A DNA stretch of 43,082 bases from Minisyncoccota bacterium. GTDB taxonomy: Bacteria > Patescibacteriota > Minisyncoccia > Minisyncoccales > Minisyncoccaceae. Each line of letters opens with the position of its first letter. Positions within the stretch are counted from its first letter, which is position 1. Location of the stretch: the NCBI GenBank assembly GCA_028716905.1, contig JAQUOX010000002.1, positions 1 through 43,082 on the forward strand, read 5' to 3'. This document shows positions 1 through 43,082 of the stretch, one piece after another. The notes beneath the pieces were generated by a model. The model saw nothing but the letters and a program-made list of their open reading frames with translations, had not been told where the DNA came from and made no database searches. The position numbers were made by a program, and so were the translations under genes.

Positions 1-442
1 GATCATAACCTACGCCTCCGATGGGATTGTTTGGTTTTATCCATAATCCAATTGTTAAAGCAGTCGTCGGTTTCAAGTTTGCTCCGTTCCCGCAATCCAC
101 GTAATCATCCGTGCCATCGAAAGCCAGGCAGCCCCCGGAAACGCACTCGGACGATGTTCTCCAGGAAGGAGAAGTGTAGCTTCCTCCTCCGGCTCCATAC
201 CAGGTGCCGGGATTGGTTCCCCATTGGTCCTGGGCCGTGGTTCCCGAAGCGTCGTCTAACCTCCATTCGGAAACCAGGTTCAACATCAGGGAATTCTTCA
301 ATGAATTGGAAAATGCCTGTCCTTTGGCGATTCTGGCCTTATCCGACACCCCGCTCATGGAAACGATAATGAAAGCGGAAATGATTCCGACAATAACAAT
401 AACCACCAGTATTTCGATGAGGGTGAAGGATTTATTGTTCAT
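1..442 (-). CDS. Type IV pilin-like protein (prepilin N-terminal methylation motif, LamG/concanavalin-like body). Partial: the 3' end runs off the window.
   Basis: Absent from the ORF track because it has no in-window stop. The reverse complement from the ATG at 442 reads MNNKSFTLIEILVVIVIVGIISAFIIVSM...LAFDGTDDYVDCG with no stop through base 1. FTLIE plus a hydrophobic helix is the class III signal. About 115 aa are near-identical to the 28946..29875 protein. Confidence 0.8.
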   Translation of the reverse strand, partial: MNNKSFTLIEILVVIVIVGIISAFIIVSMSGVSDKARIAKGQAFSNSLKNSLMLNLVSEWRLDDASGTTAQDQWGTNPGTWYGAGGGSYTSPSWRTSSECVSGGCLAFDGTDDYVDCGNGANLKPTTALTIGLWIKPNNPIGGVGYD

Positions 443-444
443 AC

Positions 445-1140
445 TTATGGCTGGAATATTGATTCCGGCAGCAAGATAACTTCATTCACGCCCGGAAACT
501 GCTTTGCCGTCTTTATTATCTGATTGGTCAGCAAAGAAATCCGGCAGGACCCGCCGGTGGTGAATCCCGGAACCTCGGTAAATTCCAGATACAAAACGCC
601 GTCCTTCAAATTAACGTCCAGCAGTTTGAAGTCCGGATTGGGAAACTCGGTGGTGAAGCCCTGAATTTTCTCCTCCTCGGTTAATTCTCCTTTGATTAAA
701 AGATTGATGGTGTCCTTAATCGGAGTCAGGGTCGTTTCAATCTTCCTGCCCACGGGCAAGACCGCGTCCGGACCGCAAGCCAATCCCTCGTCCTCCGACT
801 GCTTATAGTAGAAAAGCAAAACCGGGGTCTTGTTGATTTCCGGCTGTTCCTGCGTTGAATTTCGGTGAGGAAAAATCACGAAAAAAAGAGCAACCAAAAC
901 GAGAATAATCGTTATGACCCCGACCATGTCGGAAACCAGATTCTTCTTGGACAGCAGCATCAAACCCAGAAGCACGACAAGCAAAGGCCAAAGGCTGAAA
1001 AGATTGAAGTCAAAATCAATCAAGTCCAGATTTTTAAAAAGAAAAGCGAAACCGACAAGGATTATTATCAAACCGGCCAGAGCTTTGGTCAAGCTGAAAT
1101 CCGCGCCTTCGCATTCTTCAAACTTCTTTTTATTAAGCAT
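445..1140 (-). CDS. Membrane protein with a C-terminal GerMN-like domain
   Basis: N-terminal TM helices (LAGLIIILVGFAFLF, LWPLLVVLLGLMLL). The C-terminus VLLFYYKQ...LLIKGELTEEEKIQGFTTEFP...VNLKDGVLYLEFT matches my recollection of the GerMN pattern. Confidence 0.65.
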   Translation of the reverse strand: MLNKKKFEECEGADFSLTKALAGLIIILVGFAFLFKNLDLIDFDFNLFSLWPLLVVLLGLMLLSKKNLVSDMVGVITIILVLVALFFVIFPHRNSTQEQPEINKTPVLLFYYKQSEDEGLACGPDAVLPVGRKIETTLTPIKDTINLLIKGELTEEEKIQGFTTEFPNPDFKLLDVNLKDGVLYLEFTEVPGFTTGGSCRISLLTNQIIKTAKQFPGVNEVILLPESIFQP

Positions 1141-1141
1141 T

Positions 1142-1588
1142 TTATTTCTTAATTATTCTTACCCCGATGAAAATGATAATCAGGGCCCAGGCCACTCCCC
1201 AGGCGATGGAATTGAAAAAATTAACGTGGAAGAGTTGGGAGAAAAGAAGATTTAATCCCAGAATAATCAATATCAGCCCGAAGACATTTCGGCTGTTTTT
1301 TATCCAGGATTCGTCCCTCTTGATTTCCTCGGCCAGTTCTTTGGTTCTTCTTTTCGCTTCCTCGGCCAGATTGTCCTTATTCAAATCAAGCTTGTTTTCC
1401 TCTTTGGGCATGAGAACGGCCAGAATAAGGTAAAGGAAAAATCCCGAACCCCCGGCCATGACCAGCAGGATGAAAAGCAATCTTATCAGCAGCGGGTCTA
1501 TCTCGAAATATTCCGCCAGACCCCCGGAAACCCCGAAGATAATGCGATTTTTCTGCGAACGATAAATTTTCTTAATGTCATTTCCCAT
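1142..1588 (-). CDS. PspC domain-containing membrane protein
   Basis: KIYRSQKNRIIFGVSGGLAEYFEIDPLLIRLLFILL is the typical PspC N-terminal motif, followed by TM helices. Confidence 0.8.
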   Translation of the reverse strand: MGNDIKKIYRSQKNRIIFGVSGGLAEYFEIDPLLIRLLFILLVMAGGSGFFLYLILAVLMPKEENKLDLNKDNLAEEAKRRTKELAEEIKRDESWIKNSRNVFGLILIILGLNLLFSQLFHVNFFNSIAWGVAWALIIIFIGVRIIKK

Positions 1589-1622
1589 ATATTTTTACAT
1601 CTTAGCATTAATTATCATGGAT

Positions 1623-2057
1623 TTAAAGCTCGCCGATGTCTTCGAGCCAGAGCTTTTGGTTGTTCTTGATGAAATTTGCCATCACTTCCTTGGCTTCCTC
1701 CAAGTCCAAATCAACGACCTCGATTCCGTTTTCCTCCATAAACTTCCTGGCTCCCTTGAAATTTTCCGACTCGGCCGCTACTACTTTCCTGATTTTGAAT
1801 TCCACCGCCGCTCCGGCGCAAAGATGACAGGGCATGAGAGTGGAATAAAGAACGACGTCCTTATAACTTCCCACCCGGCCGGCGTTCCTCAAGCACTCTA
1901 TCTCCGCATGGGCGACTGGATCCCCTTCCTGCACCCTTTTATTGCGTCCTTGGCCGATTATCTTGCCGTCTCTGACCAAAACCGCGCCAATGGGAATCCC
2001 GCCCTCGGCCAGGCCTTTTTTAGCTTCTTTGATGGCTTCCTGCATGAGTTCGTCCAT
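1623..2057 (-). CDS. Cytosine deaminase, FCY1-type (CMP/dCMP zinc-deaminase fold)
   Basis: HAE (VAHAEIE) and PCxxC (MPCHLCAG) zinc motifs. The C-terminal LWLEDIGEL resembles yeast Fcy1 WFEDIGE. I placed the start at MDELMQ (2057), which abuts the upstream stop at 2059. The track's 2123 start would overlap the neighbouring gene. Confidence 0.8.
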   Translation of the reverse strand: MDELMQEAIKEAKKGLAEGGIPIGAVLVRDGKIIGQGRNKRVQEGDPVAHAEIECLRNAGRVGSYKDVVLYSTLMPCHLCAGAAVEFKIRKVVAAESENFKGARKFMEENGIEVVDLDLEEAKEVMANFIKNNQKLWLEDIGEL

Positions 2058-2058
2058 A

Positions 2059-3093
2059 TTATTTGAAATTAACGGGTAAAACCAGCTTCCTCTCGTTCTC
2101 TTCCAGGCCGCTGGCGTTTTCATTATAAAAAACCAGGGTGCCTGTTTTTGAATCCTTGGGGTCGAAAAACAAATAGGCCCGGAAATACACGGGCAGCTGC
2201 ATCCAATTTCCCGGTATCTCCAAAGTGGAAAACGTCAAAACATTGTTCCCGGCATCCAGAAGCTCCACCCTTCCGGCAAGCCCCTCAAAAGGAGCCCAGC
2301 CGTTGCCGTTGAGATATCCCTCAACCCTGATGAACGAATCCGCCCTGTCCCCTTCCTGAGGAGACAAGATATAGATTCCCTTGTTGACGGAAAAATCGTA
2401 ATCGCCGAATATCGAGGGACTTAAAATGTCTTCCAATCCGGAAAAGGGAACGATAACCTGAGTTTCTCCCGCGGCGTAGGGAGCAACCTGATAAGGAGGG
2501 AAATAGAAAATAAAGGCGTTTTCGGTGACGATGAATTTTTGGAAGTTATCCAGGTTTTCCCCGGCTCCTGCTTTTACCCACTCTTCGTCGGCAAACGGCT
2601 CCTCCATCAGCAAGTTGACGGAATAATCCGATATCCTTTTCAGAAAATCGGAATTCTCAACAAAGAACCCGGCCAGGTTCATTCTTTCCCCCTTCTCAGC
2701 GTCATAGGTAAAACAAATAACGTCATGGCCGGGATGAGCTCCTCCGGTAAAATATTCTTTATTGAATTTAAAGCTGATGATGTTCTGACCGAGCCGAGAA
2801 GAGAAATATCCGACATCAAGACTGTATTGTATTTCCATGTCCCCGTAAGAAACGTATTCTATTTCCTTGAAGCTTTTCACCTGCTCGTCAATGAAGGCTT
2901 TTATCTCTTGGTCTATTTTTTCCACACCCAGGGAAGGATAAGAAATCGCGATGGCTCTTTGGCCGTCTTCTTCCCGTATTTCATGGCTGGTGATTCCTCC
3001 CGAAAAAGGAACGGTTTTTTGATTGAAAAAAACCAAGGCCCCGGCTATCAATATGACGACAAAAGCGATAATAAAAATTTTTGTTTTGTCCAT
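2059..3093 (-). CDS. Membrane-anchored DUF3298/DUF4163-like protein with a C-terminal Gmad2 Ig-like domain
   Basis: N-terminal TM segment. YFTGGAHPGH is the DUF3298 signature. The C-terminus ILSPQEGD...VEGYLNGNGWAPFEG...GNWMQLPVYF resembles the Gmad2 pattern. Confidence 0.6.
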   Translation of the reverse strand: MDKTKIFIIAFVVILIAGALVFFNQKTVPFSGGITSHEIREEDGQRAIAISYPSLGVEKIDQEIKAFIDEQVKSFKEIEYVSYGDMEIQYSLDVGYFSSRLGQNIISFKFNKEYFTGGAHPGHDVICFTYDAEKGERMNLAGFFVENSDFLKRISDYSVNLLMEEPFADEEWVKAGAGENLDNFQKFIVTENAFIFYFPPYQVAPYAAGETQVIVPFSGLEDILSPSIFGDYDFSVNKGIYILSPQEGDRADSFIRVEGYLNGNGWAPFEGLAGRVELLDAGNNVLTFSTLEIPGNWMQLPVYFRAYLFFDPKDSKTGTLVFYNENASGLEENERKLVLPVNFK

Positions 3094-3103
3094 GGTATCA
3101 AAA

Positions 3104-4060
3104 TTATTGTTTATTGGAAGGATTCAAAGAAAAATACAGCCCGCCGTCTTTCTGGAAGGCGAAGCCGAAATTATTGTCAAAGACAAACAGCCGGTTGACG
3201 ATATTGTACGGCCCGAAAGATTCTCCGTCGATTTCCGCATACCACTGTCCCTGCTTTTGGTAAATAAAACCGTAATTCTTGTCGGAGACAGCCACCTCGC
3301 TCACGCTTTCGAAAGGACCGGATATTTTATCATTGATGTTAACGTGCCACTGGTCGCCTCTCGTAAAATAAGAAAAGCCGATGCTTTTGTCGGAAACCAA
3401 GATATCGCTGACGTCGTCATAAGGTCCGAAGGTCTTGTCCTTCGTTTTTATCTCCGTCTTTCCGTCTTTGAAATAGCTGAAGCCGTAGTTGGAATCGGAA
3501 ACCGACAAGTAAAAAATGGGGTCGTTGTAGGGGCCGAAGTCCTCCCCGGAAACATGAACGTACCACTGGTTGTCCTTGAAATAAACAAAACCGTAGCTGG
3601 AATCGGAAACCGAGAGAGCCAAAATATTGTCGTAAGGCCCGTATGTTTTGTCTTTTATTATCACGTATCTCTTGCCCTGGTCGTAATAGGCGATGCCGTA
3701 ATTCTTGTCGGCCACGGAAACGAACATGATGTCGCTGAAAGGCCCGACAACCTTATTCTTAATCTTGGCATAGGCTTTCCCCTCCTCGAAATAACTGAAA
3801 CCGTAGCTGGAACTGGAAACCGATAAATGAATAATGCTGCTGCCGTAAGGCCCGACGTTCTTGCCCCTGAAATTAACGTACCATTTGCCCTCTTTTTGAT
3901 AAGAATAAGCATAACTTTTGTCGGCCACGGAAATTTGCATGAATTCCGAAGAATTAAAAAGTCTTGCTTCTGTTCCCTTTCTGCTGAAAAAAGAAACAAC
4001 GGCCCAAACAATCAATATCAGAAACAAAGCAACGAGTATTTTTTTAAATATTTCCTTCAT
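3104..4060 (-). CDS. Membrane-anchored protein made of about 8 tandem 35-37-aa repeats (beta-propeller-like), function unknown
   Basis: N-terminal TM helix, then a repeated unit with consensus LSVSDxxYGFxYfxxGxWYVxIxxKxxGPY, read directly from the translation. Confidence 0.7.
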   Translation of the reverse strand: MKEIFKKILVALFLILIVWAVVSFFSRKGTEARLFNSSEFMQISVADKSYAYSYQKEGKWYVNFRGKNVGPYGSSIIHLSVSSSSYGFSYFEEGKAYAKIKNKVVGPFSDIMFVSVADKNYGIAYYDQGKRYVIIKDKTYGPYDNILALSVSDSSYGFVYFKDNQWYVHVSGEDFGPYNDPIFYLSVSDSNYGFSYFKDGKTEIKTKDKTFGPYDDVSDILVSDKSIGFSYFTRGDQWHVNINDKISGPFESVSEVAVSDKNYGFIYQKQGQWYAEIDGESFGPYNIVNRLFVFDNNFGFAFQKDGGLYFSLNPSNKQ

Positions 4061-4083
4061 TTTTTTAAATAAACATTATTATC

Positions 4084-5886
4084 TTATTCAATTTCTCCTT
4101 CCTTGTTGTATTTAACCAAAAAGGCATCGCCTTTGCCCTTGCTCACCAAATTCAAGTCTTCGCTTGAATGAAAATCTATCTGGTCGTAGAATTTTCCCGT
4201 GATTATCGGATTGTCTTCGCTGTCGGCCGCCAAGCCGTAAATCGTTTGAATTTCATCGGCCAAAGCAACATATCCGCCGAAAGACCTGGCCCAGATAAAA
4301 TCGCCCTGAGAAGAATATTTGGCCAAAAAAGCGTCCGTGGCCTCGCCGAAGCTGAAGGCTTGCAGAAAATTCACTCCCTTGCCGGGGTCAAAATCAACCG
4401 AGTCCCGGAAATGTCCCGATATTAAAATATTGCCGGCGCTATCCAGCTTTATCTTCTGGGCGGAATCATAATATACTCCGCCGACGCTTTTCAACGCCAA
4501 CGGCTTTCCCTCCTGGTCGAGCTTGACAAAGAAAGCGTCTGCGCTCCCCTTGCTCGCAAGCTTGTAGTTATCCAAATAGATCGTGCCGCCGAAGTCGCCG
4601 GCCAGATAAACATTGCCCTCGGCGTCAACATCAATGGCGCCGATATTCACTTTGTCGACACCCGTTCCTCCCCACTTTTTGGCCAGAATAAAATTCAGGT
4701 TTTTGTCGTACTTGACCAAAAAAGCGTCGGCAGAACCGGCCGAACTCAAGCTTGTTTTATCAAAATTCATCTTGTCCTCAAAAAATCCGGCCACATAAAC
4801 GCTCCCCTCCTTATTGACTCCGACTGCCTGGCCCTGATTGATTCCTTTGCCGTTGATGGAAACTGCTTTCAAAAATTTGCCGTAAGAATCGAATTTGGCC
4901 AGAAAAGTGCTTCGGCTGTCCGCAGTAAACGTGTCTCCGGTTTTATTCCCGTCCCAATCGTCCAAATCAACGGTCCCGTCAAAAACCCCGACTAAATAAA
5001 CATTGCCGTCTTCGTCAATGTCCAAATCCATGCCCTCTTCAAATCTTGTGTCGCTGGAAGAAAAAGGAATGGTTTCAATATTGCCGAAAGCTCTCACCCA
5101 CAACAATTTTCCGTCCTTGTCGTATTTAACCAAAAAGGCGTCCCGGCCCGTTCCGCTGTTAATCAGTTTTTCTTCGGGATTGGGGTCAACGTCCATTTGC
5201 CCCCCGAAATATCCCGTTAAATATATATTGCCCTCTTTGTCCGTTTTTAAAGAATGGGGAAGGTCGGCGCCCACCGAGCCCAGGGAAAACCCCCAAATCA
5301 ATCTTCCTCCTTTGGCGTATTTGGCCAAATAGATATCAACGGCATTGTCGTTAATGGAGCCGCCCAAAGAAGTTCTTTCTAAAATCCCGGTACCCGGGTC
5401 CAAATCAATCGTTCCTTGAAAATATCCGGCAACGATAATGTTATCATCCTTGTCCACAGCCAAAGCTTCACCGGCATCGTCTTTGCCGTTGCCAAAGCTG
5501 AAAGCGAACGTTTTTTTCTCGTTCAAGGCCGAGTCTTCCGGCTGGATTTCCAAAACCGTGAATTCTTCTTTCGTTTCAATCAAAACCGCCCGGCTGTCCG
5601 CCTTGTAGTCCTCAAGAAAATATACCGTGGCCCCGAAAATCGCCAAAAGAAAAATCAAGAAGGCCGAACTGGAAACTCTTTTCCCTTCCGTCGCTCCCCA
5701 GCCCAAAAAAGCGAACGCCATAGTTAAAGACAAGGAAACGAGCAGGGTTATCGTCCACAAAGAAGAATTAAAAACAAAACCTAAAAATCTCAAGGGCAGC
5801 CATCCGCCCAGAAGAACGACCAAGTGAACCATGGTCGAAGCGCAGAAGAACCCGGAAAGAAATTTTGCCAATTCATTTTCCTTCAT
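4084..5886 (-). CDS. Membrane-anchored SBBP-type beta-propeller repeat protein
   Basis: Four N-terminal TM segments, then repeated DAFLVKYDKDGKLLW / DAFLAKYSSQGDFIW units typical of the SBBP repeat. The ATG at 5886 overlaps the corA stop as ATGA (5883-5886). Confidence 0.7.
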   Translation of the reverse strand: MKENELAKFLSGFFCASTMVHLVVLLGGWLPLRFLGFVFNSSLWTITLLVSLSLTMAFAFLGWGATEGKRVSSSAFLIFLLAIFGATVYFLEDYKADSRAVLIETKEEFTVLEIQPEDSALNEKKTFAFSFGNGKDDAGEALAVDKDDNIIVAGYFQGTIDLDPGTGILERTSLGGSINDNAVDIYLAKYAKGGRLIWGFSLGSVGADLPHSLKTDKEGNIYLTGYFGGQMDVDPNPEEKLINSGTGRDAFLVKYDKDGKLLWVRAFGNIETIPFSSSDTRFEEGMDLDIDEDGNVYLVGVFDGTVDLDDWDGNKTGDTFTADSRSTFLAKFDSYGKFLKAVSINGKGINQGQAVGVNKEGSVYVAGFFEDKMNFDKTSLSSAGSADAFLVKYDKNLNFILAKKWGGTGVDKVNIGAIDVDAEGNVYLAGDFGGTIYLDNYKLASKGSADAFFVKLDQEGKPLALKSVGGVYYDSAQKIKLDSAGNILISGHFRDSVDFDPGKGVNFLQAFSFGEATDAFLAKYSSQGDFIWARSFGGYVALADEIQTIYGLAADSEDNPIITGKFYDQIDFHSSEDLNLVSKGKGDAFLVKYNKEGEIE

Positions 5887-6803
5887 AACCACTTTTTAAC
5901 GTAAAATATTAAAAGGAAAACGGCCGCCGTTACGAAAGTAAAAATCAAGACATAAAAAAAGGCCAGGGGATTTTCCTGAAAAGGCAGACCGACGTTCATG
6001 CCGTAAATGCTGGCGATAATCGTCGGGATGGTGAGAATAATCGTAAAAGAGGTCAAAAAACGGATTGTCTTGTTCACCTGGTTGGTAAAAATAACCTGGT
6101 AGGACTCTCTTAAGCTCTTGATGCTTTTCACGTTAACCAAACATATGTCCGCCGACTGCTTGATGCTGATGATCATGTCTTCCAAAAGGTCCTCGTCGTT
6201 GCTGAAAAGAGGGATATATCCTCCGCCGGCTATCGCTTCAAAAACGTTCCTCGTCGGAACCAGGGCGGAAATATATTGATTTATGATTTCCTCGTTCTTT
6301 ATCAGGTCTATTATCTCCAGGCTCTCAACCTTTTCCAGGCTTTTCTTCTGATAAAAAACCTTGCTTCTGATGTTTTTAATCTCCTTGGTAAAATTTTTTG
6401 AAATTAAAAGAAGAATGTAAATTAAAAGCTTGCTTCTCTGGGTGGTGGAAAAATCCACTCCTTTTTTAATTGTTGCGTCAATTATCGCGTTCTGGGAATA
6501 AGAAATGGTAAAAAAATATCGGGGAGTAACGATTAAAGTTAAAAGGGTGGTGTAAATATCTTCCTTTTCTTCCTGAGGCGCCCTTAAAAAAACAAGAATA
6601 TTGCCTCCCTCTCTTTCAATGCGAGGAAGCTCGTAAGGATCCAAAGCGTCGTCCAAATCGGTCATCTCCAGTCCGGTCAGCCGGGAAACGTATCTTAAAT
6701 CGTCCGGTCCCGCCTTTTTGATGTTAATCCAACAGCCGTCCCGAACTTCTTTGATTTTTCCGAGCCTTTCTTTCTTAATGTCTTTAAAGTATATTTCAAT
6801 CAT
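5883..6803 (-). CDS. corA: CorA-family magnesium/cobalt transporter
   Basis: C-terminal two-TM region with the YGMN signature (IASIYGMNVGLPF). Confidence 0.85.
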   Translation of the reverse strand: MIEIYFKDIKKERLGKIKEVRDGCWINIKKAGPDDLRYVSRLTGLEMTDLDDALDPYELPRIEREGGNILVFLRAPQEEKEDIYTTLLTLIVTPRYFFTISYSQNAIIDATIKKGVDFSTTQRSKLLIYILLLISKNFTKEIKNIRSKVFYQKKSLEKVESLEIIDLIKNEEIINQYISALVPTRNVFEAIAGGGYIPLFSNDEDLLEDMIISIKQSADICLVNVKSIKSLRESYQVIFTNQVNKTIRFLTSFTIILTIPTIIASIYGMNVGLPFQENPLAFFYVLIFTFVTAAVFLLIFYVKKWL

Positions 6804-7257
6804 CTAAAATTTTTAAATCGTGACTAATAATTTTGACCTTGTCTTCAAAAACAAACCTGCCCCGGAAATTCTTGTCTTTCAGAAACAAAGGCAGCCAATA
6901 AAGGTCGTCGGGCCACATTTCCTCAAAGGGAATCTGGTGAACGTCAAACCACCGCGGCCTCATCTCTTCGGTTTCCATGGGGCGTCCTTCGTAATCGCCA
7001 ACCTTGAAAACGTGAACCTCTAAAATCTTGTCGTCGTCAAGATATTCGAACTCAAGTATTCCTTTCAGGTCCATTGCCTTGGCCCGGACTCCCGATTCCT
7101 CCAAAAGCTCTCTTTTCGCTCCCTCAATAATTTCTTCGTTCTCCTCAACTTTGCCTCCGAAACCGTTCCATCTCCCCTCTCCGAAGCCCCTCTTTTTCAT
7201 GCCCAAAAGAACCTTATTGGAATCAACAACCAAGCATAATGTACAAACTTTTTTCAT
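6796..7257 (-). CDS. Nudix hydrolase, MTH1/NUDT1-like 8-oxo-dGTP diphosphatase
   Basis: The Nudix box GGKVEENEEIIEGAKRELLEESGV, together with LLGMKKRGFGEGRWNGFGG and EMRPRWF...IPFEEMWPDDLYWLP, closely parallels human MTH1 as I recall it. I chose the ATG at 7257. The track start at 7281 is a TTG. Confidence 0.8.
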   Translation of the reverse strand: MKKVCTLCLVVDSNKVLLGMKKRGFGEGRWNGFGGKVEENEEIIEGAKRELLEESGVRAKAMDLKGILEFEYLDDDKILEVHVFKVGDYEGRPMETEEMRPRWFDVHQIPFEEMWPDDLYWLPLFLKDKNFRGRFVFEDKVKIISHDLKILDD

Positions 7258-7277
7258 TGTTTCATTATACCCGATTA

Positions 7278-7739
7278 TCAATTAATCGTCAAAATCGCGT
7301 AAGCCAGGTAGGTAGCGAAACAAACCCAAAGAAAATACGGCACAAGCAAAAAGGAAGCGATTAAATCCTTTCTGCTCAAAACTACGACAAGAAAGAGATT
7401 GGTCAGGTTAAGAATAACCATTTCCAGAACCGACCAGGCGATGAAATGAAGGCCGAAAAAAAGATATGTCCAAAACCAGTTTAAAAAAGCGTTAGCGATG
7501 AAAAGGGAAACGATTATCTTAAAGGATTTGTCGTGTTTCAATTTATTCCAAACAATCAGCGCTGAAATCGTTGCCAAAACATAAATTACGGTCCAGACCA
7601 GGCCGATAATCTTGCCTTCCGGAGCAATCAAGGGAAGGTTCAGGCCATTATACCAAACCATGCCTTTTTCCGTAATCGTCCCGCCGAAATAAGCCACAAT
7701 AATTGTGATTAAAGGAATGAAAAAATAATTAATTTTCAT
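7278..7739 (-). CDS. tspO: TspO/MBR family tryptophan-rich sensory protein
   Basis: Five TM helices with W-rich motifs (WYNGLNLP, FLNWFWTYLFFG). Confidence 0.8.
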   Translation of the reverse strand: MKINYFFIPLITIIVAYFGGTITEKGMVWYNGLNLPLIAPEGKIIGLVWTVIYVLATISALIVWNKLKHDKSFKIIVSLFIANAFLNWFWTYLFFGLHFIAWSVLEMVILNLTNLFLVVVLSRKDLIASFLLVPYFLWVCFATYLAYAILTIN

Positions 7740-8301
7740 ATTTTTTCGCTTTTATTATTTTTATTATCCCCATAACGGCCGAAGTTTCGGCCTCAACCTC
7801 CAAATGGTTTTCTTTGATTATGGCCTCCAGTCCTCCTTTAAAAAGATAGTTCTTGAAGCAATCGAAGTGATAATCGCCGGCCAGTTTTTCTATTATCCCC
7901 ACGAAAAAAGGCAAAGACGTGTCGTAATCGGCAATAATGATTTTCCCGTTCTTCTTGACCACTCTTTTGATTTCGGAAACAACGGCTCTCCTTAGTTGCT
8001 CGTCTTTCTCGTGAAGAGCCAAAGAAATGGAAACCGCGTCAAAAAATCCGGAAGGAAAAGGAAGGCATTCGGCATAAGCAACACCGAAATTAGCCCCGGT
8101 TTTTCTCTTTAAGGCGAACCCTATCATTATCGGGTCAAGGTCAATGCCGTAAACGAAATCGCTCTTCTTTGAAAAAAAAGAGGCCTGGGCTCCGGTGCCG
8201 CAGCAAACATCAAGAACTCTGTCCTGATTTTTAATTTCAAGAGTTTCGCAAATTTTCATCCTTGCCTCTCTCAATAAAAAATCAAAAATATCGTAAAGCA
8301 T
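7729..8301 (-). CDS. Class I SAM-dependent methyltransferase
   Basis: Motif I VLDVCCGTGAQ. FDAVSISLALHE is post-motif II-like. Confidence 0.8.
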   Translation of the reverse strand: MLYDIFDFLLREARMKICETLEIKNQDRVLDVCCGTGAQASFFSKKSDFVYGIDLDPIMIGFALKRKTGANFGVAYAECLPFPSGFFDAVSISLALHEKDEQLRRAVVSEIKRVVKKNGKIIIADYDTSLPFFVGIIEKLAGDYHFDCFKNYLFKGGLEAIIKENHLEVEAETSAVMGIIKIIKAKKYEN

Positions 8302-8305
8302 TTAC

Positions 8306-9541
8306 TTAGTCCTTTCTTAAAGCTTCAATGGGATTGATGTTGGCGGCTTTCTGGGCGGGGTAAACGCCGAAAAACAGCCCGACCGCGATTGAAAACAAAA
8401 TAGAGTAGAATACGGCTCCCAAAGAAATGGAAAAAGGCCAGCTCAAGCCGTAAGAATTGGCCACCGCATAAATCAAAGAGGTCAGACCTATGGCCATAAC
8501 AACCCCCAGCACGCCGCCGGAAAAAGTCAAAAGCACTGCCTCGGTCAAAAATTGGAACAGGATGTCCTTCTTTTTGGCTCCGATTGACCTTCTCACTCCG
8601 ATTTCAAAAGTCCTTTCCACCACGCTCACATACATTATATTGGTAATCCCCACTCCTCCGACCACGAGTGAAATGGCGGCCAAAGCTGCCAAAAGCAGGG
8701 TAATGCTGTTGGTTATAACCTCAGTCATCTCTTTGGCTTCAACCATTGTCATGACCTCGAAATCATCCCTGCCCGGGTCGTCGATATCGTGTCTTTCCCG
8801 CATTAAGGCAACAAGCTCCTCCTTTATCTGGTCCAGCTTGTTCGGATCCCGGGCCTTGACCGAAACCCCTAGCACGTAATCGGTGCCCAGCAGTTTCTTC
8901 TGGATGGTCTTGACCGGCAGATAAACAATCGAGTCCATGTCGAAAAAGAATACCTGTCCCCTTTTTTCCAAAACCCCGACCACTCTGAAGGGCTTTCCTC
9001 TGACGTAGACGTTCTGACCCACGGCCTCGTTGTCTCCGAAAAGATTTTCCTTGACCTTTGAGCCCAGCACGATAACCGAGCTCAAAGAATCTTCTTCGTC
9101 GGTCGTGTAAAATCTTCCTTCGGCGATGTTGATTTTCTCGACCAAAGGCGCCTGAGCCCCGTAGCCGAAGACAATACAGGTCATATTCTCTCCCTGGTAC
9201 TTGATTACTTCCTGGCTGGTGATATAGGCATAGTAAGCGGAAATGTTTTTCATTTTGGAAATCGCTTCAACATCGCTGTTCTTGAAGGTGGTGACGCTTA
9301 TTCCCGTGGCCATGTCCGTACCGCTCCCGGCTGTTCCCCGGCCGGGAACCCTGACCTCGACATTAACGACGTCCGAGCCGTACATGTCGATTTCCCCCAG
9401 AATCAACTGCTTTAAGCTGTCTCCCGACGCCAGCATCACAATCAAAGAAGCGATGCCGATAGCCACGGCAATCATTGTCAGAACGGCGCGTCCTTTTTGC
9501 TTCTTCAGGCTTTCGAAAGCGATTTGAAAATAATTACTCAT
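8306..9541 (-). CDS. ABC transporter permease, MacB/FtsX type
   Basis: N-terminal TM helix, large periplasmic domain, and a C-terminal FtsX-like three-TM bundle (ERTFEIGVRRSIGAKKKDI). Sits in an operon with the ATPase and adaptor genes. Confidence 0.85.
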   Translation of the reverse strand: MSNYFQIAFESLKKQKGRAVLTMIAVAIGIASLIVMLASGDSLKQLILGEIDMYGSDVVNVEVRVPGRGTAGSGTDMATGISVTTFKNSDVEAISKMKNISAYYAYITSQEVIKYQGENMTCIVFGYGAQAPLVEKINIAEGRFYTTDEEDSLSSVIVLGSKVKENLFGDNEAVGQNVYVRGKPFRVVGVLEKRGQVFFFDMDSIVYLPVKTIQKKLLGTDYVLGVSVKARDPNKLDQIKEELVALMRERHDIDDPGRDDFEVMTMVEAKEMTEVITNSITLLLAALAAISLVVGGVGITNIMYVSVVERTFEIGVRRSIGAKKKDILFQFLTEAVLLTFSGGVLGVVMAIGLTSLIYAVANSYGLSWPFSISLGAVFYSILFSIAVGLFFGVYPAQKAANINPIEALRKD

Positions 9542-10772
9542 AACGCAAAGCTTCTATGGGATTCAATCGGCTGGCTTTTCTTGCCGGAACCAGGCCGAAG
9601 ACAAGACCGACAGCGATTGAAACGAAAGAAGCGACGATTATTGACGGAAAAGATATTATCAGGTCCCACTTATACCCCATGAAGCCGGCGACGGAAGCAA
9701 CCATTGCCGATATCAGCACCCCCAAAACAATTCCGATTATCCCGGAAATGAAAGTAATGGCGGCCGTCTCAACCAAAAACTGCAGGGTAATGTGAAAATT
9801 TTTGGCTCCGACCGCTTTCCTCAGCCCTATCTCATTCACCCTTTCTTCAACCGTGGCCAGCATTATATTCATGATTCCAAAACCTCCCACAATCAAAGAA
9901 ATGGCGGAAACAGCCACCAGAAAGAACCTGATGGCCGTGGTAATTGTTCCCAGGGCATCCAAGGCCTCCTGAACGGAGCGAACGGTAAAATCATCGTCCT
10001 TGGGGTCGTCGATATTGTGTCTTTCCCTCAAAAAGTCCTCCACATAGCCTATGGTCGCGTCAATGTTCTTCGGGTCATTCACTTTAAACCTGATCATGCT
10101 GACATAATCAATGCCCAGAAGAATATTTTGGGCGGTCTTGACCGGCACCATTATTTCCTGGTCCTGGTTCTGGGTCAACCCCCCGCCTCTTTCTTTCATC
10201 ACTCCGATAATGGTGAAGTTGCTTTTTTTGATTTTAATCCTTTCTCCTAAAGGATTCTGGTCTCCGAAAAGGTCGTCGGCCACCTTGCTTCCCAGAACAA
10301 CCAGTTTGGCTCGGGACATTTCCTCCTCTTTGGTAAAAAACCTTCCTTTTTCCACTTCGGCTTCTTCAACGTCGGGATAGGACGAACTGACGCCGTAAAA
10401 ATTAATGTCCGTTTTTTTGTCTTCCCAGACAACCCTGTCGTTTCCCTTGACGTATGAAGACAAAGCAATAATGGAAGGATAATTTCTCTCCGATAAGGCC
10501 TCGCCGTCTTCGTATTTCAGGGTGGTGATAACCACGCCGAAAACGGAAGAGGGCGGACCGTTTTCTTCCGCCTTGCCCGGAATAATGCTTATCATGTTGG
10601 AGCCCATACTTTTAACTTCGTTCAATATCAAATTCTGGGCACTGGTGCCCACGGACATGACGACGATAACGGCCGTCACCCCGATAATGATACCGAGCAT
10701 GGTTAAAAAAGACCGCATCTTATTGCGAGAAATCATTTTCCAGGAATTGAAAGCGGCCTCGAAAACGTTCAT
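9534..10772 (-). CDS. ABC transporter permease, MacB/FtsX type (second copy)
   Basis: Same architecture as 8306..9541 (ERVNEIGLRKAVGAKNFHI). The two genes overlap by 8 nt. Confidence 0.85.
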   Translation of the reverse strand: MNVFEAAFNSWKMISRNKMRSFLTMLGIIIGVTAVIVVMSVGTSAQNLILNEVKSMGSNMISIIPGKAEENGPPSSVFGVVITTLKYEDGEALSERNYPSIIALSSYVKGNDRVVWEDKKTDINFYGVSSSYPDVEEAEVEKGRFFTKEEEMSRAKLVVLGSKVADDLFGDQNPLGERIKIKKSNFTIIGVMKERGGGLTQNQDQEIMVPVKTAQNILLGIDYVSMIRFKVNDPKNIDATIGYVEDFLRERHNIDDPKDDDFTVRSVQEALDALGTITTAIRFFLVAVSAISLIVGGFGIMNIMLATVEERVNEIGLRKAVGAKNFHITLQFLVETAAITFISGIIGIVLGVLISAMVASVAGFMGYKWDLIISFPSIIVASFVSIAVGLVFGLVPARKASRLNPIEALRYE

Positions 10773-10773
10773 G

Positions 10774-11493
10774 CTACTTCAACAGTTCTTTATGATTTTT
10801 AGCCGATTGCCTTTCCTCCACTCCGTAATCGCTGACAACCAGCCCGTCTTTTATGTTTATGATTCTCTGGGCGTATTCAGCCGTGTATTTCTCGTGAGTA
10901 ACCAAAACAATGGTGTTGCCCCGGCTGTTCAAATCTTCCAAAAGCTTCATTACCTGAAGCCCTGATTTGGAATCCAGGTTGCCCGTGGGCTCGTCGGCGA
11001 ATATCACCTGCGGATTGTTAATCAGGGCCCGGGCAATGGCCACTCGTTGCTTTTCTCCGCCGGACAAGCGGTTAGGGGTGGAGTCCAGCCTATGGCTCAA
11101 TCCGACCTGCTCCAAAATTCCTTTGGCTTTTTTGATTCTTTCCTCGCCGGGAATATTGGTATATACCAAGGGAAGCATGACGTTCTCCAGAACCGAAGTT
11201 CTGTTTAAAAGATTGAAGGACTGGAAGACGAATCCGACCTTGTTGTTTCTCATCTCCGCCAGTTGGTCGTCGTTTAGCTGGCTGACGTCTTTCCCTTCAA
11301 AAAAATATTGGCCGGAGGTCGGCTTGTCCAAGAAACTTAAAATGTACATTAAGGTTGACTTGCCCGAACCGGAAGGCCCCATAATGGAAACAAACTCTCC
11401 TTTTTCAATGTCAAAGCTGATGCCGTTTAAAACCCTGGTTACCACGTCTTCAACCCAAAATTCTTTTTTTATGTCCCGGATGCTGATTAACAT
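10774..11493 (-). CDS. ABC transporter ATP-binding protein (MacB/LolD-like)
   Basis: Walker [10 protein letters not shown], signature LSGGEKQR, Walker B VIFADEPT. Confidence 0.9.
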
Positions 11494-11494
11494 G

Positions 11495-13072
11495 TTAGTC
11501 CAAAGTTTTTAAAACGACTTCGTCTCCTTCTTGCGCACCGGAAAGAATTTCCACGTTCCCGTCGTCTCCCTTCATGCCCAAGACAACCTCTTTCTCAGCC
11601 AGTTCTCCGTTTTCCAGCACTCGGACATATTTTGTGCCGTCTCTGGTCAAAACCCCCCGGCTGGGAAGATAAAGGATATCGGAACGGAAATCCGTTTTAA
11701 TCAAAATATTGGCCGTCATTCCCGGTTTTACCCTTTCATCGTTATTGTCGTCCAGGGTCACTTTCACCTTGTAATAGACCACGTCCTGAATTTCGGTTGA
11801 AGCCAAATCAATCATAATCACTTTTCCGCTGAATTTCACGTCGTTGCCCAAAGCGTCAAGGGTTATTTCCGCTTCATCATCGTTCGATATCTTGACCACG
11901 TCGGTTTCGGGAACGTCAACCTCTATTTCATAATGAGGGGACAGCATTTCCACCATTGTCTCGGCCGTGGATATGGACTCTCCTTCTTTTTTGTAAATCT
12001 TGGTGACCACTCCGTCAATAGGAGCCTTGATAATGGCCTTATTCCTGTTAGCAATCGCCTGGTCCAAAGCGGCGCGGGAAAAAGCCAAGTCAACCTCTCT
12101 CGGCTCCGCAGTTAAAGAGTTGTAATTCGCTTTCTGAACTTCCAGGGCGGCTTCGGCCGTAGCAACGGCCGCTTCGGCCTGGTTGATATTGCTGTTATTC
12201 TGGGTCTTCAAAATACCGATGTCGTCTTGAAGAGAAGAAACGGTGGTTTGGGCCGTAGAAATGTAGGCCTTCTGATTATCCAGGCTGGTCTTGTCCGCAG
12301 AGGTGATTATCGCTTCGTAAGCCGATTTGGTGCAAATATCCCTGATGACGGTCAAAGAGTTCAGAACCTTGTTCAGAGTGGCGACCATTTGGCTTATGGC
12401 CGAGTCAACGTCTTCCTGTTTATTGCTGCTCTTAGCCGCATTAATGTATGTTTTGGCCAGATTCATCGGTTCTTCGATGTTGTATTTTTCCTCGTCTTTG
12501 ATTCTCAGGCTTTCCTGGCTGTTGCTGATAAAATAGGTTTGCTGAATCGTGGTGACGACGCTATCAGCGTTGTAAATCTTGATATAGGCGTCGTCCAAGG
12601 CCGACTGGGCATAAGAATATTTAGCGTCAAGGCTTTTCTGGGATAATTCCATCGTGTCTTGAAGGGTTTTATTGGCTTGGTCCAAAGTAATTTGGGCGGA
12701 ATCAACCTGCTTTTGAGCAACGGCAATCTGCTCGTCGGTAGCACCGGCCAATTTCTGATTCAGGGTGGCTTCGGCCTGGGCCACGGCGGAATTCAGCTCG
12801 GTCAAAGAAAGATTGGCCAGCCATTGCCCGGTCTTAACCTCCTCCCCTTCTTTAACGTAAATTTTAGAAACCCGGCCCATGGCTTCAAAGTGCAGAGAAA
12901 GATTTTGGGCGGAATCGATTTTTCCGGTTGCATCAACCGTCTGCGCCAAATTTCCTCTTTCCACCTTCACTGTTTCGTACCGGGGGGTTTTTGATTTTCC
13001 GAAAATCTGAAAAACCCCGACAATAACGACTAAAAAGATAACGATTAGGATAATTATGCTCTTCTTTGACAT
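11495..13072 (-). CDS. HlyD/MacA-family periplasmic adaptor with a long coiled-coil insert
   Basis: N-terminal TM helix, lipoyl/barrel-like segments ([32 protein letters not shown]) and a long alpha-helical middle region. First gene of the efflux operon. Confidence 0.8.
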
Positions 13073-13130
13073 GTTTTTTTATTTAGAATTATTCCCTAAA
13101 TAATACCACTTTTTATGACGATTGGCAATA

Positions 13131-13160
13131 CAAAAACCGCGCTCGATAAAGAGCGCGGCT
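13131..13160 (-). terminator. Probable intrinsic terminator after the RRM gene
   Basis: The minus strand reads ccgcgctc-tttatc-gagccgcgg (one bulge) followed by TTTTT. Confidence 0.45.
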
Positions 13161-13176
13161 TAGTTGTTTAAATCAA

Positions 13177-13470
13177 TTACCAGCTCTGCCTTCTGTCTCC
13201 GCCTCGGTTAAAAGGTCGGTCTTCTTTAGGCCTTGCCTCATTGACGGTCAAACTTCTTCCGTCAAAGTCCTTACCATTGAACATTTCGATGGCAGCTTGA
13301 GCTTCCTCGTCGCTTGCCATTTCCACAAAGCCAAATCCTTTTGACCTTCCGGAAATCTTGTCCATGATAACAGTAGCTGACTCAACTGTTCCAGCCTGAG
13401 AAAAATATTCCTTCAGAGCTTCGTCAGAGGTATTGTAAGATAGTCCTCCGACATACAATTTTTTTGCCAT
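13177..13470 (-). CDS. RRM-type RNA-binding protein
   Basis: RNP2 LYVGGL and RNP1 KGFGFVEM. I chose the ATG at 13470 (MAKKLYVGGLS) preceded by aggaa. Confidence 0.85.
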   Translation of the reverse strand: MAKKLYVGGLSYNTSDEALKEYFSQAGTVESATVIMDKISGRSKGFGFVEMASDEEAQAAIEMFNGKDFDGRSLTVNEARPKEDRPFNRGGDRRQSW

Positions 13471-13577
13471 ATTTCCTAAACACAAATAAAAATTATTCCG
13501 CAAGTCGACCCAGGTTCTGCCTTCCCAGTACACTTAATTTTGTGTAAGGAAACATAAACTTTAACTTGCTTTATAAC

Positions 13578-13606
13578 AAATTACACTATCTCCGGCAGAA
13601 AGTCAA
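13578..13606 (-). promoter_or_regulatory. Candidate sigma70-type promoter for the RRM gene
   Basis: Minus strand: TTGACT, 17 nt, TAATTT. This would give a leader of roughly 100 nt. Confidence 0.35.
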
Positions 13607-13609
13607 GCC

Positions 13610-13804
13610 TTATTCGTCGAAATGAAACACGTTTTCTATTTTCTCCTTGAAAACTTTCGCTATTCCGTAAGCCAGCTTCAAAGAAGGAACGTACTTTCCC
13701 TGCTCCAGAAAAACGATGGTTTCCCTTCTCACACCCACTTTTTTGGCGAGCTCTTCCTGGGTCAGGCCCATTCTCGCCCTCAATTCCTTTATTTTTGTTT
13801 TCAT
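13610..13804 (-). CDS. XRE-family helix-turn-helix transcriptional regulator
   Basis: [34 protein letters not shown] is a classic Cro/C1 HTH. Confidence 0.85.
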
Positions 13805-14178
13805 AGCATCAAATCTTCTTTTTTGCCGTAATAGAACCTGAAGAAAATGGTCAAGAATATCATTGCCAAAAGTAAAAGACCCAGCAAATCTCCGATTGCC
13901 GTTTTTAAAGGATTAAAATAGTTTATCCACCACAAAAGTATTATTATCATCAAGGTGATTTGAAAAGAAGCGGCCAGGGCGGTATAGGAAATCTTTTTCG
14001 TTCTCTCGTCCTGCTCCGGACCGTTGCCGTATCTTTTATGTCTGATTAGCCCGCTTAAAAGCAAAACCAGGCCGGCCGTGAACATGACCGTGAAGCTGAA
14101 AGAATCAAACCTTGAGGCGAAACTGCCCAGCAAAAGAGCAATTCCTCCCACAATGCCGAACAAATGTCTTTTTTTCAT
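13801..14178 (-). CDS. DUF2178-like four-TM membrane protein
   Basis: Four TM helices and a DERTKKIS loop. The 4-nt overlap with the downstream XRE gene is the usual DUF2178/XRE pairing. Confidence 0.6.
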
Positions 14179-14263
14179 ATGACAATAATGATTATAATAA
14201 CTATTCCTATGTTATATCATTCTAACATTATTGTCAAGCACAATATTGCTAAATCGCTTAATT

Positions 14264-15061
14264 TTAGTGACCTTTTATTATAAAAATCCAAATGGAATAC
14301 CTAAAAAACTTTAAGAAATCTACTTTTTTTTTATAAATAATCTGTGGTATCGAGTAAAATTTATATTTTATGCCCTTCGGTACCAATTTTATTAATTCGA
14401 AAGCGGTTGGTAAATGCGCATATCCTTTAGGAGCTCCCATCACCTTATTTGATTCGTAAATTATATCTCCTATTAACAGGTCCTTATATGGTTTTCCCGT
14501 TAAATAACAATAAAACATGGATAAACATCTCCGAAAATCTCTTATAAGGTTTTTAACCAAAAAAGCGACGCCTCGTCCCAAATAAAATTTATTAAAGCTT
14601 TCTATAAATATTGTTCCTCCGTCTTTTGTCACTCTTAGCATTTCCTCAATTGCTTTTTTTCTTTTAGAAAATGTCGCTACCGCATTAATAGAAAAACGTG
14701 GACAAAAAATATAATCAAAAACATCGCCTTCAAAAGAAAGATTGGTCATGTCTTCGCATAAAAAACTGACATTTGTTATCCTAAGCTCTCGGGCTTTTTG
14801 CTTCGCGGCTTCAATTGCTTGGGAAGTAATATCAATACCGGTCACGTTAAAACCCATTTGAGCCGCGCCAATAGAAAATCTACCCGAACCGCAACCCAAA
14901 TCTAAAAGCCTCTTCCCCGTCTTCAGTTTACTCAATATTTTTTTCTCAGCGTGACGAAGTGGCTCTTTCGAATAATAAGAAATCTCTCCCGCATAATGAG
15001 AAATATTAAGTTTTTTTATGTTGTTGTAATAATTTTCTTGGGCTGCAAATTCTTCTTCCAT
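14264..15061 (-). CDS. Class I SAM-dependent methyltransferase (AT-rich island)
   Basis: Motif I LLDLGCGSGRFS, then GIDITSQAIEAAKQKA. Confidence 0.8.
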   Translation of the reverse strand: MEEEFAAQENYYNNIKKLNISHYAGEISYYSKEPLRHAEKKILSKLKTGKRLLDLGCGSGRFSIGAAQMGFNVTGIDITSQAIEAAKQKARELRITNVSFLCEDMTNLSFEGDVFDYIFCPRFSINAVATFSKRKKAIEEMLRVTKDGGTIFIESFNKFYLGRGVAFLVKNLIRDFRRCLSMFYCYLTGKPYKDLLIGDIIYESNKVMGAPKGYAHLPTAFELIKLVPKGIKYKFYSIPQIIYKKKVDFLKFFRYSIWIFIIKGH

Positions 15062-15158
15062 GCTTTTCTTTTAAAAACAATATAGTATTTTCAAATAAAA
15101 TTCAAGGTAATGATCCACATCTTAAATAGAGATAAACAGTTCCTCAAAAGTTAAACTA

Positions 15159-15186
15159 TTGACTTTTTTAATAACTATTCTATAAT
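15159..15186 (+). promoter_or_regulatory. Near-consensus promoter for the plus-strand island operon
   Basis: TTGACT (15159-15164), 16-nt spacer, TATAAT (15181-15186). A gggagagga RBS lies just before the ATG at 15230. Confidence 0.5.
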
Positions 15187-15229
15187 TGAAAAAGGCTATT
15201 TGCTCATTGAAAAAAGGGAGAGGATAGTA

Positions 15230-16216
15230 ATGTCTTGTGAAAAAACTTTAATTATTATTAAGCCAGATGGTTTAACCAAGAAGCTGGTCGGATTGATTGT
15301 TGAAAAAGTTTACCAGTACGGCCTGACAATAACGGGCTCGGAAAGAATATGTCTTTCTAAAGAACTGCTAGAGGAATTGTATTCAGAAATTAAAAATAAA
15401 GAATATTTTATCGAAGTGGTAAACTGGATAAGCTCTGCTCCGGTTCTTATATTAATAATAGAAGGGGTGGATGCTGTAAGTACTGTAAAGCAAAAGATAA
15501 TTGGAAAATATCCCAATGGCTTAAGGGGACGGTTTTCTGAAAATTTGATTAAAAACATTGCCCATGCTTCTGATTCCGTTGTTTCCGCCCAAAAAGAAAT
15601 ACGACTCATAGAGCCCATTCTTAAAAGAAACAAGGAGTTGAGCGAAAAAAAATTATCCAATAAAATAATTTTCGCCCTGACAGGCATGAGTGAGTGCGGT
15701 AAAAGCACTGTCGGCAAATATTTTGATTCGAAAGGAATACCTAGACTGAAAATTGTAAAGATTTTTGAAAAAGTCAAGGATACCTACAAACCAAATAAAG
15801 ATGTCAAAACTTTTACAAGTATTGAAGAAAAAAGAGACCCCTACGCTCTGTGGGATGCATTTATCGAACAGTTGTTGGCCGAAATGAACGAACGAAAAGT
15901 TAATGTCGCATCGATTGAAAGTCTTTATGGAGGTGGGCTGGGTTATTATCTAAAACAAAAGCTTGGAAACCATTTTCATATTATCTTTATTGAAGCATCC
16001 GAAGAAAAACGGATTAAACTACAAATGATTCGCGAAAACATTAATGATGCCAATAGGGCCAAACAACTATTACTCTCTAGAGATCGAATAAAAAATGATT
16101 CGGGCATCCCGCAATTAAAGGAAATCGCCGATGAAATTATTGACAATTCCGGTAGCATAAATCAACTTTACGAAAAGGTTGATAAAATCATACATAAATA
16201 TTTCGATCTATATTAA
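15230..16216 (+). CDS. Fusion protein: nucleoside-diphosphate kinase domain + P-loop nucleotide/nucleoside kinase-like domain
   Basis: The N-terminal half reads LIIIKPDG...YFIEVVNWISSAPVLILIIEG...GLRGRF...NIAHASDS, the NDK pattern with the catalytic His retained. The C-terminal half has Walker A GMSECGKST. Confidence 0.75.
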   Translation: MSCEKTLIIIKPDGLTKKLVGLIVEKVYQYGLTITGSERICLSKELLEELYSEIKNKEYFIEVVNWISSAPVLILIIEGVDAVSTVKQKIIGKYPNGLRGRFSENLIKNIAHASDSVVSAQKEIRLIEPILKRNKELSEKKLSNKIIFALTGMSECGKSTVGKYFDSKGIPRLKIVKIFEKVKDTYKPNKDVKTFTSIEEKRDPYALWDAFIEQLLAEMNERKVNVASIESLYGGGLGYYLKQKLGNHFHIIFIEASEEKRIKLQMIRENINDANRAKQLLLSRDRIKNDSGIPQLKEIADEIIDNSGSINQLYEKVDKIIHKYFDLY

Positions 16217-16256
16217 AGTCCCGTTTTACAAATAAGCGGGCTTATTTTTATAAATT

Positions 16257-17465
16257 ATGGCTATATCAAAAATTAAAAATAAATACGCATACCACAAATG
16301 CACAGGAGGAATTCTTTTGTATGGTCAAAATAAACTATTTACCCCCTTATTAAAGAAAAAAAGTGGGGAATGGGTAATTCCCAAAGGACACATAAATCGT
16401 GGTGAAAAAACATTAGAAGCAGCTGTTAGAGAAATTAAAGAAGAGCTTGGATTAAAAAATGTTGCGAAACTAGAAAAAATAACTAAATTAAGAACCATAA
16501 GCTATAAATTTAAATCAAGAGGCGTAGAAAACTTCAAAAGAGTTGATTTGTTCGCCTTCCGCACTCCTAAAAGGTATAAATTATTACCATTAGAAAAAGA
16601 AGGGTTCATAGATGCAAAATGGATGGAAATAGACCGAGCCTTAAAATTTTCTAAATATAAATCGGAGAGAGAGGCTATTAAAATGTCCTCGGATGCATTA
16701 ATTTATCAGGTTGCAAGAAAAAACTTGATAAGTATTTTTAAAAAAACTCTGAATGACAATCTTCTGGGGATAGTTTTGACTGGCAGCTTGCCGAACAATT
16801 ATTTTAAAAGCTGGTGGAGCGATGTTGACATTTTAATTATTGTTAAAAAAATAAACCTATCGATAAAGAAAAAAATAGCTCAAGCAAAAAATTATTTAGA
16901 AAAAAAATGGGGAAGACACGTTGGTATTAATGTTATAGATAAATTAAATGCTACAAATCCAATATTTCCCAACCTTTCCTTGGACGGAAAAACACTACAA
17001 ACCCTACTAGAGGCCAAAAAATATCCTCAAAATATTATTTTTATTAGTAAAAATATAAAACTTTATTGCCCCTCAAAAAAAGAAATAAAAAAATATAGTT
17101 TATCTAATGTTGGCATGCTATTATTAAAAAGCAGAAGAACTCTTACTGAAAAAAAGTTAGTAAATATTAATGATTTTAAAAACGCCACTTCTAAAGAAAT
17201 GCGGACTGCTAATATAATAACCAAGCTCGCAATTCAATATTTTTCTGGTCACACCTGTAAAAACAATAAAGAAGTACTAATAAAATCTCGTCAAGTGTTT
17301 AAGAATTTCGATTTTAGGGTTTTAGAGGAAAACTATGAAGCAATTGATAACTGGAAAAAATTAAATAAATTTGAATTAAAAAATATCCTTACAAGGACTA
17401 CTAATTATATTGAAAAATTTAGTCAATATGTTTTTAAAAAAGCGACAAAAATTAAAAATAATTAG
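16257..17465 (+). CDS. Fusion protein: Nudix hydrolase + Pol-beta-superfamily nucleotidyltransferase with a helical C-terminal region
   Basis: Nudix box GHINRGEKTLEAAVREIKEELGL. The NTase signature TGSLPNNYFKSWWSDVDILIIV fits GS...DxD. Confidence 0.75.
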   Translation: MAISKIKNKYAYHKCTGGILLYGQNKLFTPLLKKKSGEWVIPKGHINRGEKTLEAAVREIKEELGLKNVAKLEKITKLRTISYKFKSRGVENFKRVDLFAFRTPKRYKLLPLEKEGFIDAKWMEIDRALKFSKYKSEREAIKMSSDALIYQVARKNLISIFKKTLNDNLLGIVLTGSLPNNYFKSWWSDVDILIIVKKINLSIKKKIAQAKNYLEKKWGRHVGINVIDKLNATNPIFPNLSLDGKTLQTLLEAKKYPQNIIFISKNIKLYCPSKKEIKKYSLSNVGMLLLKSRRTLTEKKLVNINDFKNATSKEMRTANIITKLAIQYFSGHTCKNNKEVLIKSRQVFKNFDFRVLEENYEAIDNWKKLNKFELKNILTRTTNYIEKFSQYVFKKATKIKNN

Positions 17466-18540
17466 CATCTCCCTACCAAGAAAAAATCAAAAAATATTCA
17501 TTGGGCGAGATATACTCGATCTTTTTATTAACAAATCTTTGGTTCAAAAATATTTTAATTTTATTATCTTAATCGACTCTAATGTACTCTCTATTTATGG
17601 GGATGACATTGATAAAATTAAAAAGCTGTTAGATAATCCGAAAATTATTGCAATTGAACCCAACGAAAACAGCAAAACGTTAGATTTTTTAAATTTAGTT
17701 TTTGAAAAATGCTCTCAAAGTAAACTGTCAAGAAAAAGCTGTTTCATCGCTATCGGCGGTGGTATCGTAGGAGACATAACTGGTTTTATAGCATCTATAT
17801 ATATGAGAGGAATAGATTTTATATTTATTCCAACGACTCTAATGGCTCAAGCAGATACAATTATAGATAAGGTAGCTGTAAGCTATAAATTATTAAAAAA
17901 CATCGCTGGAAGCTTTTATTCGCCAGTTTTAACAATTTGCGACATAAACTTCTTACGGACACTAAATGATAAGGAAGTGGTAATGGGCTTTAGTGAAATC
18001 ATTAAACACGCCTTCATAGACTCTGAAAAACATTTTAATTTTATAAAATCAACAATTAAAAATTATAAACAAGACTTCCAGAAATATCCATGGGAAGAGA
18101 TTATATATAGGTCCTTAAAAATAAAAAGTAAACTCGCCCAAAAAGACCCCTTTGATGAATCTAATTACCATAAAGGATTAAGTTATGGACATACATTTGC
18201 TAATATTTTGGAGGGTATGTCTGGTTTTAAATTAAGACACGGAGAGGCGGTAGCTCTAGGAATGAAGTTTAGTGCGATAGTCAGTCAAAATATGGGAATA
18301 ATGTCTAAAAATCTATTTAACGAACAAAACAATATAATAAAAGAGGTTGGCCTGCCGACGACCATACCAAAATCGTTAAATAAAAAAACCGTCTTGGACC
18401 TTTTTAAAAAAGATAAAATTTCTGACAACGGAGAAATCAATTTGGTTATTTTAGAAAAATTAGGAAAATTTTCAATCCAGAAAAATATAAATCACAGAAT
18501 CATCGAAAAAGCATTAGAATTATTTAATACAATTCAATGA
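17428..18540 (+). CDS. 3-dehydroquinate synthase-like sugar-phosphate cyclase
   Basis: IAIGGGIVGDITGFIASIYMRGIDFIFIPTTLMAQAD, SEIIKHA, GHTF and HGEAVALG match the DHQS NAD- and metal-binding motifs. I chose the ATG at 17428. The track start at 17410 is a TTG. Confidence 0.8.
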   Translation: MFLKKRQKLKIISISLPRKNQKIFIGRDILDLFINKSLVQKYFNFIILIDSNVLSIYGDDIDKIKKLLDNPKIIAIEPNENSKTLDFLNLVFEKCSQSKLSRKSCFIAIGGGIVGDITGFIASIYMRGIDFIFIPTTLMAQADTIIDKVAVSYKLLKNIAGSFYSPVLTICDINFLRTLNDKEVVMGFSEIIKHAFIDSEKHFNFIKSTIKNYKQDFQKYPWEEIIYRSLKIKSKLAQKDPFDESNYHKGLSYGHTFANILEGMSGFKLRHGEAVALGMKFSAIVSQNMGIMSKNLFNEQNNIIKEVGLPTTIPKSLNKKTVLDLFKKDKISDNGEINLVILEKLGKFSIQKNINHRIIEKALELFNTIQ

Positions 18541-19467
18541 TTGAACTAAATCGCAGGGATTTTTAATTATAACTTGGTAACATTTTATATTTTTAGCTAT
18601 GAAATCGATAGTTCCTACGGGAAAAACGTCTTTTTCAATTTTATTTATTAGCTTATTATTATAAGTAATTATCCGACCAGAATCAGCTTTTTCAATAAAA
18701 TTCATTCTATCAAAATCCGGATAAAAAAACTTAAGCAGATGGGATGTTAGTGCAACCCTTATAGAGTTCTTAGAATTAATTGTATCTAATTTTTTACAGT
18801 TATTATTTTTGTCTTTACTAAAATAAACGAAAACAAAACAATCGAGTTTGTGGTGTTTTTTGATATTAAATATTTGTTGAGGCATTAAGAAAATTCCCGC
18901 TTTAGTTCTAATAGAAATTTTTTCTGAGATATTTATTTTGTGTTTTTTTTCTAAATGATTCCTGACCTCTGGTCTAATGTGCAAAGGAATGAATGGATAA
19001 GAAAAAATGTGCATCGTTTTAATATCTAAAAAACAAAACTCATCGCCAATTATCGTATTTGATATTAATGATAATTCTATAGCCGAAAGCGTCTTGCCGA
19101 CGCTTAAGCCGTCATCGGCAAAACAAAAAGCTTTATTATTGTATACTGAAGTAGAGCCATGGACTAAAAAAATATTGTTTTTCGCGGAATGTAAACCAAT
19201 AAATCTAAATAGTGCTTGCAGGACGCCCATTAAATTAAAATAATCGCGAGGGCTATCTGTTTTATCAACACCTATTGATAAATTTTTGCAATCTGATGAT
19301 ATTGTTATATAATTTTTATCGGCCTTTGCGATTCTTATATTTATTTGTGGCTTTGTTTGTTTTTCTTCGCAAACATCAAAATTATTAAAAGTTTCTATAA
19401 TTAAATTAAGGATGTCTTCTACCTCTGCCTTGATGGGAATGTTTGCTATTTTTATAAAAGTTTTCAT
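18520..19467 (-). CDS. Hypothetical protein with an HprK-related-kinase-like P-loop segment
   Basis: LVHGSTSVYNNKAFCFADDGLSVGKTLSAIEL resembles the lHa.av...g.a.ll.G.sG.GKSTl core of HPr-kinase-related proteins. The loop is one residue shorter than canonical. The CDS call is firmer than the function. Confidence 0.5.
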   Translation of the reverse strand: MKTFIKIANIPIKAEVEDILNLIIETFNNFDVCEEKQTKPQINIRIAKADKNYITISSDCKNLSIGVDKTDSPRDYFNLMGVLQALFRFIGLHSAKNNIFLVHGSTSVYNNKAFCFADDGLSVGKTLSAIELSLISNTIIGDEFCFLDIKTMHIFSYPFIPLHIRPEVRNHLEKKHKINISEKISIRTKAGIFLMPQQIFNIKKHHKLDCFVFVYFSKDKNNNCKKLDTINSKNSIRVALTSHLLKFFYPDFDRMNFIEKADSGRIITYNNKLINKIEKDVFPVGTIDFIAKNIKCYQVIIKNPCDLVQSLNCIK

Positions 19468-19582
19468 GAAGCTTTTTCATATTAAACCATTTTATTTAAA
19501 AATAGTCAAAGCCACAACTAAAAACGTAAAGTCAAAAAACCTAATTGAAAAGCAATTAGCCTCAAAGCCCCAAACGATGCAA

Positions 19583-19882
19583 CTACGGAATAGAGATTCT
19601 AAAACGAAAGATTTGGGTTGAATCAGAAATAATTATTGTTTTAGAGTCCCTGTTATCGGTTTCAATGGTCAAGCTCTGGCCGATTTTATCGGTGACTGTT
19701 CCTGATAAAATTATTATGTCCCCAGCGGCAACATCTCCTCTGTTGTTTGGTTTTTGCTTGTCAACTAGAGGATATTGCTGGCCCTTTGCCGAACTACCTT
19801 CTTTGCCTCCGGGAATCCGGCAGGCCTCGATTATTTCATTATTATAAAACATGCCCGAAAATAAAACAATCAACTTTTGCAT
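19583..19882 (-). CDS. Hypothetical 99-aa protein (weak call)
   Basis: Supported by the open frame only. It sits at the island boundary and has no recognisable motif or RBS. Confidence 0.25.
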   Translation of the reverse strand: MQKLIVLFSGMFYNNEIIEACRIPGGKEGSSAKGQQYPLVDKQKPNNRGDVAAGDIIILSGTVTDKIGQSLTIETDNRDSKTIIISDSTQIFRFRISIP

Positions 19883-19914
19883 TATTTCGAATTATGCCTT
19901 ATAATACCTTTATC

Positions 19915-20424
19915 ATGACCGCGCTAAACAAAATCAAGCTTTCTTTCGCTTCCTTAACGGGACTTTTCTTTGCTTCCGTGGCTCAGGCCGTCTGCCCGGT
20001 TTGCATTGCCGGAGTGACAGCCGGGGTCGGACTGGCCAGGTGGTTGAAAATAGACGACACCATTACCGGCCTTTGGATCGGCGGACTAACCGTCGCTTTA
20101 ATCACCTGGACCATAGACTGGCTCAACAAAAGAAACATTTCCTTTCCGGCACGAAATCTGTTGATTATCATCGCTTATTACGCCCTGGTTATCTGGCCCC
20201 TCCGGTCGATTGAAGTTATCGGGCACCAATACCACAAAATCTGGGGAATGGACAAGCTGATTCTCACCATTTTTATCGGCAGTATTGCTTTTTACTTGTT
20301 TGAAAAATGGTATCGGGTATCAAGAGAAAAAAGGGGCAAATCCCTTTTCCGCTATCAAAAAGTCGTCTGGCCTTTGATTCCCTTAACGGTTCTTTCCATA
20401 GTTTTTTATTTCCTGACCAGATAA
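19915..20424 (+). CDS. Membrane protein with an N-terminal signal/TM segment and a CPVC motif
   Basis: MTALNKIKLSFASLTGLFFASVAQAVCPVCIAG, then four TM helices. An alternative ATG lies at 19894. The track's 19747 start overlaps the opposite-strand ORF. Confidence 0.6.
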   Translation: MTALNKIKLSFASLTGLFFASVAQAVCPVCIAGVTAGVGLARWLKIDDTITGLWIGGLTVALITWTIDWLNKRNISFPARNLLIIIAYYALVIWPLRSIEVIGHQYHKIWGMDKLILTIFIGSIAFYLFEKWYRVSREKRGKSLFRYQKVVWPLIPLTVLSIVFYFLTR

Positions 20425-22221
20425 TTACTTGTTCCGCTTTCTTTTCTGCCTCGTTCTTTCTATCTCGCTCAAATATTGCTTTCTCAGTCTTACGCTATTC
20501 GGCGTTATTTCCAGATACTCGTCTTCGTTCATAATGCTTAATCCCCTTTCTATGGTAACCAGCAAGGGGGGTATCAGCTTTATGGCCTCGTCAGAGCCCG
20601 ATGCCCTCATGTTGGACAATTCTTTTCCCTTGGTCGGATTGACGTTCAAATCATTCCCTTTGGAAACATTGCCGATAACCATTCCTTCGTAAACTTCATC
20701 GGCATGGCCGACATATAAAACCCCTCTTTCCTGCAATCCCCAAAGAGAAAATCCCGAGGCCTTGCCCGTAACCATGGAAACCATTGAGCCAACCGATCTT
20801 TTTTCAATTTCTCCGGCATGGGACCTGAAGCCGATTACCCGGCTGGCCAAAATGCCTTCGCCACGGGTATCAATGACAAAATCGGGCTTGTATCCCAGCA
20901 GTCCTCTGGTCGGCATCTCAAAAACCAGCCTGACGTGCCCTTGCTCCGGCCTCATCTCGGTCATGGCCCCCTTTCTTTTGGAAAGCTTCTCAATGATTAT
21001 GCCGGACATATCCTCGGGAACGTCGATAATCACTTCTTCAAACGGCTCCGATTTTTGGCCGTTCTCTTCTTTGATAATCACCTGGGGCTGGGAAACCTGC
21101 AATTCATATCCTTCCCTTCTCATTTTTTCCAAAAGTATGGCTATGTGCAATTCTCCCCTTCCAAAAACCTTGTAATGGTCGGTTGAAGAAAAATCAATCT
21201 TCAGCCCGACGTTGATTTCCAGTTCTTTTTCCAGTCTTTCTTTTAATTGGCTGTTGGTTACGAATTTGCCGTCTCTCCCGGAAAAAGGAGAATTGTTAAC
21301 CAAGAAGTTCAGGGAAATGGTCGGCTCGTCTATTTTGATGACCGGCAGAGCCTCTTCCTCGGGATTGGCGCAGATGGTTTCCCCGATGAAAATATCGGAG
21401 ATTCCGGCAATCATGACCACGTCTCCGGCTCCGGCTTCCTCAACTTCCCTTCTATCCAGTCCGTAAAAAGTGAACATCTTGACGATTTTCGCTTTTCTGG
21501 TTTCGTCCTTGACTCCTTTAACGTAAACCTCATCGCCTCTTTTAATCGTTCCTTCATATATTCTGCAAACGGCCAATCGTCCCAGAAAATTATCGTAAGC
21601 AAGATTAAAGGGCTGGGCCCTCAAAGGATTATTCACCAGTTCTTCCGAAGACGCCGGAGGAACTTTTTCCAGGATTAAATCAAGCAGGGGAGTCAGGTCT
21701 TTTGACTTGTCGGCCATATTTCTTTTGGCCGTGCCGTCTCGGCCGTTGGCGTAAATAACGGCGAAGTCAAGCTGTTCGTCATCGGCGCCCAGATCAAGGA
21801 ACAATTCAAAAACCATATCCTTCACTTCTTCCGGCCTGGCCGCGGACTTGTCTATCTTGTTAATCACGACGATGGGCTTTAACCCCAACTCCAAGGACTT
21901 CTTGAGAACGAATTTTGTCTGGGGCATGGGGCCTTCCTGGGCGTCAACGACCAAGAGGACGGAATCGATTGAGCGCAAAACCCGCTCCACTTCGGAACTG
22001 AAATCGGCGTGGCCGGGAGTGTCCACGATATTGATTTTCGTATCCCGGTAAAAGATTGAGGCGTTCTTTGAATAAATGGTAATCCCCCTTTCTTTTTCCA
22101 GCTCGTTGGTGTCCATCGTAAACCCCTCTTCGGCCATTCCCGTCTGCCTCATCAAGGCGTCGGTCAAAGTAGTTTTGCCGTGGTCTACGTGGGCGATGAT
22201 GGCAATGTTTCTAATCTCCAT
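20425..22221 (-). CDS. typA: Translational GTPase TypA/BipA
   Basis: IRNIAIIAHVDHGKTTL, DTPGHADF and NKID G-motifs. The length and C-terminal domain are typical of BipA. Confidence 0.93.
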   Translation of the reverse strand: MEIRNIAIIAHVDHGKTTLTDALMRQTGMAEEGFTMDTNELEKERGITIYSKNASIFYRDTKINIVDTPGHADFSSEVERVLRSIDSVLLVVDAQEGPMPQTKFVLKKSLELGLKPIVVINKIDKSAARPEEVKDMVFELFLDLGADDEQLDFAVIYANGRDGTAKRNMADKSKDLTPLLDLILEKVPPASSEELVNNPLRAQPFNLAYDNFLGRLAVCRIYEGTIKRGDEVYVKGVKDETRKAKIVKMFTFYGLDRREVEEAGAGDVVMIAGISDIFIGETICANPEEEALPVIKIDEPTISLNFLVNNSPFSGRDGKFVTNSQLKERLEKELEINVGLKIDFSSTDHYKVFGRGELHIAILLEKMRREGYELQVSQPQVIIKEENGQKSEPFEEVIIDVPEDMSGIIIEKLSKRKGAMTEMRPEQGHVRLVFEMPTRGLLGYKPDFVIDTRGEGILASRVIGFRSHAGEIEKRSVGSMVSMVTGKASGFSLWGLQERGVLYVGHADEVYEGMVIGNVSKGNDLNVNPTKGKELSNMRASGSDEAIKLIPPLLVTIERGLSIMNEDEYLEITPNSVRLRKQYLSEIERTRQKRKRNK

Positions 22222-22313
22222 AATTTAAAAAATCCTGCCGAGAAGGCAGAAAGCTTCTTTCGATGTATCTGGAATATATAATAAAAAAAGAAGTTTGTCA
22301 AAAAATATTCCCC

Positions 22314-23501
22314 CTAAACAAAGGTAATCGCCTCTCCTTTCTTTCTCCCCCTGCCGGTTCTGCCTATTCTGTGAACGTAGTCGTCATAAGTGGCCGGGAG
22401 GTCGTAATTGATAACATGGCTGATGTTGTCAATGTCCAGGCCCCTGGCCGCCACGTCGGTAGCCACCAATATCCTTCCCTGGCCTCCTTTAAAAAAGTCG
22501 ATGGCTTTTTTCCTTTTGATTTGGGTTTTGTCGCCGTGGATTGATTCCGCCCTGAATCCTTTCCGAGCCAGGTCTTTGGACAACTTCTCCACCCCGTGCC
22601 TTGTTCTTCCGAAAATAAGAGTTTTGTTGAAATCTTTTCGGCCAAGCATTTCGCATAAAGTTTCCAGTTTTTTGCCTCCTTCGCCCGCTCTGACTATGTC
22701 CTGGTTGACGTTGGCGGAAGCTTCTCTGGTTTTAACGGAAATCTTAACGGGCTCTTTCAAGAATTTTCCGGCCAGGGCTTCTATTTCATTGGGAATGGTT
22801 GCCGAAAAAAGCAAAATCTGCTTCTGGGCCGGCATCTGCTCCATTAAATATTTTACGTCGGCGATGAATCCCATATCAAGCATCCTGTCCGCCTCGTCCA
22901 AAACAACCGTTTTGAAGCGTGCCATGTTCAATGCTTTTCTCTGAACCATGTCTTTGATTCTGCCGGGAGTGCCGATAACGAAATCATTGTTTTTCTTCAA
23001 GCTGCGGAATTGCAAGCCGACGCTTGTTCCGCCGATGCAGACAACGGAATACAAATTCAGACCAGCGGCAAATTCCCGGAATTCTTTTTCAATCTGAAGG
23101 GCCAGCTCCCTGGTGGGGACGATGATTATCGTCTTGTTTTCCCTGCTTAAAAGAGATTTATTGATTAAGGGAATTAAAAAAGCCGCTGTTTTTCCCGTGC
23201 CGGTGTTGGCCATCCCGACCACGTCTTTTCCTTCTAAGACCAAGGGGATGATTTTATCCTGAATCGGAGTCGGGTCCTCATATCCCTTGCGATTGATGTT
23301 GTTTTTTAATCTTGCTTCTATCTTAAAATCGGCGAAATGGTGAATTGGCCGGTAAGCAATTTCTTCCTCGTCAAGAGTGCTTTTTTGAACAAATCTGGAG
23401 ACGTCTATTTTTTTGGCCGAAAAACCGCTCTTCCTTTTGGGAAAGCTGCTCTTTCTAAAAGCCGGACGCGTTCCGAATCTGTTGAATCTTCTGTTTTGCA
23501 T
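22314..23501 (-). CDS. DEAD-box ATP-dependent RNA helicase
   Basis: Q-motif PTPIQ, AxTGTGKT (ANTGTGKTAAF), DEAD (VLDEADRM), SAT and HRIGRTGR motifs. The N-terminal tail is basic. Confidence 0.9.
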   Translation of the reverse strand: MQNRRFNRFGTRPAFRKSSFPKRKSGFSAKKIDVSRFVQKSTLDEEEIAYRPIHHFADFKIEARLKNNINRKGYEDPTPIQDKIIPLVLEGKDVVGMANTGTGKTAAFLIPLINKSLLSRENKTIIIVPTRELALQIEKEFREFAAGLNLYSVVCIGGTSVGLQFRSLKKNNDFVIGTPGRIKDMVQRKALNMARFKTVVLDEADRMLDMGFIADVKYLMEQMPAQKQILLFSATIPNEIEALAGKFLKEPVKISVKTREASANVNQDIVRAGEGGKKLETLCEMLGRKDFNKTLIFGRTRHGVEKLSKDLARKGFRAESIHGDKTQIKRKKAIDFFKGGQGRILVATDVAARGLDIDNISHVINYDLPATYDDYVHRIGRTGRGRKKGEAITFV

Positions 23502-23511
23502 ATTTTTTAAT

Positions 23512-23546
23512 AAAAAAAGCGGGGTCCCTTAATACAGAGACTCCGC
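23512..23546 (-). terminator. Probable intrinsic terminator after the 23643..23912 gene
   Basis: Minus strand: gcggagtc...gaccccgc stem (one G-T pair) followed by TTTTTTT. Confidence 0.5.
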
Positions 23547-23642
23547 CCTTAGTGTCTCAATATCTTTTGTACGTTATGACTATATTACATTTTCCGTAAA
23601 TTGTCAATAGCGAAAATCAGGCAATAATGGTAATTTTTTTAT

Positions 23643-23912
23643 TTAAGCTTTGTCTTCCTCCAAAGACCTTTCCAGGTAAAAAAGAACGAGGCCGACGACA
23701 ACGGTGATAATAAGCGCGTACAGCAACTTGGCGATTATCGTATTGCCGGTATCGGGAACGAAATAGTCAATAAGCCCCCTAATGGCTTCGTTCCAGGCAA
23801 GTCCGGCAACCAGACCGAATCCGGCGGCGATGTACGAAAACATCTTTCTCTGTATCGCTTTACGCGTCTTTTGCAGGGTGTTCGCTTTTGTCTTGGAAAG
23901 TAAATTGTTCAT
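23643..23912 (-). CDS. Small two-TM membrane protein, DUF5654-like
   Basis: FGLVAGLAWNEAIRGLIDYF followed by a second TM helix. The family assignment is from memory only. Confidence 0.55.
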   Translation of the reverse strand: MNNLLSKTKANTLQKTRKAIQRKMFSYIAAGFGLVAGLAWNEAIRGLIDYFVPDTGNTIIAKLLYALIITVVVGLVLFYLERSLEEDKA

Positions 23913-23960
23913 ATAATGTATTATATAACTTATCTTAAAAATAGCAAATCCGCCTCCCCA

Positions 23961-23986
23961 AAAGAAAAAAGGACGATTCGTCCTCT
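23961..23986 (-). terminator. Probable intrinsic terminator after the 23991..24842 gene
   Basis: Minus strand: aggacg-aat-cgtcct hairpin followed by TTTTTT. Confidence 0.45.
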
Positions 23987-23990
23987 TTGA

Positions 23991-24842
23991 TTAACGGTTC
24001 TCCAGCATTTGGGGAGCTCCCCTATACTTGATAACGTTTACTGTCGTGGCGCGTCCCTGCCTTACAAGAAACTCCTTCAAGCTTTCCAGGTCCATGTACT
24101 CGCCATCAGGCATTAGCTTGACTGCTTCGTTGTCAATCCATATTTTTACGGTAGACAGGGGCAGCTTCAAGTCCTGGGCAATGTCGCTGGGCAGACAGCC
24201 CTTTTCCCCTCTTACTCTGACAGAAACGGTCCTTATGATACCGCTCTCCTGGCCGGTTCGGTCGGGAGGCGCCGAGGGAGGACCTTTTTCTTCATCCTTG
24301 TTTTGGTCCGGGTCTTTTTCTCCTTCTTTTGGGGGTTCGGAGTCTGCGGGCTTTCCCTGAACTTCAGGATCAGAGCTGAAACTGATGTCAGGAACAACGC
24401 CATCCCCTCCTTGGGGTTCGGGGGGATTCAGGAGTTGAGAAATCTTTTCAAGCTCTTCGGGATTAATCAGCCATCCTCGGCCGACCCTTTTTGCCGACAG
24501 TTCCTGCGACGCAATCACGCCGACGACATCTTCAAGAGGGCGGTTTAGTCGCTTCGCCACTTCTCTTCCGGTTAACCAGCCGGTCGGAAAACGGGAGCTT
24601 TGCTTTTTTGGTTTCTTCTCTTCGGAAGGCGTTCCCGAAAGCGAAGCCGCAACCCGACCCACCGTGGCCAAGTATTCCGCCAGGTCTTTTAAATAGACCA
24701 CGTATCCCTTGTTAGGGCTTTTGGCCACTGATTCTGACAATCCGATAATCAGGGGCTCTATGTCACAGCCGGTTTCTTTCTTAATTTCTTCCGCGGACAT
24801 CCATTGGTTCAGGTTTTTTCCAGACAATTTCACGATAACCAC
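23991..24842 (-). CDS. Hypothetical protein with three HTH-like modules and an acidic/proline-rich linker
   Basis: Three similar segments (WMSAEEIKKETGCDIEP..., WLTGREVAKRLNRPLEDV...GRGWLINPEELEKI, LPSDIAQDLKLPLSTVKIWID...) resemble excisionase/MerR-type HTH modules. A promoter lies upstream. Confidence 0.55.
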   Translation of the reverse strand: MVIVKLSGKNLNQWMSAEEIKKETGCDIEPLIIGLSESVAKSPNKGYVVYLKDLAEYLATVGRVAASLSGTPSEEKKPKKQSSRFPTGWLTGREVAKRLNRPLEDVVGVIASQELSAKRVGRGWLINPEELEKISQLLNPPEPQGGDGVVPDISFSSDPEVQGKPADSEPPKEGEKDPDQNKDEEKGPPSAPPDRTGQESGIIRTVSVRVRGEKGCLPSDIAQDLKLPLSTVKIWIDNEAVKLMPDGEYMDLESLKEFLVRQGRATTVNVIKYRGAPQMLENR

Positions 24843-24900
24843 TCTTCTTTTTGTTTAAAATGCTGTTTTTACCGACAACCGCTCAAGGCGATTTATCTAA

Positions 24901-24929
24901 GATATAGAACATTAATTGGCGCTTGTCAA
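24901..24929 (-). promoter_or_regulatory. Candidate sigma70-type promoter
   Basis: Minus strand: TTGACA, 17 nt, TATATC, about 55 nt upstream of the ATG at 24842. Confidence 0.45.
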
Positions 24930-25024
24930 CCAGACAACGACATTTACTTTTTAAATTGCAAAAAACCCAAAAGGTCTTTTTTGTTCTTCTTAAAAGAGTG
25001 TGGATTTATATAACTATCAAAAAG

Positions 25025-27670
25025 TTATAGCCCTTTTCGTTTGATGAATAGCTGATTTTTTATCTTCTCCAAAATCACCGCCTCTATAGCAACACAAAGA
25101 ATCACAAAAATCCAGTCAAAAAAATTCAAAGGAGTGGTATGTAAAAATTTCTGGAAAATCGGATTATAAATCCCCAAAACCAATAAAAACAAGCTGAATA
25201 TAACAGCCGCATTCAAATACCAGTTGGAAAAAATATCTTTTCTTAGGGTTCTGCGCCTTAAAGAGCGGTGGGTAAAAGCTAAAAAGAAAGTTTCTATTGC
25301 GGTAACGGTTAAAAGAAAGGTCCTTGCTCTTTCCAAGGAAAAACCAAATTTTAAATAAAACAAAAAGAAAAGAAGCTCCACCGCAATCGTAATAAAGCCG
25401 ATGGAAAACATCCAAATTCTGGTTGAGGGATTTAAGACGTCTTCCTCTAACGGCCGCGGTTTTTCAAATAAAACTTCCTTCTCCTTCTTTTCCAAGGTTA
25501 AGGCAATCGCCGGTAAGGTGTCTTCAACAACATTTATCCAAAGGATTTGAGTGGGCAAAAGAGGCAAAGGAAAACCGAATAAGACGCTGACTAAAACGAA
25601 ACCCAGCTCCGTAAAATCATTGGACACAAGATAAACGGTAGCGTTTCTAATTTTATCAAAGATGCCCCTTCCCTCTTCAATCGCACTTATAATCGTTGAA
25701 AAGTTGTCGTCCAACAGAACCAAGTCCGACGCTTCTTTGGCCAAATCGGTTCCCGAACCAAGGGCCAGCCCCACATCGGCCCTTCTCAGGGCCGGTGCGT
25801 CATTGATTCCGTCGCCGGTCATTGCCACCACCCACCCTTTTTCCTGCCAACTGTTAACGATTCTTAATTTATGTTGTGGGTCAATTCTGGCAAAAACGTT
25901 TATTTTCTCTATCTTTTCCGAAAGCTCTTTATCGCTTAACTTTTCCAGTTCTCCGGCTTCAATAATGTTTTCTTTCTTGACCGGCAGGCCTAATTCCTCG
26001 GCAATGGCCTTGGTTGTTAATAAATGGTCTCCGCTGACAATAACCGGCTTAATTCCCATTTTCTGGCAAACTTCCATTGTTTTTTTCGCCTCTTTTCTCA
26101 AAGAATCTTTTAAAACCAAAATGCCGACAAAAACCAAATTTTCCATTAATTCTTCCATGTTTTTCCCCTCTTCCGGTTTTTGAATTTTCTTATACCCCAG
26201 CCCCAAAACTCGAAAACCTTTTCCCGATAAATCTTCCAGTTTTCGATAAATCAAACTCGTCTTGCTTTTGTCCAGGCCCTCTTCGTCTTTTCCAACCCTT
26301 AAACGTCCCGAAAACTCCAAAATTCTTTCCGGAGCGCCGACAGTATAAAGAATCTTTTCTTTCTTTTTGTCTTTATATAAAACGGCGTGATATTTTCTTG
26401 TTGAGGTAAAAGGCAAATCTTCAATTTTTACCGCTTCTTTTCTTAACCGTTCTACGTTGATTCCCGATTCAATAGCCGACAAAAGCAGGGCTTTATCCGT
26501 CGGTTCGCCTCGAATTTTCCATTTTTCAATCACCTCTTCGGGATTCTCAATAAAAGCTTCGCTGACCAAAGCGGCGATTTCCAGGGCAAAATTGTAATTT
26601 TTTGGGGGTTTTCTTAGAAATTCTTCGCCGGTCAAAATTTTAGCCATCATCATTTTTCCTTCCGTCAGGGTGGCGGTTTTGTCGCTTAAAATTATTTGGA
26701 CGCTTCCCAGCGTTTCCAGGGTTGATAGCTTTCTTACCAGCCCCTTTTTACGTAAAATTCTTTTCATCCCAATAATTAAAATGATGGTGACGGCCGGCAA
26801 CAAGCCTTCGGGAATAGCTGAAACTCCGGTGGCAATAACGAGTATTAAAAGGTCGCTCCCGGGAATTTTTCTTAAAACTCCGGAAACAAATATTAAAACC
26901 AGTAAAAGAAAAACAAAAAGCCCGTAATGTTTTGAAAATCCCGCCAGCCTTTCTTCCAGAGAGGTTTTTCCCTCTTTTTCTTCCTCCAAAGAAAGGGAAA
27001 TTTTCCCCATCTCGGTTTCTTTGCCGATGGCCGTAATAACGGCCCTGCCTGTTCCGTTTTCAACCATCGTTCCCATATAAACCATGTTTTCTCTGTCGGC
27101 CAAAACCGTGTCATTAGATAATTGTTCGTTCCGTTTTTTTGAAGGCAGCCATTCGCCGGTCAGGGTCATTTCGTTAACCTCCAGTCCCTGGGCCTCAATC
27201 AGCCTTCCGTCTGCCGGCACCTTGTCTCCTGCTTTTAAAAGAACTATGTCTCCCCGAACCAGCTCCTCGCTGTTAATTTCCATTTTTCTTCCTTCTCTGA
27301 CCACAGTGGCTTTTATTTTTACGATTTTTTTTAATTCCTCCATGGTTCTGGAAACCTTTCTTTCTTGGAAATAAGCGGTTGCACCGGTGATTAAAACCAC
27401 CAGTAATATGAAAATGGCGTCAAAAATCTTATTTAAAAACAAAGACAGAATTGATGCAAAAAAAATAAGATAAATTAAAGGATTTTTAAATTGTCTCAAG
27501 AACAAGAAAATTTCCGGGGTTTTCTTTTTTTCCGCGATTAGATTCTTGCCGTATTTTTTCTGCCGGAAATTAACTTCTTTTTCTTTTAAGCCGAAATCCG
27601 TGTCCGATTTTAATAGTTTTACCGACTCTTCCCGGGCAATATTGTACCAACTTGTCTTTTCCTTTGTCAT
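25025..27670 (-). CDS. P-type cation-transporting ATPase (P2/Ca-ATPase-like)
   Basis: Phosphorylation loop SDKTATLTEG, hinge TGDGINDAPALRRADVG, VSGDH, and about 10 TM helices. I chose the ATG at 27670 (MTKEKTSWYN). The track start at 27679 is a TTG. Confidence 0.9.
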   Translation of the reverse strand: MTKEKTSWYNIAREESVKLLKSDTDFGLKEKEVNFRQKKYGKNLIAEKKKTPEIFLFLRQFKNPLIYLIFFASILSLFLNKIFDAIFILLVVLITGATAYFQERKVSRTMEELKKIVKIKATVVREGRKMEINSEELVRGDIVLLKAGDKVPADGRLIEAQGLEVNEMTLTGEWLPSKKRNEQLSNDTVLADRENMVYMGTMVENGTGRAVITAIGKETEMGKISLSLEEEKEGKTSLEERLAGFSKHYGLFVFLLLVLIFVSGVLRKIPGSDLLILVIATGVSAIPEGLLPAVTIILIIGMKRILRKKGLVRKLSTLETLGSVQIILSDKTATLTEGKMMMAKILTGEEFLRKPPKNYNFALEIAALVSEAFIENPEEVIEKWKIRGEPTDKALLLSAIESGINVERLRKEAVKIEDLPFTSTRKYHAVLYKDKKKEKILYTVGAPERILEFSGRLRVGKDEEGLDKSKTSLIYRKLEDLSGKGFRVLGLGYKKIQKPEEGKNMEELMENLVFVGILVLKDSLRKEAKKTMEVCQKMGIKPVIVSGDHLLTTKAIAEELGLPVKKENIIEAGELEKLSDKELSEKIEKINVFARIDPQHKLRIVNSWQEKGWVVAMTGDGINDAPALRRADVGLALGSGTDLAKEASDLVLLDDNFSTIISAIEEGRGIFDKIRNATVYLVSNDFTELGFVLVSVLFGFPLPLLPTQILWINVVEDTLPAIALTLEKKEKEVLFEKPRPLEEDVLNPSTRIWMFSIGFITIAVELLFFLFYLKFGFSLERARTFLLTVTAIETFFLAFTHRSLRRRTLRKDIFSNWYLNAAVIFSLFLLVLGIYNPIFQKFLHTTPLNFFDWIFVILCVAIEAVILEKIKNQLFIKRKGL

Positions 27671-27678
27671 TGTTTTCA

Positions 27679-27707
27679 ATTATATCAAAAAACCAGGACT
27701 TTGGCGA
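27679..27707 (-). promoter_or_regulatory. Candidate extended -10 promoter, close to leaderless for the ATPase gene
   Basis: Minus strand: TCGCCA, 17 nt (ending TGA), TATAAT, then only 8 nt to the ATG at 27670. Confidence 0.4.
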
Positions 27708-27786
27708 TTTTTAACAGCCCCAACCAACCCCGATCGCTATTCAATTATAATCACCGCCCCCTTAAAGGGCGGCCTGAAACGATTCT

Positions 27787-28452
27787 TTATTCTGTGAATA
27801 ATTTCATAAACCAGCCGAATAAGCTGAATTTACCATCCTCGGCTTTAATAAAAGATTCAATCTTTGCCTGCTCCTGCTCCAGTGTTTGAATTTGAGTTTG
27901 AAGCTCTATTTTATCACTTTCATTCTGAGCGCTTTCCATCAATGTGTTCAATTGCTCCAGCCTGTTCGTGGTTTGGACCGCTTCGCTTCTCAGCGTTCCC
28001 AGATTCTTATAATCAGAGCCCAAAAAGAACGTTTTTATCCTGTTTCTGGTCTGAACCTTTTCCATTGCCTGAACCGTTATTTCCGCGGATTGGTTCTGCT
28101 GTTGGGCAATTGTTCTCACCTGTTCTCCTATTCCTCCCTCTCTGTCGGCAACCTGTAAAAGGCTTTGTACAAAATTAGCCACGGTACTACGATGCTCTTC
28201 AGCATTAACTTTCTTTTGTTCTTGGCTTTGCTCCTGGTTCTGGTTTTGGGTCTGCTGTCCCGCGCCGTTTCCGTTTTGTGTTTGCTCATTATTCTGTGTT
28301 TGGATTTGATTATCTTCGCCCTGGTTGGATGTCTGTGTTTGCTGTTGATTTTGATTGCCCGTTCCGGCATTGCCTTGACCCACGGCATAAACGTTAACCA
28401 CGAAAGCGAAAACAATCATCAGAACGATTGGTACTAAAATTTTGTTTTTCAT
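27787..28452 (-). CDS. Secreted Q/N-rich coiled-coil protein (conserved CPR-type hypothetical)
   Basis: Signal peptide MKNKILVPIVLMIVFAFVVNVYA, a Q/N low-complexity block, then HRSTVANFVQSLLQVADREGGIGEQVRTIAQQQNQS...FSLFGWFMKLF. I recall this pattern from many Parcubacteria proteins. Confidence 0.75.
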   Translation of the reverse strand: MKNKILVPIVLMIVFAFVVNVYAVGQGNAGTGNQNQQQTQTSNQGEDNQIQTQNNEQTQNGNGAGQQTQNQNQEQSQEQKKVNAEEHRSTVANFVQSLLQVADREGGIGEQVRTIAQQQNQSAEITVQAMEKVQTRNRIKTFFLGSDYKNLGTLRSEAVQTTNRLEQLNTLMESAQNESDKIELQTQIQTLEQEQAKIESFIKAEDGKFSLFGWFMKLFTE

Positions 28453-28515
28453 GCTTTTTATTAATTAGTTTATTATTAAAACTACCATATTCTATTTTAC
28501 CAAAAAGTCGCCTGC

Positions 28516-28546
28516 TTGACAAGGTGGATTCCGCCCGTGACATAAT
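28516..28546 (+). promoter_or_regulatory. Candidate promoter for the 78-aa gene
   Basis: TTGACA (28516-28521) and TGaCATAAT (28538-28546). The spacer is on the long side at 19 nt. Confidence 0.35.
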
Positions 28547-28632
28547 GTTAAAATCTGTTTTGACGGACAAAAAAACGATTGATAAATTGAACCGAATAAT
28601 TTAAACTTTATTTCACACAAGGAGGTGTAAAA

Positions 28633-28869
28633 ATGTCCACTAACGATGTTGATCCTTTTGTAAAATGGGCCGAGGTTAAAAGGGCCTACGCGGCACTGAA
28701 GGAATGCCTGGAGGATAACGGCGACATGCCCGTGATACCGATCAAATCCTGGCCGCAGGTTGCCAAAAATGTCGGTAACCTTGTAACGAAAGCTACAGAG
28801 CTTTTAAGCGAAATTCCGAAAGCCCAAGAAAAAAACCGCGAATTTGTGGTAAGTATGTATGAAAAATAG
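28633..28869 (+). CDS. Hypothetical 78-aa protein
   Basis: A strong Shine-Dalgarno aaggaggtg lies 6 nt before the ATG, and an intrinsic terminator follows the stop. Confidence 0.6.
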   Translation: MSTNDVDPFVKWAEVKRAYAALKECLEDNGDMPVIPIKSWPQVAKNVGNLVTKATELLSEIPKAQEKNREFVVSMYEK

Positions 28870-28895
28870 CAAATTAACAAATTATTTATAAAATC

Positions 28896-28920
28896 AAGGT
28901 GATTCTCCACCTTTTTTTAT
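28896..28920 (+). terminator. Intrinsic terminator
   Basis: aaggtg-attctc-cacctt hairpin followed by TTTTTTT. Confidence 0.55.
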
Positions 28921-28945
28921 TTTCCCCTTGTTTTATTAGAACCCT

Positions 28946-29875
28946 TTACCGCCTTTTTTGAGCCAAGCCGTATTTTAATTCTACTAATCTTTGGACATAT
29001 TCTTGGCTGTTAATTGAGTTGTTGGCCAATAATTTATTCAATCCGGAACAATAGTTCTGTTCAATTTGAGATGTCGGGACGGCATTATTGTATATCCGGA
29101 CATCGTCAAGCAAACCGTTGAAATAGCGGTCAGTGGCGCTTCCATTGCCAAGGCGGACGGGATTGTTGGAAACATACATACTGTTAAACGACATATCTGT
29201 CTTTTCTTTGTCCAATCGTCCGTTTTGATAGGTTGCCGCGTAAGTATTGGCACCGTCAAAAACGTGCGTCATATAAACCCATGTTCTTAGCGGGATTTTT
29301 GTCCACGCTCCTGCTTCTGGATAAGAATAAGTGGAATTGTCGCCGCTTCTAATAAAAAAATATCCTGTGCCGGCGGTAGTCATTCCCGGTGACCAACTTC
29401 CTCCGGATACTACAGCGTATCCTTTTGACACAAAAAAAGAGTAATTACCAACTGGATATGAGTTGACATAGGCCCAATAGCCGATTGTAATTGCGTTGGA
29501 AATATTTTTTAAGCTATCATTGTTCCCGCAATTCACGTAATCATCCGTCCCGTCAAAAGCCAGACAGCCGTTGGAAACGCATTCCGTGGAAGTTCTCCAG
29601 GAAGGAGAAGTGTAGGCGCCTCCTCCGGCTCCGGACCAGGCGCCGGGATTGGCTCCCCATTGGTCTTGAACTGTTGTCCCAGAAGCATCGTCCAATCTCC
29701 ATTCGGAAACCAGGTTGAGCAGTAATGAATTCTTCAATGAATTGGCAAAGGCCTGTGATTTGGCAATAGTAGCCTTGGAAGAGACTCCGGTCATGGAAAC
29801 GATGATGAAGGCGGAAATGATTCCGATTATGACGATGACCACCAAAATCTCTATTAGAGTAAAACTTTTATTCAT
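28946..29875 (-). CDS. Type IV pilin-like protein with a LamG/concanavalin-like domain
   Basis: MNKSFTLIEILVVIVIIGIISAFIIVSM is a prepilin cleavage/methylation motif. LAFDGTDDYVNCG...LDDVRIYNNA is typical of a LamG laminin-G-like fold. Confidence 0.85.
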   Translation of the reverse strand: MNKSFTLIEILVVIVIIGIISAFIIVSMTGVSSKATIAKSQAFANSLKNSLLLNLVSEWRLDDASGTTVQDQWGANPGAWSGAGGGAYTSPSWRTSTECVSNGCLAFDGTDDYVNCGNNDSLKNISNAITIGYWAYVNSYPVGNYSFFVSKGYAVVSGGSWSPGMTTAGTGYFFIRSGDNSTYSYPEAGAWTKIPLRTWVYMTHVFDGANTYAATYQNGRLDKEKTDMSFNSMYVSNNPVRLGNGSATDRYFNGLLDDVRIYNNAVPTSQIEQNYCSGLNKLLANNSINSQEYVQRLVELKYGLAQKRR

Positions 29876-29968
29876 TGGTTAATTATACTAAAAACAAAGA
29901 AACGTGACAAGCATTCAGCCAGAGCTTCCAAGGTGGAGCAAAATTTTTCACCATCACCAGCCCTGTTT

Positions 29969-30157
29969 TTATTCCTTGATTAAACAGAGTGGTTCTCCAA
30001 AATCTCGTTGATTTTCAAGAACCTTGAATATAATTTTCAAGTTATCTTCCGTATAAAGTTTTTGGGAAAACCAAAACGCTCCCTTTGATATTTTCTTGTT
30101 GTTAAAAAAGAATAATAAGCCCGCGCCAATAAACACTATCCCGATAATTCTTTCCAT
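29969..30157 (-). CDS. Small hypothetical membrane protein (weak call)
   Basis: One TM helix (IIGIVFIGAGLLFFF) and a promoter-like element upstream. Confidence 0.35.
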   Translation of the reverse strand: MERIIGIVFIGAGLLFFFNNKKISKGAFWFSQKLYTEDNLKIIFKVLENQRDFGEPLCLIKE

Positions 30158-30198
30158 AATATTAATGTTTTAATGACCCTGACCTTTTCCTTCTTTTT

Positions 30199-30227
30199 AT
30201 TATATCAAAAAATCGCCGGTTTGGCGA
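30199..30227 (-). promoter_or_regulatory. Candidate extended -10 promoter with the same architecture as 27679..27707
   Basis: Minus strand: TCGCCA, 17 nt (ending TGA), TATAAT. Confidence 0.35.
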
Positions 30228-30565
30228 CTTTTTGAAATATCCTTACTCCCCCTCACTCGCTGAACCTCCTTCAGCAGGAGTTTCAACTGGGGTTTCGGGT
30301 GTTGTTGGTTCTTCACCTTCCATGTAAAACATATTAGTATAAGCCACAGAATCTAATAACCCCGCAGCAATTTAAATCTTTTCCATTTGACGACCTTTAT
30401 TCTTCTGTCTAGCTTTTAAATAAAAAACTCAAACAACTTGCAGTGGTATTATGTTTGAGTGCTGTCTATGCTCTAAAGGTATCATATTCGGGCTTTTTTG
30501 TCAACACGCCGAATCAAAAAGAAAGGTCCGTTGAAATAAGGCCGGTTTTATGGTATTTTTATTCA

Positions 30566-32026
30566 ATGAAGATAAAAACGGATAAAAAACATCTTTTTGC
30601 CGTGTTGGCGTTGGCCGGGATTGCTTTTCTGTTTTGGAGGGCCTATATCTTCGTCCCGACATACGCCAAACAATATTCCGCCACCCCGTCCTTCTGCGTT
30701 TATCAGGAAAAAATCTGCACCAGTATCGGTTTCAGCTTCACCGCTTCCCAGGAAACCGAAAGCAAGATTCCGCGATATACCGTCCGGGAATTCCCGGAAC
30801 AGGGAGAAACGAAAATAATCTTCTACAATACCTTCGGCACGGGCAAGCAATTTTCCTACGAAGAGGTTATCAGCAATCCTCTGATAGCCAAGCTGGACTA
30901 CTATCAAGAGGGGAAAAATTTCGTAATCGACATATTGAGAAAAGGGGCTTTTTTGCCTGCTGAGATATCGGAGAATCAATCCCTCGCCATTATTACCCTG
31001 AAAGAGGGCGATGAAAACTTCCCGATAATCTCTGACCAGAAGCCGTCTGATAACTCCGCGGCCTGGCCGGCTTTTCGGACCATAAGCTTTAAAACCATAC
31101 TAAGCGCCCCGCTGAAAAAAGCTGTTGTTTTCTTCCAAGATGAAAAAATAGAAGTTTCCGCCAATGAATTCGCCAAAAATCAATACTCTTTTTCTTTTCA
31201 GGAAAACATAGAAAAAGACAAAGAATACTCCATTAGGGCCATAATCACCGACACCCAGGACAGAACCACAATCAGCGTCTGGACCTTTGAAGGCCAGGTA
31301 TTGGCCGAAACGACCCTGGGCAAGGACCGGTTCAAGTATCTCGGCTGGTGGGGAGACGTCAACACCAACTATATCAATGTCAGGGAAGGACCGGGCACTT
31401 CGTCAAAAAAACTAGGCATCCTGTCTTCCATCAACAGAGTAAAGGTTCTAAAAGAAGTTTACGGCGAAGTCGTCAATGACAACAGCGTCTGGTACCAGAT
31501 AGACGGAGGACAATTCCCCAACGCCTATGTTTTTTCCGAATACGTAACGCCCATCGTCCAGCCCAAACCGCCGGAAGTATTCGTAATTCCCAAGGGCGTA
31601 AACCAAGGAGACTATTGGATTGATGTCGATTTGACCCAAAAAGTCATTACTTTGTTTGAATACGACAAGCCAGTTTTCGCTTCCTACGTTTCGCCGGGAA
31701 GGGAAGAAAACCAAACTCCGGAAGGCGCCTATAAGGTCTGGTACAAACTGAAAAAAGCGGGAATGAAAGGCGGTCCCCCTTTGCATGATTACGTCTACGA
31801 CCTGAAAGACATCCCCTGGATTATGTATTACAACGAATCTTACGCCATCCACGGAACTTACTGGCATGACCGGTTCGGGTCTCCCCAAAGCGCGGGCTGC
31901 ACCAATCTGACTCAGGGCGACGCCGCTTTCATCTTCGAGAAAACAAATCCGAAGCTAAAAACCGACCAGCAGGAATTATTCTCCGCCAGAAGCAATCCCG
32001 GAACCGTTGTCTTTAATCATTACTAA
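30566..32026 (+). CDS. L,D-transpeptidase (YkuD domain) with an SH3b-like domain and an N-terminal membrane anchor
   Basis: Catalytic YAIHGTYWHDRFGSPQSAGCTNL (H...SxGC). An SH3b-like YINVREGPGTSSKKLG...WYQI segment. I chose the ATG at 30566 (MKIKTDKKHLFAVLALAGIAFLF). Confidence 0.85.
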   Translation: MKIKTDKKHLFAVLALAGIAFLFWRAYIFVPTYAKQYSATPSFCVYQEKICTSIGFSFTASQETESKIPRYTVREFPEQGETKIIFYNTFGTGKQFSYEEVISNPLIAKLDYYQEGKNFVIDILRKGAFLPAEISENQSLAIITLKEGDENFPIISDQKPSDNSAAWPAFRTISFKTILSAPLKKAVVFFQDEKIEVSANEFAKNQYSFSFQENIEKDKEYSIRAIITDTQDRTTISVWTFEGQVLAETTLGKDRFKYLGWWGDVNTNYINVREGPGTSSKKLGILSSINRVKVLKEVYGEVVNDNSVWYQIDGGQFPNAYVFSEYVTPIVQPKPPEVFVIPKGVNQGDYWIDVDLTQKVITLFEYDKPVFASYVSPGREENQTPEGAYKVWYKLKKAGMKGGPPLHDYVYDLKDIPWIMYYNESYAIHGTYWHDRFGSPQSAGCTNLTQGDAAFIFEKTNPKLKTDQQELFSARSNPGTVVFNHY

Positions 32027-32236
32027 TTAAAATCGGAATCAATGGGTAGCACCCCGAAACACGAATCGCCCAAACCTTGTTCCTCTTTCCAACTCAAAAC
32101 TCCTTCAATCTTTTCAAATTCAATCAACACGATTAAACGCATTTGTAATTTTATTTTGGCAAAAACAGAAAACAGGCAAAAAAATGATTGTTGCGATTAT
32201 TGAAATTAAAAATATTAAATACTGCTTTTTATTATT

Positions 32237-32515
32237 TTACTTATTAATGATTTTTATTGCCTTGCCTTCAATAATGGCTTCGGCAATCTTTTTCCTCGTC
32301 GAGGTTAATATTCTTTGAAGGGTGCTTTGAGAAATATTCATTTTGGCCGCCGCCTCCTTCTGCTCCAAACCTTCATAGTCGCAAAGCCTCAACGCTTCCA
32401 GTTCATCTGGCTCCAAATCGACTTCTTCCAGCAAGGACAAAGGTATTGCCCTGGGCTTAAAATACGTCACTCCCGGATTAAAGCGTATTTTTCTTGGTTT
32501 TATTGGTCTTACCAT
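32237..32515 (-). CDS. DUF134 (UPF0251) HTH protein
   Basis: MVRPIKPRKIRFNPGVTYFKPRAIP...LEALRLCDYEGLEQKEAAAKMNISQSTLQRIL matches the DUF134 pattern. An alternative ATG lies at 32548. Confidence 0.8.
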   Translation of the reverse strand: MVRPIKPRKIRFNPGVTYFKPRAIPLSLLEEVDLEPDELEALRLCDYEGLEQKEAAAKMNISQSTLQRILTSTRKKIAEAIIEGKAIKIINK

Positions 32516-32566
32516 AACATTATTAAGCAAAATATCCTGCCCCCCCATAAGAGGCAGGATATTTTT

Positions 32567-32794
32567 CTATTCCGGCTTTTCGGCTTCGCTAATTATCTCT
32601 TTAATGGCCTTTAAATCCTCTTCCAATATCCTGGCCTCTTCTTTCAATAATTCCAACTCTTCTTTTCCTGTAAAAAATCTTCTGCATCCAAATCCTCTGC
32701 CAAAACCACGACCGACCCCACCGTAACACGGACCCATTCTTCTTCCCGTTCCGGCACCCGTTCCGGCTGGCCCGGTTTTATCTAAATTAGGCAT
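32567..32794 (-). CDS. DUF5320 family protein
   Basis: MPNLDKTGPAGTGAGTGRRMGPCYGG, a GRGFGRGFG segment and a C-terminal coiled coil. It shows the usual pairing with DUF134. Confidence 0.75.
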   Translation of the reverse strand: MPNLDKTGPAGTGAGTGRRMGPCYGGVGRGFGRGFGCRRFFTGKEELELLKEEARILEEDLKAIKEIISEAEKPE

Positions 32795-32849
32795 ATGTTT
32801 TATTATTAATTATTATATAGCGATAGGACGAGTACCGCCGTCTATTATG

Positions 32850-32878
32850 AGTATATATTCATAATAACATTTTGTCAA
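32850..32878 (-). promoter_or_regulatory. Candidate sigma70-type promoter for the DUF5320-DUF134 operon
   Basis: Minus strand: TTGACA, 17 nt, TATACT. Confidence 0.45.
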
Positions 32879-32883
32879 GCGTG

Positions 32884-32906
32884 CAAAAACCGACGGAAGG
32901 GTCGGT
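32884..32906 (-). terminator. Probable intrinsic terminator after the MliC-domain gene
   Basis: Minus strand: accgac-ccttcc-gtcggt followed by TTTTT. Confidence 0.5.
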
Positions 32907-32966
32907 CTTTACGCTTGCCAAATATTGACTCCGTTAGCCGGCCGACCTTAGAATCTGTTTTAATAA

Positions 32967-33863
32967 TTATTGCACAGTCAAAGAATGGCGGATCTTTTCG
33001 AATTGATTTATGAGGGCGGTCCTATCAAATTCCAAAACAGTGCCTTCGGGATAATTTCCGATATTCGTAGAATGTACGAAATAACGTATGGCAATACAGG
33101 GATTGGTTCCCGGAATCGCCCAAACTTGTTCTTCGTAACGGTTGCCGGCGGCGCCCTGGATTATTGACGCGAAAGAATAATCGCTGCCATTATCAACTAC
33201 GGCTTGAACATCGGCATTGTTGTCCAGAAAAAGACCGGCATTACAATCTTCGGTCGCAGGAATGATTTCTATTGAAACGCCCGTATCGAAACTTGATAAA
33301 TTGGTGCCTGTAGCAATGTTGGGCGGAATGGTTAATTTTACACCGCTGATATCTTTACCTGGCCCAAGCGCCTGATATTTATATGAAGGGTCCACCGAAT
33401 AATCGGCCGGATAGCGAATTGAAAAGCCGGCCGCACTGTCTAAATAAGCATTGGGCAGTCCTCCGGAATCTTTAGCAAGCACGATGCACCCTATGTAGCT
33501 TTTTTCAACATTGTTTTCCAAGACAAGCGCCCCGTTTCCTTTGCTCCAAAAAACGAACGATTCGTCGCTGTTGGCATAACGTACTCCGCTGGCGGAAATG
33601 GTCTGAAGCAAATCAAAGTTTCGCCCGTCGCTTAAAACAATCTTTACGCTTCCCGAAGGAATCGGCGGTTCGCCCGGCTCCACCGACACGGTCTCTCCTT
33701 TATAGAAAGCGGCGTCTATCGTCTTGTCGCCGTTACAGACATAGGTAACCTGGGCTATGGGAGACGGCAAGGGATTTTCGTTCCCTTTGTTATCGGCATA
33801 CCATATTCCCGTGCCTGCGAGAATAATCACTATCAGAAGAATAAATATAATATTTTTTTTCAT
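32967..33863 (-). CDS. Secreted/anchored protein with an MliC-like (lysozyme-inhibitor fold) N-terminal domain
   Basis: Signal/TM segment, then VTYVCNGDKTIDAAFYKGE...LLQTISASGVRYANSDESFVFWSKGNGALV matches the MliC pattern. The C-terminal half is unassigned. Confidence 0.65.
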   Translation of the reverse strand: MKKNIIFILLIVIILAGTGIWYADNKGNENPLPSPIAQVTYVCNGDKTIDAAFYKGETVSVEPGEPPIPSGSVKIVLSDGRNFDLLQTISASGVRYANSDESFVFWSKGNGALVLENNVEKSYIGCIVLAKDSGGLPNAYLDSAAGFSIRYPADYSVDPSYKYQALGPGKDISGVKLTIPPNIATGTNLSSFDTGVSIEIIPATEDCNAGLFLDNNADVQAVVDNGSDYSFASIIQGAAGNRYEEQVWAIPGTNPCIAIRYFVHSTNIGNYPEGTVLEFDRTALINQFEKIRHSLTVQ

Positions 33864-33982
33864 AAATCAATGAATTTATCGTCTTAAGTCATTTTATCAC
33901 AAAACAAAAACCGACGGAAGGGTCGACATTTGAAATACTTTACCTTATCGGGAATTGACTCCCTACATAGGTCTTGAACCTT

Positions 33983-34111
33983 CTACACCCAAGCCCCGTA
34001 AGGGTTTGTTGGGCTATACTTCAAGTATATCACAACTGAAGAAGCTTTGGTGCTATTCTCTCTTTTAATCGCCCATCCCTTGCTGTGAGGAACTACATGC
34101 TGATTTGACAT
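33983..34111 (-). pseudogene. Truncated DUF2188-like ORF (42 codons)
   Basis: MSNQHVVPHSKGWAIKRENSTKASSV matches the DUF2188 N-terminus (HVVP..GWAVK....AS) as I recall it. It then diverges and stops about 30 aa short of the usual length. Confidence 0.35.
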
Positions 34112-34168
34112 ATTGTTGTATAATTTATAATCCTTTCTTATATAATAAAACAAATTATGAAATAAAGC

Positions 34169-34195
34169 AAAAACCGCTCACCTACTGGTGGCCGG
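34169..34195 (-). terminator. Possible intrinsic terminator just outside the left repeat
   Basis: Minus strand: ccggccacc-agta-ggtgagcgg (one mismatch) followed by TTTTT. Confidence 0.4.
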
Positions 34196-34229
34196 TCTCT
34201 TGGAACCCCTCACTGGTTGGCTCCGAACG

Positions 34230-34532
34230 CTGAACGAAATCCGAACTTTTTTCAAAGAAAATCCCGAACAAGAATGAGGTGCGTTTCCGCTTGCCTCCGC
34301 TCCGCTACGGCAAACCAAAACAGAAAAATCTTCTCTACATTTTTTAATTTTTTCGCGCACAATTTTTTCTTTTAAAAGGAAAAGAAAATTTTTCTGTTTT
34401 GCGTTTCTCTTATTCAGAGAAAAGCGGAAACGCTCTATTCTTAATCGCAAAAGGGCAAAAATTCCTTCCCCCAGACCCCCTTCCTTTTTGCCCTTTTGCT
34501 TTTCGGGCTTCGCCCGATTTTTTTGCGGGGCT
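34230..34532. repeat. Left copy of a perfect 303-bp inverted repeat (partner at 41518..41820)
   Basis: The reverse complement of 34230-34532 equals 41518-41820 at every base, checked line by line. Confidence 0.95.
34447..34524 (+). terminator. Tandem-hairpin intrinsic terminator facing into the cassette (inside the left repeat)
   Basis: Plus strand: a 15-bp perfect stem (34447-34461 with 34485-34499), then a tcgggc-ttc-gcccga hairpin (34503-34517), then T7 (34518-34524). Confidence 0.5.
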
Positions 34533-34557
34533 ACAAATTTAAAGGGTGGAGGGTGGG

Positions 34558-35958
34558 TTAAGACTTTTTCTTGTTTTTTGAATAATCTATCTCTGGAAAT
34601 TTTACAATTTTACCACGACTTTCCAAGATTGCCTTCCTGCATTCCTTTGCAAATTTTTTATCACTATTTTCCCTAACATATCTTACCACTTCAAACAGAT
34701 CAGAAGTTCTAACAAGAATCGCATTTAATCTTTCGGCATTCTTTATACATTTATCTGTAAATTGTTCCTCTCTTTTTTCCGGTCGAATAACTCTAAAACC
34801 ATTTCCAAACAAAATGCCTATTGCAGGATCAGACACTTCTTCTTTTTGTAAATCTTCCTGTATGTTTGATTCAAGCTGTCTAAATTTATCAATGTTTATC
34901 GCACCATTATCCTTACCCTCTGCTTCCCCGATATACCTTTCACCCTCGGGCGATACAATAATCTGATCAATTTCTAAACTGCCATCGTCATAATTTTCAG
35001 CTTTATAACCTAAAATTTCTAGGGCTTTGATAATAGCGTTCTCTAGTGGTTTGCCTTTTTCGTAAATCAGATTTTTCAACTCCATTTCTTTGTGTAAGGA
35101 ATCTAACAAAGTATTTTTTTCTGTGGTGAAAGTTTCTATTTTTTTGGAAATATTATCTATTTTCTTTTTAAGCTCTGTTTCAAGTTTCAATCTATATTCT
35201 TTTTGTGCGACCCAATCTGGCGGCGGTGAAGTTTCAACAGATCCACGCAATGCATTATCAATATCAACCAATACTTGAATTAAACGTTTGCCGAACTTCA
35301 CTGCCTCATCAGTCCAAAACGATTCTTCTTTCTCGTATTTTGTAAATTTTTCTGGATATCTAACTGGGGGCAATAAGACTAGATTTCCTTTTCCTACCCT
35401 GAACAAACCGCCTACAGGCTTATTTCCTGTTTTGGTAAAAAACAAAGGGGTTTCAATTTTGCCGTCTATGTAAGATTCGTATTTAATGCGTTCCTTAAAC
35501 TCACTCCAAAAGGTTGTAAATATACCATTATTATTAAATTTTAACTCCGTTCCTTCCTTCGGGATTAAACCGGGAATATCTACTGGCAAAAATTCATAAT
35601 TATTGTACGAAGAAACCAAATTTGTAACTCTCGTATTTCTGCCAGTACCAGAATATTGTTTTTGTCCAGTGTGAACAAAAACTTCCTCATATTGACCCAT
35701 AAAAACAAGGACTGTCTTCCCGTCTTGTAGTGCCGTTGAAATTTCAGAGTGCCAATGTCTCGTATCCTCTTTCAAACGAAAAGATTCATTCTCGCTAAAA
35801 GAAGGTTTACCCTGATAACTGTCATAGTAGCTATAGTTAGAAAAATCTGGTTCAAAAACAACAATGTCTGCGTCTAACAAAGATTGAGAAGATGTATATG
35901 GTTTGTAGTCGTCAGCGTAACCGGGTATATCGAAACCCACTGAGATAATTTTTTTCAT
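34558..35958 (-). CDS. Uncharacterised 466-aa protein: unknown N-terminal domain, central coiled coil, C-terminal PD-(D/E)xK-like region. Last gene of the restriction-type operon.
   Basis: Its ATG overlaps the Res stop as ATGA (35955-35958). The C-terminus LEIDQIIVSPEGERYIGEAEGKD fits D-x15-ExK. Coiled coil: KLETELKKKIDNISKKIETFTTEKNTLLDSLHKEMELKN. Confidence 0.7.
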   Translation of the reverse strand: MKKIISVGFDIPGYADDYKPYTSSQSLLDADIVVFEPDFSNYSYYDSYQGKPSFSENESFRLKEDTRHWHSEISTALQDGKTVLVFMGQYEEVFVHTGQKQYSGTGRNTRVTNLVSSYNNYEFLPVDIPGLIPKEGTELKFNNNGIFTTFWSEFKERIKYESYIDGKIETPLFFTKTGNKPVGGLFRVGKGNLVLLPPVRYPEKFTKYEKEESFWTDEAVKFGKRLIQVLVDIDNALRGSVETSPPPDWVAQKEYRLKLETELKKKIDNISKKIETFTTEKNTLLDSLHKEMELKNLIYEKGKPLENAIIKALEILGYKAENYDDGSLEIDQIIVSPEGERYIGEAEGKDNGAINIDKFRQLESNIQEDLQKEEVSDPAIGILFGNGFRVIRPEKREEQFTDKCIKNAERLNAILVRTSDLFEVVRYVRENSDKKFAKECRKAILESRGKIVKFPEIDYSKNKKKS

Positions 35959-38660
35959 TTTACAATATCAAAAATATTTTTAGGATCATCAAGTACCTTA
36001 AACACCCACTTCCCAAAATTTCCATTTTCATTTACCGCTTCAACCCATTCCTTCGCCGCTTGCCATTTTGCTTTATCTTGCTCCTTCGTCTGGCCTTTAA
36101 CCTCTAAAATAATGTGTCTATTATCCTTAAATTTCACAATATAGTCGGGGTAGTAAGTGTGTGTTTGGCCTTGCCACAAATAATAAATTTCAAATCCAAG
36201 ATGATCATTTTTTACCCACGAAATTAAATCTTTTATTCTGTTCCGCTCCAATTCAAAAGCCAAGCTACCCTCCCAACCGCTATCAACGACGATATGGCTA
36301 ATTTGGCTTTTATTAACTGGCTGTGTTTTCTTGCTTGTGTACCACGTCATCGCTGTTGCCGTACCTCGCTTCGGACGCACAGGATCAAGAATGGCAAGCG
36401 GCGCATCCTTGCTTGAACTTCTGATAAAATTTCCGATGTGATTCACAATCGCCTGAATATTTAAGGCGATCATAATATTTTTTAATTTTTCAGAACCGGC
36501 AAAAACAGGAACTTTCATCAGCAATTTATCCGATTCCAAAAACTTATCAATAATCTGTATCAATTGCCCAATATGGCTTCCGGGATCGCCTTTCCAATTT
36601 TTGCCAAACTGCTCGTGTAAACGAACTGCCGCTTGAAGTTTTGATTTTTGCAACCTGTGTTCCTCAGCGAGCTTATCAAGGTTAATTTCGCTAATTTGGT
36701 CAAACTTCGGACGACCTTCAATTGTAGGAGCAACTTCTACGATTGTTGGTGAATCTTCCGGCGACAAAATCAGTTTTTCCAACTTATCCCATTCTAAATC
36801 CAAAAAGTAATTCAGCTTATAATCGACACGCAAAACATGTGGCCAATCTATTTTCAAATCCTTTCTATCTTGTAGAGGCTCTATTTTTGTTTTCGGCTTT
36901 TCCGGTCCGGGCGTTTTTTCCTTGCCTTCTGCTGGCAAGAAAGTGAACGGCACGCCAAATACCGTGACATATTCGGGATCATAAAGATTAGTTTCGGGAT
37001 TAATATCGTAAGAAATCCTGCGCAAACCTCGGCCGACAACCTGCTCACAAAGGAGTTGGCTCGTAAAGGCTCGTAATCCCAAAATATGAGTAACTGTTCT
37101 TGCGTCCCACCCTTCGGACAACATATTAACGCCAATAACACACTGGACTTGTTCTCCAGCCTTTTCTTCTTTTCCAACCGTATTAAATTTTTCTCGTTCA
37201 AGCTCAACCAGTTCTCTTTTGGATTTATCCAGCTTTTCTTCTTCGTCAGCTTCAATTTTATCTAAAGCGTCTTGGTCTATGCGAATCAACTTCGTCTTAT
37301 CCGCCAATTCATCAACAGAGAAAAATCCGTTTACCAAAGAGTATTCTAATCTCGCCGCCGTTTCCGTTCGGTTAGAAATCATAATCATAACAGGTGGCGT
37401 TTTTCTCTCTTGTTTTTGCCAATCGTCTTTTGATTGAAGCCAATCCGCCCCCAAGATATTAACCGCGTTTCTGACAAGATCGGGCAGACCCTCGTGTTTT
37501 TCTGCACGGCGATTCAAGTCCTCTTTGACATGCTCGTAAATATGGAAAAATCTTGACTTCAAATCTTTATCCAATTTTGAATCATCTCTCACCGCAACTT
37601 TTGGCGTTTTCACCAAACCACTCTCAATTGCATCGTTTAGCCCAAAGTCACTGACAATCCAAGTAAACAACTGCTCACCTTGATTATTGCGACCTGTCGG
37701 CTTGAACGGCGTTGCAGTTAAGTCATACGCTCTCAAAACACCCCGCGCACGACTGATTCTGTCAATTCCACTCACCCAAATTGTCGCTTTTTCTTTTTCG
37801 CTCGCATCTTCTTCTCCAGTTGGCCCATGGCAGTGGTGCGCTTCGTCATTGATAATTAAAATGTTTGTGGCGTTTCCGAAATCAGGAAGAACACGCCGCA
37901 CAAATGCCTCTTCGCTTTCTGGCCCCTTTTTTATTACTTTCGGTCCATAGTTTTCATTGTATGGCGCAAGTGTATGCCAGTTTGTTACCTCAATTTTTGC
38001 CTGCAAAAGCTCTTGCCACATTGCAGAATCAACCAAAATAAAACTTTGATAAAAATTATCGGGATTGTCTGGCAGTAAAACTTGCAAACGATCCCGCACC
38101 GTAAGACCCGGCGCAATAATTAATATATGTTTTGAAAATCTTGCGTCTTTAGGGTTGGCGATTTTATTTAACGCCTGCCAAGCAATAAGCATAGCCATTA
38201 CTACCGTCTTTCCCGTTCCTGTTGCTAATTTCAAACACTGCCTTTCCCATTCGCCACTATCAGCCGGAATATCTATACCCTGTTTTTCAGCAGTGCTCGC
38301 CTCTGTAAGCCAAATTGCCGTTTCTACGGCTTCAAATTGACACCAAAACGGCTGAAGTTCTCTCTGCGACTTATCATTCCAAAAATCAAGCAGCCGTTTC
38401 GTAACGCCGGTAACATTGGGATAACCCTTTTCCCTCCATTCTTTAACTCTCGGCCTGATTTTATTAACTAAAGGAATCTCAATAAATTCGCCGGGATCCT
38501 CGCTATCCCCACGATTGCGCGCCGTAGCCCGCCAATAGCCTGACTTTCTCCGTCCGGGCTTTCTTTCAAAACTTTGCGATTCGCGAATATAGAGCCAATG
38601 TTCTTTTGGTTCCTCGTAGGGATTGTTAATTATAAGTTGGTCAATTGATTTACTAGACAT
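35955..38660 (-). CDS. res: Type III restriction enzyme Res-like subunit (SF2 DEAH helicase + C-terminal PD-(D/E)xK nuclease)
   Basis: Helicase motifs ATGTGKT, INDEAHH, LTATP and VVGRGLRR. C-terminal YPDYIV...IILEVKG nuclease motif. The N-terminal INNPYEEPKEHW is typical of this Res family. Confidence 0.85.
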   Translation of the reverse strand: MSSKSIDQLIINNPYEEPKEHWLYIRESQSFERKPGRRKSGYWRATARNRGDSEDPGEFIEIPLVNKIRPRVKEWREKGYPNVTGVTKRLLDFWNDKSQRELQPFWCQFEAVETAIWLTEASTAEKQGIDIPADSGEWERQCLKLATGTGKTVVMAMLIAWQALNKIANPKDARFSKHILIIAPGLTVRDRLQVLLPDNPDNFYQSFILVDSAMWQELLQAKIEVTNWHTLAPYNENYGPKVIKKGPESEEAFVRRVLPDFGNATNILIINDEAHHCHGPTGEEDASEKEKATIWVSGIDRISRARGVLRAYDLTATPFKPTGRNNQGEQLFTWIVSDFGLNDAIESGLVKTPKVAVRDDSKLDKDLKSRFFHIYEHVKEDLNRRAEKHEGLPDLVRNAVNILGADWLQSKDDWQKQERKTPPVMIMISNRTETAARLEYSLVNGFFSVDELADKTKLIRIDQDALDKIEADEEEKLDKSKRELVELEREKFNTVGKEEKAGEQVQCVIGVNMLSEGWDARTVTHILGLRAFTSQLLCEQVVGRGLRRISYDINPETNLYDPEYVTVFGVPFTFLPAEGKEKTPGPEKPKTKIEPLQDRKDLKIDWPHVLRVDYKLNYFLDLEWDKLEKLILSPEDSPTIVEVAPTIEGRPKFDQISEINLDKLAEEHRLQKSKLQAAVRLHEQFGKNWKGDPGSHIGQLIQIIDKFLESDKLLMKVPVFAGSEKLKNIMIALNIQAIVNHIGNFIRSSSKDAPLAILDPVRPKRGTATAMTWYTSKKTQPVNKSQISHIVVDSGWEGSLAFELERNRIKDLISWVKNDHLGFEIYYLWQGQTHTYYPDYIVKFKDNRHIILEVKGQTKEQDKAKWQAAKEWVEAVNENGNFGKWVFKVLDDPKNIFDIVK

Positions 38661-38662
38661 AA

Positions 38663-41134
38663 TTATTCAAGTTTTTTTATTACAAAGGATTCAATTCCTC
38701 TGTTATCTATAATTTTAACAGCGATTTTCTTTTCTTCCCCGGCTTCAAATGGCAATGATTCAACGCCAGTAAATGACTCTATTAATTCCTCATCAATTTC
38801 ACCATTGAGAGCTTTGGCTAATTTCGTCCAGTCACGCTTGCTGTCTTTCATAGGGAAAAATACTTGGTCGGGCAGTAAACTTCGCTCATCATAGTCAGTA
38901 TCCAAAAACCACATCGCAATATGCGCATTGCTCTTTGACTCAATTTCTCCGCTAATTGGATTGTAATAATCAAAACCATTAACTCGGATTTTATACTTTT
39001 CGCCTCTTTCTTTAATAACCTCAACATCTGGCTGGCCGATGAGCCAATAGCTTTGATTTGACGATCGTTTCTTTCGCAAATCAGCCGTGAGTAAGTCCAC
39101 ACTCATTTGTGCTTTAAGAATCTGCACGCCGGACCAATCAATTTGATCAATGTCTTTTGCCGCCTCCGGATCAAAGTGGAAGGCCGCAAAAATTACAAAA
39201 TCAGGTTTCTCTTTTATTTCGCGAGCTTCTTTAACGGCTTCTTCAACTTGCCTCTGTTCCATTGGTCCAAAATCAGGTCCAAAACTGATGTATGCTTTTT
39301 TAGTTTTATCTTTTTCTATAATCTCGCCTTTGGCATGCAAAAATTTTGTCGCAAGCATTGGCTCAATAACTGAAAATTCAATTTTCTTTCCGCCAGTTGT
39401 GCGTATACCGGTTGTTTTAAGCTCGTCGCGATAAAGCGTTTGATTTCCAGTCTCGCCGGTTTGCGATAACTCTCTGCCACCACCTTCAACTTTTGGCTCT
39501 TTCTCGTCAAACGGCTTGACTCGTAAACTGGGCACAGCTTCAACGGTAAATGGTCCCGTTACTCTTATTTTATTCTTTTCAATTTTGGGTATGTCGTATA
39601 AATTTTCTGATTTTGCTTCGGATTCTTTTGTAAAAGTACCCACAGAAATGTGAGGAATTTCTTTGTATATCAATCCACTTCTTATTCCTTCTTCCTTATG
39701 TGCCAACTCATAATATTCAAAGTTAGCGATCATCAATCTCTGCTTCGCAAGGGTTATTGCAACTCGTGATGTGTCGCAAGTTATCCAACGACGACCCCAC
39801 TTCTCTGCAACAAATGCGCTAGTACCCCCGCCACAAGTAGGATCTAAAATTAAATCACTCGGATCTGTTGTCATGAGCATGCATCGCTCAATAACTTTGT
39901 CTTGTGTTTCCACCACATATGACTTTCCTGAAGCCGCAGTCGTATCAAACCACATATTAGTTAATCGTGAGGCTGGGAAATCTTTGTAGTAAGAAATGAA
40001 ATACAAACTATTCCCCCTAGCGGTAATTCTCCCTAACGCTTCGAGTTTTTTCATCCCTTCAAGATTTGTTTTCCATGACTTATTTGAGCGCGGCTTGTAT
40101 ACTTTTCCTTTAAATTCGTAGTCGTAAACACATGAGGGAGTAAGTCCCGAAGAGTTAAGATCACCTAATGCGATCCTATCTTCCAAAGGAGAATCGTCTT
40201 TGGCTTTCTCAATTTTTTTGTTTACTAGAATATACGGATAATTCTTTTTTGATTCCTCATTTTTCTCGACAAATAATTCCCTGAATTTCATTTGTTTTTT
40301 ATCTTTGGCGTACCAAATAATAATGTCATACAAATGAGCCAAGTCGTTTGAACCTAAAACGCCCCTTGTTTTATACGATACCATTGCTACAAAATTATCC
40401 TTATTAAATATTTCCTCCATAACTTCTCTAACATGGTGAATATTTTCTTCATTTATCTGCACAAAAACACTACCACTTTCGTGGAGCAGTTCTTTAGCAA
40501 GCAATAATCTGTCTCGCAAGTGTGTAAGATAGCTATGTACCCCTAATTCCCAAGTATCGCGGAACGCCTGAATCATTTCTGGCTCTGCTGGAATGTCCTC
40601 ATCTCGATCTTTAACATCTTTTTTATTTACAAACGGCTGAAAGTTTGAGTTGTATTTAATGCCGTAGGGCGGATCAATATAAACCATCTGCACTTTGCCC
40701 GCCATGCCTTCTTTGTTGAGTAAGCTATTCATTACTAAAAGCGAATCCCCGGAAATGAGACGGTTTGTCCAGTCCTGCTCGTGTTTATAAAATTCAATTG
40801 CCTTGTTTAGCGGCGGCTCATTATCCGGCTGATCAAAAAGAGAAACCTGTTTTGGCCCGGTATCTTTTTTCAAAAACGATTTGATTATCCTTTTTGGATC
40901 AATTCGTTCATGAATATGCAAGCTGATATTTTGCACATCAAACTCCATACCTTCTTTTTTCCCAGCCCAGCTCAAATATGGGTCAATATGAGGATCGTGT
41001 GCGTATTTTTGCCGGCCATCAAATTTATCGGTTGCACTAGAAACTAACCCTACCGGCGGGATATTCTTTCGTTTCGCTCCCTTATGGGCGTATGTTTTAA
41101 CCTCTATTTTTTTGTTGGCTTTTTTTCTTGGCAT
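38663..41134 (-). CDS. mod: Beta-class N6-adenine/N4-cytosine DNA methyltransferase, Type III Mod-like, with a long C-terminal extension
   Basis: Motif IV IDPPYG precedes motif I LDPTCGGGTSAFVAEKWGRRWITCD, which is the beta-class order. Only 2 nt separate it from res. Confidence 0.85.
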   Translation of the reverse strand: MPRKKANKKIEVKTYAHKGAKRKNIPPVGLVSSATDKFDGRQKYAHDPHIDPYLSWAGKKEGMEFDVQNISLHIHERIDPKRIIKSFLKKDTGPKQVSLFDQPDNEPPLNKAIEFYKHEQDWTNRLISGDSLLVMNSLLNKEGMAGKVQMVYIDPPYGIKYNSNFQPFVNKKDVKDRDEDIPAEPEMIQAFRDTWELGVHSYLTHLRDRLLLAKELLHESGSVFVQINEENIHHVREVMEEIFNKDNFVAMVSYKTRGVLGSNDLAHLYDIIIWYAKDKKQMKFRELFVEKNEESKKNYPYILVNKKIEKAKDDSPLEDRIALGDLNSSGLTPSCVYDYEFKGKVYKPRSNKSWKTNLEGMKKLEALGRITARGNSLYFISYYKDFPASRLTNMWFDTTAASGKSYVVETQDKVIERCMLMTTDPSDLILDPTCGGGTSAFVAEKWGRRWITCDTSRVAITLAKQRLMIANFEYYELAHKEEGIRSGLIYKEIPHISVGTFTKESEAKSENLYDIPKIEKNKIRVTGPFTVEAVPSLRVKPFDEKEPKVEGGGRELSQTGETGNQTLYRDELKTTGIRTTGGKKIEFSVIEPMLATKFLHAKGEIIEKDKTKKAYISFGPDFGPMEQRQVEEAVKEAREIKEKPDFVIFAAFHFDPEAAKDIDQIDWSGVQILKAQMSVDLLTADLRKKRSSNQSYWLIGQPDVEVIKERGEKYKIRVNGFDYYNPISGEIESKSNAHIAMWFLDTDYDERSLLPDQVFFPMKDSKRDWTKLAKALNGEIDEELIESFTGVESLPFEAGEEKKIAVKIIDNRGIESFVIKKLE

Positions 41135-41150
41135 ATTTACCTTGGCATAT

Positions 41151-41354
41151 TTACTTTATTAAATCATCAACACTTACTTCAAGTGCCTTAGCAAGCTTGG
41201 TTAGTGTTTCAATGGTCGGATTTTTATTTACTCCGGATTCAATACGAATAACCGTGTTCAATGATAAATCAGCAAGCCGAGCCACTCTTTCTTGGGAGTA
41301 GCCCTTCTGTGCTCGTAGTTTCTTAAAATTGTTAGCTATTTTGTTGTTTGACAT
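41151..41354 (-). CDS. XRE-family HTH protein (possible controller of the restriction-type operon)
   Basis: LRAQKGYSQERVARLADLSLNTVIRIESGVNKNPTIETLTKLAKAL. It sits 16 nt upstream of mod. Confidence 0.85.
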   Translation of the reverse strand: MSNNKIANNFKKLRAQKGYSQERVARLADLSLNTVIRIESGVNKNPTIETLTKLAKALEVSVDDLIK

Positions 41355-41517
41355 AAGATTACTTGCAATATACCATTAAAAGATATAAACTAAATGATAG
41401 GACATATTCATTAGCTATTTTTATGGTATATCATTTTATCACATTTGGCAACCTTTCAGGGAGTTCCCCGTTGCCCGCGCACGGGAGTGGTGGGGCAAGG
41501 GCAACTATAATTATAAA

Positions 41518-41820
41518 AGCCCCGCAAAAAAATCGGGCGAAGCCCGAAAAGCAAAAGGGCAAAAAGGAAGGGGGTCTGGGGGAAGGAATTTTTGCCCTTT
41601 TGCGATTAAGAATAGAGCGTTTCCGCTTTTCTCTGAATAAGAGAAACGCAAAACAGAAAAATTTTCTTTTCCTTTTAAAAGAAAAAATTGTGCGCGAAAA
41701 AATTAAAAAATGTAGAGAAGATTTTTCTGTTTTGGTTTGCCGTAGCGGAGCGGAGGCAAGCGGAAACGCACCTCATTCTTGTTCGGGATTTTCTTTGAAA
41801 AAAGTTCGGATTTCGTTCAG
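41518..41820. repeat. Right copy of the perfect 303-bp inverted repeat (partner at 34230..34532)
   Basis: Exact reverse complement of the left copy. Confidence 0.95.
41526..41603 (-). terminator. Tandem-hairpin intrinsic terminator facing into the cassette (inside the right repeat)
   Basis: Mirror image of 34447..34524. Read on the minus strand: the 15-bp stem hairpin, then the 6-bp GC hairpin, then T7. Confidence 0.5.
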
Positions 41821-41854
41821 AATACGGAGCCAAATTGTATGTTCGGCGTTTGTT

Positions 41855-42069
41855 GCCTCGGCGCAAAGCGCCTCGGCACGCGCCCTGCGGGCGCTTAGGC
41901 CTGATTTTAAGAGGATTTGCCACGCTCCGCGTGGCTCAAAAACCAATTCCCGTTCCCGCAAAATTCGGTTCGCTTTGCGAAGCAACAAAATCCCGCTCTG
42001 CGGGATAGCCAATCTTTTTTCTCGCCCACAGTGCGAGTTACAAAGCGATAATTATTCCGCGAAGCGGAA
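41855..42069 (+). other. Array of seven short GC-rich stem-loops (mostly 3-nt loops) in the leader of the recombinase gene
   Basis: Hairpins: ggcgc-aaa-gcgcc (41860-41872), gcgccc-tgc-gggcgc (41880-41894), gccacgc-tcc-gcgtggc (41919-41935), ttcgc-ttt-gcgaa (41969-41981), tcccgc-tct-gcggga (41991-42005), ctcgc-ccacagt-gcgag (42021-42037), ttccgc-gaa-gcggaa (42055-42069). Confidence 0.7.
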
Positions 42070-42112
42070 TTGCCCAAAAGCGATATTATTAAAAAAATAA
42101 TTTTTCAAAACT

Positions 42113-43082
42113 ATGAATAAATACTTTCTCTACATTAGAAAATCAACGGACGAGGACGACAGACAAGTTTTGAGTTTAGGCGCGCAAGAAACAGAATTGC
42201 GGGAATTGGCGGAAAAAGATAATTTAACGATTGTTGATACTTTTCGCGAATCACAGACTGCCAAAGAGCCGGGCCGTCCGATTTTCAATCAAATGCTTGA
42301 TAGAATAGAAAAAAGCGAAGCAGACGGCATTTTGGCTTGGCACCCTGATCGGCTCGCCCGCAATTCTGTTGACGGTGGAAAAATTATTTTTTTAATAGAT
42401 TCGGAAAAAATCAAGTTTTTAAAATTTCCTACATTTTGGTTTGAAGCCACACCACAAGGAAAATTTATGCTCAATATCGCTTTTGGGCAGTCAAAATATT
42501 TTGTTGATAATCTTTCAGAGAATACAAAAAGAGGTTTAAGGCAAAAATTAAGGCGAGGCGAAATGCCAGGTTATGCTCCGCTTGGATATTTGAATGATTT
42601 GAAAAATCACACAATGATAAAAGACCCAGAAAGATTTCGTCTCGTTAAGAAAATTTTTGACTTATACTCAACTGGAAATTATTCTCTGAAAGATTTAAGA
42701 AACAAAATTTTTGACATCGGCTTGTTGACCAGAAATGAGAAAATGCTTTCCGTTTCAATGGTGCAAAGTATTTTGCAAAATCCTTTCTATTACGGAATGT
42801 TTAGATACAACAGCGAATTATGGCAAGGAAAGCATGAGCCAATGATTACAAAGAAACTTTTTGATAAATGCCAAAAGGTTTTATCTGACCGCTCCCGCCC
42901 GCAAAAAAGAAAGATTAAGGAATTTGCCTTTCGCGGACTTTTATCTTGCGGGGAATGCGGTTGCGCCATAACTTCCGAAACGCAAAAAGGACACAATTAT
43001 TATCGTTGCACAAAAAAACGAGGCAAATGTTCGCAAGGATATATTCGCGAGGAAGTTTTGGCGAATCAGATAAACAAACAAA
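42113..43082 (+). CDS. Large serine recombinase (resolvase catalytic domain + recombinase domain + zinc ribbon). Partial: runs off the window.
   Basis: Absent from the ORF track because it has no in-window stop. The ATG at 42113 gives MNKYFLYIRKSTDEDDRQVLSLGAQ...HPDRLARN...PLGY...CGECGCAITSE...YYRC with no stop through 43082. Confidence 0.85.
   Translation, partial: MNKYFLYIRKSTDEDDRQVLSLGAQETELRELAEKDNLTIVDTFRESQTAKEPGRPIFNQMLDRIEKSEADGILAWHPDRLARNSVDGGKIIFLIDSEKIKFLKFPTFWFEATPQGKFMLNIAFGQSKYFVDNLSENTKRGLRQKLRRGEMPGYAPLGYLNDLKNHTMIKDPERFRLVKKIFDLYSTGNYSLKDLRNKIFDIGLLTRNEKMLSVSMVQSILQNPFYYGMFRYNSELWQGKHEPMITKKLFDKCQKVLSDRSRPQKRKIKEFAFRGLLSCGECGCAITSETQKGHNYYRCTKKRGKCSQGYIREEVLANQINKQ

Follow-up and report, generated by a model that had tools for sequence, protein, structure and literature searches.

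The window (the whole stretch of DNA that was analysed, 43,082 nt) carries a restriction-modification (R-M) operon enclosed by two long inverted repeats, with the beginning of a large serine recombinase (LSR) gene outside the right repeat. The repeats are called U arms below, the genes between them cargo, and relatives of the locus are designated by L and a number. The features of the locus are, from left to right:

34217-34532, plus strand: left U arm (perfect part 34230-34532), with its outer end on the host side and its inner end on the cargo side.
34217-34225, plus strand: core copy c3, TTGGCTCCG, at the island/host junction, of type U-core-B', attR-like.
34447-34499, plus strand: core hairpin of the U arm, a 15-bp stem (GCAAAAGGGCAAAAA / TTTTTGCCCTTTTGC) with a 23-nt pyrimidine mirror-repeat loop (TTCCTTCCCCCAGACCCCCTTCC); mirror copy at 41551-41603.
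34504-34524, plus strand: terminator-like hairpin CGGGCTTCGCCCG and a run of seven T, at the cargo-side end of the U arm and directed into the cassette; mirror copy in the right arm.
34540-34556, plus strand: conserved G-rich box AAAGGGTGGAGGGTGGG, in the interval that separates the U arm from the stop of the last cargo gene.
34558-35958, minus strand: cargo gene 4, 'X', 466 aa, whose product is predicted to be a nuclease and to end in a PD-(D/E)xK-like domain.
35955-38660, minus strand: cargo gene 3, a BPTD_3080-family restriction enzyme with helicase and PD-(D/E)xK nuclease domains (NCBIfam NF046055).
38663-41134, minus strand: cargo gene 2, a Type III-like N6/N4 DNA methyltransferase (PADLOC MTase_III PDLC03632, E = 3e-145; Pfam N6_N4_Mtase PF01555).
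41151-41354, minus strand: cargo gene 1, an XRE-type HTH protein, controller-protein-like and a conserved part of the backbone (Pfam HTH_3, PADLOC Control_protein).
41355-41517, minus strand: putative operon leader/promoter region. It contains an inverted repeat that resembles an operator (41368-41388 / 41411-41431) and a conserved C-rich box, and has TATAAT where it meets the arm.
41518-41833, minus strand: right U arm, the inverted copy, from repeat comparison and blastn.
41825-41833, plus strand: core copy c2, CGGAGCCAA, internal, of type U-core-S, inverted relative to c3 and in intact-attP form.
41825-41971, plus strand: S arm, the core plus about 140 nt of GC-hairpin-rich spacer, near-identical to L115 6852-6998.
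42113-43082, plus strand: N-terminal 323 aa of the LSR (Pfam Resolvase, Recombinase and Zn_ribbon_recom), cut by the contig end.

The gene layout and the domain searches both agree with the packed minus-strand operon of four genes that had been described from the sequence alone. The HTH gene is followed after a 16-nt gap by the methyltransferase gene, after a 2-nt gap by the helicase-nuclease gene and, through a 4-nt ATGA overlap, by the 466-aa gene. Cargo gene 3 scores 994.8 bits against NF046055 (cut-off 800) with residues 7-897 covered, and has Pfam matches to ResIII and TnsA-like_N. The locus thus has the two features of the BPTD_3080 family, a restriction subunit above the model cut-off and an adjoining N6/N4 methyltransferase, here at a 2-nt gap. 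Protein X is without a match in Pfam, PADLOC and NCBIfam, and has more than 1100 homologues, in every case placed last in an R-M operon; these operons belong to various types. Its AF2 model (pLDDT 88.6) has a C-terminal domain similar to EndoMS and FokI, and residues D331, E345 and K349 are invariant; we predict that the protein is a nuclease. The region upstream of the operon, 41355-41517, lies between the repeats, as had also been noted, and is kept along with the backbone at 94-99% nucleotide identity in L022, L023 and L025-L028. Its motifs suggest a promoter/operator role. The G-rich box at the other end of the operon recurs in L080, L112, L115, L119, L120, L121 and L022.

The ATG of the LSR gene is at 42113, 292 nt past 41820, the distance from the right repeat given in the sequence-only reading, and the gene is truncated at 43082, where both window and contig stop. 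The 323 aa that remain match Pfam PF00239 (2.4e-23), PF07508 (8e-16) and PF13408 (7e-11). Full-length relatives have 500-545 aa, and more than 578 relatives were found in metagenome contigs. The best NCBIfam neighbours are CcrB, XisF and CcrA; since the LSR scores far below the curated cut-offs of both the Ccr and the XisF models, it is not a member of those equivalogs.

The segment 34230-34532 is the exact reverse complement of 41518-41820 (303/303), and the repeat can be prolonged outward to 34217-34532 / 41518-41833, which gives 316 nt at 99%. At the inner edges identity stops at once. On the outer side the copies mismatch only at 34226, 34228 and 34229 (AACG in the left copy, TATT in the right copy), and beyond these three positions lies a tip common to both copies, TTGGCTCCG / CGGAGCCAA. 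These results uphold what had been claimed for the repeats, namely perfect identity over 303 nt, sharp inner edges and outer edges with a common tip, and make the repeats somewhat longer. No third copy was found by blastn within the 43-kb window.

Read on the opposite strand, the outermost 8-9 nt of the repeat (TTGGCTCCG) match the 3′ end of tRNA-Asn(GTT), CGGAGCCAA, and they are probably the crossover core of an island driven by the LSR next to it. An 8-bp core, CGGAGCCA, is present three times in the full layout, as c1, c2 and c3, and the three sites of L115 and L164 align as U-core-B', U-core-S and tRNA-core-S. In an alignment of the three L115 sites with the two sites of the window, c2 of the window is identical to c2 of L115 in both arm and core sequences. 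The intact tRNA-Asn of L080, L038 and L115 ends with CGGAGCCA followed by AATTGTATGTTCGGC, the same as at 41825-41847 of the window, and in L080, L038 and L056 the CGGAGCCA of the tRNA is followed by AATTGTATGTT, again as at 41825-41847. The left junction is visible in the window at 34217-34225, and both junctions are visible in the relatives L115 (c1 and c3), L164, and L038 together with L108.

A 600-kb contig of a sister strain of the same species, L017, is 99.97% identical to the window over 28001-34225 and departs right after TTGGCTCCG (34225) into a different R-M island. This is a replacement polymorphism with its breakpoint exactly at the core. The sequence-only reading had proposed a comparison of syntenic loci for presence or absence of the cassette; the sister strain does differ, at the core itself, and no truly empty site (of the form tRNA-Asn-core-ACCAGTGAGG) was found, L017 holding another island at that place.

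Among the 46 loci that reach at least 1650 nt past the LSR start, 32 have a tRNA gene that is read on the other strand and falls between +1333 and +1625 relative to that start (17 Asn, 9 Gln and 6 Ser) and 14 have none at the expected place; a tRNA also occurs in further, shorter loci. The tips of the repeats are tRNA 3′ ends (..CCA), and in each subfamily they match the tRNA next to the LSR, be it Asn, Ser or Pro-like. The tRNA of the window would be expected at about 43600-43675, outside the window.

One layout recurs in dozens of related loci (more than 40): host, core and U arm, HTH-led defence cargo, U arm and core, S arm, LSR, and S arm with the core that is the tRNA 3′ end. Paired U arms occur in about 30 loci, where they are 100-388 nt long, 92-100% identical and 2.2-8.5 kb apart, and 41 of 53 related loci have U-like sequence in the kilobase that precedes the LSR. 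The S inverted repeat (85-155 nt) brackets the LSR gene in 46 of the 52 testable loci; in L115, 6852-6998 pairs 100% with 8492-8638. For the window's element, the second S arm should lie in the last part of the LSR gene, which falls outside the window, and c1 would be the core at the tRNA, attL-like (tRNA-core-S). We infer the tRNA, the second S arm and c1 of the window's element from the sequences of its relatives. Neither the tRNA site, the nature of the left edge as an island/host junction, the second repeat bracketing the LSR nor the structure of the U arm had been part of the sequence-only reading.

The cargos are always defence genes and vary between elements: Type III R-M with Shedu, Type III with OLD/Gabija-like, Mokosh/Hhe-like, GmrSD, Type IIG and others. 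HTH homologues occur in 71 loci. An identical 67-aa HTH protein leads different cargos in L022, L023 and L024, with hsdM in L024, and L022 combines the same backbone as the window (LSR 92.5% at the nucleotide level, U 96-97%, identical HTH) with another cargo. The carriers of the family are mostly ultra-small bacteria (CPR/Patescibacteria), and we found no published description of the island family.

We consider it likely that the LSR inserted a modular integrative defence island into the 3′ end of tRNA-Asn(GTT), and that the two repeats are the U arms of this island. The core junction, the breakpoint in the sister strain and the variable defence cargo bear out the idea of a mobilisable defence module, raised from the sequence alone, and link it to the LSR. 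In this model, LSR-mediated recombination of c1 with c3 would release a circle. The circle would be divided into an LSR segment and a cargo segment by two inverted copies of U-core-S, identical and about 450 nt long, and could re-integrate through either copy. If the long arms recombine with each other, be it homologously or through the LSR, gene conversion would maintain their identity and both the cargo and the LSR segment would be inverted. The perfect identity of the repeats had been ascribed to ongoing homogenisation as one option, and this is borne out by arm identities of 97-100% within an element and 92-97% between elements. The conserved HTH/U backbone would provide homology for cargo swapping between elements, and the inward-facing terminator-like hairpins of the U arm may insulate the R-M operon from outside transcription.

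One contig, L188, may represent a circular form. Its ends overlap by 42 nt, so that it closes to 7346 bp, but an integrated copy gives the same path as a cycle in its assembly graph. When closed, it contains a complete LSR ORF of 513 aa and two 398-nt inverted arms.

The U arm is conserved, rich in hairpins and found in hundreds of loci. In its alignment 96.4% of cells pair, against 44-56% in slid controls, and 18 of 36 pairs show compensatory changes. The exact 28-mer of the core hairpin occurs in 82 stretches of species-representative genomes; the outer stem of this hairpin covaries (AAAA:TTTT with GGCG:CGCC), and its loop variants retain two C-tracts. Relatives have a hairpin and T-run at the place equivalent to 34504-34524, formed from different sequences, and to judge by this form the hairpin is probably a terminator.

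It is possible, if clearly less probable than the island model and compatible with it, that the U arm serves first of all to encode a structured RNA, about 290 nt long and transcribed inward to its own terminator, that regulates cargo or LSR or assists recombination. The inverted duplication would then supply or insulate an RNA rather than DNA sites. The strong covariation in four helices fits such a gene, as does the excess of G-U over A-C pairs (38 to 14) on the inward strand in the shared helices. The inner-end hairpin and T-run persist in several unrelated sequence versions, and a 41-nt hairpin is near-invariant across many lineages. Against an RNA, the U arm has no Rfam match at the gathering score, the best sub-threshold one being a generic hairpin, the Plastid-psbA-2 3′UTR, at 29 bits (gathering 55.8). 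A conserved promoter was not recognised in the unit, and the DNA upstream of the left copy is unrelated host DNA. The core hairpin is reversed in one LSR subfamily (L134, L135 and L056), and the reverse strand folds at least equally well in RNAalifold. Maintenance of palindromes at the DNA level could also mimic covariation.

A broader and more speculative version, which we hold only tentatively, is that the U arm (about 300 nt) is a functional structured RNA or a folded or cruciform DNA that works with this LSR family, the island being a flip-flop and cassette-exchange platform. If true, it would be a 2-micron-like circle that integrates through either copy and swaps or inverts its defence cargos, and would do for the anti-phage genes of CPR bacteria, with a serine recombinase, what the integron does for its cassettes.

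The locus could also be a programmed inversion switch, in which the LSR recombines inverted cores (c2 with c3, c1 with c2) and flips the cassette and/or its own gene. This would give phase variation, for example through tRNA-promoter read-through that drives the LSR in one orientation, or by coupling the cargo operon to the LSR in the other. We regard such a switch as unlikely. The locus does have the hallmarks of an inverton, inverted repeats around a segment and a site-specific recombinase nearby. Identical inverted cores flank both segments, the recombinase gene sits within its own segment bounded by inverted repeats, as hin does, and, on our reading of the sequence, the palindromic dinucleotides GC and CG in the core would remove the polarity of the sites. 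Cargo orientation relative to the LSR varies among close relatives: L121 differs from L112, L115 and L119. L085 and L102 differ in orientation as well. In L023 the same HTH and methyltransferase genes, at 98.6% nucleotide identity, have the HTH side at the host junction, opposite to the window. L163 and L164 are 100% identical and differ by the LSR segment alone, inverted between 129-nt perfect arms. However, arms longer than the assembler k-mer leave segment orientation uncertain in short-read contigs, including L121, L163/L164 and the window, so these differences may be assembly path choices. In the window, a repeat of 303 nt exceeds any assembler k-mer, and the orientation of the 6985-bp segment is thus not verifiable from the assembly alone.

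Other evidence also speaks against a switch. Inversion would alter no promoter-gene or coding relation, as the operon, its presumed promoter region (41355-41517) and the controller gene are all inside the repeats; no expression switch is therefore evident. Canonical LSRs recombine attP with attB, or attL with attR together with an RDF. To our knowledge, known LSRs do not synapse attP-like with attL/attR-like sites, so that LSR-catalysed inversion would be unexpected. The orientation of the LSR relative to the tRNA is about 45:1 over all loci in which a tRNA was found, 32 of which belong to the set of 46 given above. This ratio also counts against the island model, since equal use of either attP copy would give about 1:1. 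A scan of metagenome contigs for the flipped junction of the window's element, run without a positive control, gave 0 matches. The invertible cassette suggested by the sequence-only reading thus stays plausible through the orientations of L023 and L121, and the flipped junction it would produce here did not turn up in that scan.

That the unit is a transposon-like or MITE-derived composite, with an unidentified transposase and the LSR as a mere neighbour, is very improbable. The long terminal inverted repeats with TG...CA tips, the folding of the unit as a long imperfect hairpin (z = -5) and its frequency in many genomes would suit a composite transposon or two MITE copies, as had been suggested. 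But the tips are the 3′ ends of the LSR-adjacent tRNA in each subfamily, tRNA-Asn here, target-site duplications are absent (CACTGGT flanks one end and AATTGTA, AATTGTATG..., the other, and the tip common to both copies belongs to the inverted repeat), and no transposase occurs in any cargo examined. The unit, the S arm and the LSR form one contiguous, conserved block, and the 43-kb window contains no solo copy besides the pair. Nor is the unit a common dispersed element free of any recombinase, an outcome that would have spoken against a defence module, as the units adjoin HTH/LSR backbones.

An assembly artefact, a chimeric join or duplicated repeat, is hardly credible: Logan contigs of two runs do break at the repeat edges (L001 and L002 at 34516, L020 at 34246), the contig stops abruptly inside the LSR and L022 has an odd double-LSR structure, but paired arms occur in dozens of independent assemblies with differing samples, assemblers, cargos and arm sequences (L115, 324 nt at 99%; L164, 180 nt at 100%; L085, 336 nt at 97%; L186, 315 nt at 100%), the copies in the window differ in their outer flanks and at three positions beside the core, and the MEGAHIT contigs L023, L026 and L027 cross the whole unit into unique sequence on both sides.

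The modular island resembles the known LSR islands and integrases (SCCmec/Ccr, Tn4451/Tn5397 TnpX/TndX, phiC31, Bxb1 and A118) in its Resolvase, Recombinase and Zn-ribbon LSR, its site-specific junctions with a short common core, the recombinase gene at one element end, the accessory or defence cargo and the different islands at one site across strains. It differs in several ways. First, these islands insert at a tRNA gene, at its 3′ end, and the LSR ORF runs into it. Second, an extra attP-form core is kept inverted inside the integrated island. Third, there are two sets of long, near-identical inverted repeats, U of about 300 nt around the cargo and S of about 130 nt around the LSR, while canonical LSR att sites are about 50 bp and without such arms.

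Cargo islands at tRNA 3′ ends are also known from Prochlorococcus, in which the Tycheposons occupy the 3′ ends of a few tRNA genes and are flanked by partial tRNA repeats, with successive integrations at one site; they use mostly tyrosine recombinases, with an LSR in 27 of 937, and carry replication modules (10.1101/2020.12.28.424599). The text of that report that we consulted describes neither paired long inverted arms nor an internal inverted att site (10.1101/2020.12.28.424599). Unlike the Tycheposons, the islands described here show no replication genes, and their cargo is exclusively defence.

The circle that we propose, from the single contig L188, is like the yeast 2-micron plasmid (FLP/FRT in 599-bp inverted repeats) in being split by two site-bearing inverted repeats, with one segment encoding the recombinase, a likeness of geometry only and not of family membership. 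Flip-flop between the 2-micron repeats produces isomers and the repeats stay identical. FLP, however, is a tyrosine recombinase, and the 2-micron plasmid replicates autonomously and does not integrate.

Hin/Gin segments and the 'epigenetic invertons' of R-M systems share with this locus inverted repeats, a serine recombinase inside or adjacent, and the association with R-M. They use small serine invertases or tyrosine recombinases, at sites of 26-30 bp or at repeats inside the hsdS coding sequence, and switch a promoter or specificity gene, whereas here a whole self-promoted operon lies between 300-bp non-coding arms. With integrons the islands share a fixed recombinase platform and exchangeable cargo between structured, hairpin-forming sites. 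The locus is not an integron: its recombinase belongs to the serine type and its cargo lies between units in inverted orientation, in contrast to the tyrosine integrase and direct-orientation attC sites of integrons. Cargo between inverted att-type sites, a design that yields both orientations, is also found in phiC31 RMCE; RMCE is an engineered reaction, however, and cargo swapping here could equally be homologous recombination in the backbone.

Finally, one relative has a structure that the simple model does not predict: in L022 (coverage 4x) a single cargo is flanked by two different LSR copies, 88% identical at the nucleotide level.

The repeat-bracketed operon probably belongs to an integrative defence island of a large serine recombinase (LSR), a finding more general than the sequence-only reading, which had described a restriction-type operon between perfect repeats beside such a recombinase. 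The repeat itself was confirmed, as 34230-34532 is the reverse complement of 41518-41820 at 303 of 303 positions. Its homology runs outward to 34217 and 41833, giving arms of 316 nt (here called U arms) with three mismatches at 34226, 34228 and 34229. In the outer part of the repeat mismatches are confined to the last 13 nt, beside an 8-9-nt crossover core, and at the inner edges the sequence match is lost abruptly. No third copy occurs within the 43-kb window. The gene order, intergenic gaps and 292-nt spacing to the recombinase ATG had been read correctly, and the features are as follows.

34217-34532 and 41518-41833: the two U arms, inverted relative to each other.
34558-35958, minus strand: cargo gene for a 466-aa protein (X), no family match.
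Cargo restriction enzyme: NCBIfam BPTD_3080 family, 995 bits against a cut-off of 800.
Cargo methyltransferase: Type III-like (PADLOC MTase_III, 3e-145).
Cargo HTH gene: XRE-type, controller-like.
From 42113, outside the repeat: LSR gene with Resolvase, Recombinase and zinc-ribbon domains, cut off at the window end, which is the end of the source contig.

A 600-kb contig of a near-identical strain (L017) matches the window at 99.97% over 28001-34225, and its match ends at 34225, beyond which lies a different R-M island. At its outer edge the left repeat thus forms a junction that varies between strains. Read on the opposite strand, the repeat tip TTGGCTCCG gives CGGAGCCAA, the 3′-terminal bases of tRNA-Asn(GTT) with the CCA. 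Three related loci (L080, L038 and L056) hold an intact tRNA-Asn ending in CGGAGCCA and then AATTGTATGTT, and this context is the sequence found after the right repeat at window 41825-41847. In other subfamilies of the U unit the tip corresponds, on the opposite strand, to the end of a different tRNA (TTGGCGGT for Ser, TGGTCGC for Pro-like), and in each case the matching tRNA adjoins the LSR gene. A tRNA-like fold of the outer part of the unit was rejected, as the tRNA match is limited to the last 8-12 nt and ARAGORN finds no tRNA in the window.

The island at the same core in the sister strain (L017:1-9639, JGI 3300037067) encodes HTH_17, a 710-aa N6 methyltransferase, HsdS-like and HARE-HTH proteins, a 470-aa unknown and a Dam-like methyltransferase. 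It is without a U arm, and no LSR or tRNA lies within 10 kb. The arm beside its core (GTTCTAACCTCATCAAGCAGG) bears a loose likeness to the U tip, at 12 of 21 positions.

The LSR fragment of the window has more than 578 relatives in the metagenome contigs of one collection, and the LSR locus was analyzed in the best 80 of these. On the opposite strand, a tRNA gene at +1333 to +1625 (relative to the start of the LSR) overlaps the LSR ORF at its end. It is found at that place in 32 of the 46 loci reaching at least 1650 nt past the LSR start (17 Asn, 9 Gln, 6 Ser), with no tRNA at the expected place in the other 14 of these 46 metagenome loci. When shorter loci are added, about 45 loci share this placement, the sole exception being L163, where the tRNA is upstream on the same strand. 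Of 52 testable loci, 46 have a second inverted repeat of 85-155 nt and 90-100% identity (the S arms) around the LSR gene, and a unit homologous to the window repeat lies upstream of the LSR in 41 of 53. Further upstream come a divergent HTH gene and then, 2.2-8.5 kb on, a second, inverted U unit. The U and S repeats share exactly the 7-8-nt core as their overlap.

One of these loci, L115, contains three core sites. Site 1 reads ...GTTCAGAATA-CGGAGCCA-GTTAGGAC... (U-core-host, the attR form), the middle site reads ...GTTCAGAATA-CGGAGCCA-AATTGTATG... (U-core-S, the attP form, inverted), and site 3 reads ...CCCTGGCCG-CGGAGCCA-AATTGTATG... (tRNA-core-S, the attL form). The window has U-core-host at 34217-34225 and U-core-S at 41825-41833, and its spacer at 41825-41971 is almost identical to the L115 S arm. 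The S-arm partner and the tRNA would be expected about 0.3-0.6 kb past the contig end. For the window, the model predicts an LSR end near 43.6 kb, within a copy of 41825-41971 in inverted orientation, after which TGGCTCCG and a minus-strand tRNA-Asn(GTT) should come. The empty target site in this model would be tRNA-Asn...CGGAGCCA-ACCAGTGAGGGGTTCC. An element consisting of the LSR only, with a perfectly palindromic attP (S′-core-S), was rejected because the two cores flanking the LSR are inverted, not direct.

Several loci show variants of the LSR region. In the closest relative from the genome collection (L029:2484-7856, LSR 93% identical in amino acids), no tRNA comes after the LSR; a second defence operon stands there, consisting of an Eco57I-like methyltransferase, a T5orf172-ResIII helicase and a HARE-HTH-PDDEXK protein. 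L083:6163-7023 is a degenerate remnant, in which an LSR without its first 94 codons is joined to the central part of a U unit beside the housekeeping genes dnaX and dcd. The window ends (43082) at LSR codon 323, earlier than the stops of related contigs, and many of these (the ends of L111-L121) break off in the 3′ half of the LSR gene or within the U arm. Such ends fit with the S and U repeats having interrupted the assembly.

The cargo varies on a common backbone. In L022 (ERZ2647956 NODE_6343) the LSR is 92.5% identical at the nucleotide level, the U unit 96-97% and the HTH protein fully so, but the cargo differs, with an SNF2/PLD helicase, an Eco57I-like methylase and an AbiV-like protein. 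L024 has an identical HTH followed by hsdM. Other members carry Type III R-M with Shedu, Type III R-M with an OLD/Gabija-like ATPase, Mokosh/Hhe-like helicase-nucleases, GmrSD, or Type IIG and Dam-type systems. No transposase or replication genes were seen in any cargo examined. The earlier idea of a mobilizable cassette was right. Its companion reading, a MITE-like or composite-transposon-like element, does not hold, as the tips are tRNA ends and both a target-site duplication and a transposase are lacking. The repeats enclose the promoter as well, which counts out an inverton-type expression switch.

L022 also has an unusual form, with a single cargo and an outward-pointing module of U, S and LSR start on each side. 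The two LSR starts are 88% identical, and because the two ends differ in this way a hairpin-type assembly artefact was rejected. This double-LSR contig lies outside the simple model and may represent two islands, a rearrangement or a low-coverage chimera.

Inversion had also been proposed for the window cassette. In three contigs (L023, L026 and L027) carrying the window's HTH and methyltransferase genes (98.6-99.9% nucleotide identity) plus a U arm, the HTH-side arm abuts unrelated host DNA, and the same cargo is therefore reversed relative to the host junction. The HTH gene is distal to the LSR in L121 and proximal in L112, L115, L119 and the window, and L085 and L102 differ from each other in the same way. 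L163 and L164, from different samples, are 100% identical over a 6.4-kb host flank and a 1.56-kb LSR segment, and this segment is inverted between 129-nt perfect arms. Oppositely oriented copies of the same cargo were absent from an all-against-all comparison with a threshold of 85% identity, which returned only the L163/L164 LSR segment and trivial matches. The flipped junction of the window element had 0 matches in metagenome contigs, a figure that can be interpreted only with a count of the unflipped junction. Inversion is plausible from the differing orientations among relatives, but flipping of the window cassette is unproven. The arms exceed assembler k-mers and alternative graph paths could yield the same contigs; this holds for all orientation and circle inferences made here. 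In L163, tRNA-Asn lies just upstream of the LSR and is co-directional with it, so read-through from the tRNA could drive LSR expression.

A candidate for the excised form is L188 (BBPD01006100.1), a 7388-nt contig with a 42-nt terminal direct overlap that closes to a 7346-bp circle. It contains a complete 513-aa LSR ORF and two 398-nt inverted arms, which set an LSR segment of 1488 nt apart from a cargo segment of 5062 nt with an HTH gene and a 1336-aa Mokosh/Hhe-like helicase. Such a circle is what the model expects to arise when the outermost two core sites recombine in excision.

The two U arms of one element match at 97-100%, often at 100%, whereas arms of different elements reach only about 92-97%. 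The perfect identity of the window arms had been attributed to either recent duplication or homogenization, and this comparison counts against a single recent duplication. It is the pattern expected from gene conversion or flip-flop between long inverted repeats, by analogy with plastid inverted repeats and the 2-micron plasmid, where exchange between long inverted repeats has the same result. Such exchange could be RecA-type or LSR-catalyzed; known LSR enzymology speaks against reactions of attP-like sites with attL or attR. The homogenization mechanism and the function of the U arm are directly testable. These arms systematically break or mis-orient metagenomic contigs at defence islands.

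The U unit folds as a long imperfect hairpin with DNA parameters (z = -5). RNAalifold predicted four helices on an alignment of 36 diverse units, with standard pairs in 96.4% of cells against 44-56% when partners were slid by 1-3 columns. Changes on both sides occurred in 18 of 36 pairs against 5-11 in the slid controls, and the observed covariation was reached by no shuffle. The most conserved part is a 41-nt block, GGGCAAAAA-TTCCTTCCCCCAGACCCCCTTCC-TTTTTGCCC, of which an exact 28-mer occurs in 82 stretches of species-representative genomes, mostly Patescibacteria. Some of the contigs are binned to Omnitrophota, Elusimicrobiota, Ignavibacteria, Leptospiraceae, Dehalococcoidia and others, several of which are short and may be mis-binned. 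The exact 28-mer is absent from IMG/VR, and there is therefore no sign of a phage origin. In loci found via the LSR rather than the motif, the loop is variable and two C-tracts 3-4 nt apart are retained; one LSR subfamily has the block reversed. Rfam has no family for the U unit at gathering or permissive thresholds, and the sole full-text literature match to the loop motif came from a pig microRNA paper on an unrelated subject.

The inner end of the U unit is a hairpin with a T-run reading into the cassette, in several unrelated sequence versions, which suggests inward-facing terminators that would insulate the operon. Evidence on the strand of a putative U RNA is conflicting between G-U counts and RNAalifold energies: the shared helices have 38 G-U pairs against 14 A-C pairs on the inward strand, and the opposite strand folds at least as well. 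The U arm is a large, covarying, widely conserved non-coding element without an assigned family, and its partner (LSR, HTH protein, RNA polymerase or ribosome), once found, could reveal a new layer of control over serine integrases or R-M establishment. One unit, L093:4561-4893 (minus strand), has a chimeric core-hairpin stem, with a left half of the GGCG type and a right half of the TTTT type that form G-U pairs and mismatches; it looks as if two unit variants had crossed over within the invariant loop.

Among the closest known kinds are LSR-driven islands (SCCmec/Ccr, Tn4451/Tn5397 and serine-integrase prophages) and, as tRNA-targeting cargo islands, the tycheposons, whose report mentions a few that use an LSR (10.1101/2020.12.28.424599). 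The window family differs from both in its internal inverted attP-form site, its two sets of long homogenized inverted arms and its conserved structured arm. The inferred circle resembles the 2-micron plasmid in geometry, and the paired inverted att-type sites around cargo resemble the design of engineered cassette exchange; both are analogies rather than membership. LSR integrative islands are a known kind, but we could not find a description of several features of this family, nor, in incomplete coverage of the literature, of the layout that combines LSR, tRNA, CPR host, defence genes and inverted att sites.

CPR/Patescibacteria have tiny genomes, few recognized mobile elements and many R-M systems. 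The family would explain the movement and exchange of complete, self-regulated defence operons among CPR, and apparently beyond. It would also supply LSRs whose natural targets are known (the 3′ ends of tRNA-Asn, tRNA-Gln and tRNA-Ser genes) in a tool-like architecture.

More than 1100 unnamed proteins form the family of protein X, and its members are always encoded by the last gene of HTH-led R-M operons of various types (DpnII-like, XhoI neighbor, Type III-like). In its AF2 model (pLDDT 88.6) the C-terminal domain resembles PD-(D/E)xK nucleases (EndoMS, FokI), with D331, E345 and K349 invariant, and the N-terminal domain is flavodoxin/GATase1-like. A sequence search against the PDB gave nothing useful, and the nuclease domain is indicated by fold comparison only. 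X is probably an accessory nuclease of R-M systems. The repeats are absent around its nearest homologs (L003-L016), save for L011 with one diverged unit; the R-M systems there are of other types, and these loci are uninformative on whether the same operon occurs without repeats.

Short elements mark the boundaries of the cargo and its surroundings. A G-rich box after the last cargo gene (34540-34556, AAAGGGTGGAGGGTGGG) and a C-rich GTTGCCCTTGCCCC..CGTGCGCGGGCAAC hairpin with TATAAT lying upstream of the HTH gene (41455-41517) are conserved in many elements, and pairing between the two boxes, or with the C-tract loop, is conceivable. On the host side, an identical 21-nt element forming a small hairpin (CAAAAACCGACGGAAGGGTCG) lies downstream of two neighboring genes (32884-32904 and 33905-33925), and the pair are probably shared terminators. 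A cut-down DUF2188 ORF (33983-34153, minus strand) lies in the 350 nt that separate the island junction from the last host gene. It matches model positions 1-24 of 62, with the remainder unrelated, and may be a scar of earlier events at the hotspot.

Follow-up and report, generated by a model that had tools for sequence, protein, structure and literature searches.

A predicted restriction-type endonuclease from an unannotated family as the probable constant tail of an inverted-repeat cassette with exchangeable cargo

Why should a third gene overlap the end of a restriction-modification (R-M) pair? This question is raised by a 43,082-nucleotide stretch of DNA from a Minisyncoccota bacterium, the whole of which is called the window here. 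On its minus strand, a DNA methyltransferase gene (Mod) and a helicase-nuclease gene (Res) are followed by an open reading frame of 466 amino acids with an ATG start (34558..35958, minus strand), whose product, a predicted endonuclease of an unannotated family, is referred to as protein X. The ATG of the X gene (35958-35956) shares the letters ATGA with the TGA of Res (35957-35955). The first-pass annotation of this DNA had read the overlap as a sign of co-translation with Res and had proposed X as a second nuclease-like effector that makes the pair a three-component system. The frame and its overlap are indeed present, and both co-transcription and co-translation, which extend to Mod as well as Res, are almost certain.

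Protein X belongs to a large family that has no model in current collections. Searches of Pfam, NCBIfam and PADLOC returned zero family matches, in keeping with the earlier remark that the protein has no recognisable family, and the window protein found nothing at E<=1 in PADLOC-DB v2, including its Shedu, Hachiman, Gabija, Old and PDC candidate models. Among 59 aligned members of the X family, the best PADLOC match reached an E value of 2.9e-4 in a single member, and none matched a Pfam family, with just coiled-coil noise. PDB sequence searches with X, as a single sequence or as a profile, gave no meaningful match, and no named system that contains X was found in the literature. Homologues number at least 1118 at E<=1e-3; clustering at 50% gives 2914 representatives, 714 of them below 1e-30. 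The many homologues, nearly all ~460 amino acids long, show that X is a real gene. One X locus per genome is found in each of 45 species genomes, X stands alone on plasmids of Enterobacter and Salmonella as well as in many MAGs, and many hosts are labelled Patescibacteria or other small-genome MAGs. The homologue on an Enterobacter hormaechei plasmid is WP_049126869.1, and E. coli genomes searched with it gave no match. Since tblastn with X found no match in phage genomes and IMG/VR holds only three X loci, X is not a phage gene.

The AF2 model of X (mean pLDDT 90.9) has three parts, an alpha/beta N-terminal domain, a long helix and a C-terminal PD-(D/E)xK nuclease domain. The last of these (amino acids 301-466; 34561..35058, minus strand) is the most conserved and has a pLDDT of ~95. 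Foldseek matches its predicted structure to FokI (2fok), HindIII (2e52/3a4k) and NucS/EndoMS (5gke/2vld) with probabilities of 0.99-1.0, which supports the PD-(D/E)xK nuclease that had been guessed for this end of the protein. The conserved residues support it as well. E306, D331, E345 and Q361 are invariant in 59 sequences, E347 and K349 are near-invariant (>=90%), and the stretch EIDQIIV...GEAEGK, singled out earlier for a D-x15-E-x-K arrangement, holds D331, E345, E347 and K349; the codons of D331, E345 and K349 lie at 34968-34966, 34926-34924 and 34914-34912 (minus strand). The fold shared with the FokI cleavage domain, HindIII and the C-domain of NucS/EndoMS covers X residues ~301-457, with the motif E...D...ExExK...Q conserved in X. 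However, sequence similarity to these enzymes is undetectable, and the N-terminal partner domain of X differs. By its modelled fold and its conserved acidic/lysine motif, the C-domain of X is a predicted PD-(D/E)xK nuclease, and it would be expected to have metal-dependent nuclease activity. No DNA-recognition domain is evident in X, and both of its domains are acidic (pI 5.4-5.8).

The N-terminal domain (amino acids 1-245; 35224..35958, minus strand) is harder to place. Modelled alone it keeps a pLDDT of 90.9 with a pTM of 0.86, and the two peptides quoted in the first-pass annotation were located in it (DGKTVLVFMG at residues 79-88, GKGNLVLLPP at 189-198). Foldseek matches to this three-layer alpha/beta/alpha fold agree with one another but are weak, and point to the middle domain of GH42-type glycosidases, to STM3548 (2gk3) and to GatD (E ~1e-3, TM 0.3-0.41), so that a class I glutamine-amidotransferase-like fold offers the best structural matches, at a low TM of 0.3-0.4. 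Given this resemblance, the 'Rossmann- or flavodoxin-like' label once attached to the domain is acceptable, but loose. Unlike class I glutamine amidotransferases, X has no conserved Cys-His-Glu triad, and residues 1-245 contain no invariant or near-invariant Cys or His; the domain is presumably non-enzymatic and is likely a sensor or oligomerisation module. Between the two domains lie a Pro-rich hinge (TSPPPDW) and a long helix of amino acids 258-293 (35059..35223, minus strand), the least conserved part of the protein (median identity 40%). A coiled coil had been predicted here; the model shows one single long helix, and the coiled-coil sequence matches are weak and compositional.

Several known nucleases are built in a comparable way. 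Shedu SduA, for instance, is a restriction nuclease that combines a sensor and a cleavage domain in a single chain and has no methyltransferase. Type IV enzymes and END nucleases (PMC12191111) are of the same kind. All three resemble X in joining a variable N-terminal domain to a restriction-type nuclease and in occurring among defence genes, sometimes solo, and they serve as a working analogy. X differs from the Type IV, END and Shedu proteins in that its N-domain is not iEndoIII, SRA, DUF4263 or a recognised reader of DNA modification, and has no PADLOC or Pfam match. The CARF-nuclease effectors (VC1899, PDB 1xmx; Card1/Can2) also carry an alpha/beta domain followed by a PD-(D/E)xK domain. 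Indeed, 1xmx was the top whole-chain Foldseek match of X (E 6e-4, probability 0.72, TM only 0.19), and weak matches to PADLOC 'CARF3' were seen in 13 of the 59 X-family members (best E 0.003). Foldseek with the N-domain alone found no CARF protein in the top 50, and no CRISPR or cyclase genes occur in the annotated contexts of X relatives. A CARF-like reading of the N-domain was dropped, as the domain-only fold search gave it no support.

The two genes upstream of X can be identified with more ease. Mod (38663..41134, minus strand) is an N6/N4 DNA methyltransferase (Pfam N6_N4_Mtase 7e-26; PADLOC MTase_III 3e-145) with DPPY and FxGxG motifs, and at 39920-40405 it departs from relatives that are close elsewhere (a gap in blastn). 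Res (35955..38660, minus strand) joins an SF2 helicase to a TnsA-like PD-ExK nuclease at its C-terminus (Pfam ResIII and Tn7_TnsA-like_N); it matches NCBIfam NF046055, the BPTD_3080 family, over residues 7-897 with 994.8 bits at a curated cut-off of 800, and its PD...EVK domain matches Pfam PF08722 at 3.4e-6. Because Res has its own C-terminal PD-ExK domain, the pair is complete by itself. It is a bona fide pair of the Type III/BPTD_3080 R-M family, on which a literature search for BPTD_3080 found nothing, and X lies outside the conserved gene set of that family. A survey of co-occurrence bears this out. None of 120 loci encoding X relatives (retrieved with two peptide patterns, many of them on short contigs) carries a homologue of the window Mod or Res, X is absent from all 59 plasmids that encode a BPTD_3080-like Res, and the three Res homologues nearest to that of the window (95, 92 and 87% identity) all belong to two-gene Mod-Res operons without X. 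These counts leave X with no conserved linkage to the window's Mod/Res family, an outcome that the first-pass annotation had itself named as one that would refute its proposal. Of the proposed three-component system, the nuclease-like nature of X stands, but its place as a dedicated third component of Mod and Res does not.

A second context for X is found in the sequence that surrounds the operon. The whole operon, including its first gene, which encodes a small helix-turn-helix (HTH) protein, lies between the arms of a 316-nt inverted repeat of 99% identity whose terminators face inward. The arm downstream of the X gene (34217..34532) is 99% complementary to 41518-41833 and has its inner end 26 nt from the X stop codon; the arm upstream of the HTH gene (41518..41833) contains an inward-facing terminator at 41547-41533. 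These are the only two arm copies in the window. Within the X-side arm, a hairpin with a 15-bp stem and CCCCCAGACCCCC in its loop (34447..34499) is followed by a terminator-like hairpin and T-run that faces into the cassette (34503..34517), and the whole 34447..34517 stretch is mirrored at 41533-41603. Parts of this arm recur beside X relatives in other loci, and the C-rich loop motif CCCC(CC)A[CG]ACCCC(CC) recurs beside the X gene in at least 15 loci. A putative arm-arm junction would be, for example, TTTTTGCGGGGCT followed directly by AGCCCCGCAAAAA. Rfam contains no match to the cassette or its arms. An assembly artefact was considered as the origin of the inverted repeat and rejected: the arms differ at three positions, and independent assemblies repeat the layout. 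In relatives, contig ends often cut the arms short, which is expected of repeats longer than the assembler k-mer.

The HTH gene (41151..41354, minus strand) encodes a 67-amino-acid Xre/C-protein-like regulator (Pfam HTH_3 4e-16; PADLOC 'control protein' models) that is 72-78% identical to the HTH proteins heading DpnII-like and EcoRI-like cassettes. Upstream of it lies a promoter-like site (41451-41423, minus strand; TTGCCA-17-TACCAT), overlapped by an operator-like palindrome, TATACCAT...ATGGTATA (41368-41388 / 41411-41431, minus strand; the feature as a whole spans 41368..41451). A small Xre-type HTH gene in first position and a palindrome, here a putative site, that overlaps the promoter are also found in C-protein-controlled R-M operons, such as those of C.PvuII and C.AhdI. 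Unlike in those operons, the same HTH type also heads cassettes with non-R-M cargo. Exactly at the joint between the HTH gene, which belongs to the frame, and Mod, which belongs to the cargo, a 14-nt tandem duplication presents GTAAATATGCCAAG twice (41127..41154, minus strand).

Comparison with relatives shows where frame and cargo meet. The closest X relatives (74-82%) are the last genes of HTH-MTase-DpnII-like-MTase operons. With two such loci, L050 and L051, the window shares DNA homology only at 41522-41142, which is the HTH gene with its promoter, and at 35958-34453, which is the X gene and part of the arm; the homology breaks exactly at the HTH stop and the X start codon. With three Mod-Res loci (L125-L127) it is shared only from 41138 to ~35957, that is, over Mod and Res. 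At the HTH/cargo and cargo/X joints no recombination-site-like sequence is conserved, only a TAA-N(1-7)-ATG packing. The repeat-HTH-cargo-X-repeat layout is present in 11 other loci (L007, L010, L015, L050, L082, L083, L084, L090, L096, L097 and L099), and in seven loci 0-28 nt separate the X stop codon from the arm. Between the HTH and X genes, 0.7-5.2 kb of cargo can be DpnII-like, an EcoRI-MTase with GmrSD-HNH, R-M with OLD, an MTase with ResIII, or others, and in some cases it has no obvious role in defence (EamA transporter; LD-carboxypeptidase plus a kinase-like protein; RibD_C with His_Phos_1). Large serine recombinases adjoin three cassettes. Two loci, L046 and L047, keep HTH and X and are missing the arm upstream of HTH, and most X-family members are without any flanking inverted repeat. 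The window operon is therefore a mosaic, in which a previously unnoticed frame of inverted repeat, HTH and X surrounds swappable cargo. X is also linked, loosely and promiscuously, to defence genes of many kinds, R-M genes among them. In 15 of the 68 loci where enough upstream sequence is available, the gene string ahead of X includes a DNA methyltransferase, and X neighbourhoods include MvaI/BcnI R-M, Mrr and NsnB-like ATPase genes as well as XhoI R-M, DruA and a Dcm-Vsr-HNH-SNF2 island. BLAST clustering of the ORFs that neighbour X relatives revealed no conserved neighbour, and no conserved small ORF was found upstream of X outside the HTH-headed clade.

Taken together, we hold with moderate confidence that X is an autonomous, probably defensive endonuclease whose gene is the fixed end of a cassette that swaps its cargo, with a mechanism that is proposed as follows. 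A single chain would combine the alpha/beta N-domain, the long helix and a minimal FokI/NucS-like cleavage domain. Its gene would occupy the constant 3' position in a compact cassette of 7.6 kb composed of arm, C-protein-like HTH, exchangeable cargo, X and arm; in the window, the cargo would be a Mod-Res pair that is self-sufficient and was acquired from a two-gene lineage. The HTH-controlled promoter would give one tightly packed, translationally coupled transcript, and terminators in both arms may shield the cassette from outside transcription. X would most likely act on DNA alone, as an extra defence layer beside whichever cargo is present, in the manner of the sensor-plus-cleavage-domain restriction nucleases. 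The autonomy of X is argued for by its solo copies on Enterobacter and Salmonella plasmids and in MAGs and by the single locus in each of the 45 species genomes; its nuclease activity, its defence role, its trigger and the function of the arms are what we infer. Against this reading stand the lack of any known defence family matching X, the cargo that is not obviously defensive, the acidic domains and the weak fold assignment of the N-domain. A pure defence reading also fails to explain why the arms are better conserved than the X gene (100% against 85% between L015 and L083).

Alternatively, X could be a generic helper for restriction systems, dependent on a partner nuclease whose products are its substrates; it might, for instance, degrade restriction breaks or block their repair in hosts without RecBCD/AddAB-type enzymes. 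Such a role would explain the indifference of X to the type of R-M system, and it suits an X gene that always comes last in the operon, after very short gaps, behind varied nuclease-bearing cargo (Type II, Type III-like, GmrSD-HNH, HNH, OLD and Mrr) and in many hosts labelled as Patescibacteria or other small-genome MAGs. However, in about 20 of 88 X loci the upstream neighbour is divergent, many X copies stand alone, those on Enterobacter plasmids among them, and the EamA and LD-carboxypeptidase cassettes have no recognisable nuclease or methyltransferase, so we regard a helper role as unlikely.

X might instead serve the cassette. R-M units with long inverted repeats and no transposase were already recorded by Furuta, Abe and Kobayashi in 2010, with their mechanism unexplained (PMC2853133), and the window cassette is likewise compact, transposase-less and bounded by long inverted repeats. 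It differs from those units in that the arms are 100-316 nt long, near-perfect and terminator-bearing, with no target duplication, and in that they recur with two conserved non-R-M genes, HTH and X, around exchangeable cargo. X, perhaps with HTH, could then be a mobility or maintenance nuclease. By recognising either the arms or a palindromic target that is uninterrupted, it would favour homing or insertion or keep the arms homogeneous, and the R-M genes would be passengers. The long, near-perfect repeats that abut the X gene are in accord with this, as is the co-occurrence of arms, HTH and X while cargo, HTH and X all re-assort. The arms are also 99-100% identical within an element and, between elements, better conserved than the X gene, and most cassettes have no other mobility gene inside. 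On the other hand, the sequences beyond the arms in the window, L090, L096 and L099 contain no direct repeats that could be target-site duplications, X is present in a single copy per genome, the flanking repeat is absent from most of the family, the HTH-side arm is missing from L046 and L047, and the serine recombinases beside three cassettes could supply mobility instead. We therefore consider a mobility or maintenance nuclease improbable. It is doubtful, though conceivable, that arm-HTH-cargo-X-arm units form an undescribed class of compact transposase-less cassette, observed mainly on contigs with a Patescibacteria or similar label, with X as the core enzyme of homing, insertion, arm homogenisation or maintenance and with R-M and other genes as interchangeable passengers between the HTH stop and the X start.

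In an addiction module, X would be a toxic nuclease paired with HTH as repressor or antitoxin, and the two would bracket and stabilise the cargo. HTH is present even with non-R-M cargo, its operator-like palindrome overlaps the promoter-like site, and the arm terminators would prevent unscheduled expression, all of which would fit. But the two genes are not adjacent and show no co-variation, the HTH proteins being 35-78% identical across X relatives that are all ~45% identical, and most X-family members have neither an HTH partner nor a conserved small upstream ORF, which makes such a module very unlikely. Weaker still, and largely refuted, is X as an obligate third subunit or effector of the Type III-like Mod/Res pair: its ATGA overlap with Res and the single operon speak for it, but the empty counts in 120 X loci and 59 plasmids, the X-less operons of close Res homologues, the PD-ExK domain already within Res and the DpnII-like Type II systems that precede the closest X relatives all speak against it.

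The autonomous endonuclease that we favour belongs to a family with thousands of members in many phyla, Enterobacter and Salmonella plasmids included, that is nameless, has no Pfam or NCBIfam model and is absent from PADLOC. In it, a confidently predicted restriction-type nuclease domain is fused to a domain that is not known from defence proteins. The mosaic shows how R-M systems are repackaged, with one regulatory head and one nuclease tail set in insulated repeats around Type II, Type III-like or other cargo, and with codon-precise breakpoints. If X works for the cassette, it could account for the R-M units with flanking inverted repeats and no transposase that were described in 2010 (PMC2853133). 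If X defends alone, it would be a new single-gene defence system.

Four minus-strand genes of the window form one string, in the order HTH, Mod, Res and X. The first, the Xre/C-protein-like HTH (41354..41151, 67 aa), is followed by Mod (41134..38663, 823 aa), an N6/N4 methyltransferase (Pfam 7e-26; PADLOC MTase_III 3e-145), and by Res (38660..35955, 901 aa), identified in Pfam, NCBIfam and PADLOC scans as a ResIII helicase joined to a C-terminal TnsA-like PD...EVK nuclease domain and covered end to end by NCBIfam NF046055 ('BPTD_3080 family restriction endonuclease'; 994.8 bits, cut-off 800). Because Res has its own nuclease domain and Mod the methyltransferase, the R-M pair is complete without X. 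The last gene, X (34558..35958, minus strand, 466 aa), was found on re-reading as the first-pass annotation had described it: its start codon overlaps the Res TGA as ATGA (35955-35958), the quoted peptides are all present, and EID331QIIV...GE345AE347GK349 fits the proposed D-x15-E-x-K arrangement. No family had been recognised for the N-terminal 230 aa, and database searches with X were equally empty, with no match in Pfam, NCBIfam or PADLOC at E<=1, none in a PDB sequence search, and no Pfam family in any of 59 aligned relatives. Clustered sequence databases point to a real and large family, with at least 1118 homologues at 90% clustering, every one unnamed or 'hypothetical', and 2914 representatives at 50% clustering (714 below 1e-30), nearly all of 440-500 aa and one architecture. 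Each of 45 species genomes yielded one X locus.

An AlphaFold2 model built from the 59 sequences (mean pLDDT 90.9) divides X into three parts: an N-domain (residues 1-245; pLDDT 90.9 and pTM 0.86 when modelled alone), a linker made of a Pro-rich hinge and one 36-residue helix, and a C-domain (about residues 301-457) to which it connects. Foldseek pairs the C-domain with the FokI cleavage domain, HindIII and NucS/EndoMS (probability 0.99-1.0); E306, D331, E345 and Q361 are invariant across the alignment, and conservation of E347 and K349 is 90% or more. Predicted fold and conserved motif thus agree with the earlier guess of a C-terminal PD-(D/E)xK nuclease, and X is quite likely a nuclease on this modelling. 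Median identity is highest in the C-domain (67%), followed by the N-domain (55%) and linker (40%). The N-domain bears a distant likeness to the glutamine-amidotransferase-like middle domain of GH42-type glycosidases, to STM3548 and to GatD (TM 0.3-0.41). Since its alignment holds no conserved Cys or His, it is probably non-enzymatic, a sensor or oligomerisation module. The best whole-chain Foldseek match is VC1899 (1xmx), a CARF-nuclease protein, and the PADLOC 'CARF3--CARF' model gives weak matches in 13 of the 59 family members (best E 0.003). This likeness is to be taken as a lead, not a classification, because a search with the N-domain alone recovers no CARF protein.

X is an independent module that keeps its predicted active site wherever it occurs, even at loci without R-M genes, HTH or repeats, and therefore an autonomous endonuclease is favoured for X. 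Outside the clade of HTH-headed loci, X is often solo or beside other defence genes, such as an MvaI/BcnI R-M, an Mrr-type enzyme and an NsnB-like ATPase, or an XhoI R-M, DruA and a Dcm-Vsr-HNH-SNF2 island. A same-strand upstream gene is present at 68 of 88 unique X loci having at least 600 bp of upstream sequence, with a gap of 25 nt or less in 21 of these 68. In a separate set of 68 loci, those whose upstream sequence reaches at least 2.5 kb, 15 have a DNA methyltransferase in the upstream string, a lower bound, as detection hung on the seed sequences used. X as a generic helper working on restriction products is an unlikely reading.

Within the HTH-headed clade, the operon is framed by an inverted repeat. 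In the window, two arms (34217-34532 and 41518-41833; 316 nt, 99% complementary) bracket HTH-Mod-Res-X and are the only copies of the repeat. Each contains an imperfect internal palindrome, a hairpin with loop CCCCCAGACCCCC, and a strong terminator-like hairpin with a T-run pointing into the cassette, which would stop outside read-through on both sides. The same architecture is seen, with arms of 25-214 nt, in 11 loci (L007, L010, L015, L050, L082, L083, L084, L090, L096, L097 and L099), and of the 14 HTH-headed units, window included, whose sequence extends to both sides, 12 have the repeat. In related loci the arms are frequently cut off precisely where the contig ends, which fits a repeat exceeding the assembler's k-mer. 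The arm modules and C-rich loop motif are common to loci whose X is just 44-64% identical to that of the window, and in several loci no more than 28 nt, and sometimes none, separate the X stop codon from the arm. Non-coding arms of L015 (1-51 / 2623-2738), L083 (1-116 / 2798-2913) and L014 (1898-1948) are 100% identical, with X genes 85% identical and different cargo; these loci come from different assemblies, and their cargo is an EamA transporter versus an HNH nuclease. A repeat scan of X loci not headed by HTH found no comparable repeat, only short pairs of 26 nt (L028) and 30 nt (L070) that are probably chance matches. The L028 pair (9905-9930 / 11437-11462, 96%) encloses a single gene, that of the X homologue, at distances of 68 nt on its upstream and 63 nt on its downstream side, and may represent either a minimal unit or a coincidence.

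The genes between HTH and X vary widely. In relatives this cargo includes DpnII-like systems, an EcoRI-type MTase with a GmrSD-HNH nuclease, an R-M pair with an OLD-family ATPase-nuclease, an MTase with a ResIII helicase different from the window Res, an HNH homing-type nuclease, an EamA transporter, an LD-carboxypeptidase with a kinase-like protein, and RibD_C with a histidine phosphatase, with TAA-N(1-7)-ATG packing throughout. In L010 (429-1671) and L017 (405-1624), a RibD_C or HNH-like protein and a His_Phos_1 phosphatase stand in place of R-M genes; both cassettes are HTH-headed and X is still last. Large serine recombinase genes lie directly beside three cassettes (L051 5115-7190; L090 146-1809; L049 12245-13840). 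In L051 and L090 the recombinase gene itself sits within its own 132-306-nt inverted repeats, giving tandem repeat-bounded units. X as the cassette's own mobility or maintenance nuclease would be the best account of the arms, but its single-copy status, the absence of target-site duplications outside the arms, and the many relatives without repeats weaken this reading, which is unlikely. Still less likely is an addiction pair of HTH and X, given how often X is found outside the HTH-headed clade.

For the role first given to X, that of a third component of Mod/Res, linkage was surveyed from both sides. X loci were retrieved with two peptide patterns per collection (45 from species-representative genomes, 63 metagenomic and 12 around the closest homologues); many contigs were short, and MAG taxonomic labels are unreliable. 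A homologue of the window Mod or Res was found within 8-10 kb of X relatives at none of these 120 loci. Conversely, none of 59 plasmids with a BPTD_3080-like Res also carries X; of the two annotated examples, one has an opposite-strand integrase after Res and the other a DUF6883 gene. The plasmid search returned only seven X-bearing plasmids, all from Enterobacter, where X adjoins a tyrosine integrase. Each of the closest Res homologues (95, 92 and 87% identical) belongs to an operon of just two genes, Mod and Res, and HTH, X and the flanking repeat are absent from all three loci. The first-pass interpretation is partly supported: fold and motif favour a nuclease-like effector, while by these linkage surveys X is very probably not a dedicated subunit of Mod/Res and the three-component model is extremely unlikely.

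Comparison with relatives marks the window operon as a mosaic at the DNA level. Operons ordered HTH - MTase - DpnII-like REase - MTase - X, with junctions as tight or overlapping as in the window, have the closest X relatives (82, 78 and 74% identity) as their last gene. DNA matches to these loci are confined to 41522-41142 (promoter region and HTH gene) and 35958-34453 (X and ~100 nt downstream), and those to Res-only loci to 41138 (Mod start) through ~35957 (Res stop), apart from one divergent Mod segment at 40405-39920. The two comparisons therefore place one breakpoint no more than a few bases from the HTH stop and the other exactly on the start codon of X. Where HTH stop and Mod start meet (41154-41127), GTAAATATGCCAAG occurs twice as a 14-nt tandem duplication, absent from all relatives compared, which makes a 3-codon mini-ORF (MPR*) and could have been left by the capture of cargo. 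The ~500-nt divergent Mod segment (39920-40405) does not align with the Mod genes of L125-L127, loci around Res homologues, although these Mod genes elsewhere show ~80-84% DNA identity to that of the window; it is likely a swapped target-recognition region, hence of other specificity. Elsewhere in the window, a low-GC island (~14000-19500; 28-34% versus 42-48% in the flanks) carries an NDK-domain fusion, a NUDIX and nucleotidyltransferase protein, a dehydroquinate-synthase-like protein and a SAM methyltransferase; it may be a cluster for modifying nucleotides or sugars that was gained by horizontal transfer.

All of our conclusions on X are drawn from sequence and predicted structure. In the favoured reading of an autonomous endonuclease, the N-domain would sense or multimerise, the linker helix would pair two chains, the FokI/NucS-like domains would cut DNA, and X would act as an additional defence layer; in the window, X would be the last product of an insulated, C-protein-type operon that also expresses the captured Mod-Res pair. 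This statement as a whole is held with modest confidence, and a defence role is, on balance, predicted. Long-inverted-repeat-flanked R-M units without a transposase are on record, their mechanism unknown (Furuta et al. 2010, PMC2853133); recurrent pairing with HTH and X is not in that description. X is predicted to be an unnamed, new form of sensor-plus-PD-(D/E)xK nuclease. Judged by the loci compared, X closes, as its constant last gene, a cassette that is bounded by inverted repeats and swaps its cargo, and this cassette represents a new form of these recorded R-M units.
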